Program-made: the position numbers and the translations under genes
Source of the DNA: a virus
Lineage: Duplodnaviria > Heunggongvirae > Uroviricota > Caudoviricetes
Direction: 5' to 3' (one strand)
Length of the DNA stretch: 30,982 nt
IMG/VR virus record: IMGVR_UViG_2563366805_000002
Shown: positions 1-30,982 of the stretch, piece after piece
How the letters are laid out: every line of letters begins with the position of its first letter
Position numbering within the stretch: the first letter of the stretch is position 1
Notes under the pieces: generated by a model
Database searches by the model: none
The model's input: the letters and a program-made list of their open reading frames with translations, nothing else
What the model was told of the DNA's origin: nothing

Positions 1-551
1 CCACTGCCGGAGCCTTCATAAGCAATATCAATGGCCACGGATTCGGTCGGGTTAAACTGCACGCCAGCCCCCCACGCCAGAGACGTGTTGCTGTGGCGAC
101 CGTCATCACTTCCGGTCAGCACATCGTGCGTTTTCCCCTTGTTGTCAGTTACGCGGAGATAATCCCCGAAGAAAGTCGACACACGGCTGTAAGCCACACC
201 CGCCATCGCATACACGCTGAACCATTCATTCACGCGCACAGACGGCCCCGCCATTACGCTGAACCAGCGGTTACGCACGGAATCTTCATGCCAGCGGGTA
301 TCGCTGTAATGCGTTTTTTGCTCATCTTCAGCGTTGGCATAACTGAATGACGTAATCAGCCCCAGCGTGTCCGTAAACTCATAACGGTATTTCACGTTAA
401 TCCCGTTCAGATTATCGCTGCCGGGAGCGTTCGTACGGGCATTAAGATACCCTGCGCTCAGTGTGGCCTGCTGCTCAGACGCCCATGCAGGCGCACCGGA
501 TACGGCCAGACAGATGGCTGTGGACAAAATGGCTGCACAAACTTTACGCAT
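1..551 (-). CDS. lom: Lom-like outer membrane protein (Ail/Lom/OmpX family); start codon at 549-551, C-terminus beyond window start
   Basis: Minus-strand reading from ATG at 549-551 gives [24 protein letters not shown] (signal peptide), then sequence matching my recollection of lambda Lom. SD-like GAGAGG upstream. Position immediately downstream of J as in lambda. Not in ORF track because it runs off the window. Confidence 0.8.
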
Positions 552-575
552 AATTACCTCTCGCTTTTCTGCAAT

Positions 576-599
576 AAAAAAGGCGCCATTTCTGGCGCC
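576..599 (-). terminator. Rho-independent terminator-like hairpin between J and lom
   Basis: GGCGCC-atttct-GGCGCC stem-loop (582-599); on the minus strand it is followed by a T-run (complement of A-run 576-581). Confidence 0.5.
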
Positions 600-618
600 C
601 GTATATGGGTTATAAAAT

Positions 619-3600
619 TCAGCTGATACTGATGCCTGCGGTGGCTTTCTTCATCACCACAACCAGCAAATCGCTGATACTTGCTGTGGGATACCAGTCA
701 TTTACCAGCCATGCTGACACCGAAAACTCCAGCGTCATGTGGCCGTGACCAGCTGGCATATCAATAACACCACTGTAAATCAGCGTATTATCCAGCGCGG
801 TACGGTTATAAATTTCAGCACCATTTTTCTTCACTATCAGGCGGCATGAGGAGTAAATATCAGTATGCTCTCTCTCATGTTTAGCACCGCTGAATGCCAC
901 CGCCGGAATAACAATCTGCCGGTCAAACGGCTGATCGTCATAAATCCTGACGGTAATGGTCCCTGATGGCCACCGCTCCGGTGCCCGGGAGTCCCGCGGG
1001 AAAGCCTTACCCACTGTTTTGACAATATCGCCTTCAATCTGGTTGGCTGACAGTTTCCCTTTAATCTGACAGTTTTCATTTATCGTAACGTTGTTGAGCG
1101 TCCCGGCGTTCGCATTCACACTGCCACTGATATCTGCATTTTTAGCGGTCAGCTTTCCGTCCGGTGTCAGGGAAAATGCAGGAGGATTACCGCCGCTGGT
1201 AATGGTGGGAGCCGTCAGATATTTCAGGAACACTTCATTCATGAATATCTGATCACCCTGACCAACAAACATCGGTTTTGTGTTGCCATTTGCAGGATTA
1301 ATCATCGCAATCCTGTCTGCCGCCAGCAGCACCTGACTCTGCATGCCGTCGGGGGTGTTCTCAATACCGGCACCGATACCCGCAATATAAAGGCGTCCGT
1401 CCTGCATCTGCTGCAGCTTCACAGCCCACATGCTGTTCAGATTATTATTTGTATCAACCTGAACCTTCTGTATCTGCTGGATCGCTGCACTCTGGTCTTC
1501 CAGTTTCTTATTGACGGTCTGTGTGATTTCATTGCTGACATCCGTAATGGATGTCCTGATTTCAGCCAGGTCAGGCGCAAGCTGACCGTTATCAATCTGC
1601 GTCCACAGCTCCTGAGCCAGATGGGTTTTCCCTATCTCGCCTTTGAAAAAATCCAGATAGCCGGATGCGTCATCACTCGGCTGACCAACAGCCTCCACGA
1701 ATGCCGATTTGCCAACGGTGTTCACACTGCGAACGTAAAAATAATAATTATGGCCCGGCCTGATATTGATACTGGCGGCTATCCAGTACAGCGCCGTGCC
1801 AAGATAGCGTGCTGTGGTTTCAACCTGCCTGATATCCGCAATCCGCTTTTCCGAGAACCAGAACTCAAACTGTACCGTCGGATCATAAACCGCAAGATGC
1901 GGCGTGGCGGTTATCTGAAAATAGCCCGGCGTCAGCTCAATCCGCGACGGCGCTGCCGGTGCGGCAATCCGGAACGATACCGACGCCGGATCGCCCTGCT
2001 GCCCCCACGCATTTACCGCCCGGACTGTCAGCCTGTAGTTCCCCAGAGCCAGTTGTGTGAAGCGGTAAGTGGTTTCCGTCGTCCGGGCCGTGCTGACCAG
2101 CCGCTCACTGCCGTCATCCGCTGCCACGGTCAGGCGAAGCAGGAAGCTCACGCCCTTCACCACCTTCGGCGTGTCCCAGCGGGCCAGCACCTGGTATTCC
2201 CCGCTGTCTGCAGTGACTTCTGCGGTCAGGTGCTGCACCGCTGGCGGCGTGACACCGTTCACCGTGCCACTCTGTTCGCCGTCAAAGTGCGCCCCGTTAT
2301 CCACGATGACCTCTTTTTCCGGCACATGCTGCACGGCGGTGATGGCATACGTGCCGTCGTCGTTCTCACGGATACTCACGCAGCGGAACAGGCGCTGGCG
2401 CAGCCTCGGCAGCTTCAGCCCCCATACGCTGTATTCAGCAACACCGTCAGGAACACGGCTCACTTTCACCTTCACGCCGTCGGTGACGGACTGAACCTCC
2501 ACGCTGACCGGATTGCCACTTCCGTCAACCAGGCTTATCAGCGTGGTACCGGAGGATGGCAGCGTGATTTCACGGTCAAGCGTCAGCGTCCGGGTCAGGC
2601 TGTTCACCGCCAGCACACGACCACCGGTGCTGATACCGGCATAGTCATCATCACAGATTTCAATAACATCGCCCGGTACATGGCGAAGCCCTTCTGCGCC
2701 GACGCTGAAATCCACGGTCTGCGTTTCCAGCAGCTCCGTTTTAATCAGCCACAGCCCGGCTCGGTGTGCCTGCCCCCGGCTGGTACAGCCAAAGGCATCC
2801 ATCTTCGTGACATTACGACCGTAACGGGCAATGGCCTGCGTGTCCTCCACAAGCTCTGTCGCCGTCTCCCAGCCGTTATCCGGGTCAATCCAGTTCACCT
2901 CAACGGCATTATGGCGGTCCTTCAGGGCGCTGAAGCTGTAGCGGAACGGCGCGCCATCATCCGGCATCACCACATTACTGCGGTTATAGGTCCACACCTT
3001 ATCCGACGGTCGGTCCTGCACGAACGTCAGCGTCTGCCCGTTCCATACCGGCATACAGCGCATCGCCGAGCAGAAATCACTGAGCACATCCCACGCCTTG
3101 CGCTGTGTGGTCAGCCAGGCATTACAGGTGATGCGCGGCTCCGTGCTGCCAAAGCCGTCCGGCACCGACTGGTCGCAGTACTGGCCGATGACATACAGCG
3201 CCCATTTATCCACATCTGCCGCACCAAGACGTTTCCCCATGCCGTAGCGCGGGTGGGTCAGCATATCCCACAGACACCAGGCCATGTTGTTGCTGTATGC
3301 CGGTTTAAACGTTCCGTCCCAGATACCGCTGTATTGCCGCGTCTGCGGGTTATAATTCGACGGCACCTGCAGAATACGCCCGCGCAGATGATAATTACGG
3401 CTCACCTGCTGGCTGCCGAACTGCTCCGAATCCACCTGTACGCCGACCAGTGCCGTGTTCGGGTAGCACTGTTTCACATCGATGATTTCGGTGTATGACG
3501 ACCAGAGCGTTTTGTTCTGCAGCTGGTCTGTGGTACTGTCCGGCGTCATTCTGCGCATCCGGATATTAAACGGGCGCGGCGGCAGGTTATCCACCACCAC

Positions 3601-4098
3601 CGAGGCCAGATACTGCGAGGTGGTTTTGCCCTTAATGGTGATGTCTTTTTCCGTCACCCAGCCACCATTACGCTGTATCTGAACCAGCAGGCGAACTTCC
3701 GACGGATTCCGGTCCCCCTTTGAGGTGGTTTCCACCAGTGCCTGCACACCGAAGGTAAAGCGCAGTCGGTCGATGTTTGCCGACGTGATGGCGCGGGTGA
3801 TCGGCGTGTCGTATTTCACTTCCGTACCCAACACCGTCTCGGAGCCGGAGGATTCAAATCCCTCCGGCGGAGTCTGCTCCTGCTCACCGGCCCGGAACAC
3901 CACCGTGACGCCGGAGATATTGGTATTCCCCTCACTGTCCAGCACCGGCGTACTGTTCAGCAGCACGCTTTTTAATCCCTCCACCGGACCTTCAATCGGC
4001 CCTTCGCTGATGGCATCGATCACACTCAGCAACTGCGTGGTCTTCAGGTTGTCCTTCGCTTCGCGCGGAGTATGCCCCTTACTGCTTCCTTTACCCAT
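619..4098 (-). CDS. J: Tail tip / host specificity protein J (central tail fibre)
   Basis: 1159-aa ORF with SD GAGGA upstream; size, position after I and sequence character match lambda J (fibronectin-III-like repeats, C-terminal receptor-binding region). Confidence 0.9.
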
Positions 4099-4158
4099 TC
4101 CTCACGCTCCATAAACGACAAAACCGCCCGCAGGCGGTTTCACATAAAACATTTTGCA

Positions 4159-4800
4159 TCAGCGACCAATCACCACAACCTGACCACCATCCCCTTCATC
4201 TGCTGTGCTGATCTCCTGAGATACCACCCGCGACCCCACACGCATTTCACCGTACAGAACGGGCAGGACATTGCCCTGGGCAACCATATTATCCAGTGAA
4301 GAAAAATAGGTGTTCTGTTTGCCGTTATCCGTTGTCTGTGTGCGGGGAGTTCTGGCTTTCGGTGCCAGCATCTGCGCCACACCACCGAGCACCATACTGG
4401 CACCGAGAGAAAACAGCAGATTACTCGCCATAATTCCTACCCCCGGCATCCATATAGCAACCGCCATAACAGCCGCCCCCAGCACAGCCTGAAACACACC
4501 GCCACTTTTGGCTCCTGCCAGACGCGGCACGATATGGATCACAGCACCATTTGCCAGCGGTTCATTAAGACGGGCTGATAATTCATTTTCGCCTGCATCA
4601 CGCCCGGCAATGCGCACCTGATACCAGCCCTCATTCAGTTTCTGGCGAAACGACGGAAGCTGCGTGGCCAGCGCCCGGATGGCTTCGGCCCCCGTTTTCA
4701 CACGAAGGTCGATGCGGCGGCCAAATCGTTGTAAATCCCCGTAAAGGCAGATGCGTGCCATGCCCGGTGACGCCAGAGGGAGTGTGTGCGTCGCTGCCAT
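4159..4800 (-). CDS. I: Tail assembly protein I
   Basis: 213-aa ORF, N-terminus MAATHTLPLASPGMARICLYGD matches lambda I as I recall it; overlaps K by 103 nt as in lambda. Confidence 0.85.
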   Translation of the reverse strand: MAATHTLPLASPGMARICLYGDLQRFGRRIDLRVKTGAEAIRALATQLPSFRQKLNEGWYQVRIAGRDAGENELSARLNEPLANGAVIHIVPRLAGAKSGGVFQAVLGAAVMAVAIWMPGVGIMASNLLFSLGASMVLGGVAQMLAPKARTPRTQTTDNGKQNTYFSSLDNMVAQGNVLPVLYGEMRVGSRVVSQEISTADEGDGGQVVVIGR

Positions 4801-5441
4801 TTGTCGGTGTACCTCTCTCGTTTGCTCAGTTGTTCAGGAATATGGTGCAACAGCTCGCCGTCGCCGCAGTAAATGGCGGCATGATTCGGCACCGATGAAC
4901 CAAAACAGCACAGCAGCACATCGCCCGGCTGCGCCGCTGACAACGGCACCTGATACAGCCCTGTGGCCTCCAGATTATCCAGATAGAGATTCTGACCGTG
5001 ACGCCACCAGTCATCCTCACGATGAAAATCAGGCATCTCAATTCCCGCCAGATGGTAAGCATCCCGGAACAGCGTGTAACAGTCCGTCACCCCGTGCTCA
5101 AAGCGCCGCCCGGTAAGATGTGGCACACAGCGGAACTTGTGAATCGCCCCCCGGCAGACCAGCCACCACGGCAAATCACTCTGCACCTGCAGCCGCCGGT
5201 CGGCCTCACTCAGCCAGGGCAGAGCACCGGGGTGACTGTGGACCAGCGCCACAATCTCACCCTGCATTTCTGCCCGCAGCCAGTCCTCCGGAGCCATCCG
5301 GAAATACGCCTCCGGCTCACCGGAGATATTCACGCAGGGAAAATATCTTTCCCCTTCCGGCGTGCTTACCACGAAGCCGCACGACTCCGCTGGCGCACAT
5401 CGCCGGGCGTGCGCCAGAATCGCTGATTCTGTCTCTGTCAT
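4698..5441 (-). CDS. K: Tail assembly protein K (JAMM/MPN-like HSHP motif plus NlpC/P60-like C-terminus)
   Basis: 247-aa ORF containing an HSHPG motif; lambda synteny. The classic 199-aa lambda K corresponds to the internal Met at residue 49. Confidence 0.8.
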   Translation of the reverse strand: MTETESAILAHARRCAPAESCGFVVSTPEGERYFPCVNISGEPEAYFRMAPEDWLRAEMQGEIVALVHSHPGALPWLSEADRRLQVQSDLPWWLVCRGAIHKFRCVPHLTGRRFEHGVTDCYTLFRDAYHLAGIEMPDFHREDDWWRHGQNLYLDNLEATGLYQVPLSAAQPGDVLLCCFGSSVPNHAAIYCGDGELLHHIPEQLSKRERYTDKWQRRTHSLWRHRAWHASAFTGIYNDLAAASTFV

Positions 5442-5446
5442 GGGAT

Positions 5447-6145
5447 TTACTGCGAAAGTTTGTTAATGGAAAGGAAGCCGCCAAAGTTGCCGACGTTATT
5501 GCGAAACTTACAACCGCTCAGGCATTTGCTGCATTTATCCTTCGTGATATCGGACGTCGGCTGGTCATATTCATCCGCGACAGCCGGACCGTGATAACCG
5601 CACTCATCACCGCGATAGGTCCAGGTGCAGGTATTAGCCAGCATGATGCGGCCCGGAAAAACGGCACCATCCGTTTCCGTCGGTGTGGAGAGCACAAAGG
5701 AAGCACTGACCGCGCTCAGTTCGCTGCACTGCTCGATGCGCCAGCGGCTGATCACCTCCTGCTCCGGATCGGCGTCGCTGTTTCCGTTGACGAAGTTCAC
5801 CGCATCCAGAAAACGGGCGTAAACCTTACGCCGGACCACCGTTCCGCCGACCAGACTCTGCAGATCTTCCGCCATCTCGGTGACCATACCGTACAGGTTA
5901 GAAACCGTCAGCGTGGGGCGCGTACTGGTGCCTTTGCCATTCAGTTCAAAACCACTCCCCTGAATGGGATACGGCTGATACTGTCGCCCCTGCCAGGTGA
6001 CCGGCTCACCTTTTTCGTTCTGCTCATTACAGAAAAAATAACGTTCTCCACCGACCTCTGTCAGGTCGATTTCCCAGAGCACCACGCTGGCCGACTGCTC
6101 CGCACGGGTGCATTCATTCAGTGTTTCCTGCCGGATATCCTGCAT
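5447..6145 (-). CDS. L: Minor tail protein L
   Basis: 232-aa ORF, same length and position as lambda L; Cys-rich C-terminus. Confidence 0.85.
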   Translation of the reverse strand: MQDIRQETLNECTRAEQSASVVLWEIDLTEVGGERYFFCNEQNEKGEPVTWQGRQYQPYPIQGSGFELNGKGTSTRPTLTVSNLYGMVTEMAEDLQSLVGGTVVRRKVYARFLDAVNFVNGNSDADPEQEVISRWRIEQCSELSAVSASFVLSTPTETDGAVFPGRIMLANTCTWTYRGDECGYHGPAVADEYDQPTSDITKDKCSKCLSGCKFRNNVGNFGGFLSINKLSQ

Positions 6146-6474
6146 CAGTTCACCACCTGTTCAAACTCTGCGCTGAACTCAACACGCAGCATACTGACCC
6201 GCGACGACCATTTTGCGCAGGTCACCTTTATCTGCCGCCACTCATAAGGCGGCGTCCACAGAAAGGCTTTCCAGCCCCCGTGCTCTTCCAGAAACGACTC
6301 CAGTACCGTGGCCTCCTCACGGGGGACAGAAAGCGTCACGCTGTACGTTTTCAGGTTGGCATTCAGCCCGGCAGGCGCTCGCTGGGAATAGCCATCACCA
6401 AAGCGCACCTTTCTTACAGAAGGGGCCGAAGCCACATCCATACCGGGTTTCACTTTCCAGCGGAAGGTTTTCAT
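6145..6474 (-). CDS. M: Minor tail protein M
   Basis: 109-aa ORF, same length and position as lambda M; abuts L at 6145. Confidence 0.85.
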   Translation of the reverse strand: MKTFRWKVKPGMDVASAPSVRKVRFGDGYSQRAPAGLNANLKTYSVTLSVPREEATVLESFLEEHGGWKAFLWTPPYEWRQIKVTCAKWSSRVSMLRVEFSAEFEQVVN

Positions 6475-9050
6475 CGTCCACCTCCGGAGAACAGACCACC
6501 ATCGCGCATCTGTGCCTGGATTTCATCACGGGCACCCTTGCGGGCCATGTCATACACCGCCTTCATCATCTGTGGACCTGGCAGACCATTCGTACCGTCG
6601 TTCTGAATCACCACGTGATTGTTCTGATTAAAATTAATGCCTTCAGCCCGCCGCATCTGCGCCGGACTTCCGGCACCGCCCACATAACCACCTTCCGCAT
6701 AGCCCCGCATCAGGCGGTACAGGTTGCCGACACCAATCCGGCTGGTTGCCTCCTTCGTGAAGACAAATTCACCACGGTGAACAATCCCCGCTGGCTCATA
6801 TTTGCCGCCGGTTCCCGTAAATCCCCCGGTCGCAAAATGGAATTTCGCCGCAGCGGCCTGAATGGCTGTACCGCCTGACGCGGATGCGCCGCCACCAACA
6901 GCCCCGCCAATGGCGCTGCCGATACTCCCGACAATCCCCACCATTGCCTGCTTAAGCAGAATTTCTGTCATCATGGACAGCACGGAGCGGGTGAAGCTGC
7001 GCCAGTTCTGTTCACTGCCGGTCAGCATCGCCGCCATATTCTGCGCAATACCATCAAAGGTCTGCGTGGCTGCACTTTTAACCTGCGACATACTGTCCGT
7101 GGCACTCTCTTTCCACTCGCTCCAGCCGGACCTGAGGCCTGCCATCCAGTTCCCGCGAAGCAGGTCTTCAGCCGCCCAGGTCTTTTTCTGCTCTGACATG
7201 ACGTTATTCAGCGCCAGAGGATTATCGCCATACTGTTCCTTCAGGCGCTGTTCCGTGGCTTCCCGTTCTGCCTGCCGGTCAGTCAGCCCCCGGCTTTTCG
7301 CATCAATAGCGGCCCGTTTTGCCCGTTGCTGCTGTGCGAATTTATCCGCCTGCTGCGCCAGCGCGTTCAGGCGCTCCTGATACGTAACCTTGTCGCCAAG
7401 TGCAGCCAGCTGGCGTTTGTACTCCAGCGTCTCATCTTTATGCGCCAGCAGGGATTTCTCCTGTGCAGACAGCTGGCGACGTTGCGCCGCCTCCTCCAGT
7501 ACCGCGAACTGACTCTCCGCCTTCCACAAATCCCGGCGCTGCTGGCTGATTTTCTCATTTGCTCCGGCATGCTTCTCCAGCGTCCGGAGTTCTGCCTGAA
7601 GCGTCAGCAGGGCAGCATGAGCACTGTCTTCCTGACGATCGCCCGCAGACACCTTCACGCCGGACTGTTTCGGCTTTTTCAGCGTCGCTTCATAGTCCTT
7701 TTTCGCCGCCGCCATCAGCGTGTTGTAATCTGCCTGCAGAATTTTCCCGTCCTTCAGTGCCTTGTTCAGTTCTTCCTGACGGGCGGTATATTTCTCCAGC
7801 GGCGTCTGCAGGCGTTCGTAAGCCTTCTGCGCCTCTTCGGTATATTTCAGCCGTGATGCCTCAGACTCGGCCCAGTCCTTTGCTGCCATCTCTCTGGCCT
7901 TTTCAAGATCGGCCTGCAACGTGGCGGCTGAAAGCCCAAGTTGCGCATTCGCTCTGTCCTCCCATGCTCCCCGGAGATTGGCAAGAAATGCTGAGGTTTT
8001 ACCGCGCCGGTGGCTCCGGCTCTGATACCACTGCCATTTTTTGTCCGCCTCATCAAAAGCCTTTTCTGCTTTCTCCAGCATTCCCTGGGCAGTGTCCGGG
8101 CGACCAATATCCAGCACCGAATCCCACATGGATTTGAATGCCCGTGCTGTCCTGTCTGCCCAGGTCTCCAGCGTGCCCATGTTCTCTTTCAGGCGGCGGG
8201 TCTGGTCATCAAACCCTTTCGTTGCGGCCTCGTTCGCCGCCTGCAATGCCCCGGCTTCATCTCCGGAACGCTGCAACTGAGCAACATACGCAATCTGCTC
8301 CGCCGTCACGTTATGGAACTGACGTGCCATCGCTGTCAGTCCCGACGTCGGGTCTGTGGTCAGCTTCCCGAAGGCTTCAGCGACCTTGTCCACCTCCACG
8401 CCGGATGCAGAGGAGAAACGCGCCACACTCTGGCTGATCGCCTCAAACTGCTCACCACCACGCACACCGGCATTCACCAGCGCCGTCAGTGACTCGCTGG
8501 TCTGGTTAAACGTCAGCCCTGCCGCCTGCCCGGCTCTGGACAGGACCAGCATACGATCTGCCGTCAGTCCCGCCTGATTGCCGGAAAGGACCAGCGTTTT
8601 GTTGAAATCGGACAGGGTTGAGTTGCCCTGATACCAGGCATACGCCAGCGCACCGGTCGCCACCGCCAGCGAGGTGGCCCCCACCATCGGCAGGGTGATC
8701 GCACCGGCAAGCCCCCTGAACATGGGGATCATCCCGCCGAAGGAGTCCTTAACCTGACCACCCTGTTGCAGCAGGATCAGCCACGGGCTTTGCCCGCCTG
8801 CAAGCTGCGTGGCCACGTCGGTGAACTGTGCAGGCAGCATACGCATGGCGGCTTTATACTGCCCGACGGAAATCCCCGCTTTCTGTGCAGCCAGCGCCTG
8901 TCGGCTCAGCGACTGTTCAACGACTGCCGCTGTTTTTTTCGCATCAGTTTCCGTACCGGAAAAATGACGCCTGACTCTGGCCATCTGCTCGTCAAATCTG
9001 GCCGCATCCAGACTTAAATCAACGACCAGATCGCCTACCGGTTCAGCCAT
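6471..9050 (-). CDS. H: Tail tape measure protein H
   Basis: 859-aa ORF, Ala/Gln-rich coiled-coil character, Gly-rich C-terminal region; position between T and M as in lambda. Confidence 0.9.
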   Translation of the reverse strand: MAEPVGDLVVDLSLDAARFDEQMARVRRHFSGTETDAKKTAAVVEQSLSRQALAAQKAGISVGQYKAAMRMLPAQFTDVATQLAGGQSPWLILLQQGGQVKDSFGGMIPMFRGLAGAITLPMVGATSLAVATGALAYAWYQGNSTLSDFNKTLVLSGNQAGLTADRMLVLSRAGQAAGLTFNQTSESLTALVNAGVRGGEQFEAISQSVARFSSASGVEVDKVAEAFGKLTTDPTSGLTAMARQFHNVTAEQIAYVAQLQRSGDEAGALQAANEAATKGFDDQTRRLKENMGTLETWADRTARAFKSMWDSVLDIGRPDTAQGMLEKAEKAFDEADKKWQWYQSRSHRRGKTSAFLANLRGAWEDRANAQLGLSAATLQADLEKAREMAAKDWAESEASRLKYTEEAQKAYERLQTPLEKYTARQEELNKALKDGKILQADYNTLMAAAKKDYEATLKKPKQSGVKVSAGDRQEDSAHAALLTLQAELRTLEKHAGANEKISQQRRDLWKAESQFAVLEEAAQRRQLSAQEKSLLAHKDETLEYKRQLAALGDKVTYQERLNALAQQADKFAQQQRAKRAAIDAKSRGLTDRQAEREATEQRLKEQYGDNPLALNNVMSEQKKTWAAEDLLRGNWMAGLRSGWSEWKESATDSMSQVKSAATQTFDGIAQNMAAMLTGSEQNWRSFTRSVLSMMTEILLKQAMVGIVGSIGSAIGGAVGGGASASGGTAIQAAAAKFHFATGGFTGTGGKYEPAGIVHRGEFVFTKEATSRIGVGNLYRLMRGYAEGGYVGGAGSPAQMRRAEGINFNQNNHVVIQNDGTNGLPGPQMMKAVYDMARKGARDEIQAQMRDGGLFSGGGR

Positions 9051-9477
9051 ACCGGACTCCTCCTGCGATCCCTTCTGATACTGTCATCAGCATTACGTCA
9101 TCCTCCGTCATGTCCGCCACATCCGGGGAAGCGGGGATAACTTCATTCCCGTCCGGGCCAAAACGAACGCCTCCGGCAAGCCCTGCCGCTTTCTGCATCA
9201 GCACATCATCTTCAGGCTCTTCGTCAGCCTCGCGCCGGTTCAGCAGACTGAAATCCAGCGGATGCATCTCCGGATCGCTGAAAAACAGGCTGAGCACGGT
9301 GTACGTCAGCCCGGAAAAGTGCATATCCAGCAGAACATCATGAAAATAATGGGTACTGTAAAAGCGGTGCCAGTCGGCATACTCCGTGGATGACATCCCG
9401 GCAAGCATGGCGCGCCAGTCGGGTCGCCCCATCTCACGCGCCAGTTTCAGGGCAAAACTCAGCTCACCGTCGAACAC
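9043..9477 (-). CDS. T: T portion of the G-T tail assembly chaperone (made by -1 frameshift from G)
   Basis: 435-nt ORF in the -1 frame relative to G, overlapping the G 3' end, same length as lambda T. Confidence 0.8.
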   Translation of the reverse strand: MFDGELSFALKLAREMGRPDWRAMLAGMSSTEYADWHRFYSTHYFHDVLLDMHFSGLTYTVLSLFFSDPEMHPLDFSLLNRREADEEPEDDVLMQKAAGLAGGVRFGPDGNEVIPASPDVADMTEDDVMLMTVSEGIAGGVRYG

Positions 9478-9881
9478 TTTCCCGCAGAAACAGGCTCTGC
9501 AGGCCCGGCGTCCTCTGCCTGTTCAGGAGCATCATTCACCACAAACTCATACATACCGGACAGCCGGTACACCACGTTTTCAGCATGAGAAATTGCCTCT
9601 GTGGGCCAGGTGGTAAGCACTTCCTGCTCAATCTGTTTAACGGCTTCATTCATGGAAGGCAGCTTTGTCTTCTTCGGATGGTTATGCCACAGGGACATCG
9701 CCACCAGAAACGCGCCGGTTCTGATGGCGTCTTCCACAGTAAACTTCCGGTTGCTGTCTGACTCCGCCTGTTCTGCCTGCCGTTTCATCAGGGCGAGATG
9801 CTCAATACGCTGCAGGGCTGACAGTTCAGAAAGCGTGACGGTCACACCGTTATGTTCAAATGATTCGGTTTTCAGGAACAT
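9459..9881 (-). CDS. G: Tail assembly chaperone G
   Basis: 140-aa ORF, same length as lambda G; ends just after the slippery heptamer. Confidence 0.85.
   Translation of the reverse strand: MFLKTESFEHNGVTVTLSELSALQRIEHLALMKRQAEQAESDSNRKFTVEDAIRTGAFLVAMSLWHNHPKKTKLPSMNEAVKQIEQEVLTTWPTEAISHAENVVYRLSGMYEFVVNDAPEQAEDAGPAEPVSAGKCSTVS
9477..9483 (-). promoter_or_regulatory. Programmed -1 ribosomal frameshift slippery heptamer G GGA AAG (G to G-T)
   Basis: Forward-strand ctttccc at 9477-9483 is the complement of GGGAAAG; in the G frame it reads gcG GGA AAG, the canonical X XXY YYZ arrangement, nine codons before the G stop. Confidence 0.75.
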
Positions 9882-9896
9882 CGCTGACTCTCCGGA

Positions 9897-10667
9897 TTAA
9901 CTGGCGGTGACGTTGATTTCTGCAACCGCAGCAAACTCACCATTACCGGATACGACGGGAATGTTGACCTTGCCTGCAGCAACACCTTTCACGGTGATGG
10001 TCATACCACTGACCGACACGGTGGCTTTTGTTTTATCCGCAGACACCGCACGGAAGCTCTTGTCGGTTGCGCCATCCGGCTGGAATGCCACGGTCAGCGT
10101 GGTGCTCTGCCCTTTCACTACGGAAGCACTGGCGGGTGTCACCGTCATGCCGGTTGTCGCCGTCACCGTGCTGCGATCTTCTGCCATCGACGGACGTCCC
10201 ACATTGGTGACCTTCACCGTGCGGGTAATCACTTCCTTCGCCGTCACCGCCTTACCGATACTGCTGACCCAGCCACGGAACACATCGACCGTGCCGTTCG
10301 GGAAGCGGATTTTATAGGCACGGGTATCGCCTTCATTAAACCACGCCAGCAGCGCCTGCTGCCCCTGCTCTCCGGGCATCCACGCCAGCGTGAAGCTGGT
10401 ATCTCCGGCAGATTTCTGCCCCTGCCCGGTCGCAGTCCAGTCTGCATCTTCATCATCGAGATAGCTGTCGTCATAAGACTCAGCGGTCAGTTCGCCGGGC
10501 GTCAGGTCTTTAACTTTTGCCAGACGCGACCAGTCAACGTCTGAAAGCGGATTCGCATAAGGGTCACCACTCCCCTTATAAACCCACAGGGTGGTCCCGG
10601 CCCCTTTCACCGGCATTACAGGATTTGGTACAGGCATAGCGTCCTCACATTTCATAGGTAATGACAT
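9897..10667 (-). CDS. V: Major tail tube protein V with C-terminal Ig-like domain
   Basis: 256-aa ORF; C-terminal Thr/Val/Ser-rich segment typical of a Big_2-like domain; lambda synteny. Confidence 0.9.
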
Positions 10668-11040
10668 AAGTCAGATCGGCTGAACTCCACAGGCCCGCAT
10701 CATCGTCGCGCCGATAGTCATAGCCGCTGGTCACCATACTGGTGATCAAATCTGACAGTGCCGGGATATCACTCATCACCGGATAAATCCGGGACTCCAT
10801 CCACGCATCCAGCTCTGAATCCGGCACCTGAGCAGGCAGGAAAACTTCAATATGCAGCTCCGCCTGCCAGGTATCGCTGTCCAGCTCTTCGCCCGTGTAT
10901 TCAGCGCCGGTGAGATAAACGGCAATTGCCGGAAAATCTTCCTCATCAAAAACAGCGGGGCGACCATCAAAAAGCGTCGCCCCGGTGTCATGCTTCTCCA
11001 GTGCATCCAGTACGGCTGCTCGGAGTTCAGTATGTTTCAT
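10645..11040 (-). CDS. U: Tail terminator protein U
   Basis: 131-aa ORF, same length and position as lambda U. Confidence 0.85.
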
Positions 11041-11615
11041 CGCTTTATTACCATCCTCAGTTGATGCTGCAGCGCATAGCCCAGCTCTTTCGGAAGACGC
11101 TCACGCCGTATCCGCTCAATATTCTGTTTAAACGCCGTGGTCAGCGGCACCGCCATCGGGATTTTCACCACATCAATGGGGTAACGATTTTTCCCGGCCA
11201 CACGCTGCATGACATGCCAGCGGCCATTTTTCAGTTGCTGAATAAACGCGCCGGGAATACGACGGTTTCCCACCACAAGCACGCTGCCGCCACCTTTCAG
11301 GGCTGAACGCTGCCCCTTTTTACGACGCCTGCGTCGGGACAGGACAATCCGCGCGTTACCCAGCTTTATTACGGGCAAATCCCCCCGGTTAACCCTGATT
11401 CTGGCCTGCGGATTTTTGACCGTGGCCCTTTTCAGCCTGGCCCTTTCCTTTACCAGTTTCCGGCGTACCTTTGTCTCACGGGCAACCTGTGACGCCGACT
11501 GCGATATCGCGGATGAAGCAACGCGGTTAATGGCCATTGCGGCGGCACCGGGCACCGCCGTTCTTCTGATACGGCTGAGGTTTTCAACGGCCTGCTCAAG
11601 ACCTTTTATGGCCAT
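11037..11615 (-). CDS. Z: Minor tail / tail completion protein Z
   Basis: 192-aa ORF, same length and position as lambda Z. Confidence 0.85.
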   Translation of the reverse strand: MAIKGLEQAVENLSRIRRTAVPGAAAMAINRVASSAISQSASQVARETKVRRKLVKERARLKRATVKNPQARIRVNRGDLPVIKLGNARIVLSRRRRRKKGQRSALKGGGSVLVVGNRRIPGAFIQQLKNGRWHVMQRVAGKNRYPIDVVKIPMAVPLTTAFKQNIERIRRERLPKELGYALQHQLRMVIKR

Positions 11616-11626
11616 ACATCCCCCTT

Positions 11627-11980
11627 TCAGCGGCGACGGTTAACGGCAGGCGGTACGCCCCGCCCAAGCCAGAGATGACAGCTTCCGCCATCATCCGGCG
11701 AAATCCGGTCTATCCAGAAGTTTTCCTCACCGATGGTCAGCGTGTCGCCGCGCCGCAGCTGCCGCACATCATCAGTCCGGACAAACAGGGACGGGCTGGA
11801 GCCTTCAACGCGCACGCCCTGTCCGGCATAGCTGATATTTTCAGGGTCATCAAAAACACCACGTATCACAGCACCGGACTGCTCACCGGATGTCATGGTG
11901 GCTGACGTTCCCATGTACCCGCGTATCGTTTCATCGGCGCGGGCAATGGCAGCATCGAACAGGTTATCGAAATCAGCCAC
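11627..11980 (-). CDS. FII: Head-tail joining protein FII
   Basis: 117-aa ORF, same length and position as lambda FII. Confidence 0.85.
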   Translation of the reverse strand: MADFDNLFDAAIARADETIRGYMGTSATMTSGEQSGAVIRGVFDDPENISYAGQGVRVEGSSPSLFVRTDDVRQLRRGDTLTIGEENFWIDRISPDDGGSCHLWLGRGVPPAVNRRR

Positions 11981-11991
11981 AGCGCCTCCCG

Positions 11992-12387
11992 TTATTGCAT
12001 TCTGGCCAGGCCGCGCTCTGTCATTTCAGCTGACACACCGGCAGAGACACGGAACGCCGTTCCCGGCAGCACAAATGCCACAGCCTCATCCCGCGTGGCG
12101 TGAAGTGCATCAGTATGCAGCGTCACCAGTGCCACAACCGTGACCAGATCAGCCGTATCAGTCACGGTATCCGGCTGCGCTGATACCACCTCATTTTCAT
12201 GTCCGGTCAGCGCATTTTCCGGGCTGACAGATGTGTCCTGACCGGCAGCGTCATCCGTGTCATCAATCTCCTCTTCCAGCTCTGCCACACGGAGCACCAG
12301 TTCTTCTTTCGTCCCCGTCAGGCTGACATCACGGTTCAGTTGCTCACCCAGCACCTGAAGACGGGCAATCAGTTCATCTTTCGTCAT
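11992..12387 (-). CDS. FI: DNA packaging / head assembly protein FI
   Basis: Start moved to ATG at 12385-12387 (MTKDELIARLQ...), which has a GGAGGAG SD; the ORF-track start at 12426 is a longer upstream extension. Confidence 0.8.
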   Translation of the reverse strand: MTKDELIARLQVLGEQLNRDVSLTGTKEELVLRVAELEEEIDDTDDAAGQDTSVSPENALTGHENEVVSAQPDTVTDTADLVTVVALVTLHTDALHATRDEAVAFVLPGTAFRVSAGVSAEMTERGLARMQ

Positions 12388-12428
12388 GGACTCCTCCACA
12401 GAGAGAAAATGGCCCCGAAGGGCCATGA

Positions 12429-13454
12429 TTACGCCAGTTGTACGGACACGAACGCATCAGGGTCAGCCAGCAGCATCAGCGGTGCTGACTGAATCATGGT
12501 GAACTCACGCGCCGGATCGCCGGTGGTCACCCAGTTTTTCGGGTAGCGGGCAGAGGCGTTAATACCTTCGCGCTGTGCGTCCGCATCCTGAATGCAGCCA
12601 TAGGTGCGCAGACCGCGTGCCTGAGTGTTCCCCAGCACCATCGTGTTGTCCGGAAGGAAGTTCTTTTTGACGTCGTTTTCCACGTACTGTCCGGAATACA
12701 CGACGATCGCCGTATCGCCATACATCCCCTTATAGGACACCGCTTCGCCCAGGTCTTTTACCGCTGTCTCCAGCTCGGAATTAGAGCCGCGACGGGTATC
12801 CAGCTTCTCCCTGACGGCTTTGAAGGAACGGAACAGCGCCCAGCCTTTCGGATCAAACACGATGATATTCACCACTCCGCTGGCGTTCAGCGCATAGGCT
12901 TCGATATCGTCGGTCGGGTCATACGTGGACTTGTCACGCTTGCTCCACTCCGTACCACCGGACTGTGTGATGTTGTTCGCCGCACTGCGGCCCATATCCA
13001 CCTCAACCGGATCGAAGGCTTCACCGGTCATGGTGTATTTGCCCTTAAGCACAGCAGAAACTGCCTGCATCTCTTCGACCTGAGCAATGGCCAGCTCTTC
13101 GTCTCGCATGTTCTGCATGATGATGCGACGGCGGCGGTAAGCCGGGTCCGCCAGATTCTGCGGATCTTCATCCGGCAGGCGACGCAGGGTCATCTGCGGA
13201 TTCACCTCATGCTTCGGCTTGACATATCCCGGTGTAAATTCAGAGGTGGAGCCGCCACGGGAGCGGATAACCTCACCGGAAACAATCGGCGAAACGTACA
13301 GCGCCATGTTTACCAGTCCCGGAATTTGTGAGAGATAGACTTTCTCCGTGGTGAAGGGATAGCTCTCACGGAAAAAGAGACGCAGAAACAGCGGATCAAA
13401 CTTAAATTTCTTCTCATTTGCCGCCAGCAGCTGGGCGGTTGTGTACATCGACAT
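12429..13454 (-). CDS. E: Major capsid protein E
   Basis: Start at MSMYTTAQLLAANE (ATG 13452-13454); 341 aa, matching lambda E length and sequence as I recall it. Confidence 0.9.
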   Translation of the reverse strand: MSMYTTAQLLAANEKKFKFDPLFLRLFFRESYPFTTEKVYLSQIPGLVNMALYVSPIVSGEVIRSRGGSTSEFTPGYVKPKHEVNPQMTLRRLPDEDPQNLADPAYRRRRIIMQNMRDEELAIAQVEEMQAVSAVLKGKYTMTGEAFDPVEVDMGRSAANNITQSGGTEWSKRDKSTYDPTDDIEAYALNASGVVNIIVFDPKGWALFRSFKAVREKLDTRRGSNSELETAVKDLGEAVSYKGMYGDTAIVVYSGQYVENDVKKNFLPDNTMVLGNTQARGLRTYGCIQDADAQREGINASARYPKNWVTTGDPAREFTMIQSAPLMLLADPDAFVSVQLA

Positions 13455-13509
13455 AAAAAAATCCCATAAAAAAAGCCGCACAGGCGGCCTTTAGTGATGA
13501 AGGGTAAGG

Positions 13510-13842
13510 TTAAACGATGCTGATTGCCGTTCCGGCAAACGCGGTCCGTTTTTTCGTCTCGTCGCTGGCAGCCTCCGGCCAGAGCACATCCTCATAACGG
13601 AACGTGCCGGACTTGTAGAACATCAGTGTGGTGCTGGTCTGGTCAGCAGCAACCGCCAGAATGCCAACGGCAGCACCGTCGGTGGTGCCATCCCACGCAA
13701 CCAGCTTACGGGTGGAGGTGTCCAGCATCAGCGGGGTCATTGCAGGCGCTTTCGCACTCAATCCGCCGGGCGCGGTTGCGGTATGAGCCGGGTCACTGTT
13801 GCCCAGCGGCTGGTAATGGGTAAAGGTTTCTTTGCTCGTCAT
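13510..13842 (-). CDS. D: Capsid decoration protein D
   Basis: Start at [12 protein letters not shown]; 110 aa, matches lambda D. Confidence 0.9.
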
Positions 13843-13851
13843 AAACATCCC

Positions 13852-15151
13852 TTACACTGGTGTGTTCAGCAAATCGTTAACGGCATCAGATGCCGGGTTA
13901 CCTGCAGCCAGCGGTGCCGGTGCCCCCTGCATCAGACGATCCAGCGCAGTGTCACTGCGCGCCTGTGCACTCTGTGGTGCTGCGGCCAGAATGCGGCGGG
14001 CCGTTTCCACGGTCATACCGGGGGTTTCTGCCAGCACGCGGGCCTGTTCTTCGCGTCCGTGAGCCTCCTCACAGTTGAGGATCCCCATAATGCGGCTGTT
14101 TTCTGCCGCAACCGCAGCGGTGATCTGCGCGTTCACGTCCGGCTGCGCCGCGCTGGCGTTTTCGCCCTCCGTCGCTGGCACCACGTCAGTAACGTCAGCC
14201 TGCGAAGCAGTGGCTGAAACAGTTGTTGATTGAGTCTCTTTGGTCATTCGCCCTCCTGAGAGACGGGATTTACGTGCATCCAGTGCATCACGCATAACGG
14301 TGATCGCATCGGTGCTGTTGACAAGTTCATCAGCCAGTCCGGCATCAATGGCCTCCTGACCGCTGTACACTGCAGCCTCGGTATCCAGCACAGCCTGCAC
14401 GGACAGGCCGGTATATGCCGACACCTTCTGCGCAAACATCCGGCGGGTTGCATCCATCCGGGACTGCAGTGTCTCCCGGACGTCATCCGGAAGATGGCTG
14501 TAGGGGTTGCCATCCACCTTATGGCTGCCGCTGTAAATCAGCGTGATTTCCACGCCCTGTTTCTCCAGCGCAGCGCCGTAATTACTGTGAGCCATCATGA
14601 CGCCGATGGAGCCTGTCCGTGCGGTCTGCGTGACCAGACGTCGGGAGGCGGCACTGGCAAGCAGCTGACCTGCACTGCAGTTCATGTCGTTGGCCAGCGC
14701 CCATACCGGCTTTATGTCACGCACACGGGCGATGATGTCAGCGCAGTCAAATGCTCCCGCCACCATTCCGCCCGGTGTGTCCATATCGAGCAGAATGCCG
14801 TCCACCATCGGGTCGCTGGCAGCCTGTTGCAGACGGGCGATAATGCCGTTGTAACCGGTCATCCCCGAGTACGGCTGCAGCGCCCGCGTCCGGCTGACCA
14901 GCGTGCCGGACACCGGCAGCACGGCGATGCCGTTCATGACCTGATAACTGCGGGCCTGTCGTGGTCCGTCATCATCACCGGATAATGCCAGCGTCGCGGG
15001 TGCCTCCTGGGCAGTCAGGCTGTCGCCGGACACCGCATCCGTCAGGCGGCTGATCCCAAGCTGGCCTGCAAGCGCACAAAAGAAAACCCGCGCATAGGCG
15101 GGTTCAAGCATCAGCGGCTCATTAAAGGCCATGCTGGCAATATGCGGGAGA

Positions 15152-15171
<20 letters not shown>
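13852..15171 (-). CDS. C: Capsid assembly protease C (S49 peptidase family; the Nu3 scaffold is an in-frame C-terminal product)
   Basis: GTG start at 15169-15171 (VTAELRNLPHIASMAF...) preceded by an AGGAGA SD; 439 aa as in lambda C; overlaps the B 3' end by 20 nt as in lambda. The ORF-track N-terminal extension is rejected. Confidence 0.85.
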
Positions 15172-18852
<3,681 letters not shown>

Positions 18853-18878
<26 letters not shown>

Positions 18879-19398
18879 TCAGCAACCCCGGTATCAGTTC
18901 ATCCAGCGCGGCTGCTTTGTTCATGGCTTTGATGATATCCCGTTTCAGGAAATCAACATGTCGGTTTTCCAGTTCCGGAAAACGCCGCTGCACCGACAGG
19001 GGGATCCCGTCGAGAATACTGGCAATTTCACCTGCGATCCGCGACAGCACGAAAGTACAGAATGCGGTTTCCACCACTTCAGCGGAGTCTCTGGCATTCT
19101 TCAGTTCCTGTGCGTCGGCCTGCGCACGCGTAAGTCGATGGCGTTCGTACTCAATAGTCCCTGGCTGGAGATCTGCCTCGCTGGCCTGCCGCAGTTCTTC
19201 AACTTCCCGGCGCAGCTTTTCGTTCTCAATTTCAGCATCCCTTTCGGCATACCATCTTATAACGGCGGCAGAGTCATAAAGCACCTCATTACCCTTGCCA
19301 CCGCCTCGCAGAACGGGCATTCCCTGTTCCTGCCAGTTCTGAATGGTACGGATACTCGCACCGAAAATGTCAGCCAGCTGCTTTTTGTTGACTTCCAT
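18853..19398 (-). CDS. Nu1: Terminase small subunit Nu1
   Basis: 181-aa ORF beginning MEVNKKQLADIFGASIRTIQNWQEQGMPV (winged-HTH DNA-binding N-terminus), matching lambda Nu1. Confidence 0.9.
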
Positions 19399-19419
19399 TG
19401 TTCATTCCACGGCCAAAAA

Positions 19420-19620
19420 CAGAGAAAGGAAACGACAGAGGCCCAAAAGCTCGTTTTCAGCACCTGTCGTTTCCTTTCTTTTCAGGGGGTATTTTAAATA
19501 AAAACATTAAGTTACAACGAAGAAGAACGGAAACGCCTTAAACCGGAAAATTTTCATAAATAGCGAAAACCCGCGAGGTCGCCGCCCCGTAACCTGTCGG
19601 ATCGCCGGAAAGGACCCGCA
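19420..19620 (-). other. cos: cos region (cosB with cosN and flanking cosQ-side sequence), lambda-type
   Basis: The sequence between the Nu1 start and 19620 matches the lambda left-end/right-end junction as I recall it (complement of ...GGTTACGGGGCGGCGACCTCGCGGGTTTTCGCTATTTATGAAAATTTTCCGG...). Confidence 0.8.
19576..19587 (-). other. cosN: cosN 12-nt cohesive-end sequence (complement of GGGCGGCGACCT)
   Basis: Forward-strand aggtcgccgccc at 19576-19587 is the exact reverse complement of the lambda cohesive end. Confidence 0.85.
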
Positions 19621-19786
19621 AAATGATAATAATTATCATCTGCATGTCACAACGTGCATCTACGCCATCAAACCACGTCAAATAATCAATTATGACGCAG
19701 ATATCGTATTAATTGATCTGCATCAACTTAACGTAAAAACAACTTCAGACAATACAAATCAGCGACACTGAATACGGGACAACCTC

Positions 19787-20020
19787 ATGTCAACGAAGAA
19801 CAGAACCCGCAGAACAACAACCCGCAACATCCGCTTTCCTAACCAAATGATTGAACAAATTAACATCGCTCTTGAGCAAAAAGGGTCCGGGAATTTCTCA
19901 GCCTGGGTCATTGAAGCCTGCCGCCGGAGACTGTGCTCAGAAAAAAGAGTTTCTTCTGAAGCAAACAAAGAAAAGAGTGACATTACTGAATTGCTCAGAA
20001 AACAGGTCAGACCAGATTGA
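19787..20020 (+). CDS. ynfO: YnfO-like small prophage protein (77 aa)
   Basis: 77-aa ORF just beyond cos; size and context match Qin-prophage ynfO as I recall it. Function unknown. Confidence 0.55.
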   Translation: MSTKNRTRRTTTRNIRFPNQMIEQINIALEQKGSGNFSAWVIEACRRRLCSEKRVSSEANKEKSDITELLRKQVRPD

Positions 20021-20062
20021 AGCAATTTAGATAATCGTGCAGACTACGCCCCCTCATATCAC

Positions 20063-20488
20063 ATGGAAGGTTTATCTATGGATCAGGTAGTCATTTTTAA
20101 ACAAATATTTGATAAAGTTCGAAACGATTTAAACTATCAATGGTTTTATTCTGAGCTAAAACGTCACAATGTCTCACATTACATTTACTATTTAGCCACA
20201 GAGAATGTTCATATTGTATTAAAAAATGATAATACAGTGTTATTAAAGGGCCTAAAAAACATTGTGTCTGTCAAATTTTCAAAGGATAGGCATCTTATAG
20301 AAACGACCTCTAATAAGCTGAAATCCAGAGAGATCACATTTCAGGAATACAGAAGAAACCTTGCTAAAGCAGGAGTTTTTCGGTGGGTTACAAATATCCA
20401 CGAACAAAAAAGATATTACTATACCTTTGATAATTCATTACTATTTACTGAAAGCATCCAGAAAACTACACAGATCTTACCACGCTAA
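20063..20488 (+). CDS. ydfO: YdfO-like DUF1398 protein
   Basis: 141-aa ORF; the true start may be the Met at residue 6 ([11 protein letters not shown]...). Follows ynfO as in Qin and the lambda right end. Confidence 0.6.
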
Positions 20489-20639
20489 ACCATAACGTCC
20501 GGCTTCTCTCACTCCTGAGCCGGACTGCATTGGTTTAATAAAAACCATCAACAATTGTGATTTAGATATTCGGAACCATTCAAATATAACAAAACCCCGT
20601 AAAAACGAGGTTTATGGATAAATTTTATTATTGAATACA

Positions 20640-20812
20640 TCAGATTAAATTAATCTTGACATCATAGCTTTCAAGACCCGTCATTTTTTCCCGTGCGGTA
20701 AACTGAATACTGGTAACTTCTTTCCCGGTCTTTTTCTTAAGTTCAATAATTTTTTTGTTATATATTCAGAAATATCTGCTTCTGCTTTTGTTTTTAAGTT
20801 TTCAATATTCAT
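20640..20812 (-). pseudogene. gnsB: gnsB/gnsA-like gene with a 1-nt frameshift in a homopolymer
   Basis: Minus-strand ATG at 20810-20812 gives MNIENLKTKAEADISEYITKK, then the frame breaks in the T7 run at 20750-20756. Adding one base restores ...IIELKKKTGKEVTSIQFTAREKMTGLESYDVKINLI, stop at 20640-20642. The 173-nt span is one short of a multiple of three. Confidence 0.55.
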
Positions 20813-20983
20813 CATTTCCTCTTTTAGTCTGTTATGACTTTCCAGTTACACAGTAAGTCGATTATATGGTGCAAACGTGTAAAAGATAAGATGAAACATC
20901 GCAATAATCAACATACGATAGTCTAAATTTTACACAAACAGACAAAGAGAATTTTCCTGAATTATCAATGCAATAGCATCAAA

Positions 20984-21214
20984 TCAACTCAAGAGCCTTA
21001 TTGCTGCTTCCAGAATTTCTTCTGAAGTAACATGTCGATCCGCGGCTACATAAATGACTTTATGATCTCCGGTCAGAGATGGAAACCCTGCGGCCATTAC
21101 AGTAAGGTGTGTTTTTTCGCCATTTGGATATTCACGCATGATGGTGTTAACTCCAGTCATCGCTGGCACTACCACTGCTGGTTCAGAGTTAAAAAAAACT
21201 ATGATTTTTTTCAT
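20984..21214 (-). CDS. Hypothetical small protein (about 76 aa from MKKIIVFFNSEP...)
   Basis: ORF-track ORF 20984..21256; the internal ATG at 21212-21214 is the more plausible start. No recognised family. Confidence 0.3.
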   Translation of the reverse strand: MKKIIVFFNSEPAVVVPAMTGVNTIMREYPNGEKTHLTVMAAGFPSLTGDHKVIYVAADRHVTSEEILEAAIRLLS

Positions 21215-21485
21215 GATGTTACCGTAGTATGTGAGTATCCATCGAATAGACACCAAGCCAAAAAGCTCCCGAAGGAGCCTTCATTTTCACTTTTTTAAAT
21301 CCAACGACAGACGGCTGGCATTTAAGTATTGTGAAATATTATCAAATGTAATCATCATTGATTTACAAAAGATACATTTTGCCCCGAAAGGATTCATGTC
21401 AGAAACATCAAAAGATGATGTTCTATACTGGGAACCATGACAACACGGGCATCTAAAGTGAATATGGTTTGTAATATTGTCTACC

Positions 21486-21698
21486 TCAAAGCGCCACTAC
21501 ATGAACAGCGGCAGGACCTTTAGGTCCGTTCTCAATACCAAATTCAACTTCCTGATTCTCAGTTAATGTTTTGAAATCGTTGCTCTGAATTGCTGAGAAA
21601 TGGACAAACACATCTTTGCTGCCATCTTTCGGCGTGATGAAACCAAAACCTTTTTCAGGGTTAAACCATTTTACTAAACCAGTCATTTTGTTAGACAT
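21486..21698 (-). CDS. cspI: Cold shock protein CspI-like (CspA family)
   Basis: 70-aa [41 protein letters not shown] with RNP1/RNP2 motifs; matches E. coli CspI as I recall it. Confidence 0.85.
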
Positions 21699-22048
21699 AA
21701 TTATTACCTTTTGAAGAAATTAGCCCTTGGGCAGAATGGTCCGAAAAAAAATATCAGAGAGAAAAACCAACAAGGAAATCTCAAGAGGTACAAATAATAA
21801 AATTATAACAATGACTGCTTCAGATAAATTTGTAACAAACCAGAACACCATTAACGCATGATTAACCACCCATAGCAAGGATTACTTTTGTAAAGAAAAA
21901 CACAGCAATGAAAGAATAGCTTTATTTATTAATAAAACGTGTCATTCTGATTAAGACCTTTTATCTTACCCTTAAGATTTCAGGAATTTTGGCTCATGGA
22001 AGAGTCCTTTTTATTTAAATTTTACATTCCGCGGGTAATGACTCCAAC

Positions 22049-22552
22049 TTATTGGTAGTGTTTTATGTTCAGATAATGCCCGATGACTTTGTCATGCAGC
22101 TCCACCGATTTTGAGAACGACAGTGACTTCCTGCCCAGCCTTGCCAGATGCTGCCTCAGATTCAGGTTATGCCGCTCAATGCGCTGCGTATATCGCTTGC
22201 TGATAACGTGCAGTTCTCCCTTCAGGCGTGATTCATAAAGCGGCCAGCCATCCGTCATCCATACCACGACCTCAAAGGCCGACAGCAGGCCCAGAAGACG
22301 CTCCAGCGTGGCCAGCGTGCGTTCACCGAATACGTGCGCAACAACCGTCCTCCGTATCCTGTCATACGCGTAAAACAGCCAGCGCTGGCGCGATTTAGCC
22401 CCGACATAGCCCCACTGTTCGTCCATTTCCGCGCAGACGATGACGTCACTGCCCGGCTGTATGCGCGAGGTTACCGACTGCGGCCTGAGTTTTTTAAATG
22501 GCGGAAAATCGTGTTGAGGCCAACGCCCATAATGCGGGCAGTTGCCCGGCAT
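22049..22552 (-). CDS. insB: IS1 InsB (normally expressed as the InsAB' transposase by a -1 frameshift)
   Basis: 167-aa ORF matching IS1 InsB; the A6C frameshift motif is present (complement of gtttttt at 22489-22495). Confidence 0.85.
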
Positions 22553-22746
22553 CCAACGCCATTCATGGCCATATCAATGATTTTCTGGTGCGTACCGGGT
22601 TGAGAAGCGGCGTAAGTGAACTGCAGTTGCCATGTTTTACGGCAGTGAGAGCAGAGATAGCGCTGATGTCCGGCGGTGCTTTTGCCGTTACGCACCACCC
22701 CGTCAGTAGCTGAACAGGAGGGACAGCTGATAGAAACAGAAGCCAC
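22471..22746 (-). CDS. insA: IS1 InsA
   Basis: 91-aa [46 protein letters not shown] (zinc finger, HTH); GTG start. Confidence 0.85.
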
Positions 22747-22796
22747 TGGAGCACCTCAAAAACACCATCATACACTAAATCAGTAAGTTGGCAGCA

Positions 22797-23072
22797 TCAC
22801 CGGATTTTCAATCTTAAAGGAGTACTGATGCTGCAGATAAGACTCAACTTTTCTGACAATTTTTCTGCTACTTCCAGGAAGACTTGCCGGACGCTCATTC
22901 TGGCTGCTGCCTCATAAAACTCCAGCGTAGCTCCTTCAACACGGTCCATGGCGACATCCAGGCCAAAAATTTCACCGTCAAAGCGTTCTTTGTCCTGTAA
23001 GGCTACAGTTACCGTAACTTTATTCTCAAAATTACGGACTCCTTTCACAACCAGTTCATAGCCTTGAGTCAT
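22797..23072 (-). pseudogene. ydfR: YdfR-like lysis-region protein, 3' end replaced by the IS1 terminus
   Basis: 91-aa ORF directly downstream of the holin; its stop codon (22797-22799) lies inside the IS1 terminal repeat. Assignment to YdfR is by size and context only. Confidence 0.4.
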
Positions 23073-23076
23073 TGGA

Positions 23077-23292
23077 TTATTCTCCTCTCGCAGCCTTACG
23101 CCTGTCTTCTTTAATCTTGAAATAAAGATTTGTCAGATACGTCAGCAGGCCAAAAACCAGGCTACCCAGCACACCGATTGCAGCCCACTGTGACGGAGTT
23201 ACTTTATCGAGTAACTGCAATGCCCAGAAACCAGCATTACCCGCCGATGTGCCATAGGCAACACCTGTTGTTAACTTATCCATTGATTTCAT
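23077..23292 (-). CDS. essQ: Phage holin (class II-like, EssQ/EssD-like)
   Basis: 71 aa from [30 protein letters not shown]... with two predicted TM segments and a charged C-terminus ([13 protein letters not shown]); SD GGTGAGGA upstream. Confidence 0.75.
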
Positions 23293-23511
23293 ATCCTCAC
23301 CCCGATGTACACGGATGGTGCAATATGTTTGAAAAGATCGGAGTCTACGGGGTAGTTTTGACAGCACACGCTGTTCTCAACGGCGCTAAAGAAACATACA
23401 CATTAAAAATGTGAGTAATTATTTTGAAAGAAAGTCATATATAAAATAATAATACGAGAAATGTTTTCATATTTAGTGTACTGTATACGGCCATTTATAC
23501 AGGAAAAGCCT

Positions 23512-23682
23512 ATGTCAGAACGTAAAGACTCAAAATCACGCCGTAATTATCTCGTTAAATGTTCCTGCCCAAACTGCACCCAAGAGTCAGAACACAGTTT
23601 TTCAAGAGTACAAAAAGGTGCCCTTTTGATCTGCCCTCATTGCAACAAAGTATTCCAGACAAATCTTAAAGCTGTAGCCTGA
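23512..23682 (+). CDS. ynfU: Small zinc-ribbon protein (YnfU-like, 56 aa)
   Basis: MSERKDSKSRRNYLVKCSCPNCTQ...LICPHCNKVF carries CxCPxC and CPHC motifs; SD AGGAAA 7 nt upstream of the ATG at 23512. Confidence 0.5.
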   Translation: MSERKDSKSRRNYLVKCSCPNCTQESEHSFSRVQKGALLICPHCNKVFQTNLKAVA

Positions 23683-23744
23683 TTGATTTTATTAGTAACA
23701 AGTATTTTTTATATTTTAATAATATATTTAAAGCAGATAATAAA

Positions 23745-23764
23745 AAACCCGCCTGAGCGGGTTT
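23745..23764. terminator. Bidirectional rho-independent terminator hairpin between ynfU-like and cspB
   Basis: AAACCCGC-ctga-GCGGGTTT stem-loop flanked by an A-run (5') and T-rich sequence (3'), so it carries a U-tract in both orientations. Confidence 0.5.
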
Positions 23765-24045
23765 GAGATTGTGGTGCTTTTTGTGGGAGTCATCCACTTA
23801 CGCACTTTGTTTTGCCATGCCAGCAGTTAGCTTCTGCTGTAAAACTATTCATGCAGCAAACCTGCACTTCACCACAATGGTTAGCATACTTTTCCTGATT
23901 AAGATTTTGCCAAATATGCTGGCCATTGTTTCATGTATTGGACCTCCTTAATTTTTATTAAAGAAATCCAATATTCACTACTCTGTCCGTATCTCTACTC
24001 AGGCATCAGCCTTCTTCGTTATCGTATACAGACGAGCGATGAATT

Positions 24046-24261
24046 TTAATCAGTAATGATGACATTTGCTGCTGCAGGACCTTTAGCACCACTCTCTATA
24101 GAGAAGGTAACCTTTTGACCTTCAAATAAGGTTCGATAATTATCATTCTGAATCGCAGAAAAATGCACAAACACATCTTTACTACCATCAACAGGAGAAA
24201 TAAAGCCGAAACCTTTATCAGCGTTAAACCATTTTACTAAACCAGTCATTTTATTTGACAT
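24046..24261 (-). CDS. cspB: Cold shock protein CspB-like
   Basis: 71-aa [56 protein letters not shown]...; matches E. coli CspB as I recall it. Confidence 0.85.
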
Positions 24262-24561
24262 TCTACATTCCTTAACTTGAGCCTTTCGGCATAAATGGTT
24301 TGCATAACAGAAACGACTTCGTACTTAATTGGAGAGACTCAAAGAAGGAATAAGTGAATAACACCTGAAATGAGAACTGCTTTAGTAAACTACTTCGTAT
24401 ATCGTCTGTTCTTCAAACCGACGCAATCATTAACGCATAGTTGAACATATGAAGCAATGTTTATTTTAGACATCCAGCCATCTTCAACCCCATCAAAAAA
24501 CTATAGCTTTCTTCAGGAACGTGTGTATAGTGCGCCAAGTTATCAGTATTAAGGAATTTTT

Positions 24562-24774
24562 TTGTCCCGTAAAATGACAGGAATTGTCAAAACCTTTGAC
24601 GGCAAAAGCGGCAAGGGTCTTATCACCCCATCCGATGGTCGTATCGATGTCCAGCTTCATGTTTCAGCGCTCAATCTCCGCGATGCAGAAGAAATTACCA
24701 CCGGATTACGCGTGGAATTTTGCCGGATAAATGGTCTGCGTGGCCCTTCAGCTGCCAATGTTTACCTTTCATGA
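24562..24774 (+). CDS. cspF: Cold shock protein CspF-like (divergent CspA-family member)
   Basis: 70-aa [44 protein letters not shown]...; divergent from cspB across a 300-bp intergenic region. Confidence 0.8.
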
Positions 24775-25066
24775 GCTATATTAAAGCTTTAATTTCAGGC
24801 CCCATCGGATCACACATGGAGAGTTTTTATGAATAACCCCGTCTGTCTTGATGACTGGTTGATTGGCTTTAAAAGCTTATGCTGTACTTTGGCCGTAATA
24901 GCTCTGCTAATAATATAATAAGCAGACTCATTGTGTTTAGGGACATTGTACTGGAAGAAAACATTTTAAACATCAGGCAAATAACCAAGTCACCAGCTAA
25001 ATAATAAGTTAACAGACATGAGTCCCGGGATGAGATTCAACATTACCATTGCCCCATTTAAAGCAC

Positions 25067-25090
25067 AAAACCCGCTCATCAGCGGGTTTT
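25067..25090. terminator. Terminator hairpin downstream of Q (candidate tR'-like terminator of the short late-promoter transcript)
   Basis: AAAACCCGCT-catc-AGCGGGTTTT perfect 10-bp stem, T-rich on both sides; about 105 nt downstream of the Q stop on the minus strand. Confidence 0.4.
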
Positions 25091-25195
25091 CTACTTTTTC
25101 TTAACGTCGGGTATACAAAGCCCATCGTTGAAAAAATTTTATCCATATTTTTTGAAAAATGCAAACATCATGTCGCCATCTTCAGCAAAAATCAT

Positions 25196-25948
25196 TTATC
25201 TCGTCACCTTCCTCAATTGCGCTTCCGCGTATGCTTCTTCCTGCCAGCACTTTGTTACCAGTTTACCAATGACGTCCGCATACCCCTTATACCACTGATA
25301 ATCGGTCAGGTCTGGTACCAGCTTCTGGACATGACGTCGTGCCAGCGTGGTCGGTAAACGACTAAACCGGTTTCCATTACAACGCCCACAAATCTTATAT
25401 ACCGGTACGCCATGAAACCGGGTTCTTTTTTCATCCAGAACAATCCCTTTACCCTTACACCCTCTGCACGCTGTGCTGGCTTCGCCCTTACCATGGCAAT
25501 GCTGACATAGTTCCTTCACCCATTCTTCCTTGATTACAGATTCCCCGCGTCTGTAGTGTTTCACCACTTCGCGCAATACATTATAAAATCCCGTACCTGA
25601 ACAATGCTCACAGCGAGCCTTACTTGCCGCAGACCTGGAGTAATCAGCAAAGGCAAAACTCACGAGGTAAGGAATAATCTGTAACCGGATTTCTTCACTC
25701 AATTTGTTCAATGTCGGGTTATCCAGTGCCATCGCGTAATTTAGCAGGCCTTCAATCGCAAACTGAGGGTCCTGAACACCAACTTTTGCCAGAAATAAGG
25801 CCAACCCAAGTGGTGCTTTCGACTGCACCATCCCCTGCGCTGCCATTACATCCGTAATTGTTAAACAACCGGTGCCTGTCGCTGGAGCGTCATCGCTCAA
25901 TTTTGGAGATTTTGGGGAGTAATATTTTGGTAAGGCTTCAAGGTTCAT
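25196..25948 (-). CDS. quuQ: Late-gene antitermination protein Q (QuuQ-like, zinc-finger Q family)
   Basis: 250 aa from MNLEALPKYYSPKSPKLSDD...; C-terminal CEHCSGTG...CQHCHGKG...CRGCKGKG...CGRCNG cysteine clusters; located upstream of the holin. Confidence 0.8.
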   Translation of the reverse strand: MNLEALPKYYSPKSPKLSDDAPATGTGCLTITDVMAAQGMVQSKAPLGLALFLAKVGVQDPQFAIEGLLNYAMALDNPTLNKLSEEIRLQIIPYLVSFAFADYSRSAASKARCEHCSGTGFYNVLREVVKHYRRGESVIKEEWVKELCQHCHGKGEASTACRGCKGKGIVLDEKRTRFHGVPVYKICGRCNGNRFSRLPTTLARRHVQKLVPDLTDYQWYKGYADVIGKLVTKCWQEEAYAEAQLRKVTR

Positions 25949-25961
25949 GCTCGTTCTCCAC

Positions 25962-27010
25962 TTACGCCAGTACGCCAATTGCCAGCGCGCGATCGATAAA
26001 ACGAAATATCAGCTCCAGTTGGGAGCCATACTTCTCTTCAAATGCCACTGTATCCGTATGCAGCTCGTTGTGATGCTTTCTGCACAAAGGCAACACAAAG
26101 AGATCATGTGCTTTTGTTCCCATTCCGCCCTGCCCGTGACCAATCAGATGATGCGGATCGTCGGCTGGCATACCGCAGCAAGCATACGGCTGTGTCTTAA
26201 CCCAGCGTGTGTATTTCTCCTTAACCCACCGGTGACGTTTAGGCAGCTTCATGAAAGATTCCGGAGACTCTGGATCAACGGTGATGCTTACCACCGTCTT
26301 TTCCTGTGATGGGTTTTGTTGCTGGTGGGCGTGAGGCAACGGTGCAAGATTTTTTGTGCGCTGTTTCAATATGCTGGTGGCGGTCTGCTCTCCCGGTACG
26401 ATGTCGCTTTCGCGGTACACCGAGCAGATTTTTTCCGCTGGTAATCCCAGCGAGCGACGTAATACCGCTTCCGGTAGCGCGTCCGCCAGCTGATTGCGGA
26501 CCGCCCACCAGGAAATTCAGCCAGAGATAATTCACGCTCCTGCGTACCGCTTATTGCGTGACCGATGACGTCAATCATCCATGCTGACAGGTTTTGATGA
26601 GCAAGTTGCTCGAGTGATTCGGATGTCTGGTCACGCAGCTGGTTGTCGCAGTGCCAGCACAACACCATTGCGCCGGTACCATATCGGTGAATAACGGTTT
26701 CGCTGTGATGATAATCGCCGTGTGGCCACTGGCAGGATTTAATATGGCGCAACAGCCAGTCAGACAATGCACCAGCACCACCAGCAGCACGAATTACCCG
26801 TGTGTTACTGAAAAACGGCAGCAATGTTTTGTCTTCCACCAGCGGCTGGCGAACGGCAGGAACGACCCCGGACGGCAGATTACGCATGCTTTTCGGTTCC
26901 GGCTCCACCAGTACCCGGGTATTGTGGAATACCGGCATGGATTCACGGCCCGGCTTAACGACCACCAGCCCGAGTTCCGGTACCAGAACAGGTCGAAGTA
27001 ATACCCGCAC
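25962..27010 (-). pseudogene. ydfU: YdfU-like (DUF968) gene split by a 1-nt frameshift
   Basis: Two overlapping minus-strand ORFs (26366..27010 and 25962..26420) in different frames; the combined span of 1049 nt is one short of 1050 (349 codons plus stop), matching the K-12 YdfU length as I recall it. A T6 run at 26429-26434 lies in the overlap zone. Confidence 0.5.
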
Positions 27011-27011
27011 G

Positions 27012-27290
27012 TTACCTCCAGAGGCGTTGCTGGAATGTACGGGACGGACGCGGTGGGCGTTCGGAGTAAGGCAATCTGACTGAGATTATCCAGTGACGGT
27101 AGTCGAGGCTAAGGGCTTTTTTAACCTCGTATCCGCGCCTGCGGTAACACTGAATTATCCATTCAGCCTGCTCTTCAGTGCATGGTGGATGCTGGAACCA
27201 GTCCGATTTGAATGCATGAAAACGCCGTCCGCACCTGCTGGCAAAGACGGCAGAATCATCAGAATTGTGTAATTTGGTATCGTGCGCCAT
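27012..27290 (-). CDS. rem: Rem-like small prophage protein
   Basis: 92 aa from MAHDTKLHNSDDSAVFASRCGRRFHAF...; position between ydfU and hokD as in Qin. Confidence 0.45.
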   Translation of the reverse strand: MAHDTKLHNSDDSAVFASRCGRRFHAFKSDWFQHPPCTEEQAEWIIQCYRRRGYEVKKALSLDYRHWIISVRLPYSERPPRPSRTFQQRLWR

Positions 27291-27662
27291 CGGTTGTCTC
27301 TGCTGGCGCAGCAGGTGCCAGTTGTTCAGGCTGGCGTATAAAGTATAAATAAACTGGTTCCAGTGTAAAGCCCCTACATTAATGGAATAAAAGTCAAACA
27401 ACAGATTGTTGGGATAAACACAACGCTTATTATTAAAAGCGATTAGATAAATTAAATTTTAATGTTATGCAATTTTACCAGATCACCATAACATCTCGTT
27501 TGAAACCACCAAAACAACAACCATATCAATATTGATTATGTTAAAGTGAGTAAATATGGAAAACAACAAATCTGCACATTACGCTCCTTTTTTATCTGTG
27601 ATACTTTTTGTTTTATGCTGTGTGTGGGCATTATTTTTATAAAAATATTTACAGATAAAATA

Positions 27663-27680
27663 AACCCGCCGAAGCGGGTT
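27663..27680 (-). terminator. Rho-independent terminator downstream of hokD
   Basis: AACCCGC-cgaa-GCGGGTT hairpin; on the minus strand it is followed by TTTATTTTAT. Confidence 0.5.
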
Positions 27681-27748
27681 AAGTGCGGGTGCATTGAGGA
27701 TGCCTGACACATCAGAGGTGGCGAGGGATTTCTCCCTCGCCTGGTCTC

Positions 27749-27904
27749 TTACTCCTCAGGTTCGTAAGCTGTGAAGACAGCGACCTCCGTCTGGCCGGTT
27801 CGGATTCGTACCTCGCAGAGGTCTTTCCTCGTTACCAGTGCCGTCACTATGACGGTTAAACAGATGACGATCAGGGCGATTAACATCGCCTTTTGCTGCT
27901 TCAT
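27749..27904 (-). CDS. hokD: Hok-family type I toxin (HokD/RelF-like)
   Basis: 51 aa MKQQKAMLIALIVICLTVIVTALVTRKDLCEVRIRTGQTEVAVFTAYEPEE; SD AAGGAGAAG about 6 nt upstream. The ORF track shows an in-frame 19-codon upstream extension. Confidence 0.85.
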   Translation of the reverse strand: MKQQKAMLIALIVICLTVIVTALVTRKDLCEVRIRTGQTEVAVFTAYEPEE

Positions 27905-28519
27905 AGCCTGCTTCTCCTTGCCTTTCGGCACGTAAGAGGCTAACCTACATGTGTCTAGCATGAAATTGGCCTCAGATTAATGTTAAGCGTCTTGCAGGAC
28001 GCGTAATGTCAACTGGGGCTTTTCTCTATCTGCCTTTGGTGTTCATGCCTGAGGCAGATAGCCTCAAGCACCCGCAGCAATTCTACTTAACTCACGTCAC
28101 CTCGCCAATATAAAATCAATCAGAAAGGCGATCCGTAAGAACAACAGCAAGACAATAAATTGCCATTACAGCCGCAATAGCTAGCGCACATTTGAGAACC
28201 AGCACGACAACCTCCTGTATTGGACGTACACCAGTCCTGATAAATATGAGGCTGTCTCATCATTGATTCAATATAACTATTGGGTATAGTTTCTGTGATT
28301 TTGTTCTGTAGAAATGGAACACAACAACCAGTCTCCACCAGCACTTCTTTAAATACGCCAAGTCCGACGCAAGCTAACCTTCTAGTCCGCTTTGAGCGAA
28401 CTGTGGAAGCTCGCAAATGTTGTTACATCTGATGAAGGCATTACTCAAAGGAGGGGATAGTAGTCAACGTGGAGCAGGCCATGTTAGTATTTTTATACAA
28501 TTCGACTAAGGGAAAAACA

Positions 28520-28708
28520 ATGAGGCTTTACATAATAGGAAATGGATTTGACATGCGTCATGGCTTACCAACAGGATACAAGCACTTTAAGTCGTATGTA
28601 GAAAAAAATGACCAAGATCTATATGACGCGATAGAAGAATACATTCCTGCTGGGGACGAGTGGAATGAGTTAGAAAATGCTTTAGGTGAAATTGATTATG
28701 AGCTTTGA
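28520..28708 (+). pseudogene. AbiH-like abortive-infection gene, N-terminal 62 codons only (cut by IS3)
   Basis: MRLYIIGNGFDMRHGLPTGYKHFKSYVEKN... carries the N-terminal IIGNGFD...HGL motif I associate with the AbiH family (Pfam PF14253); the stop codon TGA at 28706-28708 is the first three bases of the IS3 terminal repeat. Confidence 0.5.
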
Positions 28709-29150
28709 TCCTACCCACGTAATATGGACACAGGCCTAAGCGAGGTTCTTGTTTTCAAATTGTTCCGGACTGAGGCCGCCACACCAACTGTGCCGCCGCC
28801 ACCGATTGTAATCACATTCGATATAATTAAACACCGTTGCCCGCATTATTTCCCGGCTGATAAAGTGTTCTCCATGGATACATTCCACTTTCAGCGAATG
28901 AAAGAAGCTTTCCACGCAGGCATTATCGTAGCAGCAACCTTTTGCGCTCATACTTCCACGCAGATTATGCCGCTTCAGTTGCGCCTGATAATCTGCTGAA
29001 CAGTACTGGCCTCCACGGTCCGTGTGAACGATAACGTTCCGGGGCCTCTTACGCCGCCACAGCGCCATCTGCAGGGCATCGCAGGCCAGTTGCGCCGTCA
29101 TGCGTGGCGACATTGACCAGCCAATAACGGCACGTGACCACAGGTCAATG
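28706..29150 (-). mobile_element. IS3: IS3 fragment (terminal ~445 bp including the right inverted repeat)
   Basis: TGATCCTACCCACGTAATATGGACACAGGCCTAAGCGAGG terminal sequence at 28706; encodes the InsF C-terminus ...[13 protein letters not shown]; IS3 homology stops abruptly at 29150. Confidence 0.85.
28736..29150 (-). pseudogene. insF: IS3 transposase InsF (orfB), C-terminal portion only
   Basis: Residues ...[49 protein letters not shown]... including the DDE-domain region; the N-terminal part is replaced by the IS629-like element. Confidence 0.8.
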
Positions 29151-29202
29151 TGAACCGCCCCGGTAATCCTGGAGACTACACTCTTTGAGAGAGGTAACCA
29201 GG

Positions 29203-29526
29203 ATGACAAAACATAACCGATTTCCCCCTGAAGTTCGTCAACGCGCTATTCGTATGGTTCTGGAAAACCAGAATACCTACAACTCACAATGGGCCGCTAT
29301 CTGCTCCATTGCCCCTAAGATCGGCTGCACTCCCGAGACATTGCGTATCTGGATCCGTCAGCAGGAGCCCGTTGATGATGAGCAGAATGCGCTGACTGCC
29401 AGCGAACGCCAGCGTCTGAAAGAACTGGAGCGGGAAGTCCGCGAGCTGCGCCGCAGCAATGATATTCTGCGTCAGGCTTCAGCGTATTTTGCCCAGGCGG
29501 AGCTCGACCGCCACTGGAAAAAATAA
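29203..29526 (+). CDS. IS3-family transposase OrfA (HTH)
   Basis: [54 protein letters not shown]... with a leucine-zipper-like C-terminus; related to IS629 OrfA. Confidence 0.8.
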
Positions 29527-29940
29527 TGCCGCTTCTGGAAAATCTGAGCGGTGAACACGGGGTCGGGCCAGTCTGTCATGAGCTGGATATTGCTCCGTCA
29601 ACGTACTACTGGCATCAGCAACGCCGGAAGTGTCCTGAACGACGCAGTAGTCGGGATAAACGCGATGCCGTGCTGATACCTGAGATACAGCGCGTATACG
29701 AAGAAAACTACAGCGTTTACGGTGTGCGTAAGGTCTGGCGACAGCTAAAACGTGAAGGTGTCGGCGTTGCCCGCTGCACCATTGAGCGCCTGATGAAAGC
29801 CCTGCAGCTACGTGGGGTGACACGCGGCAAAAGTGTCAGAACCACCCGCAGCAACAAAGCCGAAACACCGCAGGATCGGGTGAACCGGCAGTTCGTGGCT
29901 GAACGGCCCGATAGTCTTTGGGTGGCCGATTTTACCTACG
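29526..29940 (+). CDS. IS3-family transposase OrfB, 5' portion (interrupted after ...LWVADFTY by the intron)
   Basis: The frame reads ...RPDSLWVADFTY and then enters intron sequence at 29941; the ORF-track residues after this (GVPGVQGEHGC...) are intron-encoded read-through. Confidence 0.7.
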
Positions 29941-30982
29941 GTGTGCCCGGAGTTCAGGGTGAGCATGGATGCTCAAATGAACCACGAGTCTGTCTGGAAT
30001 ATTGAACCGGTAACTCACGATGAGAAACCCAACAATCCCGTCGGGTGTGACGGCGGAGAACCTGAGCGGCAGTGACCTGCGGCATGCCCGCAGGGTGATG
30101 TAACCCGCTGACAACGGGGATTGAGGCGAGATCACTAAGCCGAGATGATCCTCAAGGTTAAGTACTGAAAGGCTGAAGAACATGAACCCGTTAATCCGCC
30201 TCTGTGGGTTGAAAACGTCACCACGGCCTACGTGATCTGACAGGCCGTGCAGGAGGAACTGGCAGTGATACGTAAGCACTGCCGGTCGAAGGTTTTTTGA
30301 CATGTATGCGAAACACCGGGGCAGCAGCGTCTATCACGCTTGCGTTGCTGACCTCTGCCAACTTGCGGCAAGCAAGGATAAAGAGTGCGACGGGCAGCCT
30401 CCTCAGTATGCCTGAGTCCAGACAGGTAAACCGGGGAAGGTCAGCGACGGATGTTAAGGGGGCATGGCTCCGATGACGCGCTGGCTGGCGGAGCTTCCGT
30501 AGTAGTCCGCGATGGGGAAAGCCCATTACATGGCGAAGGGAAGCAGTTTGAATGTGTTTGCGACGTGAATTAACTGACCTAACGAGGTGAAGACCTTTGA
30601 TAATCAGCGAAATGCAACGCAAGCTTGCCACATGGGCAGTCACCGATCCGTCCCTACGGATTCAACGGCTGCTGCGTCTGATAACACAACCAGAATGGCT
30701 GGCTGAAGCGGCGCGGATCACGCTTTCATCAAAGGGGGCCCATACCCCCGGCGTTGATGGCGTGAACAAAACAATGCTACAGGCCAGACTGGCTGTTGAG
30801 CTGCAAATCCTCAGGGATGAATTACTCTCAGGCCACTACCAGCCCTTGCCCGCCAGACGGGTTTACATCCCTAAAAGCAACGGCAAACTGCGACCACTGG
30901 GTATCCCCGCGTTGCGGGATCGTATTGTTCAGCGGGCCATGCTGATGGCGATGGAGCCGATATGGGAGAGTGATTTTCATAC
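29941..30982 (+). mobile_element. Group II intron, 5' part (domains I-IV and start of the intron-encoded protein), continues beyond the window
   Basis: Begins GTGTGCCCGGAG... (GUGYG consensus, similar to the Ll.LtrB 5' end GTGCGCCCAGAT); about 670 nt of structured non-coding sequence, then an RT-type ORF. Confidence 0.7.
30612..30982 (+). CDS. Group II intron-encoded reverse transcriptase/maturase, N-terminal 123 codons (partial)
   Basis: MQRKLATWAVTDPSLRIQRLLRLI...HTPGVDGV...YIPKSNGKLRPLGIPALRDRIVQRAMLMAMEPIWESDFH has the RT domain 0/1 signatures (TPGVDG, RPLGIP, RDRIVQ). An alternative TTG start at 30597 has better spacing to GAGGTGA. Absent from the ORF track because there is no stop in the window. 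Confidence 0.8.
   Translation, partial: MQRKLATWAVTDPSLRIQRLLRLITQPEWLAEAARITLSSKGAHTPGVDGVNKTMLQARLAVELQILRDELLSGHYQPLPARRVYIPKSNGKLRPLGIPALRDRIVQRAMLMAMEPIWESDFH

Follow-up and report, generated by a model that had tools for sequence, protein, structure and literature searches.

The lysis cassette of phage 21 combines the S21 pinholin, the R21 signal-anchor-release (SAR) endolysin and Rz/Rz1. A full cassette of this type thus comprises a pinholin, a SAR endolysin, an i-spanin and an o-spanin, and the outer membrane is disrupted by the spanins once the other components have acted. Pinholin channels of about 2 nm depolarize the membrane and release the membrane-tethered SAR endolysin (PMC9636201).

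A closely related arrangement is found in the Qin-type family, where ydfR (DUF1327) sits between the holin and endolysin genes. The isolated phages PhiR42_1, Tritos, HannyBb and mEp460_ev081 carry this essD-ydfR-rrrQ-rzpQ cassette at 94-100% identity, together with an early region. An intact cassette is also present in about 2,105 of 5,426 complete Escherichia coli genomes, and we consider it a working lysis module because it is identical to those of the isolated phages PhiR42_1 (100%) and Tritos (99.7%). In the Qin prophage of E. coli K-12, the gene order is cspI-rzpQ/rzoQ-rrrQ-ydfR-essQ-ynfU-cspB-cspF-ydfT-ydfU-hokD; rzpQ, rzoQ, rrrQ and an in-frame ydfR are kept, whereas nearly all virion genes are gone (nohA-stfQ fusion). 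Insertion sequences are able to remove DNA stepwise: in the long-term evolution experiment, IS insertion was followed by adjacent deletion and then by deletion extension (PMC11708052).

Here, we analyzed a stretch of 30,982 nucleotides (IMG/VR record IMGVR_UViG_2563366805_000002, Caudoviricetes), which we refer to in its whole length as the window. In contrast to K-12 Qin, the prophage that it contains keeps 20 virion and packaging genes; its endolysin and spanin genes have given way to an IS1 element, and IS3 and a group II intron have taken the place of the early region (relBE to intQ). Unlike phage 21 and the isolated phages mentioned above, which have complete cassettes, it is left with a pinholin alone. 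That the loss of the lysis genes is associated with IS1, whatever the mechanism, is close to certain, and the locus is probably what an IS1-mediated adjacent deletion left behind in a lambdoid prophage of the Qin family.

State of the prophage

The window is collinear with K-12 Qin, following the order cspI...essQ...cspB-cspF-ydfT-ydfU-hokD, with 96.8-99.3% identity on both sides of the deletion. From this collinearity, we assign the prophage to the Qin family and to the Qin locus. The boundaries of the locus (ydfJ, rspBA) lie outside the window and were seen in C 236-04A and ABWA45, two relatives. With truncated ydfJ at one end and rspA at the other, the relatives occupy the same chromosomal locus as K-12 Qin.

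The genes Nu1, A, W, B, C/Nu3, D, E, FI, FII, Z, U, V, G, T, H, M, L, K, I, and J (619-19398, minus strand) constitute a lambda-type packaging and virion module that is apparently intact. When searched by tblastn with 20 proteins of the isolated phage PhiR34_1, all 20 genes were found at full length and without stop codons. Over 97% of its length, the module shares 97% identity with the isolated phages Kati, PhiR34_1, and mEp332.

The cold-shock gene cspI (21486-21698, minus strand) was recognized from the ORF list and the RefSeq annotation of relatives. Its mRNA leader, which matches the cspA thermoregulator (21459-21844; Rfam RF01766, 115 bits), lies outside the deletion, and the cspI upstream region extends over 335 bp (21699-22033). 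Further along are ynfU, encoding a small zinc-ribbon protein (23512-23682, plus strand; Pfam YnfU, 2.5e-31, and the annotation of relatives), cspB (24046-24261, in a region read on the minus strand), and cspF (24562-24774, plus strand). The gene ydfT/quuQ (25196-25948, minus strand; Pfam Antiterm, 4e-54, and annotation) encodes a Q-type late antiterminator; it is intact and located upstream of cspF, cspB, ynfU, essD, and the late operon. The neighboring ydfU is frameshifted in the window.

IS3 fragments interrupted by a group II intron fill positions 28709-30982 (Rfam ALIL pseudoknot at 29481-29597), the place expected for the early region (relBE ... dicA/dicB ... intQ), and by alignment no homology to K-12 Qin was detected in the window beyond hokD. 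In the closest complete relatives, the non-tail side consists of hokD and IS debris up to a truncated rspA, the debris adjoining truncated rspA or ynfE. These alignments indicate that the early region, with repressor, replication, recombination, and integrase functions, is entirely gone past hokD. Since this region is missing, the prophage would be a non-inducible remnant. The first-pass annotation had pictured a prophage with a full packaging and virion module that was merely unable to lyse. The module and the lysis defect are both real, but the prophage is not otherwise complete, as the early region is gone: the loss of lysis is one lesion among several, a true defect but not the limiting one.

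The surviving holin and the ydfR remnant

The holin gene essD/essQ is intact (23077-23292, minus strand) and matches Pfam PF04971 "P21 holin S" (4e-34) as well as PHROG holin families. By tblastn, its product is 100% identical to the EssD of intact cassettes. It has the dual-start motif MKSM at an N-terminus reading MKSMDK, as expected of a class II holin of the S21 family. EssD is therefore a phage 21-type class II holin (pinholin), and is the only component left of the lysis cassette. A pinholin could not in any case release a cytoplasmic endolysin.

Next to the holin gene lies a remnant of ydfR (22802-23072, minus strand), which has lost its 3' 40 bp and bears a 1-bp deletion in a T-run at 22849-22852. 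The corresponding YdfR-like ORF (22797-23072) has 91 codons, of which the last 16 are out of frame, and then runs 5 nt into IS1, where it ends at a TGA (22797-22799). It had been noted in the first-pass annotation that IS1 supplies the stop codon of this ORF, and it does so; however, the frame had already been lost through the 1-bp deletion. RefSeq labels ydfR as "frameshifted" in relatives. Strain 2018-18.25PC carries the same frameshift while still possessing intact rzpQ and rrrQ and no IS1 at the site, and the frameshift thus predates the IS1 event. The segment 22802-23072 is better named a ydfR pseudogene than an ORF.

The IS1 element and its flanks

The IS1 element is complete (768 bp, 22034-22801, minus strand), with its IRR end at 22034 and its IRL end at 22801; both termini were read directly. 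Both terminal inverted repeats are present, the element starting with GGTAATGACTCC... at 22034 and finishing with ...GGCAGCATCACC at 22801. Its length of about 768 bp and its imperfect repeats of about 23 bp (GGTGATGCTGCCAACTTACTGAT / GGTAATGACTCCAACTTATTG) are those of the IS1 family. Two intact reading frames are found on the minus strand: insA (22471-22746; Pfam Zn_ribbon_InsA and HTH_Tnp_IS1) and the insB' frame (22049-22552; Pfam DDE_Tnp_IS1, 6e-74). They are joined by an A6C -1 frameshift motif, TTTAAAAAAC, at IS1 position 304, another hallmark of IS1. Identity to annotated IS1 copies ranges from 95.6 to 99.6%, and the element carries a 3-nt patch resembling gene conversion.

On the left, the flank cattccgcg (22025-22033) is the last DNA in common with the intact allele, ending at K-12 position 1,639,002, and lies 27 bp downstream of the site of the rzpQ stop codon in intact alleles. 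On the right, homology to the intact allele resumes with ggattttca (22802-22810), at K-12 position 1,640,094, inside ydfR. Read directly, these flanks differ, and no target-site duplication (TSD) surrounds the window IS1. The absence is meaningful because duplications of 8-9 bp accompany all five simple IS1 insertions that we examined in this cassette or lineage, in ymcF, rzpQ, rrrQ (two sites), and Rac. A missing TSD is expected if a deletion came after the insertion, and does not affect the identity of the element as an IS1.

The deleted interval

We aligned the window to the intact essD-ydfR-rrrQ-rzpQ-cspI alleles of K-12 MG1655 Qin, strain Survcare321, and strain 2018-18.25PC. IS1 stands in place of exactly 1,091 bp, corresponding to positions 1,639,003-1,640,093 of K-12 MG1655 and 5411-6501 of the intact-allele locus L002. 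Both breakpoints fall precisely at the IS1 termini (window 22033 / 22802). DNA present in the intact allele is thus absent from the IS terminus outward, the IS itself being kept, as in adjacent deletions. Along with the 27-bp spacer, the prophage has lost rzpQ, in which rzoQ is embedded, rrrQ, and 40 bp from the 3' end of ydfR.

The genes lost are those that would complete the cassette. In K-12, rzpQ and rzoQ (i-spanin and o-spanin) both lie within the deleted interval, and RzpQ, an Rz-like i-spanin, matches the PHROG family "Rz-like spanin". RrrQ matches Pfam Phage_lysozyme and can be aligned to two lysozymes in the PDB, 3hde and 4zpu (RrrD); the alignment begins at residue 9 and takes in a Gly/Ala-rich hydrophobic N-terminal segment. 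Entry 3hde is the phage 21 endolysin, the prototype of SAR endolysins. On these similarities, the deleted rrrQ is predicted to encode a SAR-type endolysin.

No homologs of RrrQ or RzpQ were detected in the window by tblastn (best E = 1.5), which therefore has neither a SAR endolysin gene by the holin nor an Rz/Rz1-type pair of i- and o-spanin. Nor are there lysozyme or spanin genes in the PGAP annotation of near-identical relatives covering the window. The sole peptidase-like gene of the window encodes gpK, a C40-family protein that belongs to the tail and not to the lysis enzymes. Nor does the rest of the prophage, on either side of the window, contain an endolysin or spanin in the closest complete relatives; in a close relative, the tail side includes J and, beyond the window, lom, stf, tfa, pin, ydfK, and a truncated ydfJ, with no lysis genes.

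These results bear out what the first-pass annotation had read from the locus, namely a holin with neither endolysin nor spanin, and a complete IS1 with differing 9-bp flanks and no TSD. It had proposed an alignment to Qin as a check, and this alignment now defines the 1,091-bp deletion. The exact replacement supports its view that the locus arose by deletion or inter-IS1 recombination and not by simple insertion. Lysis genes elsewhere in the prophage, which it had named as grounds for abandoning its reading, are absent from the closest complete relatives.

Nested junctions in E. coli genomes

Probes of 140 bp spanning each junction were run against 5,426 complete E. coli genomes. The left IS1 junction occurs in 23 of them, all of which are accounted for by three alleles. 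Allele A, that of the window, has its right junction at 22802 and is found in 14 genomes; it lacks rzpQ/rzoQ, rrrQ, and the 3' end of ydfR. Allele B (eight genomes) has its right junction at 23087 and has additionally lost the entire ydfR and the essD stop codon, so that its holin is a 75-residue protein ending in ...KAARVMLPTY. Allele C, found in the single strain 2273-PO3, has its right junction at 23404 and has additionally lost the entire essD. The left junction is thus fixed while the right end varies, as in a nested series of deletions. Allele A is already present in its 14 public RefSeq genomes, labeled "IS1 family transposase" beside a "frameshifted DUF1327" pseudogene.

Allele C also has a second IS1 copy as a direct repeat of the first, and the two enclose 27 kb of chromosome that runs from smrA through Rac to an MFS transporter gene. 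We rejected a plain larger deletion as a description of this allele: the ynfU-to-hokD side persists in 2273-PO3, 27 kb away behind the second IS1, and a further inter-IS1 rearrangement must therefore have taken place.

Among the five relatives compared (ABWA45 and CX21 for allele A, 0H26 and CAVP776 for B, and 2273-PO3 for C), the IS1 copies are identical across alleles. The flanks differ at 0-2 positions over 4.8 kb, with one SNP common to B and C. By this near-identity, the three alleles are a single prophage lineage. Strain 2018-18.25PC, whose flanks are near-identical to those of the window and which has no IS1 at the site, represents the haplotype before IS1 arrival.

A simple-insertion progenitor would be marked by IS1-IRL followed by (C)ATTCCGCGATGTAAATG, or by TTATTGGCAGGATTTTCA followed by IS1-IRR. 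At neither the left nor the right deletion junction did we find such an insertion, with its TSD, in the 5,426 complete E. coli genomes, where only the three deletion alleles were returned, and exact-pattern scans of metagenome contigs and species-representative genomes likewise yielded none. Its absence from these databases is no proof against its former existence.

Mechanism of the deletion

We infer that IS1 would first have entered the spacer at a point 27 bp beyond the end of rzpQ, with its IRR end abutting ...CATTCCGCG and its transposase genes oriented like the late operon. By intramolecular replicative transposition, the IRL end may then have attacked a site in ydfR, at a distance of 1,091 bp along the molecule. 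The intervening DNA (rzpQ with rzoQ, rrrQ, and the 3' 40 bp of ydfR) would have been released as a circle that took one IS copy with it, and been lost, and one IS1 would have stayed behind without a TSD. In sister lineages, the deletion extended twice more from the same IS1 end, to the end of essD and past essD entirely, as seen in alleles B and C. The nested endpoints point to adjacent deletion proceeding stepwise outward from the IRL end of one resident IS1. Should B and C be descendants of A, IS1 could have entered first at either junction, and the first deletion could have run in either direction. The locus resembles known IS-mediated adjacent deletions in that the IS is kept, the deletion begins exactly at one IS terminus, no TSD is present, and successive extensions start from the same end. 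It differs from laboratory cases in that it comes from natural isolates and its simple-insertion progenitor was not found.

The main competitor to adjacent deletion is a RecA-dependent crossover between IS1 copies in direct repeat, the first having inserted downstream of rzpQ and the second within ydfR, which would leave one hybrid IS1 with non-matching half-TSDs, an end product identical to that of adjacent deletion. We regard this as unlikely, though it deserves serious consideration. IS1 is abundant in the host genomes (25-40 matching places per genome) and has entered the cassette independently elsewhere, in rzpQ (IAL72xx strains), in rrrQ (GCUET01, J31), and at other sites in the interval. 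All of the cassette hits seemed to lie the same way, an apparent orientation bias that we set aside as an artifact: the search joins same-strand pieces only, and opposite insertions are invisible among high-coverage hits. IS1 copies also interact in this lineage, as seen in the 27-kb segment of allele C between repeats and in the 3-nt conversion patch. A recombinant IS1 would be unrecognizable here, since no differences separate the IS1 of alleles A, B, and C from one another or from other copies in 2273-PO3. However, to produce the endpoints 22802, 23087, and 23404, recombination needs another three IS1 insertions in the same orientation within 1.7 kb, with a recombination event after each, and neither a two-IS1 intermediate nor an IS1 alone at any of the three right-hand sites occurs in any of the 5,426 genomes.

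Far less probable is the capture of IS1 in one step at a double-strand break or deletion junction, outside normal transposition chemistry. Capture without TSD has been proposed for IS5 and IS481 events and would likewise yield a TSD-less IS in the middle of a deletion, yet the same study explains each of the 14 deletions associated with an IS in the long-term evolution experiment as an ordinary adjacent deletion (PMC11708052). It would also leave unexplained why one exact IS1 junction is found in three alleles while the other end moves outward. As a multicopy repeat, IS1 is a common source of mis-assembly, and a collapsed or mis-joined copy could mimic the loss of lysis genes; nevertheless, both flanks are otherwise collinear with intact alleles, and we exclude an assembly or sequencing artifact, at a negligible residual probability, because the same pair of junctions recurs in 14 complete genomes that were assembled independently, by different laboratories in different countries. 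Adjacent deletion from a resident IS1 therefore remains our preferred explanation. An IS-mediated deletion of this sort is of an ordinary, well-understood, textbook kind, and nothing at the locus departs from known kinds.

Consequences for lysis and prophage decay

By analogy with phage 21-type lysis, peptidoglycan and outer membrane would be unbreachable without the endolysin and spanins, and we infer that late-gene expression, if any, would depolarize the membrane and kill the cell without lysis. The loss of the SAR endolysin and spanins could also be read as selected domestication rather than neutral decay, with hosts that repeatedly disarm the cassette but retain the pinholin for some non-lytic function, for example stress-triggered depolarization or abortive infection. 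We consider this highly improbable. The reading draws on two observations: pinholin, Q antiterminator, cold-shock genes, and a complete virion module have all been kept, and IS1 has independently disrupted rzpQ or rrrQ in other E. coli lineages.

The IS1 deletion accounts for a prophage with a holin but no endolysin or spanin, and carries little weight beyond annotation. The element is a dead remnant, neither a threat to its host nor a source of phage. It provides a tidy natural case of stepwise IS1 adjacent deletion, with three nested endpoints at one IS1 end in 23 public genomes. This fits the accepted view of prophage decay driven by insertion sequences, and the clean nested series in natural isolates is its only mildly notable point.

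IS1 Elements in the Qin Lysis Cassette

The complete IS1 copy of the window (22034-22801, minus strand) is identical to the IS1 of all relatives except for three clustered differences, at positions 22498, 22501 and 22504, where the window reads AATGGCGG and the relatives AGTGACGT. The cluster adjoins the A6C frameshift site of the element and results in the substitution F81L in InsA. As both states of these positions are present in other IS1 isoforms, the comparison suggests that a different IS1 copy donated this short patch by gene conversion.

The same cassette has been struck by independent IS1 insertions in other E. coli lineages (loci L011, L012, L013 and L014, and hit H176). Four IAL72xx strains carry an insertion in the spanin gene rzpQ, the endolysin gene rrrQ is interrupted at two different sites in GCUET01 and J31, and HL15 harbors an IS1X2 inside the rzpQ-ydfR interval. 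In EC05, an IS1 in rzpQ directly abuts ynfB, and the remainder of the prophage is therefore gone.

Strain 2273-PO3 (L009, NZ_CP061749.1) presents a large rearrangement between IS1 copies: at 11851-40226, inside its Qin-type prophage, a 27-kb chromosomal segment lies between two directly repeated IS1 elements. This segment comprises smrA, dgcM, zntB, dbpA, ttcA, the Rac prophage, and BCCT and MFS transporter genes. A third IS1, located within Rac, is flanked by a clean 9-bp target-site duplication (CAACTATCC).

Conservation and Decay in the Rest of the Prophage

The leaders of the two cold-shock genes of the prophage, cspI (21459-21844) and cspB (24030-24422), match the cspA thermoregulator over its full length; that of cspI is intact, with the IS1 lying approximately 190 bp upstream of it. 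In gnsB (about 20639-20812, minus strand), the T-run at 20749-20755 has seven residues, versus eight in K-12 and every relative compared, which shifts the reading frame and leaves a 44-aa ORF instead of the 57-aa GnsB; the shorter run may reflect either a genuine mutation or an error in sequencing the homopolymer. The DUF968 gene ydfU (25962-27010) is broken up into two ORFs, 152 and 214 aa long, that overlap each other; the annotations of all close relatives list it as a frameshifted pseudogene.

The hokD/sok toxin-antitoxin locus is kept (27749-28073; Rfam sok, 119 bits) and is followed by a 75-aa AbiH-family fragment (28481-28708). From there to the end of the window (28709-30982), the prophage early region has been replaced by IS3 fragments, which contain an ALIL frameshift pseudoknot (29481-29597) and are themselves split by a group II intron (ltrA in the relatives). 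Beyond this stretch the relatives vary, with IS110, IS30, and then a truncated rspA or ynfE.

In the near-identical relative ABWA45, an insertion of the IS66-family element ISCro1 (L001, 9336-12032) separates E, the major capsid gene, from the decoration gene D. It is absent from the corresponding junction of the window (13442/13433), whose virion module is therefore less decayed than that of ABWA45.

Follow-up and report, generated by a model that had tools for sequence, protein, structure and literature searches.

Small inner-membrane proteins of Escherichia coli, such as AcrZ, MgtS, KdpF, and CydX, modulate larger membrane proteins and are encoded by chromosomal core genes that are conserved across genera. 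TisB, ShoB, DinQ, and Ibs are small hydrophobic peptides that belong to the type I toxins. The closest described system to the locus analyzed here is ynfS of E. coli K-12, which is located in the cryptic prophage Qin between cspF (b1558) and ydfT (b1559; ydfT/quuQ). In a study based on chromosomal SPA tagging and immunoblotting, VanOrsdel et al. (2018; PMC6001520) reported ynfS with exactly the peptide and coordinates considered here; the SPA-tagged YnfS was detected by immunoblot in K-12, and the protein was among 13 that were also positive in a tetracycline ribosome-profiling screen. A preprint by Weaver et al. (10.1101/511675), in which AcrZ and MgtS are also cited, describes strong YnfS start-codon peaks with retapamulin and with Onc112 and states that tagged YnfS is less abundant than some other proteins. 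The gene was still listed as uncharacterized in the 2024 y-ome paper, and our full-text literature searches with the gene name and the peptide string retrieved no functional study of it.

We analyzed a stretch of 30,982 nucleotides from a virus of the class Caudoviricetes (IMG/VR record IMGVR_UViG_2563366805_000002), referred to below as the window. In our assessment, it very probably carries the 29-codon gene ynfS of a Qin-type lambdoid prophage, read from a presumed cspF-ynfS transcript and encoding a protein that we model as a membrane helix. A preliminary description had called this small gene de novo from the raw sequence; the call was correct, yet the gene is not novel. The present analysis contributes (i) the association of ynfS with cspF, (ii) counts of frame and Shine-Dalgarno (SD) retention, and (iii) the contrast in polymorphism between ynfS and cspF.

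Identity and translation of ynfS

The ORF and its ribosome binding site are located as follows.

24829..24918, plus strand: ynfS coding sequence, 29 codons plus TAA (ORF list, identity to K-12, PF23697)
24818..24823, plus strand: SD sequence GGAGAG, 5 nt 5' of the ynfS ATG (read directly from the sequence)

The start codon ATG occupies positions 24829 to 24831 and the TAA stop positions 24916 to 24918, as read from the window sequence. The preliminary description had recognized a real ORF but numbered it one base too low (24828 to 24917); the GGAGAG motif that it placed at a spacing of 5 nt is indeed separated from the ATG by TTTTT.

A segment of 661 nt, which begins just 5' of cspF and ends at the Q stop codon, is 100% identical to E. 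coli K-12 MG1655 (NC_000913.3), where the same ORF is annotated as ynfS (b4750, YP_009518791.1, 1642122..1642211). The peptide matched the Pfam family PF23697 "YnfS" with 80.9 bits (E = 4.7e-23; gathering cutoff, 27), and this match covers residues 1 to 29 of 29 and profile positions 1 to 29 of 29. Its string is identical to the table entry for YnfS in VanOrsdel et al., and an exact-sequence lookup returned a 52-member cluster, present on more than 1000 contigs, with the UniRef name YNFS_ECOLI. According to the annotations of K-12, FDAARGOS_1370, C 236-04A, and phage PhiR42_1, the ORF is found in a Qin-type prophage with cspF on the same strand and the Q antiterminator gene ydfT/quuQ on the opposite strand. 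The ORF is ynfS, a known gene: K-12 has carried it in its annotation since the tagging study of 2018, and a Pfam family is dedicated to it. The preliminary description had read it as a small hydrophobic ORF with a good SD, located between cspF and Q. The placement agrees with the K-12 annotation, and the translation of the gene is borne out by the published K-12 immunoblot and start-codon peaks; the Ribo-RET and conservation checks that it had proposed have largely been done by others, with a positive outcome for YnfS translation.

We also considered whether the ORF could be an unexpressed product of chance in AT-rich intergenic DNA. The six frames of the window hold 278 ORFs of 20 to 45 codons, so a short ORF alone means little. 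However, ATG is the start codon in 105 of them, only 6 of these 105 are preceded by an SD core of at least 4 nt at a spacing of 4 to 10 nt, and among all 278 an ATG, a spaced SD, and a 19-residue Kyte-Doolittle mean of 1.6 or more occur together in ynfS alone (its product reaches a mean of 2.46 over residues 11 to 29). The ORF exceeds chance expectation within the window. The published immunoblot and start-codon profiling also speak against a chance ORF, as do the RefSeq annotation and the Pfam family, and we regard this explanation as extremely improbable.

Folding of the region around the SD and start codon revealed no RNA structure beyond that of shuffled sequences (z = -0.03), and the idea of a structured translational switch at the ynfS start was dropped because the start site folds no differently from the shuffles. 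No Rfam family was detected over ynfS at gathering thresholds or at E values of up to 1, and a tblastn search with YnfS found no second copy of the gene in the window.

Transcript, prophage context, and distribution

The features surrounding ynfS are as follows.

24562..24774, plus strand: cspF, annotated in K-12 and NZ_CP109924.1, 54 nt 5' of ynfS and co-oriented
25067..25090, plus strand: intrinsic-terminator hairpin AAAACCCGCTCATCAGCGGGTTTT followed by CTACTTTTTC (terminator scan; MFE and centroid folds)
25196..25948, minus strand: ydfT (Q antiterminator), convergent with ynfS

The terminator scan found no terminator-like site between cspF and ynfS, and the hairpin at 25067 to 25090, located between ynfS and the convergent ydfT, is the first terminator 3' of ynfS. 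Because of this arrangement, a bicistronic transcript is the simplest reading, and cspF is probably its first gene. We examined six annotated records with ynfS, including two phage genomes, and cspF adjoins ynfS in each of them; all 116 full-length copies that we compiled span the entire cspF-to-Q segment. We therefore propose, on the strength of gene arrangement, that the lysogen would produce a cspF-ynfS transcript with ynfS as its distal gene and the hairpin at 25067 to 25090 as its end. With the late antiterminator gene Q on one side and the lysis cassette on the other, ynfS would occupy a "moron" slot and be read in the direction opposite to that of late transcription.

The gene order in the window is cspB (minus), cspF (plus), ynfS (plus), ydfT (minus), ydfU (minus, frameshifted), and hokD (minus). 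Strain C 236-04A of E. coli O125ac:H10 (NZ_CP109924.1) shares 99.9% identity with the window over 13 kb, and PGAP annotates the ynfS ORF in this strain as hypothetical protein WP_120795389.1. The preliminary description had spoken of a Q-ydfU-rem block; this label does not hold, since the window contains no rem (no significant tblastn match) and, at 27308 to 27661, unrelated DNA stands in place of the rem segment of K-12.

Several further observations concern this prophage. (i) Directly 3' of Q, on the Q strand, there is a promoter-like sequence, TTTGCA-18-TAAAAT (25165 to 25136, minus strand), which is followed by the hairpin at 25090 to 25067; in Rfam, the prophage sRNA IsrK also matched the region from 25065 to 25165 (minus strand) with a subthreshold score of 16.6 bits (E = 0.47). 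This element is plausibly the late promoter with its short terminated leader transcript, and if Q reads through it, late transcription would cross ynfS and cspF in the antisense direction. (ii) Compared with intact copies, the ydfU gene (DUF968; 25962 to 27010, minus strand) carries a 1-nt indel that divides it into two ORFs, 26366..27010 and 25962..26420; the annotation of the 99.9% identical NZ_CP109924.1 lists it as "frameshifted." (iii) In the region of 28469 to 28708 and 29481 to 29597 (both on the plus strand), an AbiH-family abortive-infection gene beside hokD/sok is apparently truncated by IS3-family remnants (ALIL pseudoknot match). (iv) In the near-identical genome, the annotation places a group II intron reverse transcriptase gene where the window has its 3' end.

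The order cspB / cspF-ynfS / Q is found in K-12 and in 1406 to 1410 of 5426 complete E. coli genomes, as well as in the Escherichia phages PhiR42_1, PhiR63_1, and 2H10; in the latter two, the tblastn match lies in the same slot and the ORF is unannotated. Phage HannyBb carries an identical ynfS ORF. Since the same arrangement recurs in many E. coli genomes and in Escherichia phages, ynfS is, as judged from these genomic comparisons, cargo of Qin-like lambdoid phages, located between Q and the holin gene. A degenerate-codon scan with a 10-residue stretch over 185,579 species-representative genomes returned just three records, two from E. coli and one from Shigella flexneri, and no homologue outside these two genera; the scan covered one genome per species, and its pattern would miss more divergent homologues. 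A ynfS homologue 3' of cspH, a chromosomal paralogue of cspF, was considered and rejected, as the matches at the cspH locus cover only positions 11 to 231 of the query, which lie inside cspF.

In about 216 complete E. coli genomes, the match is confined to the far end of the spacer. The structure was read in one of these (NZ_CP033250.1, aligned to window positions 24765 to 25023): a deletion has removed ynfS entirely, together with the 3' end of cspF, which is annotated there as a pseudogene. These sequences show that the cspF-ynfS unit has apparently decayed in some cryptic prophages.

Selection on ynfS and the role of its product

To describe polymorphism, we compiled 116 full-length cspF-to-Q copies (40 haplotypes) from IMG/VR pattern scans and from phage and E. 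coli loci. The 29-codon frame is kept in all 116, with no indel and no stop codon, as opposed to 18 gap columns in the downstream spacer of the same copies. One copy has lost its start codon (ATG to ATA). The SD sequence GGAGAG is invariant, and the only polymorphic sites of the spacer between cspF and ynfS are 24791, 24793, 24796, 24798, 24800, 24808, 24813, and 24828.

The substitutions within ynfS follow a different pattern from those in its neighbor. There are 11 polymorphic sites, of which 10 are nonsynonymous and 1 is synonymous, resulting in a pN/pS of 2.7, a value that is inflated by the shallow divergence among the copies; the corresponding counts for cspF on the same haplotypes are 14 and 20 (pN/pS = 0.24; Fisher p = 0.005). 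The IMG/VR copies were ascertained by patterns that fix part of the peptide, and 7 of the 10 nonsynonymous changes, and none of the synonymous ones, fall outside the codons constrained in this way. An omega of 0.3 or less is rejected for ynfS at p < 0.01, whereas with 11 sites a value of about 0.5 is indistinguishable from 1 (P = 0.058 at omega 0.5). Residues 11 to 29 are hydrophobic in all 16 YnfS variants (19-residue Kyte-Doolittle mean of at least 2.17). Between the two main haplotypes, the K-12 type and the phage-2H10 type, ynfS differs at 2 of 90 positions and the downstream spacer at about 7%, with additional indels, whereas cspF is identical (0 of 213 differences). This comparison, made over 24562 to 25195, suggests a mosaic or recombination boundary near the cspF-ynfS junction.

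Purifying selection on the YnfS peptide is undetectable beyond the frame, the SD, and the overall hydrophobicity, and the polymorphism is equally compatible with an ORF that drifts neutrally and with one that is constrained in its composition. In the model that we prefer, YnfS would consist of a short polar N terminus of 10 residues and a 19-residue hydrophobic stretch that reaches the C terminus, and it is most likely inserted in the inner membrane as a single helix of the tail-anchored type. A lipoprotein reading was rejected, since neither YnfS nor the peptide encoded at 27556 to 27642 (described below) contains a match to the bacterial lipobox [LVI][ASTVI][GAS]C. Any function would be exerted at the membrane, where YnfS would touch either a membrane protein or the bilayer, in the manner of other small membrane proteins. 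Because no purifying selection on its amino acids is detectable, such a function likely either depends on composition rather than on specific residues or is young and dispensable; selection, if there is any, would act on the frame, the SD, and the hydrophobic composition.

The main rival to this model, which we consider possible though clearly less probable, is that ynfS is translated but selectively neutral, namely, that a young ORF in the 3' part of the cspF transcript gained a strong SD and yields a functionless, quickly degraded peptide. The contrast in pN/pS with cspF speaks for this explanation, and the range limited to Escherichia and Shigella, the copy with an ATA codon, and the existence of a deletion variant without ynfS are in line with it. 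The same holds for the published observation that start peaks are strong and the level of the tagged protein is lower. In addition, YnfS has no family, structure, or defense-system match besides its own Pfam entry; searches of NCBIfam, PHROGs, PADLOC, and PDB sequences returned nothing significant for it or for the peptide of the second ORF. However, a neutral ORF does not readily account for an invariant SD, for a frame free of indels, frameshifts, and stops in 116 copies next to a spacer with several indels, for substitutions that all leave the C-terminal half strongly hydrophobic, or for the small difference between the main haplotypes compared to that of the downstream spacer, and the number of polymorphic sites is also compatible with a moderate constraint.

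Alternatively, the nonsynonymous excess could reflect diversifying selection on a membrane peptide expressed by the lysogen in phage-phage or phage-host conflict, a reading to which we assign a small probability; candidate roles under it could be, for example, the exclusion of superinfecting phages or the modulation of a membrane receptor or holin.

A further alternative is that YnfS is a membrane-damaging peptide similar to the type I toxins and restrained by an antisense RNA. In its size and hydrophobicity, YnfS is similar to TisB, ShoB, DinQ, and Ibs, it is prophage borne, and a weak sigma-70-like match on the minus strand (24939 to 24910), just 3' of the ynfS stop, could drive an antisense transcript. 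However, this promoter match amounts to 9 of 12 positions, and 5 such matches were found at an expectation of 3.2 ± 1.8 in shuffled sequences. Furthermore, no Rfam antitoxin or sRNA was detected at 24500 to 25250, even at E values of up to 1, and there is no minus-strand terminator upstream of ynfS. Tagged YnfS was detected in rich-medium cultures and its start codon is heavily occupied by ribosomes, so its translation is not repressed as in typical type I toxins. A toxic role of YnfS appears quite unlikely.

The single membrane helix remains our preferred reading of YnfS. That a prophage small ORF is translated in experiments and shows no detectable purifying selection calls for caution in equating translation with function for such ORFs.

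A second small ORF and comparison with known systems

The preliminary description had also pointed to a second small hydrophobic ORF with an LCC motif, which exists as described.

27556..27642, plus strand: 28-codon ORF encoding MENNKSAHYAPFLSVILFVLCCVWALFL, an unannotated small gene candidate (ORF list)

It had suggested that this peptide and YnfS may be distant paralogues from a family of small membrane peptides marked by a central LCC. Both are 28 to 29 amino acids long, start with M-x-N, combine a polar N-terminal part with a hydrophobic stretch at the end, contain a Cys pair in this allele with the LCC motif, and occupy accessory positions of lambdoid prophages. However, there is no significant similarity between them. 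The best local alignment comprises 7 residues (LCCTLAV / LCCVWAL; Smith-Waterman score, 25), a score that was reached by 9.4% of 20,000 shuffles and equaled or exceeded against YnfS by 7 other arbitrary short ORFs of the window. The ORF at 27556 was absent among the tblastn matches of YnfS in the window with E values of up to 100, and its peptide does not match PF23697. The LCC motif is invariant among the YnfS variants, which are themselves very similar, and it is unconserved in 14 variants of the 27556 peptide, in which only one Cys is invariant and the corresponding segment reads VLCC, VFCC, VSCC, ACCF, AGCF, TCCF, or VCCF. The two ORFs also have unrelated flanks and differ in pN/pS (2.7 for ynfS and 0.25 overall for the 27556 ORF). 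LCC is present in 6 of 279 short ORFs of the window, 11% of which share at least one tripeptide with YnfS; the shared LCC is no more than chance. Paralogy is thus very improbable, and the motif-based link between the two ORFs can be dropped. The alternative offered in the preliminary description, a coincidence in AT-rich intergenic DNA, holds for the shared motif but not for the ORFs themselves, one being the known ynfS and the other being constrained.

The 27556 ORF, in the region from 27546 to 27645 (plus strand), deserves attention as a gene of its own. It is unannotated in both near-identical genomes examined and in the other fetched records that carry it, its locus is absent from K-12, its peptide and two variants are absent from a collection of 15 billion proteins, and the peptide was not found in the literature searched. 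All 128 copies, which were recovered by a pattern on codons 1 to 13, have exactly 28 codons followed by a stop. In the unconstrained codons 14 to 28 there are 11 synonymous and 12 nonsynonymous changes (pN/pS = 0.31). The ORF is 94% identical on average, compared to 58 to 65% for its flanks, and it persists with three different downstream neighbors; it has a conserved SD and a separate conserved upstream block at 27426 to 27472. Since it is intact in all copies, has a low pN/pS, is more conserved than its flanks, and occurs in three neighbor contexts, it is likely a genuine, unannotated, selectively constrained small protein gene and, rather than ynfS, the better target for follow-up.

In this window, hokD lies 145 nt downstream of the 27556 ORF. 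Pattern matching further revealed two features on the minus strand: a promoter-like sequence, TTTCCA-16-CATAAT (27562 to 27535), which overlaps the ORF at its start, and a terminator-like hairpin (27441 to 27424) inside the conserved block. An RNA running between these two sites would be about 100 nt long and antisense to the 5' region of the ORF. The layout possibly resembles that of type I toxin-antitoxin loci, an idea suggested by these pattern matches.

A comparison of YnfS with known systems leads to the following conclusions. (i) With the type I toxins HokD, TisB, ShoB, DinQ, and Ibs, it shares the character of a small hydrophobic peptide of a kind often found in prophages. It differs from them in that Rfam detects no cognate antisense RNA, translation is unsilenced in normal growth, and neither Hok/Gef nor any other toxin family is matched. 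(ii) With AcrZ, MgtS, KdpF, and CydX, it has in common a single hydrophobic helix, a length below 50 amino acids, its own SD, and the tagging approach by which it was detected. However, there is no sequence relationship to these proteins, and ynfS is phage borne, confined to Escherichia and Shigella, and without detected purifying selection. (iii) The 27556 peptide resembles YnfS in length, in layout, and in the Cys pair of this allele, whereas its gene, which K-12 lacks, has different flanks and its own conserved upstream block. (iv) The prophage of the window differs elsewhere from Qin of K-12 in its frameshifted ydfU and the lack of rem, whereas the ynfS locus itself is without difference: it has the same 29 amino acids as K-12 YnfS (b4750, YNFS_ECOLI, PF23697), the same 661 nt, the same neighbors cspB, cspF, and ydfT/quuQ, and the same SD and terminator.

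Follow-up and report, generated by a model that had tools for sequence, protein, structure and literature searches.

A hokD gene in a Qin-like Escherichia coli prophage is very probably part of a complete, canonical hok/mok/sok locus

Identification of the locus

Analysis of a 30,982-nt stretch of DNA (the window) indicated that its hokD gene very probably belongs to a complete and canonical hok/mok/sok type I toxin–antitoxin locus of the prophage hokD/hokW subfamily, carried by a Qin-like lambdoid E. coli prophage (Table 1). It has the replication region of the prophage on one side and the Q antiterminator gene on the other. It is an ordinary form that has already been described, and it offers no novel reading. 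When the region was searched with Rfam, model RF01794 matched the hok strand from 28073 to 27899 along its full length (model positions 1–157), with 119.5 bits where the gathering score is 59. As this model is oriented in the hok sense and ends at the hok AUG, the match marks the leader of the hok mRNA and not the Sok strand. The family nevertheless bears the name 'sok antitoxin', although the last positions of its match are the hok AUG itself. Weak Rfam matches to ceN48 (24 bits) and rsmX (23.5 bits), as well as a plus-strand 'sok' match (18 bits, E = 0.35), were taken as chance hits or echoes of the palindromic hairpin.

The RefSeq annotation of this region contains the hokD CDS only, with no mok or sok feature, and leaving these out makes a guarded toxin look like an orphan. 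A sequence-only reading had framed the gene in just this manner, as an anomalous toxin without its usual operon and perhaps without an antitoxin. On such an account hokD would have lost relBE along with any antitoxin, would be either silent or dangerous, and a 9-bp inverted repeat upstream of it might be the site of a regulatory protein. The hokD-only annotation and the true absence of relBE both agree with an orphan gene; however, the Sok gene and its promoter, mok, tac, ucb, fbi and the terminator all align base-for-base with annotated sokW and sokC loci, and we regard this explanation as barely credible. That same reading had proposed alignment with known hok/sok/mok loci as its check, and had named intact mok and sok elements as the outcome that would tell against it; once the alignment was run, the full leader and the mok and sok elements were found to be present and intact. 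It had also reasoned that the gene must be silent or a regulator must be present, and it is the regulator that stands. For annotation, the value of these results is that the 'hokD'-only label omits mok and sok in thousands of E. coli genomes. Their value as discovery is small: this RNA-regulated toxin family is among the best studied, its nearest relative here, hokW-sokW, has been experimentally characterized, and the difference from K-12 has been published.

Table 1. Features of the hok/mok/sok locus, numbered from the first nucleotide of the window
Feature	Position (strand)	Description	Basis
hok	27749–27904 (−)	ATG at 27904, stop 27751–27749; 51 codons	ORF list, K-12 identity, Pfam
hok SD	27919–27914 (−)	AAGGAG; 9 nt upstream of ATG	
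UACG, hok codon 47 (Tyr)	27763–27766 (−)	Corresponds to published TadA A-to-I site	Read from sequence
mok	27749–27973 (−), including SD	ATG at 27961; 70 codons, MLDTCRLASYVPKGKEKQA + Hok	ORF list, homology
mok SD	27973–27970 (−)	GAGG; 8 nt before ATG at 27961	
Predicted Sok RNA	27953–28023/28029 (+)	71–77 nt	sokW/sokC alignment, folding
Predicted Sok promoter	27918–27946 (+)	−35 TTGCCT (27918–27923), 17-nt spacer, −10 TAACCT (27941–27946)	Sequence, 933W identity
Predicted hok/mok promoter	28080–28108 (−)	−35 TTGGCG (28108–28103), 17-nt spacer, −10 TAGAAT (28085–28080)	Promoter scan, 9/12
Predicted full-length hok mRNA	27655–28073 (−)	∼415–420 nt; 5′ leader, mok/hok coding region, 3′ UTR with fbi and terminator	
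tac (translational activator)	28062–28073 (−)	GGGUGCUUGAGG; mRNA 5′ end	
Stem containing inverted repeat	28026–28061 (−)	Predicted 10-bp helix, 28061–28052 with 28035–28026	
ucb (upstream complementary box, anti-SD)	28013–28021 (−)	AAGCCCCAG; GCCCC nearly invariant in homologue alignment	Pairing in folds
dcb (downstream complementary box)	27934–27940 (−)	GCCUCUU; complementary to mok SD	R1 homology
fbi (fold-back inhibition)	27687–27699 (−)	CCUCAAUGCACCC; 12 pairs with tac, one bulged U	
Intrinsic terminator of hok mRNA	27663–27680 (−)	AACCCGCUUCGGCGGGUU, then U-run	Terminator scan

The hok gene and the overlapping mok frame

With regard to the toxin gene itself the earlier description was accurate: hok is an intact ORF preceded by a good SD, and its coding sequence is 100 % identical to that of K-12 hokD over the full length. 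The encoded protein matched Pfam family PF01848 (HOK_GEF) with 82.9 bits, where the gathering score is 22. The NCBIfam Hok models gave scores below their curated cut-offs (48.5 vs 73), and membership of the Hok family is therefore based on Pfam and on identity to HokD. The HokD peptide is among the listed toxic controls of a recent study (bioRxiv 10.1101/2025.08.07.668861).

The mok frame has its own SD, overlaps hok and is in frame with it, with no stop codon between the two; it is through translation of mok that hok is presumed to be controlled. Its start at 27961 is the position to which the annotated starts of mokW (933W) and mokC (K-12) both align, whilst the hok starts of these loci align to 27904. 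The 70-aa Mok protein belongs to a cluster of 900 members, and the in-frame layout is also found in K-12 mokC and in many homologues. The hok SD was partly paired in the folds of the full-length and the 3′-truncated mRNA alike, which is consistent with dependence of hok on mok translation. At codon 47 of hok, the sequence TACGAA is nearly invariant in the homologue alignment; TadA A-to-I editing is known to recode this Tyr to Cys in hokC/D/E transcripts, with 6 % editing in K-12 hokD (PMC12214031).

The predicted Sok antisense RNA

In canonical loci the antitoxin would be expected on the opposite strand upstream of hok, as had been pointed out previously, and that is where the predicted Sok RNA lies. 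The 5′ ends of annotated sokW (933W) and sokC (K-12) both align to 27953, and their 3′ ends to 28023 and 28029, respectively. As for sokW and sokC, the predicted fold consists of a 15-nt single-stranded 5′ tail, GUCUAGCAUGAAAUU, a long terminator hairpin (27968–28020) and UUUU, and the tail is antisense to the mok AUG and start region. Homology and folding thus point to a cis-encoded Sok with its own promoter, tail and terminator hairpin that overlaps mok.

The Sok promoter, which matches the sigma-70 consensus at only seven of 12 positions, was not reported by our promoter scan and was placed by homology. By our own count the well-studied Sok promoter of plasmid R1 scores the same 7/12. Between mok codon 4 and the hok AUG, a stretch of 52 nt that includes the Sok −35, spacer, −10 and +1 is identical to that of 933W, and in Sp5 mutation of the sokW promoter abolished antitoxin activity (PMC8621323). 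Whilst the promoter is identical, the predicted Sok 5′ tail (27953–27968 (+)), and with it its target, differs from that of 933W sokW at six of the first 16 nt. Since E. coli genomes carry a median of two such loci (see below), these mismatches could conceivably insulate co-resident copies from cross-silencing.

We also observed a hairpin insertion of ∼16–18 nt (GCGUCCUGCAAGACGC, hok strand) at 27985–28005, in the loop of the stem-loop that holds ucb and the mok SD; on the other strand it forms part of the Sok terminator and lengthens Sok to ∼71–77 nt. This hairpin is present in the hokD/hokW subgroup (17 of the 50 aligned sequences), and absent from the hokC, R1 and Photorhabdus loci.

Control elements and predicted folds of the hok mRNA

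Transcription of hok is predicted to start at ∼28073, which is also where the RF01794 leader model begins, and the −10 element and first transcribed bases are conserved in 933W, mEp460 and K-12 hokC. The corresponding 419-nt RNA had a minimum free energy (MFE) of −178.3 kcal/mol (z = −8.7 vs shuffles). In the fold of the full-length RNA, tac was predicted to pair over a long range with fbi, and the GCCCC of ucb to sequester the GAGG of the mok SD. With the last 45 nt removed, tac switched to ucb in the model and the mok SD became unpaired. The first 44 nt folded alone gave a tac-sequestering hairpin (GGGUGCUUGAGGC/GCCUCAGGCAU, −19.8 kcal/mol), as would be expected of a metastable 5′ structure in the nascent transcript. 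Metastable, full-length inactive and truncated active conformations have been described for R1 hok (PMC9841398), and all three are thereby reproduced in silico for the hok mRNA of the window. The dcb element, GCCTCTTAC, was nearly invariant among 51 homologues; the predicted MFE structures, including that of the truncated RNA, did not show the pairing with the mok SD that the R1 model gives it.

The inverted repeat and covariation of the leader

The 9-bp inverted repeat is a stable stem of the 5′ domain of the hok mRNA, and is neither an operator nor an element of Sok. The repeat, TATCTGCCT/AGGCAGATA, is perfect, as had been stated, and its first arm is at 28027–28035; the second arm had been misplaced by 10 nt, and is found at 28052–28060 rather than 28062–28070. 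It is homologous to the CUUUCUGCC/GGCAGAAAG stem of plasmid R1 hok. We estimate that ∼0.2 perfect 9-bp inverted repeats are expected by chance in ∼320 nt (0.06 with arms within 50 nt), and given that chance occurrence is not rare, the repeat by itself is weak proof. Its reality follows instead from conservation and compensatory substitutions among homologues.

For the comparative test we aligned 47 non-redundant homologous loci, one genome per species, from Escherichia, Shigella, Photorhabdus, Pantoea, Erwinia, Kluyvera, Citrobacter and other genera, along with those of 933W, K-12 hokC and an R1-type plasmid. The alignment was produced with MAFFT, which is blind to structure, and on its 51 homologues we scored the MFE structure of the window itself. 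Standard pairs were formed in 83.7 % of cells, compared with ∼41 % (38–44 %) in controls in which the 3′ partner was slid by one to three columns; because the scored structure came from one of the aligned sequences this measure is favoured, whilst the compensatory counts are less affected. Of these, pairs changed on both sides numbered 68 (34–49 in slid controls), and the covariation score was 0.173 (at most 0.079 in slid controls). Not one of 500 shuffles reached the observed value for any measure. The two tac/fbi helices (helices 1 and 2) were 92 and 85 % paired, with pair 4/475, for example, occurring as UA in 29 sequences, CG in 14 and UG in five. The repeat stem (helix 3) was likewise 92 % paired in the 51 homologues: one of its pairs was AU in 33, UA in seven, GU in six and GC in two, and another was UG in 31 and CG in 17. 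Compensatory substitutions across genera speak for selection on the RNA fold within the family, though not necessarily in this copy.

The U-G wobbles in the repeat stem pair only in RNA of the hok sense, so that neither a DNA palindrome nor a structure on the plus strand can be the feature under selection. We accordingly rejected the repeat as a DNA operator, and with it the protein-binding site envisaged for an orphan hokD, as the wobbles suit a helix in hok-strand RNA and not a protein-bound palindrome. A role as the Sok terminator was rejected on the same grounds, and also because the plus strand has no T-run after the repeat.

Near-identical E. coli-type hok loci were also observed in records titled Veillonella, Xanthomonas, Acinetobacter, 'Scatousia' and Haemophilus (L012, L016, L044, L056 and L059). 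Most of these records are short contigs or metagenome bins, and contamination or mis-binning is a more probable source of the loci than a true host.

Absence of relBE and the K-12 form of hokD

In K-12, relB and relE do lie upstream of hokD, as stated in the sequence-only reading, and its observation that both are missing here was borne out by tblastn with RelB and RelE, which gave no match at E < 0.01 anywhere in the 30,982 nt but did find them in L002, L018, L020 and L049. Where that reading erred was in taking the K-12 arrangement as the reference form, as the comparison runs in the opposite direction. A search for the 221-nt leader, with coverage of at least 80 % required, detected it in 4281 of the 5426 complete E. 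coli genomes, with a median of two copies and up to 10, whereas the relE-hokD junction of K-12 is present in 1166 of the 5426. The leader-bearing form is thus the common and ancestral one and the K-12 form a derived minority, as has already been published (PMC6379469); relBE is an insertion restricted to a minority of genomes, which also counts against an orphan hokD. According to that publication (Front Genet 2019, citing Ramisetty & Santhosh 2016), integration of relBE shortened the ancestral hokD ORF from ∼70 codons to 51.

Hok and its coding sequence are identical in K-12 hokD (relF, of the cryptic prophage Qin), the 3′ UTR with fbi and the terminator is nearly so (a few substitutions), and the neighbourhood of ydfU, ydfT and cspB/F is the same. 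In contrast, the entire leader, comprising the hok promoter, tac, ucb, Sok and the mok start, is missing from K-12, and relBE stands in its place. Similarity to the window begins only ∼14 nt before the ATG, so that the K-12 gene keeps the hok SD, ORF, fbi and the downstream terminator and represents a truncated form. Another publication likewise describes K-12 hokD as inactivated by rearrangement (PMC12214031). K-12 is a misleading reference for hokD.

Prophage context and a neighbouring small ORF

The window is a Qin-like lambdoid E. coli prophage that is 99.9 % identical over ∼25 kb to strain C 236-04A (NZ_CP109924). Its gene order is tail, head, terminase, cspI, cspB/F, ydfT (the Q antiterminator), ydfU, hokD, a truncated AbiH gene, a pile-up of insertion sequences and a group II intron; the prophage is defective, its early region having been replaced by the insertion sequences and the intron. 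In a near-identical genome ydfU (DUF968), just downstream of hok, is annotated as frameshifted and a tail assembly gene is interrupted by a stop codon (window ∼25962–27010 (−); L005 4160–4702), both of which fit a decaying prophage. Next to hok/sok and divergent from it is an AbiH (abortive infection) gene (28520–28708 (+)) that is cut after 62 codons by remnants of an IS3-family transposase (28736–29939); an ALIL frameshift pseudoknot is located at 29481–29597, and intact relatives have a 909-bp AbiH gene at the same position. A reverse transcriptase gene of a group II intron extends from ∼30612 onward. Elsewhere in the window, leaders of the cspA thermoregulator type were detected upstream of the cold-shock genes cspB and cspI of the prophage, at 24030–24422 (−) and 21459–21844 (−) (158.8 and 115 bits, respectively).

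Immediately upstream of the hok promoter we observed an unannotated hydrophobic ORF of 29 codons, MLVLKCALAIAAVMAIYCLAVVLTDRLSD (28116–28205 (−)), with a GTG start, GGAGG 5 nt upstream of it, and a stop 8 nt before the hok −35. The frame is open in E. ruysiae (L009), mEp460 (L007) and two metagenome bins, and it differs from that of L009 by three synonymous and three conservative non-synonymous substitutions. Its DNA occurs in 1556 of the 5426 E. coli genomes, where it has no RefSeq feature, and a few GenBank records give it as a 34-aa 'membrane protein'. Searches of Pfam and NCBIfam gave no match. It is improbable that this ORF specifies a genuine small membrane protein working with hok/sok, for example as a further toxin or by modulating Hok, in a prophage defence or addiction cluster that also contains AbiH.

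Proposed mechanism and activity of this copy

By analogy with the paradigms of hok/sok of plasmid R1 and hokW-sokW of Sp5, the locus would be expected to operate as follows. A constitutive promoter would produce a hok mRNA of ∼415 nt, and a local hairpin would hold the 5′ tac as long as the transcript is nascent. Once transcription is complete, tac would pair with fbi at the 3′ end and ucb would cover the mok SD, giving a stable RNA that is neither translated nor bound by Sok. Slow trimming of the 3′ end would then remove fbi, upon which tac would switch to ucb and the mok ribosome-binding site would open. As long as the short-lived Sok is made from the opposite strand (27953 to ∼28023), its 5′ tail would pair with the mok start region, block translation of mok and hence of hok, and trigger cleavage by RNase III. 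Should Sok no longer be made, because the element is lost, transcription is shut off, the prophage is induced or a phage attacks, the pool of processed mRNA would be translated, and the resulting Hok would depolarize the inner membrane. Killing upon Sok depletion, cleavage by RNase III and 3′ processing are known from the relatives hokW-sokW (PMC8621323) and R1 (PMC9841398).

The activity of this particular hok copy is uncertain. One explanation is that the locus, although structurally intact, is an inert relic with weak transcription or none, unable to kill and present as a passive passenger in a decaying prophage, which is what others have proposed for further chromosomal hok loci. The state of its host would suit such a relic, given the AbiH gene cut by an IS3-family remnant, the pile-up of insertion sequences, the group II intron and the frameshifted ydfU. 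In addition, published tests of chromosomal hokA, hokB and hokC are reported in a preprint to have given neither post-segregational killing nor activation by rifampicin (bioRxiv 10.1101/2025.08.07.668861), from which it is clear that an intact structure does not prove competence for killing. In disagreement with an inert relic, however, all of the cis elements are intact and the family shows compensatory substitutions across genera. Moreover, no disruption affects the promoter, tac, fbi or terminator, in contrast to K-12 hokC, where IS186 takes the place of the 3′ end, and to K-12 hokD, with its leader lost, and the close relative hokW-sokW is active (PMC8621323). On balance we consider an inert relic rather unlikely. 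For a canonical hok/mok/sok locus in this setting, stabilization of the prophage remnant or the exclusion of other phages are possible roles.

Comparison with known hok/sok systems

Amongst known systems, the locus is 97 % identical to that of phage mEp460, and 93.8 % identical over 417 nt to mokW/hokW/sokW of 933W, and equally so to that of VT2-Sakai/Sp5. In 933W/Sp5 (AF125520, which annotates mokW, hokW and the SokW antisense RNA) the order of tac, stem, ucb, Sok, mok and hok is the same, as is fbi, and there too a 70-codon in-frame mok and a 51-aa Hok are carried by a lambdoid prophage. The C-terminus of Hok differs, being …FTAYEPEE here and a variant tail in HokW; from the −35 region upstream the two sequences are unrelated, and the AACCCGCUUCGGCGGGUU terminator, which directly follows fbi here, is lacking in 933W. 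HokW is toxic, and is neutralized by sokW expressed from its own promoter, with contributions from RNase III and Hfq (PMC8621323; Takada et al. 2021, Toxins 13:796). In Sp5, hokW-sokW led to faster lysis and doubled phage release after induction (PMC8621323); as the host prophage is defective here, this induction-linked role in lysis may not apply.

Plasmid R1 (parB) is more distant, but its tac (GGCGCUUGAGG), stem (CUUUCUGCC/GGCAGAAAG), GCCCC ucb, GAGG mok SD, dcb (GCCUCUUAC), AAGGAG hok SD and 3′ fbi are all alignable with those of the window. In R1 the mok frame differs from that of hok, whereas here, and in hokC and hokW, the two are in frame, which yields an N-terminally extended Hok. The window further differs from R1 by the extra GCGUCCUGCAAGACGC hairpin in the ucb/SD stem-loop and by a shorter loop of the 5′ stem. 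The Hok proteins themselves are only distantly similar, and HokW and R1 Hok share 44 % identity (PMC8621323).

The chromosomal hokC/mokC/sokC locus of K-12 (gef) has the same tac and the same stem, an in-frame mokC of 69 codons and a sokC 5′ end at the same base. It differs in lacking the GCGUCCUGCAAGACGC insertion and in the −10 of Sok, which is CACTCT rather than TAACCT. Finally, IS186 is located ∼20 bp past the hokC stop, and the 3′ end no longer aligns with the fbi of hokC-type loci from other Escherichia species (L025–L031), which fits the published view that K-12 hokC was inactivated by an IS insertion.

Follow-up and report, generated by a model that had tools for sequence, protein, structure and literature searches.

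The short reading frame upstream of hokD in the window is best explained as the inactivated 5' end of an AbiH-family gene with a SIR2-like intact product, which was carried as prophage cargo and lost its remaining sequence to IS3 and a deletion. Taken as a whole we regard this explanation as highly probable. The window is the whole stretch of DNA analysed here, 30,982 nucleotides in length; the prophage in it is of the Qin-type lambdoid kind, in which the late structural genes are complete and the early region is missing. The remnant itself matters little, being a pseudogene that was correctly recognised as belonging to a known defence family, and is useful as a pointer. What is potentially new, namely the catalogue of cargo at this site and the family of a 463-aa neighbour, lies in both cases outside the window. 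The features around the remnant are the following.

27749-27904, minus strand: hokD toxin gene, 51 aa (MKQQKAM...), homologous to K-12 hokD and annotated in collinear genomes; the conserved left flank
27899-28073, minus strand: hok/sok regulatory region, Rfam RF01794 (sok), 119.5 bits against a gathering score of 59, model positions 1-157 of 157
28074-28383, no strand: spacer, outside both the hok/sok flank and the mobile abiH module according to blastn boundary mapping
28384-28519, plus strand: upstream region of abiH, 136 nt, found together with abiH in other genera as well; presumably promoter and 5' UTR
28469-28708, plus strand: maximal ORF with GTG start, 79 aa; its TGA stop (28706-28708) is formed by the first three bases of the IS3 terminus
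28520-28705, plus strand: abiH remnant, codons 1-62 of a 289-codon gene for a SIR2-like AbiH protein; PF14253, 70.4 bits
28706-29150, minus strand: terminal fragment of IS3 (end TGATCCTACCCACGTAATATGG..., C-terminal part of the transposase) with rve, rve_2 and rve_3 domains, which truncates abiH
29151-29927, plus strand: 5' part of a second IS3-family element inside IS3, with orfA (29203-29526), a frameshift pseudoknot and the start of orfB
29928-30982, plus strand: 5' part of a group II intron inside the second IS element, running off the window end; ltrA lies at the collinear position in ECONIH4

Reading frame and family of the remnant

The maximal ORF offers three candidate starts, which are GTG at 28469 (79 aa), ATG at 28481 (75 aa) and ATG at 28520 (62 aa, MRLYIIGNGFDMRHGLPTGY). 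In collinear genomes RefSeq uses the second of these and lists the 75-aa product (WP_000959906.1) as 'AbiH family protein', with the status of a CDS and not of a pseudogene. As the real start of abiH we favour ATG 28520, because the PF14253 profile begins there, because many homologues comprise 289 aa and start at the equivalent Met, because the AlphaFold model of the 302-aa form is disordered over residues 1-10 (pLDDT below 50), and because the sequence AAGGGA (28508-28513) is found 6 nt upstream. Counted from this ATG to the stop, 62 codons survive, the number given in the original prediction.

The same prediction had recognised an AbiH signature in the N-terminus and had proposed a profile search. 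The 62-aa peptide indeed matches Pfam PF14253 with an E-value of 3.4e-19 and 70.4 bits over profile positions 1-68 of 260, far above the gathering cutoff of 30.9 bits and beyond chance. The PADLOC AbiH model matches the fragment as well (E=8e-9). A chance ORF or a mistaken motif is ruled out by the Pfam E-value.

The glycine-loop motif IIGNGFD, which follows the N-terminal beta strand, is present at 28520-28560, and its residues G20-N21-G22-F23-D24 are invariant in all 28 aligned homologues. According to the AlphaFold model of the intact allele, the remnant covers the first beta strand, the GNGFD glycine loop and the first helices. Further invariant positions of the family alignment are N151 (FNYT), H171-G172 (HIHG) and G246-H247-S248. 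The window copy stops at residue 75 in the 302-aa numbering and retains only the glycine loop, without the Asn, the His-Gly and the C-terminal GHS motifs; a complete SIR2-like domain with the FNYT Asn and the HIHG His-Gly is not found in it. The remnant is expected to be inactive, because the invariant Asn151 and His171 are missing and the stop codon is supplied by IS3, which agrees with the earlier presumption that the gene is not functional here. Judged from its sequence, the window copy is a pseudogene derived from the AbiH family and not a functional member. Objects of that kind are known: it is an IS-truncated pseudogene of an annotated defence family, labelled as such a family member by RefSeq, in a decaying prophage.

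Truncation by IS3 and decay of the locus

An uninterrupted version of the locus, as sought in related E. coli genomes, is present in E. coli strain 503025. This allele encodes a full-length AbiH of the same family and is 100% identical to the window through base 28705, where the window switches to TGATCCTACCCACGTAATATGG.... Neither of the two outcomes that would have refuted the prediction (lack of a significant AbiH hit, or an intact allele from a different family) has thus come about. The 445 bp IS3 fragment that follows is 100% identical to annotated IS3 copies. The far side of the nest of elements is situated beyond the end of the window and was read from relatives. Genome ECONIH4 is collinear with window positions 23653-30982 (99.2% identity); in that genome the other end of IS3 abuts an internal position of rspA, and the triplets flanking IS3, CTT and GTA, represent no target-site duplication. 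In genomes of the junction class of the window, only nt 1-230 of the cassette of abiH and its neighbour could be matched. Judged from these relatives, whose shared sequence is nearly identical to that of the window, the three observations indicate a deletion, not a simple insertion. IS3 itself, or recombination between two copies of it, would have been the cause.

The second element comprises HTH_Tnp_1 and HTH_21 domains and an Rfam ALIL pseudoknot (29481-29597, 93 bits). It is annotated as IS3 family transposase in ECONIH4 and missing from the sister genome VREC0761. Matches confined to the intron begin at query position 1223 of the segment 28706-30982. VREC0761 is 100% identical to window positions 1-25000 and shares the abiH-IS3 junction, with IS30 as the only element nested in IS3; the second IS element and the intron therefore arrived later. 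The elements form a nest three levels deep, in which IS3 contains the second IS3-family element and this in turn the group II intron (28706-30982; L001 7807-13865; L031 28737-31122). IS30 is found within the same IS3 further on, and plasmids carry the IS element with the group II intron as well, at about 87% identity. Other signs of decay in the prophage are seen in the annotation transferred from L031 (approximately 22050-23293 and 25962-27010): an IS1 adjoins a DUF1327 gene which is frameshifted and neighbours the essD holin gene, no lysozyme gene is annotated between cspI and essD, and the DUF968 gene ydfU is frameshifted.

The course of events would be as follows. The abiH gene and its own upstream region would have been accessory cargo of a Qin-type lambdoid prophage, situated between hokD-sok and the replication genes and read in the opposite direction to the prophage genes around it. 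IS3 would have landed after codon 62, its terminal TGA now closing the reading frame. An IS3-associated deletion would then have taken the remaining 227 codons of abiH and the adjacent 463-aa gene, together with rspB, the 3' end of rspA and the prophage's entire early region, which comprises replication, immunity, dicB and integrase. IS30 and afterwards the second IS3-family element carrying the group II intron would have been nested within IS3 later on.

Among 5,426 complete E. coli genomes, abiH DNA is found at the locus in 116-118, of which 65 retain at least 80% of the gene and 49 show an abiH-IS3 junction; clonal series of isolates are contained in these numbers, which do not represent independent events. 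The IS3-truncated form makes up about 45% of the carrier genomes. Among the 40 junction matches listed, 23 have exactly the junction of the window, while the other 17 belong to a second IS3 insertion at nt 566, 341 bp further into the gene, mostly in O6:H16 ETEC. There are thus at least two independent IS3 insertions into abiH. Other broken alleles carry an IS1 insertion, an ISVsa5 insertion or a truncation at nt 102. The repeated disruption by IS elements is compatible with abiH being costly to carry as well as with the plain decay of a grounded prophage.

The RefSeq annotation as CDS, the intact upstream region with its Shine-Dalgarno-like sequence and the occurrence of the same junction in at least 23 complete genomes could be taken to mean that the 62-aa ORF is itself functional, for example as a small regulatory or decoy peptide kept by selection. 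We consider this extremely improbable, given that IS3 supplies the stop codon, that the invariant Asn and His and the C-terminal GHS motif are absent, and that other lineages are broken elsewhere (IS3 at nt 566, IS1, ISVsa5, nt 102), which is a pattern of decay. Over the junction the 23 copies show 100% identity, and the clonal CX and 0H series of isolates are among them; their number therefore reflects descent and not selection.

The cargo site between hokD-sok and DUF977

The Qin prophage of K-12 is 96% identical to the window from cspB to ydfU, and homology resumes over hokD to end at window position 27918, 14 nt upstream of the hokD start. Beyond hokD, K-12 continues with relE-relB-ydfV-flxA, the window with sok and then abiH, and no match to relE or relB DNA of K-12 could be found anywhere in the window. 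This bears out the two earlier statements that relBE is absent upstream of hokD and that abiH occupies the position in which K-12 carries it. The block that diverges from K-12 begins 14 nt ahead of hokD and reaches ydfA; the immunity and replication genes fall within it. In contrast to the K-12 arrangement, hokD in the window (27749-28073) resembles a self-contained hok/sok unit.

Homology with the Providencia/Morganella loci that contain abiH alone, and with a Klebsiella prophage, begins at the equivalent of window position 28384. For the approximately 290 nt between about 28093 and 28383, no convincing gene, promoter or RNA family was found. A scan for promoters and terminators revealed only weak consensus matches in the window region, about twice the shuffled expectation, and fewer sites than expected in the intact locus. 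A 29-aa hydrophobic ORF on the minus strand (28116-28205) was considered as a second hok-like toxin and was rejected, as it has no similarity to HokD.

Nine prophage versions of the interval from hokD-sok to DUF977 were compared, and the flank boundaries were mapped by blastn in four of them. Their contents are as follows.

Strain 503025: abiH and the 463-aa gene
IGC_RcoliRes_1.1 (L023 5264-7022): RmrA (HTH and M78 peptidase, PADLOC 356 bits) and RmrT (PADLOC 65 bits)
E2348/69 (L025 5089-7239): three plus strand genes of 363, 142 and 197 aa
Isolate 30602_1#64: QueH
OV24 and CFSAN027343: small DUF genes
VG12A2: a methyltransferase gene and ISEc20
K-12: relBE-ydfV-flxA
BL21 derivative Rosetta2-DE3 (L024 2893-3799): empty

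RmrA and RmrT make up the Rosmer system, and the interval thus holds a defence system that is already catalogued. The three genes of E2348/69 have no Pfam or PADLOC match; they are oriented like abiH, against the prophage genes, and form a candidate defence or moron cassette. Both flanks are kept in seven other prophages, and the four that were mapped show 90-97% identity. Homology of the left flank stops at the end of sok (window position about 28073-28092) in three of the four, whereas in the BL21 derivative it continues for about 150 nt more. On the right it resumes at the stop codon of the DUF977 gene, which is the end of the replication module, again in three of the four, and inside a shortened DUF977 gene in the BL21 derivative. 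The latter shares about 155 nt past sok with the abiH-type locus (window 28074-28228) and then continues with this shortened gene (360 versus 423 nt). The 'empty' site of BL21 may have arisen by deletion from an ancestor with abiH, as opposed to never having been occupied.

The conserved flanks, the variable content with known defence genes among it and the empty state are those of a mobile-element cargo hotspot. The original suggestion of a swappable site is upheld by these data, since the flanks hokD-sok and DUF977 are kept and the content differs (RmrA/RmrT, QueH, DUF genes, a methyltransferase or nothing). It can be asked if the difference between abiH and relBE is instead due to ordinary mosaic recombination between lambdoid early regions, without any discrete cargo site. 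The block that diverges from K-12 does reach as far as ydfA, immunity and replication genes included, and several occupants are not defence genes (small DUF genes, QueH, methyltransferase). However, both flanks are kept in seven other prophages with wholly different content in between, one site is empty, another carries Rosmer-type genes, and a dGTPase defence gene is located about 1.1 kb away from the equivalent site in Klebsiella. Recombination of that general kind is therefore in our opinion a distinctly unlikely explanation on its own, and we retain the discrete cargo site. The site is nevertheless a general mosaic accessory region of lambdoid prophages and not a dedicated defence slot. 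We take the interval to correspond to the nin-type accessory region of phage lambda. In Qin/Rac-type prophages the interval from hokD-sok to the replication genes holds relBE, Rosmer-like genes, AbiH and unknown gene sets, and it could serve as a source of new defence genes. In the literature searched, nothing specific was found on a named hotspot next to hokD or on an AbiH gene of Qin.

The intact allele, its neighbour and known systems

The intact allele of strain 503025 matches PF14253 with 233.3 bits over profile positions 1-258 of 260, and the PADLOC AbiH model with 95 bits in three stretches only. It contains N151 and H171-G172, and its predicted structure has the Rossmann-type sirtuin (SIR2) fold. 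A SIR2-like predicted fold was also described for lactococcal AbiH (PMC13064643). From the position of the motifs and the fold match, N151 and H171 probably represent the catalytic Asn and His of SIR2. The intact protein would be a SIR2-like (sirtuin-fold) enzyme and, by analogy with other sirtuins of phage defence, once an infection is sensed AbiH would most likely abort it by destroying NAD+.

The original prediction had noted that a partner gene could not be seen in the window. Intact alleles elsewhere do have a conserved gene downstream: in E. coli a gene for a 463-aa protein (WP_001297697.1) follows abiH after 89 nt, and no terminator-like site was found in the spacer between the two. Searches of WP_001297697.1 against Pfam, PADLOC, NCBIfam and PHROGs gave no hit. 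The two genes occur together in the E. coli Qin-type prophage, in a Klebsiella lambdoid prophage and on a 108-kb IncFIB plasmid with phage-type genes. In the Klebsiella pneumoniae prophage (L015 2503-4751) a dGTPase-type defence gene (PADLOC 473 bits) is located about 1.1 kb away from the pair, with an unannotated gene of 237 aa in between, and together they make up a small defence cluster within the prophage.

A scan of genome contigs revealed only three loci of the partner family, two of them tiny fragments, and was replaced by exact-protein look-ups and by scans of viral and metagenome sequences. The census comprises 64 loci with enough upstream sequence. In all 22 loci with a 463-aa protein at least 85% identical to that of E. 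coli, abiH lies directly upstream, at a distance of 88-93 nt in 21 of them. At 46-56% identity, 11 loci have an Abi_2 (PF07751) gene 16-60 nt upstream, and one locus has a DUF3644 gene in that position. In 30 of the 64 the upstream ORF is unrelated (integrase-like, copies of the gpU ORF of L010, and others) or there is no ORF on the same strand. Providencia and Morganella contain abiH alone at about 90% DNA identity and with the same 136-nt upstream region, the homology ending 27 nt past the stop codon. The allele of Serratia (75%) is likewise found without the 463-aa gene.

The family comprises widespread proteins of about 450 aa in 677 clusters at 50% identity. It has an invariant D...D...ExK...R...Q signature and no match in Pfam, PADLOC, PHROGs, NCBIfam or the PDB. 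In distant members (28-29% identity; metagenome contigs L093 797-1588 and L099 2948-3730) a conserved protein of 260 aa (MERCFVIQPFDGG...) is encoded about 270 nt upstream, which may be another clade-specific neighbour. Four members of 669-690 aa (P0284, P0286, P0291 and P0306) have an additional N-terminal region of about 250 aa without Pfam match; such fusions might reveal a sensor or partner domain.

The unit lost from the window could have been a two-gene system, in which AbiH and the 463-aa protein, a putative PD-(D/E)xK-type nuclease, act as sensor and effector or as dual effectors. The strict linkage in the 22 close loci, the occurrence of the pair in three kinds of mobile element, the spacer without terminator-like site and the presence of different Abi-type genes (Abi_2 in 11 loci, DUF3644 in one) 16-60 nt ahead of members of other clades of the family all point in this direction. 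But the 22 linked loci are closely related and hence not independent, abiH occurs without the 463-aa gene in Providencia/Morganella and Serratia, and 30 of the 64 family loci have no Abi-type gene upstream, as for example in P2-like prophages, in ICE transfer regions and next to integrase genes. Moreover, the AbiH proteins of Lactococcus and Vibrio are reported to work as one-gene systems (PMC13064643; bioRxiv 10.1101/2024.06.14.598830). We therefore judge a two-gene system to be rather unlikely. The same doubt applies to the wider proposal that the family is an undescribed anti-phage nuclease module, which works alone or is coupled clade-wise to AbiH, Abi_2 or DUF3644, and that the window lost a two-effector cassette. 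If that were true, the deleted cassette, which is not in the window, would be a composite two-effector defence. The evidence argues against an obligate partnership. Because the copies of Providencia/Morganella and Serratia stand alone, abiH appears to be a self-contained module, and the 463-aa gene would be a second module that became linked to it in one lineage. The family of this neighbour is a reasonable candidate for experiment.

With respect to its site, the locus can be compared to the relBE-hokD (relBEF) arrangement of K-12, with which it has the prophage backbone, hokD and the presence of cargo immediately beyond hokD in common. In the window hokD keeps its own sok region and the cargo is transcribed away from it, whereas in K-12 hokD is located directly behind relBE and the cargo is transcribed into it. 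The defence hotspots of P2 and P4 prophages (Rousset et al. 2022, PMC9122126) likewise have conserved flanks, exchangeable defence and toxin-antitoxin content and an empty state; the present site differs in belonging to lambdoid (Qin/Rac-type) prophages and in including non-defence genes.

The intact E. coli allele is a full-length member of the same Pfam family (PF14253) as lactococcal AbiH (Prevots et al. 1996) and the proteins covered by the PADLOC AbiH model, Vibrio AbiH among them. Shared features are the N-terminal glycine-loop motif, the carriage on mobile elements and the SIR2-like predicted fold, the last as described for lactococcal AbiH, while the window copy is only a 62-codon stump. 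In contrast to the one-gene AbiH systems, the prophage allele of E. coli and Klebsiella consistently has the 463-aa gene next downstream. To the NAD+-depleting SIR2 defence proteins (ThsA of Thoeris, DSR1/DSR2, SIR2-HerA/Nezha, SIR2-Avs5 and SIR2-pAgo) the identity is only 10-20%, and unlike these systems AbiH consists of a bare domain of about 290 aa without a fused sensor such as SLOG, STAND, HerA or pAgo.

Follow-up and report, generated by a model that had tools for sequence, protein, structure and literature searches.

Introduction

The group II intron E.c.I4 of Escherichia coli is a member of bacterial class A, whose proteins have no D/En region (PMC3552965). It resides in transposase genes of the IS3 family, with IS629, IS911, ISEc16 and ISEc31 as reported targets that it enters at specific positions (Leclercq & Cordaux 2012, PMC3522654). 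A single E.c.I4 fragment is on record for strain K-12 MG1655, and chimeras of ISEc31 and IS629 are mentioned in the supplement of the same study, without sequences (PMC3522654).

A pile-up of mobile elements that includes this intron is found in the CP4-6 prophage of K-12, at the locus perR-insN-insI1-ykfC-insH1, where IS911 is split by both IS30 and an E.c.I4 fragment, the latter truncated by IS5. Group II introns begin with GUGYG and end with AY, and those without an endonuclease retrohome by reverse splicing with priming at replication forks. Among the host elements, IS629 has isoforms that include IS3411 and IS1203; isoforms of one IS are conventionally more than 95% identical in nucleotides.

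Here, we have analysed the end of a stretch of viral DNA of 30,982 nucleotides (the window). A sequence-only reading had described this end as a four-level nested insertion, in which an abiH-like gene is cut by IS3, the IS3 by an IS629-like element, and the latter by a group II intron. Our best account, to which we assign as a whole a probability of about 0.88, is that mobile elements have piled up at the end of the window, which lies at the inner edge of an E. coli prophage of the lambdoid, Qin-like type. The stack of elements is real and can be reconstructed, but it is ordinary biology, already known and present in public genomes.

Results

The closest complete genome is that of E. coli C 236-04A (locus L001), which is collinear with all 30,982 bases of the window at 99.88-99.94% identity. 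The window stops at nt 1042 of the intron, and the closing halves of the layers were read in relatives rather than in the source genome, which probably continues downstream as its closest relative does. The three junctions proposed at 28706, 29150/29151 and 29941 could be read directly in the sequence and are all real at these coordinates (Table 1).

Table 1. Features at the end of the window (positions are those of the window)
Feature	Position	Strand	Remarks
abiH 5' fragment, Qin-like prophage	28481..28705	+	75 of 302 codons; Pfam PF14253; 100% identity to the start of the intact gene
IS3, right-hand 445 bp (nt 814-1258)	28706..29150	-	terminal repeat and C-terminal part of orfB; identified by sequence, with translation matching rve/rve_2/rve_3 (Pfam)
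ISx left target duplication ATG, in IS3 orfB	29148..29150	.	second copy across the element in L001
ISx nt 1-790 (1305 bp when complete)	29151..29940	+	left terminal repeat, orfA, ALIL pseudoknot, orfB codons 1-138
ISx orfA	29203-29526		
ALIL frameshift pseudoknot	29481-29597		Rfam RF01497, 93.3 bits
Group II intron E.c.I4, nt 1-1042 of 2270	29941..30982	+	sense orientation in ISx orfB; cut by the window end
Intron-encoded RT/maturase, N-terminal 123 codons (502 aa when complete)	30612..30982	+	runs off the window end

The AbiH-like ORF, which starts at ATG 28481 in the PGAP annotation or at an internal ATG at 28521, ends with ...GAG CTT TGA. Its stop codon TGA (28706-28708) is supplied by IS3, whose right terminal repeat TGATCCTACCCACGTAATATGG opens with these three bases; that the ORF stops on the terminal repeat had been noticed before and is seen directly in the sequence. 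The 75-aa fragment is labelled 'AbiH family protein' (WP_000959906.1) in RefSeq. On the AbiH profile of Pfam (PF14253) it covers positions 1-68 of 260 only (69.5 bits) and so falls short of a full-length domain match, whereas the intact allele of strain 503025, with whose start the fragment is identical, encodes 302 aa and covers profile positions 1-258 (233 bits). The window thus carries a remnant of abiH, a predicted abortive-infection gene of phage defence, and no functional abiH gene.

The IS3 that adjoins this remnant is present in L001 as three pieces that sum to exactly 1258 bp, the canonical length of IS3. Both ends are present, with terminal inverted repeats that begin with TGATC (the right repeat lies at window position 28706), and orfA and orfB are intact; the middle piece is labelled 'IS3-like element IS3 family transposase' by PGAP. 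Inside this copy lies an IS30 of 1221 bp flanked by GC...GC. To count four levels is therefore to undercount the stack, as the same IS3 copy holds IS30 and, in the closest genome, the IS629-like element holds a member of the IS110 family.

The outer flanks of IS3 in L001 are CTT on the abiH side and GTA on the rspA side, so that no 3-bp target duplication is found there, which fits a deletion or recombination junction and has no bearing on the identity of the IS3. The far IS3 end adjoins an rspA that lacks its last 189 bp. When the left and right flanks of the L001 stack are mapped to the locus of strain 503025 (L009), where abiH (302 aa) is intact and the left arm of the prophage complete, they fall at positions 1004 and 14977. 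By this comparison, about 13-14 kb is missing at the IS3: the rest of abiH, the immunity, replication and integrase genes of the prophage, and rspB.

Had the stack arisen as four clean nested insertions, the remainder of abiH would lie beyond the IS3 left end, and peeling off the layers would restore an intact gene. The three inner layers do close in this way in the closest genomes, where the 3' parts of the intron, of the IS629-like element and of IS3 follow one another in nested order, and to this extent the four-level description stands. The outermost layer, however, is not a recoverable insertion. In all the junction loci that we examined, the IS3 left end is followed by truncated rspA or by a further rearrangement, never by abiH, and a junction between the IS3 left end and the 3' part of abiH was sought in 5426 complete E. 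coli genomes and found in none. Of the 3-bp duplications that the sequence-only reading had proposed to look for, ATG is present around the IS629-like element, but CTT and GTA around IS3 are no duplication. We consider clean nesting very improbable. Since the far end of IS3 adjoins truncated rspA or a rearrangement, and since its flanks are not a duplication, abiH marks the left boundary of a deletion bounded by IS3. None of the 5426 genomes has IS3 simply inserted at this site in abiH or at that in rspA. The sole full-coverage match in that search proved to be another IS3 insertion, which lies upstream of abiH.

The homology to IS3 ends at 29150, and the left end of an IS629-type element, TGAACCGCCCCGG, begins at 29151, as the sequence-only reading had it. 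This element, ISx, has imperfect terminal inverted repeats (the right one is TGAACCGCTCCGG as reverse complement). Over nt 1-790, the part in the window has 100% identity to copies of 1305 bp that stand free elsewhere, for example that at positions 4001-5305 of locus L003, a copy in a Tn7-like tnsD with an ACT duplication on its flanks. In L001, the ATG duplication lies directly beside ISx, at 9749-9751 and 14701-14703, and the element is laid out as nt 1-790, the intron of 2270 bp, nt 791-958, the IS110-family element and nt 957-1305. In relatives that are free of ISx, there is a single ATG and IS3 is contiguous across the insertion site.

Whether this stretch is a distinct IS or part of a composite element had been set as a check beforehand. 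The free copies with their own 3-bp duplications elsewhere settle it in favour of a distinct IS, and the composite reading was rejected. The transposase matches the IS3-family model NF033516 of NCBIfam at 304.5 bits (cut-off 160) and HTH_Tnp_1, HTH_21 and rve of Pfam. With its own repeats, 3-bp duplications at independent sites, orfA and orfB with a -1 frameshift signal and an rve transposase, ISx is predicted to be an autonomous element.

Like IS629, ISx has two ORFs with a -1 frameshift pseudoknot, a 3-bp duplication and a similar length (1305 versus 1310 bp), and the first 13 bases of the left ends of the two are the same. Unlike what would be expected of an isoform, it is only 74% identical in nucleotides and 75% in OrfB to the IS629 copy reconstructed from L004; with identity this low, ISx is a separate IS and not an isoform of IS629. 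That the element is IS629 itself was thus rejected, and 'IS629-like' is the correct description. ISx occurs in only 34 of the 5426 complete E. coli genomes (megablast). Searched for a specific name, PGAP, PLSDB and the protein-cluster names give only 'IS3 family transposase'.

The orfB of ISx is interrupted at 29941 by the 5' end of a group II intron, followed by an RT ORF, in agreement with the sequence-only reading. The intron begins there at its nt 1 with GTGTGCCCGG..., that is with GUGUG (GTGTG in DNA), and in L001 it ends with ...CTCTAC. The L001 copy measures 2270 bp and is inserted exactly between nt 790 and 791 of ISx, without duplication, so that the exons are contiguous once it is removed. 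The window copy is 99.1% identical to that of L001, which in turn is 99.66% identical over 1764 nt to the E.c.I4 fragment of K-12 ykfC. Roughly every second complete E. coli genome has this intron of 2270 bp.

Beyond the window end, domains V and VI were recognized in L001 at 12725-12811, the last 87 nt of the intron (Rfam RF00029, 64.9 bits against a gathering threshold of 40); domains I-IV had no Rfam match, whether the window was scanned at gathering thresholds or L001 at E ≤ 0.01. As there are no differences between the window and L001 after 30422, the segment 30612-30982 matches the start of ltrA WP_001189123.1. Taken alone, the 123-aa fragment has no match in Pfam. The full protein matches RVT_1 (120 bits) and GIIM (41.5 bits) of Pfam, with no match to HNH or another endonuclease domain, and TIGR04416 at 341 bits (cut-off 300).

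The insertion point lies one base past the W-V-A-D-F-T-Y codons of ISx orfB. In IS629, IS911 and IS3, the intron uses the homologous position, one base past the codons of a W-x-x-D-x-T-Y motif; in locus L014, E.c.I4 is seen directly inside IS3 itself. A candidate EBS1, UGUGGGU (intron nt 263-269), would pair with the exons of ISx, IS629 and IS911 if G-U pairs are allowed, but has two mismatches to the IS3 exon. For EBS2, our EBS/IBS search gave no convincing candidate. By its ends, its precise insertion, its domains V and VI, its encoded protein and its sequence identity, the intron is E.c.I4, a bacterial class A intron without an endonuclease domain, at its usual homing site in IS3-family orfB. 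The earlier remark that homing of introns into IS elements is established biology is borne out, the site being the known IS-homing site of E.c.I4.

Of the 5426 complete E. coli genomes, 49 have the abiH/IS3 junction and 10 have the full stack. That the stack might be an assembly artefact, or a chimeric or composite element, comes to mind because a genome has numerous copies of IS3, IS30 and E.c.I4, and repeats of this kind are well known to cause misassembly. The 10 genomes, however, were finished independently, differ in serotype, host and country, and have identical junctions; the 75-aa junction protein is found in 696 blocks of the assembly-collection index; and the target duplications and element lengths are exact. 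Misassembly was rejected on these grounds, and we give an artefact or a chimera practically no chance. Nor is the stack due to chance, for in the closest genome the elements can be put together again from their pieces at precisely their canonical lengths, and their target duplications are exact.

Relatives differ downstream, where the IS110-family element is present in L001 and absent in L006, and where the right end of ISx adjoins truncated ynfE in L007. The further insertions, of IS30 and of an IS110-family element, lie downstream.

When stack copies of different strains are compared, the flanking DNA, IS3 and ISx are identical over more than 12 kb, and every difference lies in a mosaic tract of the intron, with 68 of them crowded into its nt 20-908. 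The window intron is a mosaic of two haplotypes, with type b at nt 20-114 and type a from nt 202. Both haplotypes are co-resident in strains that carry the stack.

Discussion

The order of the insertions can be read because related genomes retain an ISx-free precursor, abiH'-IS3::IS30-rspA', which is found at 100% identity in L011, L015, L016 and L017. In the proposed course of events, IS3 would first have come to lie in abiH codon 76, with deletion of the DNA as far as a point 189 bp inside rspA; intramolecular transposition, or recombination between this IS3 and another copy, could have brought the deletion about. This step would have cost the remainder of abiH, rspB and a set of prophage genes, namely those for immunity and replication, dicB, and the exonuclease, excisionase and integrase genes. 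IS30 would then have entered IS3 at nt 336/337, duplicating 2 bp (GC), and the 1305-bp ISx would have transposed into IS3 orfB at nt 814-816 with the 3-bp ATG duplication. E.c.I4 may have entered ISx orfB after that, in the sense orientation, by a retrohoming that would have to be endonuclease-less; alternatively, it may have arrived already inside ISx. Lineage-specific events would have followed: the insertion of the IS110-family element into ISx, an IS5 insertion, more deletions, and recombination between intron variants. As IS30 and the deletion are both older than the ISx insertion, the stack cannot be read strictly from the inside out.

The alternative at the fourth step, that an intron-bearing ISx of 3575 bp transposed into IS3 as one unit and that the two inner levels are a single event, deserves attention. 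A sense-oriented intron could be spliced from the transposase mRNA, and an IS that bears one could still make transposase. An ISx nest without the intron was found in none of the 5426 complete genomes, and ISx copies that end at nt 790, the intron site, just like intron-bearing ones, are found elsewhere, among other places in a Tn7-like element and on plasmids of E. coli and Klebsiella. Against this, two strains that share one Tn7-like ISx copy differ in that it has the intron in only one of them, and the nests of different strains have different intron haplotypes but identical flanks, which turnover of the intron in place explains more easily. We therefore regard joint arrival as the less probable, if still serious, course, and prefer separate entry of the intron into ISx. 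The empty and filled Tn7-like alleles show that the intron probably invades resident ISx copies in these lineages.

Whether the intron layer of the stack was itself rewritten in place is a question on which we are evenly divided. If it was, and if the patchwork stems from frequent gene conversion among E.c.I4 copies scattered over the genome, or from recurrent loss of the intron and renewed invasion of its homing site, this fixed, datable locus could be used as a natural clock by which to set recombination between introns against point mutation in E. coli. The locus also illustrates clearly how intron haplotypes form a mosaic at a fixed site.

The abiH, IS3 and ISx copies of the stack are predicted to be dead, and the prophage would be able neither to excise nor to replicate. 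The intron in relatives retains an intact RT ORF and ribozyme core.

The insertion in the window is like those of E.c.I4 in IS629, IS911 and IS3 in its sense orientation, its precision, its lack of a duplication and its position relative to the conserved codons. The RT protein WP_001189123.1 is the same as in the IS629-borne copy and has RT and maturase domains only. Unlike the published copies, that in the window is a mosaic of two intron haplotypes. Its host is neither IS629 nor IS911. Unless ISx is ISEc16 or ISEc31, the published host list of E.c.I4 gains an IS3-family element, and it gains the direct insertion into IS3 in L014. The CP4-6 locus of K-12 is likewise a stack in a cryptic prophage, in which an IS3-family element carries IS30 and the same intron and a further IS truncates the pile. 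It differs from the stack of the window in that the host is IS911, the intron is truncated at nt 1764, and there is neither a second IS3-family layer nor a remnant of a defence gene.

The stack matters mainly for annotation and for reading the history of strains, and leaves our understanding of IS elements and group II introns unchanged. A single IS3-bounded deletion cost a Qin-like prophage its abiH and its immunity/replication/integration module, and the host rspB and the end of rspA, and related genomes hold enough intermediate states to order the later insertions. In these respects, the locus resembles the adjacent deletions mediated by IS elements in Qin/Rac-type remnants: one end of the IS lies at its original target and the other beside distant DNA, no duplication is found, and the integrase and immunity arm of the prophage is lost. 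There is nothing unusual in this. In strain M9682-C1, a second, independent IS3-bounded deletion begins in the same abiH gene.

Prophage setting of the window

The whole window (30,982 bases) is collinear with the chromosome of E. coli O125ac:H10 strain C 236-04A (NZ_CP109924.1), with identities of 99.94% for bases 1-20074 and 99.88% for bases 19401-30982. The last 2.5 kb were read directly, and the locus of this strain (L001; window coordinate = L001 coordinate + 19399) and other relatives were used for sequence past the window end. The region is a Qin-like lambdoid prophage, in which the structural genes (terminase to tail protein J) are followed by ydfO, gnsB, cspI, IS1, the holin gene, cspB, cspF, the Q antiterminator, a frameshifted ydfU, hokD/sok and, last, the abiH fragment. 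The morphogenesis block (window 1-19400, minus strand; nohA/terminase to tail protein J and lom) looks complete. Integrase, excisionase, repressor and replication genes are missing because of an IS3-bounded deletion, and as a result the prophage cannot excise, though its structural half is intact.

An IS1 copy of 768 bp (window 22034-22801) has cspI on one side and a DUF1327 pseudogene on the other within the lysis module, and strains ECONIH4 and 2273-PO3 have IS1-bounded rearrangements at the corresponding place. The DUF968 gene ydfU (window 25962-27010, minus strand) is split by a frameshift into overlapping ORFs (25962-26420 and 26366-27010); relatives have it annotated as a pseudogene, and the allele of strain 503025 is intact.

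The inner layers of the stack

The sequence-only reading had described an abiH-like gene cut by IS3, which is interrupted by an IS629-like element (ISx), itself interrupted by a group II intron. Direct reading showed its coordinates to be correct: the abiH frame stops on the IS3 right terminal repeat (TGA at 28706-28708, the first bases of TGATCCTACCCACGTAATATGGACACAGGCCTAAGCGAGG), IS3 gives way to an IS629-type left end after 29150, and ISx orfB is broken at 29941 by an intron 5' end followed by an RT ORF. The 75-aa product matches positions 1-68 of the 260-position Pfam AbiH profile (69.5 bits), whereas an intact allele of another strain (302 aa) matches positions 1-258 (233 bits).

Features at the end of the window, and codons at E.c.I4 intron sites (a slash marks the insertion point)
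Feature	Position	Strand	Sequence or evidence
AbiH-like ORF	28481 (PGAP start; internal ATG 28521) to '...GAG CTT TGA'		N-terminus MLVFLYNSTKGKTMRLYIIGNGFD...; direct reading
IS3 transposase, C-terminal 137 residues	28706-29150	minus	rve, rve_2, rve_3 (Pfam)
ISx left end	from 29151		TGAACCGCCCCGGTAATCCTGGAGAC...; abrupt change from IS3 sequence (direct reading)
ISx orfA	29203-29526		
ALIL frameshift-stimulating pseudoknot	29481-29597		Rfam RF01497, 93.3 bits; start of ISx orfB after
Intron RT ORF	starts 30612, continues past window end		
Intron site in ISx			TAC G/TC
Intron site in IS629			TAC G/TC
Intron site in IS911			TAT A/
Intron site in IS3			TAC T/TA

Strain C 236-04A also holds a free ISx copy of 1305 bp within a Tn7-like tnsD gene (L003 4001-5305), which runs from TGAACCGCCCCGG... 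to ...CCGGAGCGGTTCA and has an ACT duplication on either side. Nucleotides 1-790 of ISx, window 29151-29940, are 100% identical to it. In L001 the pieces of ISx follow in order (nt 1-790, the 2270-bp intron, 791-958, an IS110-family element of ∼1370 bp, 957-1305), and ATG...ATG flanks the complete element within IS3. The remaining IS3 is split farther along by an IS30 that measures exactly 1221 bp and has GC...GC flanks (L001 15182-16402). When the three IS3 pieces are joined and one copy of each duplication is removed, exactly 1258 bp are recovered; both terminal repeats are present, and neither orfA nor orfB is interrupted. These exact closures rule out chance, a composite element and misassembly. 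In L001 the inner layers close downstream in the nested order that had been expected, with the 3-bp duplication for ISx, and the IS629-like element is a distinct IS, as proposed. The IS110-family element in ISx orfB (L001 12980-14349) has an ambiguous 'CA' at its junction and is lineage-specific.

ISx shares 74% nucleotide identity with IS629 (75% in OrfB; IS629 copy reconstructed from strain AR_0151), and the first 13 bases of their left ends are identical. It is rare, being found by megablast in 34 of 5426 complete E. coli genomes, on chromosomes and plasmids, and on a few plasmids of other Enterobacterales. Every source names it 'IS3 family transposase', nothing more specific.

The outer layer is a deletion junction

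The outermost layer did not follow the four-level nesting. In L001 the IS3 left end (…GGGTAAGATCA) adjoins GTATTCCTGG..., a minus-strand rspA without its last 189 bp, and not the anticipated rest of abiH; the outer flanks of IS3 are CTT and GTA, so that the 3-bp duplication looked for around IS3 itself is not there. Neither junction of a simple insertion, IS3 left end to abiH codon 76 or rspA 3' end to IS3 right end, had a match in the 5426 complete genomes. In strain 503025, an intact abiH is followed by a 463-aa hypothetical gene, replication and immunity genes, ydfA, dicB, ydfD, an exonuclease gene, xis, int, rspB and rspA. The stack flanks map to positions 1004 and 14977 of this locus, a gap of 13,972 bp (∼12.7 kb without that strain's own IS insertion). 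With non-matching flanks and no simple-insertion junctions, abiH is the edge of an IS3-bounded deletion; either intramolecular transposition or recombination of two IS3 copies could have produced it. The original reading of the sequence is correct, with its outermost layer better described as a deletion junction.

Independent IS3 insertions in this small region were observed in two other strains, with the same orientation in both. In M9682-C1 (L008 5926-7684) IS3 cuts abiH at about codon 199 and the deletion reaches the exonuclease gene; in DETEC-E601 (L021 2893-5301) an intact IS3 lies between hokD and an intact abiH. The abiH region may be an IS3 hot spot, or there may be repeated selection against it.

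All components and behaviors of the stack are already established: IS3-family elements transpose with 3-bp and IS30 with 2-bp duplications, IS-bounded deletions ground prophages, and E.c.I4 homes into IS3-family orfB. An analogous pile is found in prophage CP4-6 of E. coli K-12, where IS911 is split by IS30 and an E.c.I4 fragment that is truncated by IS5. RefSeq genomes already contain this exact locus, where it is annotated as fragments of pseudogenes. The biological interest of the finding is low.

Distribution and order of events

In the index of a public assembly collection, 696 blocks contain the 75-aa junction protein; among 5426 complete genomes, 49 have the abiH/IS3 junction. Four of these (L011, L015, L016, L017) have abiH'-IS3::IS30-rspA' at 100% identity with IS3 unbroken at the ISx site, so the deletion and IS30 preceded ISx. 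The full stack through the intron junction is present in 10 complete genomes. ECONIH4 (L006) has it without the IS110-family element, and L019 has an additional IS5, 29 bp within the IS3 right end. In 2273-PO3 (L007 13285-13329) the ISx right end adjoins a truncated ynfE; this is a second-generation deletion, in which the IS3 remainder, IS30, rspA' and ynfA-ynfD were lost.

As no intron-free stack was found among the complete E. coli genomes searched (n=5426), ISx may have brought the intron along on arrival in IS3. However, the Tn7-resident ISx (Tn7-like tniQ/tnsD gene, identical ACT flanks) lacks the intron in C 236-04A and contains it in 0H26. This empty/filled pair of E.c.I4 alleles (L003 4001-5305 and L022 4501-8075) shows resident ISx copies to be targets of intron invasion in these lineages.

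The intron and its homing site

ISx reads '...TGG GTG GCC GAT TTT ACC TAC G' up to 29940 and is then replaced by GTGTGCCCGGAGTTC.... The insertion is precise and without duplication, ...TTTTACCTACG and TCAGCACCTGG... being uninterrupted in the free copy. The intron is E.c.I4, with 99.66% identity to the K-12 ykfC fragment across 1764 nt. The protein it encodes (502 aa) contains RVT_1 and GIIM domains, passes TIGR04416 and has no endonuclease domain, in agreement with the class A assignment in PMC3552965. The Rfam domain V/VI model matches the final 87 nt of the intron (64.9 bits; L001, beyond the window end). Sequence related to the intron occurs in 2671 of the 5426 complete E. coli genomes.

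MG1655 is listed with one E.c.I4 fragment, and E.c.I4 is reported to insert at specific positions in IS629, IS911, ISEc16 and ISEc31 (PMC3522654); IS3 is absent from that list. In L014 (GCA_964043915.1, 10708-12977), E.c.I4 lies directly in the same IS3 copy next to abiH', at IS3 nt 776/777; it is oriented like IS3 orfB, and the ISx site is 37 bp away. This codon position is homologous to the site in ISx, IS629 and IS911, with the intron one base past the W-x-x-D-x-T-Y codons in each of the four hosts. A search for the exon-binding sequences of the intron gave no confident assignment.

Mosaicism of the intron

L001 and L006 show zero differences in 6.2 kb left of the intron, and likewise in a comparable right-hand stretch, versus 69 differences that all fall within intron nt 20-1091. 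Alignment of seven copies gave two haplotypes, which differ at 68 sites in nt 20-908 plus one site beyond. The window intron is of type b at nt 20-114 (nt 26 excepted) and of type a from nt 202 on, except that nt 482 has the type b allele and nt 354 a private change. Within the stack, the window and its closest genome show nine differences, all of them in the 5' part of the intron at 29960-30422 (intron nt 20-482). The window intron is a mosaic of two E.c.I4 haplotypes. Stack-bearing genomes contain both haplotypes. The simplest account is that intron copies at dispersed sites recombined; separate invasions of an ancestor with an empty site may instead be responsible.

The sole non-intron difference from relatives, at position 28010, falls within the sok antisense RNA match (Rfam RF01794, 119.5 bits); the toxin gene hokD and sok lie directly upstream of the abiH fragment (window 27749-28073). 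The model of the cspA thermoregulator 5' UTR is matched over its full length twice (window 21459-21844 and 24030-24422; 115 and 159 bits), and these matches cover the prophage cold-shock genes cspI and cspB.

Follow-up and report, generated by a model that had tools for sequence, protein, structure and literature searches.

E.c.I4 is a group II intron of class A, a mobile self-splicing ribozyme that carries a reverse transcriptase/maturase. It is described as inserting at particular positions in IS3-like transposases, those of IS629, IS911, ISEc16, and ISEc31 (PMC3522654). It is tabulated by Leclercq and Cordaux (Tables S2 and S3 of PMC3522654), under a naming rule by which an intron is E.c.I4 if its nucleotide identity to the reference intron exceeds 90%. 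In the classification of Toro and Martinez-Abarca, class A holds introns with proteins that have no En domain, and then had three nearly identical members (PMC3552965). Other E. coli introns share with E.c.I4 the habit of homing into insertion sequences, namely E.c.I2 and E.c.I9, which are associated with an Rhs-associated IS, and E.c.I3, associated with IS679, but these differ from it in belonging to class D, in their targets, and in their low copy number (PMC3522654). E.c.I4 itself is found at up to 20 copies per E. coli genome, with 15 to 20 being the range supported both by that survey and by our own count.

Two introns studied in other bacteria are useful for comparison. Ll.LtrB of Lactococcus lactis, a IIA intron, is like E.c.I4 in its GUGYG start, its domains I to VI, the placement of its ORF in domain IV, the DIVa stem that covers its ribosome-binding site, and targeting by pairing of EBS with IBS sequences. 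It is unlike E.c.I4 in that its protein LtrA has D and En domains and the cleavage of the bottom strand serves as the primer, while no HNH match is seen in the E.c.I4 protein, and in that the 2 introns are of different structural classes. RmInt1 of Sinorhizobium meliloti (class D, IIB3) has no endonuclease, homes into the transposase gene of ISRm2011-2 by way of EBS1, EBS2, and EBS3, and is the model of retrohoming primed at the replication fork. The absence of an endonuclease and the choice of an IS transposase as the target are likenesses to E.c.I4, while the protein and RNA class are different, and what RmInt1 targets is one member of an IS family and not a motif common to many IS.

The window, which is the whole stretch of 30,982 nucleotides analysed here (IMG/VR record IMGVR_UViG_2563366805_000002), ends in sequence that the initial annotation called a group II intron inserted in the sense orientation in a transposase orfB. 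That stands, and the intron now has a name. Positions 29941 to 30982 on the + strand, the strand of every feature given below, are very probably the 5′ portion of an E.c.I4 copy that retrohomed in the sense orientation into the orfB of an IS3-family element. These 1042 nt align at 98.9% identity with the published E.c.I4-2b and share its first base; the reference is NC_009801 4848623-4850893 of E24377A (PMC3522654, Table S3), taken here as locus L004. The identity is above the 90% called for by the naming rule, and the best identity found for the 1042-nt query is 99.1%, among 3116 matching records, which are distributed over 2586 of the 5426 complete E. coli genomes and mostly lie at 95% to 99% identity. 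The E. coli matches listed are annotated as ltrA or as group II intron reverse transcriptase/maturase, and the chromosomal copies of E.c.I4 in complete E. coli genomes number roughly 3500. A sequence match of this kind is not due to chance, and the intron in the window is an already known and very common element at its usual homing site.

The likeness to E.c.I4, and to the nearly identical S.f.I1 of Shigella (class A in the Zimmerly database), covers the sequence, the first base, and the N terminus of the reverse transcriptase (RT). The window copy also sits, as E.c.I4 does, at a fixed position in a gene for an IS3-like transposase (PMC3522654), and, going by full-length copies at the same site, its RT/maturase would have no En. 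Where it departs from other E.c.I4 copies is in having a rarer IS as its host, a site that mismatches EBS1 and EBS2 at one position each, and nine private substitutions.

The host element and the splice junction

The host is an IS of 1305 bp, of which the window has the 5′ part of 790 bp at 29151-29940, serving as exon 1 of the intron and identical at 790 of 790 positions to an uninterrupted copy (L005 1011-1800). The ends of the IS are defined in L005 and in L003, where it has inverted repeats TGAACCGCCCCGG.../...CCGGAGCGGTTCA and 3-bp direct repeats. The left inverted repeat TGAACCGCCCCGG starts at 29151, with which it agrees that the window match stops at 29150 in many genomes. The first gene, orfA, is at 29203-29526 and its product matches HTH_Tnp_1; the orfB frame occupies 29526-29940. 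An A6 slippery site for −1 frameshifting is at about 29517-29523, and an ALIL pseudoknot at 29481-29597 (Rfam RF01497, 93.3 bits against a cut-off of 50, E = 4.9 × 10−23) spans the overlap of orfA and orfB, as a stimulator of programmed −1 frameshifting of the type of IS3411/IS629-type elements. The uninterrupted copy is itself annotated with a programmed frameshift. The two overlapping ORFs with their −1 frameshift and rve DDE domain, together with the terminal inverted repeats and the 3-bp direct repeats, make the host a member of the IS3 family, so the insertion in the sense orientation in a transposase orfB is as initially described. The host IS is rare, being found in 50 of the 5426 complete E. 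coli genomes, and its DNA is about 71% identical to that of the IS629-type host of the Shigella copy. The intron insertion explains the apparent truncation of the IS3-family orfB at 29940, and also why assemblies have a tendency to break at loci of this kind.

The intron begins with GTGTG at 29941. The OrfB codons ahead of it, W-V-A-D-F-T-Y, occupy 29919-29939, and the G at 29940 closes the exon and opens a Val codon (G/TC). The initial annotation had the intron begin immediately after the WVADFTY codons, in which it was right about position 29941 and overlooked this one intervening base. It also held the boundary to be uncertain by tens of nucleotides, a caution that can be dropped. When window 29641-29940 is joined to L003 7062-7361, the product is identical at 600 of 600 positions to the unbroken IS found in nine records (H46-H54), one of which is another locus of strain C 236-04A, and the splice junction is unambiguous because the flanking bases differ at each boundary.

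In the full-length copies L002 and L003, the intron ends ...CTCTTACTCTAC and the exon follows with TCAGCACC. The insertion point is between bases 1 and 2 of the codon after D-F-T-Y, a motif that includes the first catalytic Asp of the DDE transposase (...GAT TTT ACC TAC G/), and the position is identical in an IS911-type host (L004) and an IS629-type host (L007). The published length of 2271 nt, as compared with 2270 nt here, probably includes one flanking base. In a full-length version of the window copy, the intron would go on for about 1228 bases past 30982 and end ...CTCTTACTCTAC with the exon TCAGCACCTGG next, and the junction in the spliced mRNA would read ...GATTTTACCTACG/TCAGCACCTGGCAG..., equal to ...ACCTACG/TCAGCACC.... 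Restoration of the OrfB frame on splicing had been held to be what a correct 5′ boundary should give, and the frame is restored: the spliced OrfB reads ...WVADFTY-V-STWQGFAYVAFIIDVF... (WVADFTY-V-STWQG), stays open through to the stop codon, and matches rve and NCBIfam transpos_IS3, the latter with 304 bits against a cut-off of 160. Both boundaries and the restored frame are demonstrated, as is the identity of the intron.

Maturase, ribozyme domains, and probable target pairing

The RT/maturase gene, ltrA, is encoded from an ATG at 30612, which is 671 nt from the GTGTG at 29941 and bears out the earlier estimate of about 670 nt between the 5′ end and the ORF. The window includes its N-terminal 123 codons (30612-30982) and no stop, the end of the window cutting the ORF. 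Over these 123 codons the product is the same as WP_001189123, the protein encoded in L002 and L004, and when window codons 1-123 are taken alone Pfam gives no match. What the rest of the gene should look like can be seen in 2 full-length copies at the same site, L002 on the chromosome of strain C 236-04A and L003 on a plasmid, which are respectively 99.5% and 99.4% identical to the window over 29150-30982 and have an intron of 2270 nt. The intact protein in these copies is 502 aa long, with RVT_1 at 86-332 and GIIM at 356-421, and scores 341 bits against TIGR04416, the group II RT/maturase model (cut-off 300). The domain search of the 502-aa protein in the same-site copies found no HNH domain match. 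Downstream of the ORF, L003 6975-7061 matches Rfam RF00029 (Intron_gpII) with 64.9 bits against a cut-off of 40, giving the location of domains V and VI; domain V begins GAGCCG, and the region is conserved among the relatives aligned. Domains V and VI and a complete RT/X-domain ORF, which had been expected downstream, are accordingly to be found in full-length relatives at the same site, the window itself ending at 30982. For the window copy, we infer that domains V and VI, the remainder of the ORF, and the 3′ exon would be those of the 99.9%-identical locus of strain C 236-04A.

To describe the RNA structure ahead of the ORF we depend on comparison. A protein-guided scan with one genome per species gave 80 loci with RT identity of 66% to 100%, out of 311 candidates confirmed by tblastn. 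In 67 of the 80, a GTGYGCC is found 635 to 724 nt upstream of the RT start, mostly at 663 to 683 nt, and in 12 of the 13 relatives where it is not visible the upstream sequence is too short. The RNAalifold consensus of 51 distinct 5′ regions has 144 pairs, with 97.8% of the cells paired, as compared with 83% in column shuffles and 36% to 44% when the partners are slid by 1 to 3 columns. Compensatory changes occur in 92 of the 144 pairs versus 31 to 39 when partners are slid. The fold of the single sequence 29941-30611 is unexceptional, with z = −1.7, and against the intron 5′ part in the window Rfam gives no group-II-D1D4 model match, even at E ≤ 1, so the support for domains I to IV is comparative only.

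By this comparison, the 51 relatives give up the structure that the initial annotation proposed to look for in 29941-30611, as domains I to III and the foot of domain IV. After the GUGUG start comes domain I, at 29946-30435 (intron nt 6-495), with compensatory changes in most of its helices, and its parts are IA at 29952-29982, IB at 30036-30056, IC at 30059-30159, and ID at 30162-30409. Domain II is at 30436-30489, where 9 of the 11 pairs of helix 21 are changed on both sides. Domain III, at 30493-30544, contains a conserved CGUAGUAGUC internal loop, and its helices 23-25 have compensatory changes. At 30574-30607 comes the base of domain IV, with a DIVa-like stem-loop that is 98.8% to 100% paired in the 51 relatives, is nearly invariant, and has no compensatory changes among them. 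The GAGG ribosome-binding site of this stem sits directly upstream of the RT start codon. By analogy with DIVa of Ll.LtrB, the intron-encoded protein probably binds this stem. The order of the end of domain III at 30544, the DIVa stem, and the ATG at 30612 agrees with the original placement of the ORF in domain IV.

The pairing of the intron with the upstream exon, also anticipated at the outset, is assigned to 2 hairpin loops. The EBS1 hairpin is at 30259-30285, with a stem of 30259-30267 against 30277-30285 and the loop AUACGUAAG at 30268-30276. Within the loop, EBS1 would be 5′-CGUAAG-3′ at 30271-30276; the consensus NGUANG is conserved on a stem whose sequence varies freely. It faces IBS1, CCTACG at 29935-29940 (exon −6 to −1), which runs from the end of the Thr codon through the Tyr codon to the first Val base. 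Five of the 6 positions are paired, with a C × A mismatch at −5, and against the IS629-type site CTTACG all 6 are Watson-Crick pairs. When exons and introns are permuted, 40 of 5000 permutations reach the observed value, a count that ignores phylogeny. Compensation is to be seen in L062, where an exon CGUUCG accompanies CGAAUG, and in L018, where an exon AGCUAU accompanies AUAGCU.

The EBS2 hairpin is at 30207-30222 and has in its stem a covarying Y-R pair, which is C-G in 31 sequences and U-A in 19. Its loop contains 5′-AACGUC-3′ at 30214-30219, the candidate EBS2, facing IBS2, GATTTT at 29928-29933 (exon −13 to −8), which is the Asp and Phe codons of D-F-T-Y. Here too 5 of the 6 positions are paired, with a U × C mismatch at −10, and 5 of 5000 permutations reach the observed value, again ignoring phylogeny. 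Loop base 30216 tracks exon position −10, as U-A, as C-G, and as G facing U or C, and in L029, a relative hosted by an IS6-family element, the loop is changed to AUCAUC and faces the exon GAUGAG. Unbiased scans of exon columns against intron columns are noisy and confounded by phylogeny and GC content, with comparable z-scores at some irrelevant columns. Given one mismatch each, permutations blind to phylogeny, and the noisy column scan, we regard the assignments of EBS1 to 30271-30276 and EBS2 to 30214-30219 as well supported, not proven. Covariation in these alignments supports the ribozyme structure and the EBS/IBS pairing alike.

Two other candidates were rejected. For EBS1, UGUGGG(U) at 30203-30209 pairs at 7 of 7 positions with both IS types, but it exhibits no covariation, 4060 of 5000 permutations reaching its pairing, and its GG(Y) belongs to the helix with the covarying Y-R pair. 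For EBS2, GUGAUGU (intron 155-161), complementary to AYAUCAC, is located in domain IC and ignores changes in the exon, and its U/C changes together with a partner inside the intron (column 148-176).

The state of the copy at this locus

The chromosome of strain C 236-04A matches window 6000-30982 at 99.9% identity over 25 kb, and in it the same IS copy contains the full-length intron of 2270 nt with an intact ORF of 502 aa. In that strain, there is also an IS110-family insertion of 1368 bp (L002 7230-8597) with a 6-bp duplication, placed 168 bp into the 3′ exon. The host IS interrupts a copy of IS3, and that IS3 had truncated an AbiH-family gene. The surroundings are nested, decayed IS elements within a prophage, and hok/sok and the AbiH-family remnant are near the intron.

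A sense-orientation intron might splice from the transposase mRNA and leave the host IS competent for transposition, as the initial annotation pointed out. In principle that holds: the frame is regained at the exact junction, and the 790 bp of IS sequence 5′ of the intron match the uninterrupted copy throughout, with orfA and the frameshift signal intact. As an account of this locus, we find it distinctly unlikely. The IS110-family insertion splits the 3′ exon of the same IS copy in the closest genome, which makes a rescue of the IS by splicing unlikely here, and the host IS sits within a truncated IS3. Bacterial group II introns in IS elements reportedly act mainly as retroelements, a view attributed to Dai and Zimmerly in 2002. 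With that IS110-family element in the 3′ exon of the closest genome, the host IS is probably dead here anyway.

It is very unlikely that the window copy is a 3′-truncated or otherwise dead intron fragment, even though such fragments of E.c.I4 are known from several E. coli and Shigella genomes, K-12 included (PMC3522654, Table 3), about 16% of the matching genomes cover less than 80% of the 1042-nt query, and at this locus broken IS elements are piled up one inside another. Against it are the full-length intron and intact ORF at the corresponding locus of strain C 236-04A, the identity of the 123 RT codons with the intact protein, and the nature of the substitutions in the ribozyme. Compared with eight E. 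coli-type copies, the window copy has nine private substitutions, all in domain I at intron nt 20-482. Pairing is kept by those that fall in the IA and IB hairpins, as at 30040/30054, where A-U has become G-C, a state shared with L021, and some of the nine return to states found in more distant relatives.

There is next to no chance that this is the RT gene of a non-intron retroelement (retron, DRT, or Abi) beside a truncated transposase gene, for which weak partial matches to NCBIfam retron and Drt models (18 to 54 bits, far under the cut-offs) and the AbiH-family and hok/sok neighbors might be cited, and which is refuted by the TIGR04416 match above cut-off with its GIIM domain, by the covarying ribozyme before the ORF and domains V and VI after it, and by the exact junction, removal of the element restoring the IS precisely.

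With the sequence taken to be a retrohomed E.c.I4 copy, a route by which it came to this place may be outlined. The intron would have retrohomed in the sense orientation by reverse splicing into DNA. The choice of target would be made by RNA-DNA pairing, of EBS2 AACGUC with GAUUUU at −13 to −8 and of EBS1 CGUAAG with CCUACG at −6 to −1, and the invariant T at +1 would be IBS3. Since the protein is without an endonuclease domain, reverse transcription would presumably be primed by nascent DNA at replication forks, as it is in RmInt1. Reverse splicing, fork-primed reverse transcription, and binding of the protein to DIVa are steps that we infer from what is established for group II introns in general. 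If the IS were transcribed, splicing would join the exons exactly and restore OrfB. The target bases code for an active-site motif that hardly varies, which lets a single intron home into many elements of the IS3 type.

The reach of the clade and its target motif

The relatives from the protein-guided scan indicate how far this choice of target extends. All 59 of the 59 related loci with at least 16 nt of upstream flank have GAY-NTN-ACN-TAY-N or a close variant of it there, and the 3′ exon begins with T in every relative for which the intron 3′ end was found. When the spliced hosts of the relatives are translated, most of those checked are IS3-family elements, L057 and L075 are IS481-like, and L029 belongs to the IS6 family. 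The clade includes proteins down to 66% identity and is found in Gammaproteobacteria and Alphaproteobacteria, Nitrospirota, Desulfobacterota, and others. Going by these flanks, the E.c.I4-like clade homes into the stretch of DDE transposase genes that codes for the motif around the first catalytic Asp, with exceptions such as L024, L058, and L077. It seems likely that the E.c.I4 lineage as a whole is a large and widespread clade that homes into the D-x-T-Y codons of rve-type DDE transposases. In such a lineage the Asp codon would be read by EBS2 and the Thr and Tyr codons by EBS1, with the EBS loops retuned to whichever codon variant is present locally.

The insertion of E.c.I4 in conserved regions of IS3 elements is already published, and what might be new here is, at most, the breadth of the pattern and its reach across IS families; on class-wide targeting of the DDE motif, nothing relevant was found in the searchable literature. 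The copy in the window is of little importance in itself, and the pattern across the clade is of some general interest. If it is true, there is a retroelement lineage whose targeting follows an active-site motif in the proteins of other mobile elements, and homing into D-x-T-Y codons would be a way for a retroelement to secure many target sites that are non-essential, horizontally mobile, and evolutionarily constrained.

Prophage setting and nested insertions

The entire window falls within a lambdoid (Qin-like) prophage region, in which a tail tape measure, terminase, portal, ydfT and ydfU are present. Two cspA-type thermoregulator leaders (RF01766) lie on the minus strand at 21459-21844 and 24030-24422, with scores of 115 and 158.8 bits, and suggest that the prophage carries two cold-shock protein genes. 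A hok/sok type I toxin-antitoxin locus follows, also on the minus strand, at 27749-28073; its sok RNA is found at 27899-28073 (RF01794, 119.5 bits), and a Hok-like ORF within 27749-27961, with the sequence MKQQKAMLIALIVICLTVIVTALVTRKDLCEVRIRTG..., is annotated as hokD in the matching genome.

Between 28469 and 29150, directly upstream of the IS that carries the intron, there are insertions nested in one another. An AbiH-family ORF of 79 aa (28469-28708) is truncated where it meets the right end of a minus-strand IS3 copy (28709-29150), which starts with TGATCCTACCCACG and whose OrfB C-terminal half is inside the ORF at 28736-29209. At 29150/29151 this IS3 copy is itself interrupted by the intron-carrying IS. 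In the chromosome of strain C 236-04A, the closest genome, the rest of the IS3 continues beyond the intron-bearing IS, the nested-insertion region occupying 3332-4009 and 8947-9429 of locus L002.

The intron copy in the window

Compared with eight E. coli-type copies, the intron copy in the window has nine substitutions (29960-30422), all of which fall in intron nt 20-482. In the 790-bp flanking exon and the following 560 nt of intron sequence, the window matches strain C 236-04A exactly. That the nine substitutions cluster suggests that they came from a slightly divergent E.c.I4 lineage through recombination or gene conversion, and not from slow decay.

The intron also has a conserved motif pair resembling an internal copy of EBS1/IBS1, with about 20 nt between the two members. 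The first, YGWGGG (UGUGGG in the window, 30203-30208), is complementary to the exon CCUACG, and the second, CCUAC (30228-30232), has the same sequence as the exon IBS1 core. Covariation with the exon is absent for both motifs. Their role might be in a tertiary contact or in an alternative pairing.

Relatives in other records and at other sites

Many draft assemblies contain the intron as a stand-alone contig of 2251-2281 nt (L008, L010, L013, L052, L066 and L067 are whole contigs), suggesting a repeat collapsed in assembly. RTs 87-99% identical to that of E.c.I4 also occur in records labelled Chryseobacterium, Microbacterium, a Bacillota MAG and a 'Halomonas' MAG (L012, L015, L019 and L009); their presence under these labels suggests contamination or very recent transfer.

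A few relatives have variant 5' exon sites. At the Phe (TTC) sites of L062 (ACG TTC G) and L065 (ACC TTC G), EBS1 is altered in step with the exon. Pairing with the variant exon is weaker for L024 (ACC TGG C), L058 (ACG TTT A) and L077 (TGC TAT A), which may be ectopic or decayed insertions. The relative in a Halioglobus MAG (L029, 564-2840), with an RT 71% identical, is hosted by an IS6-family transposase at the site D-E-T-Y (GAT GAG ACC TAT A, with the intron directly following), and its EBS2 loop is altered to AUCAUC, matching GAUGA. This combination of host and loop indicates a jump between IS families via retuning of one loop.
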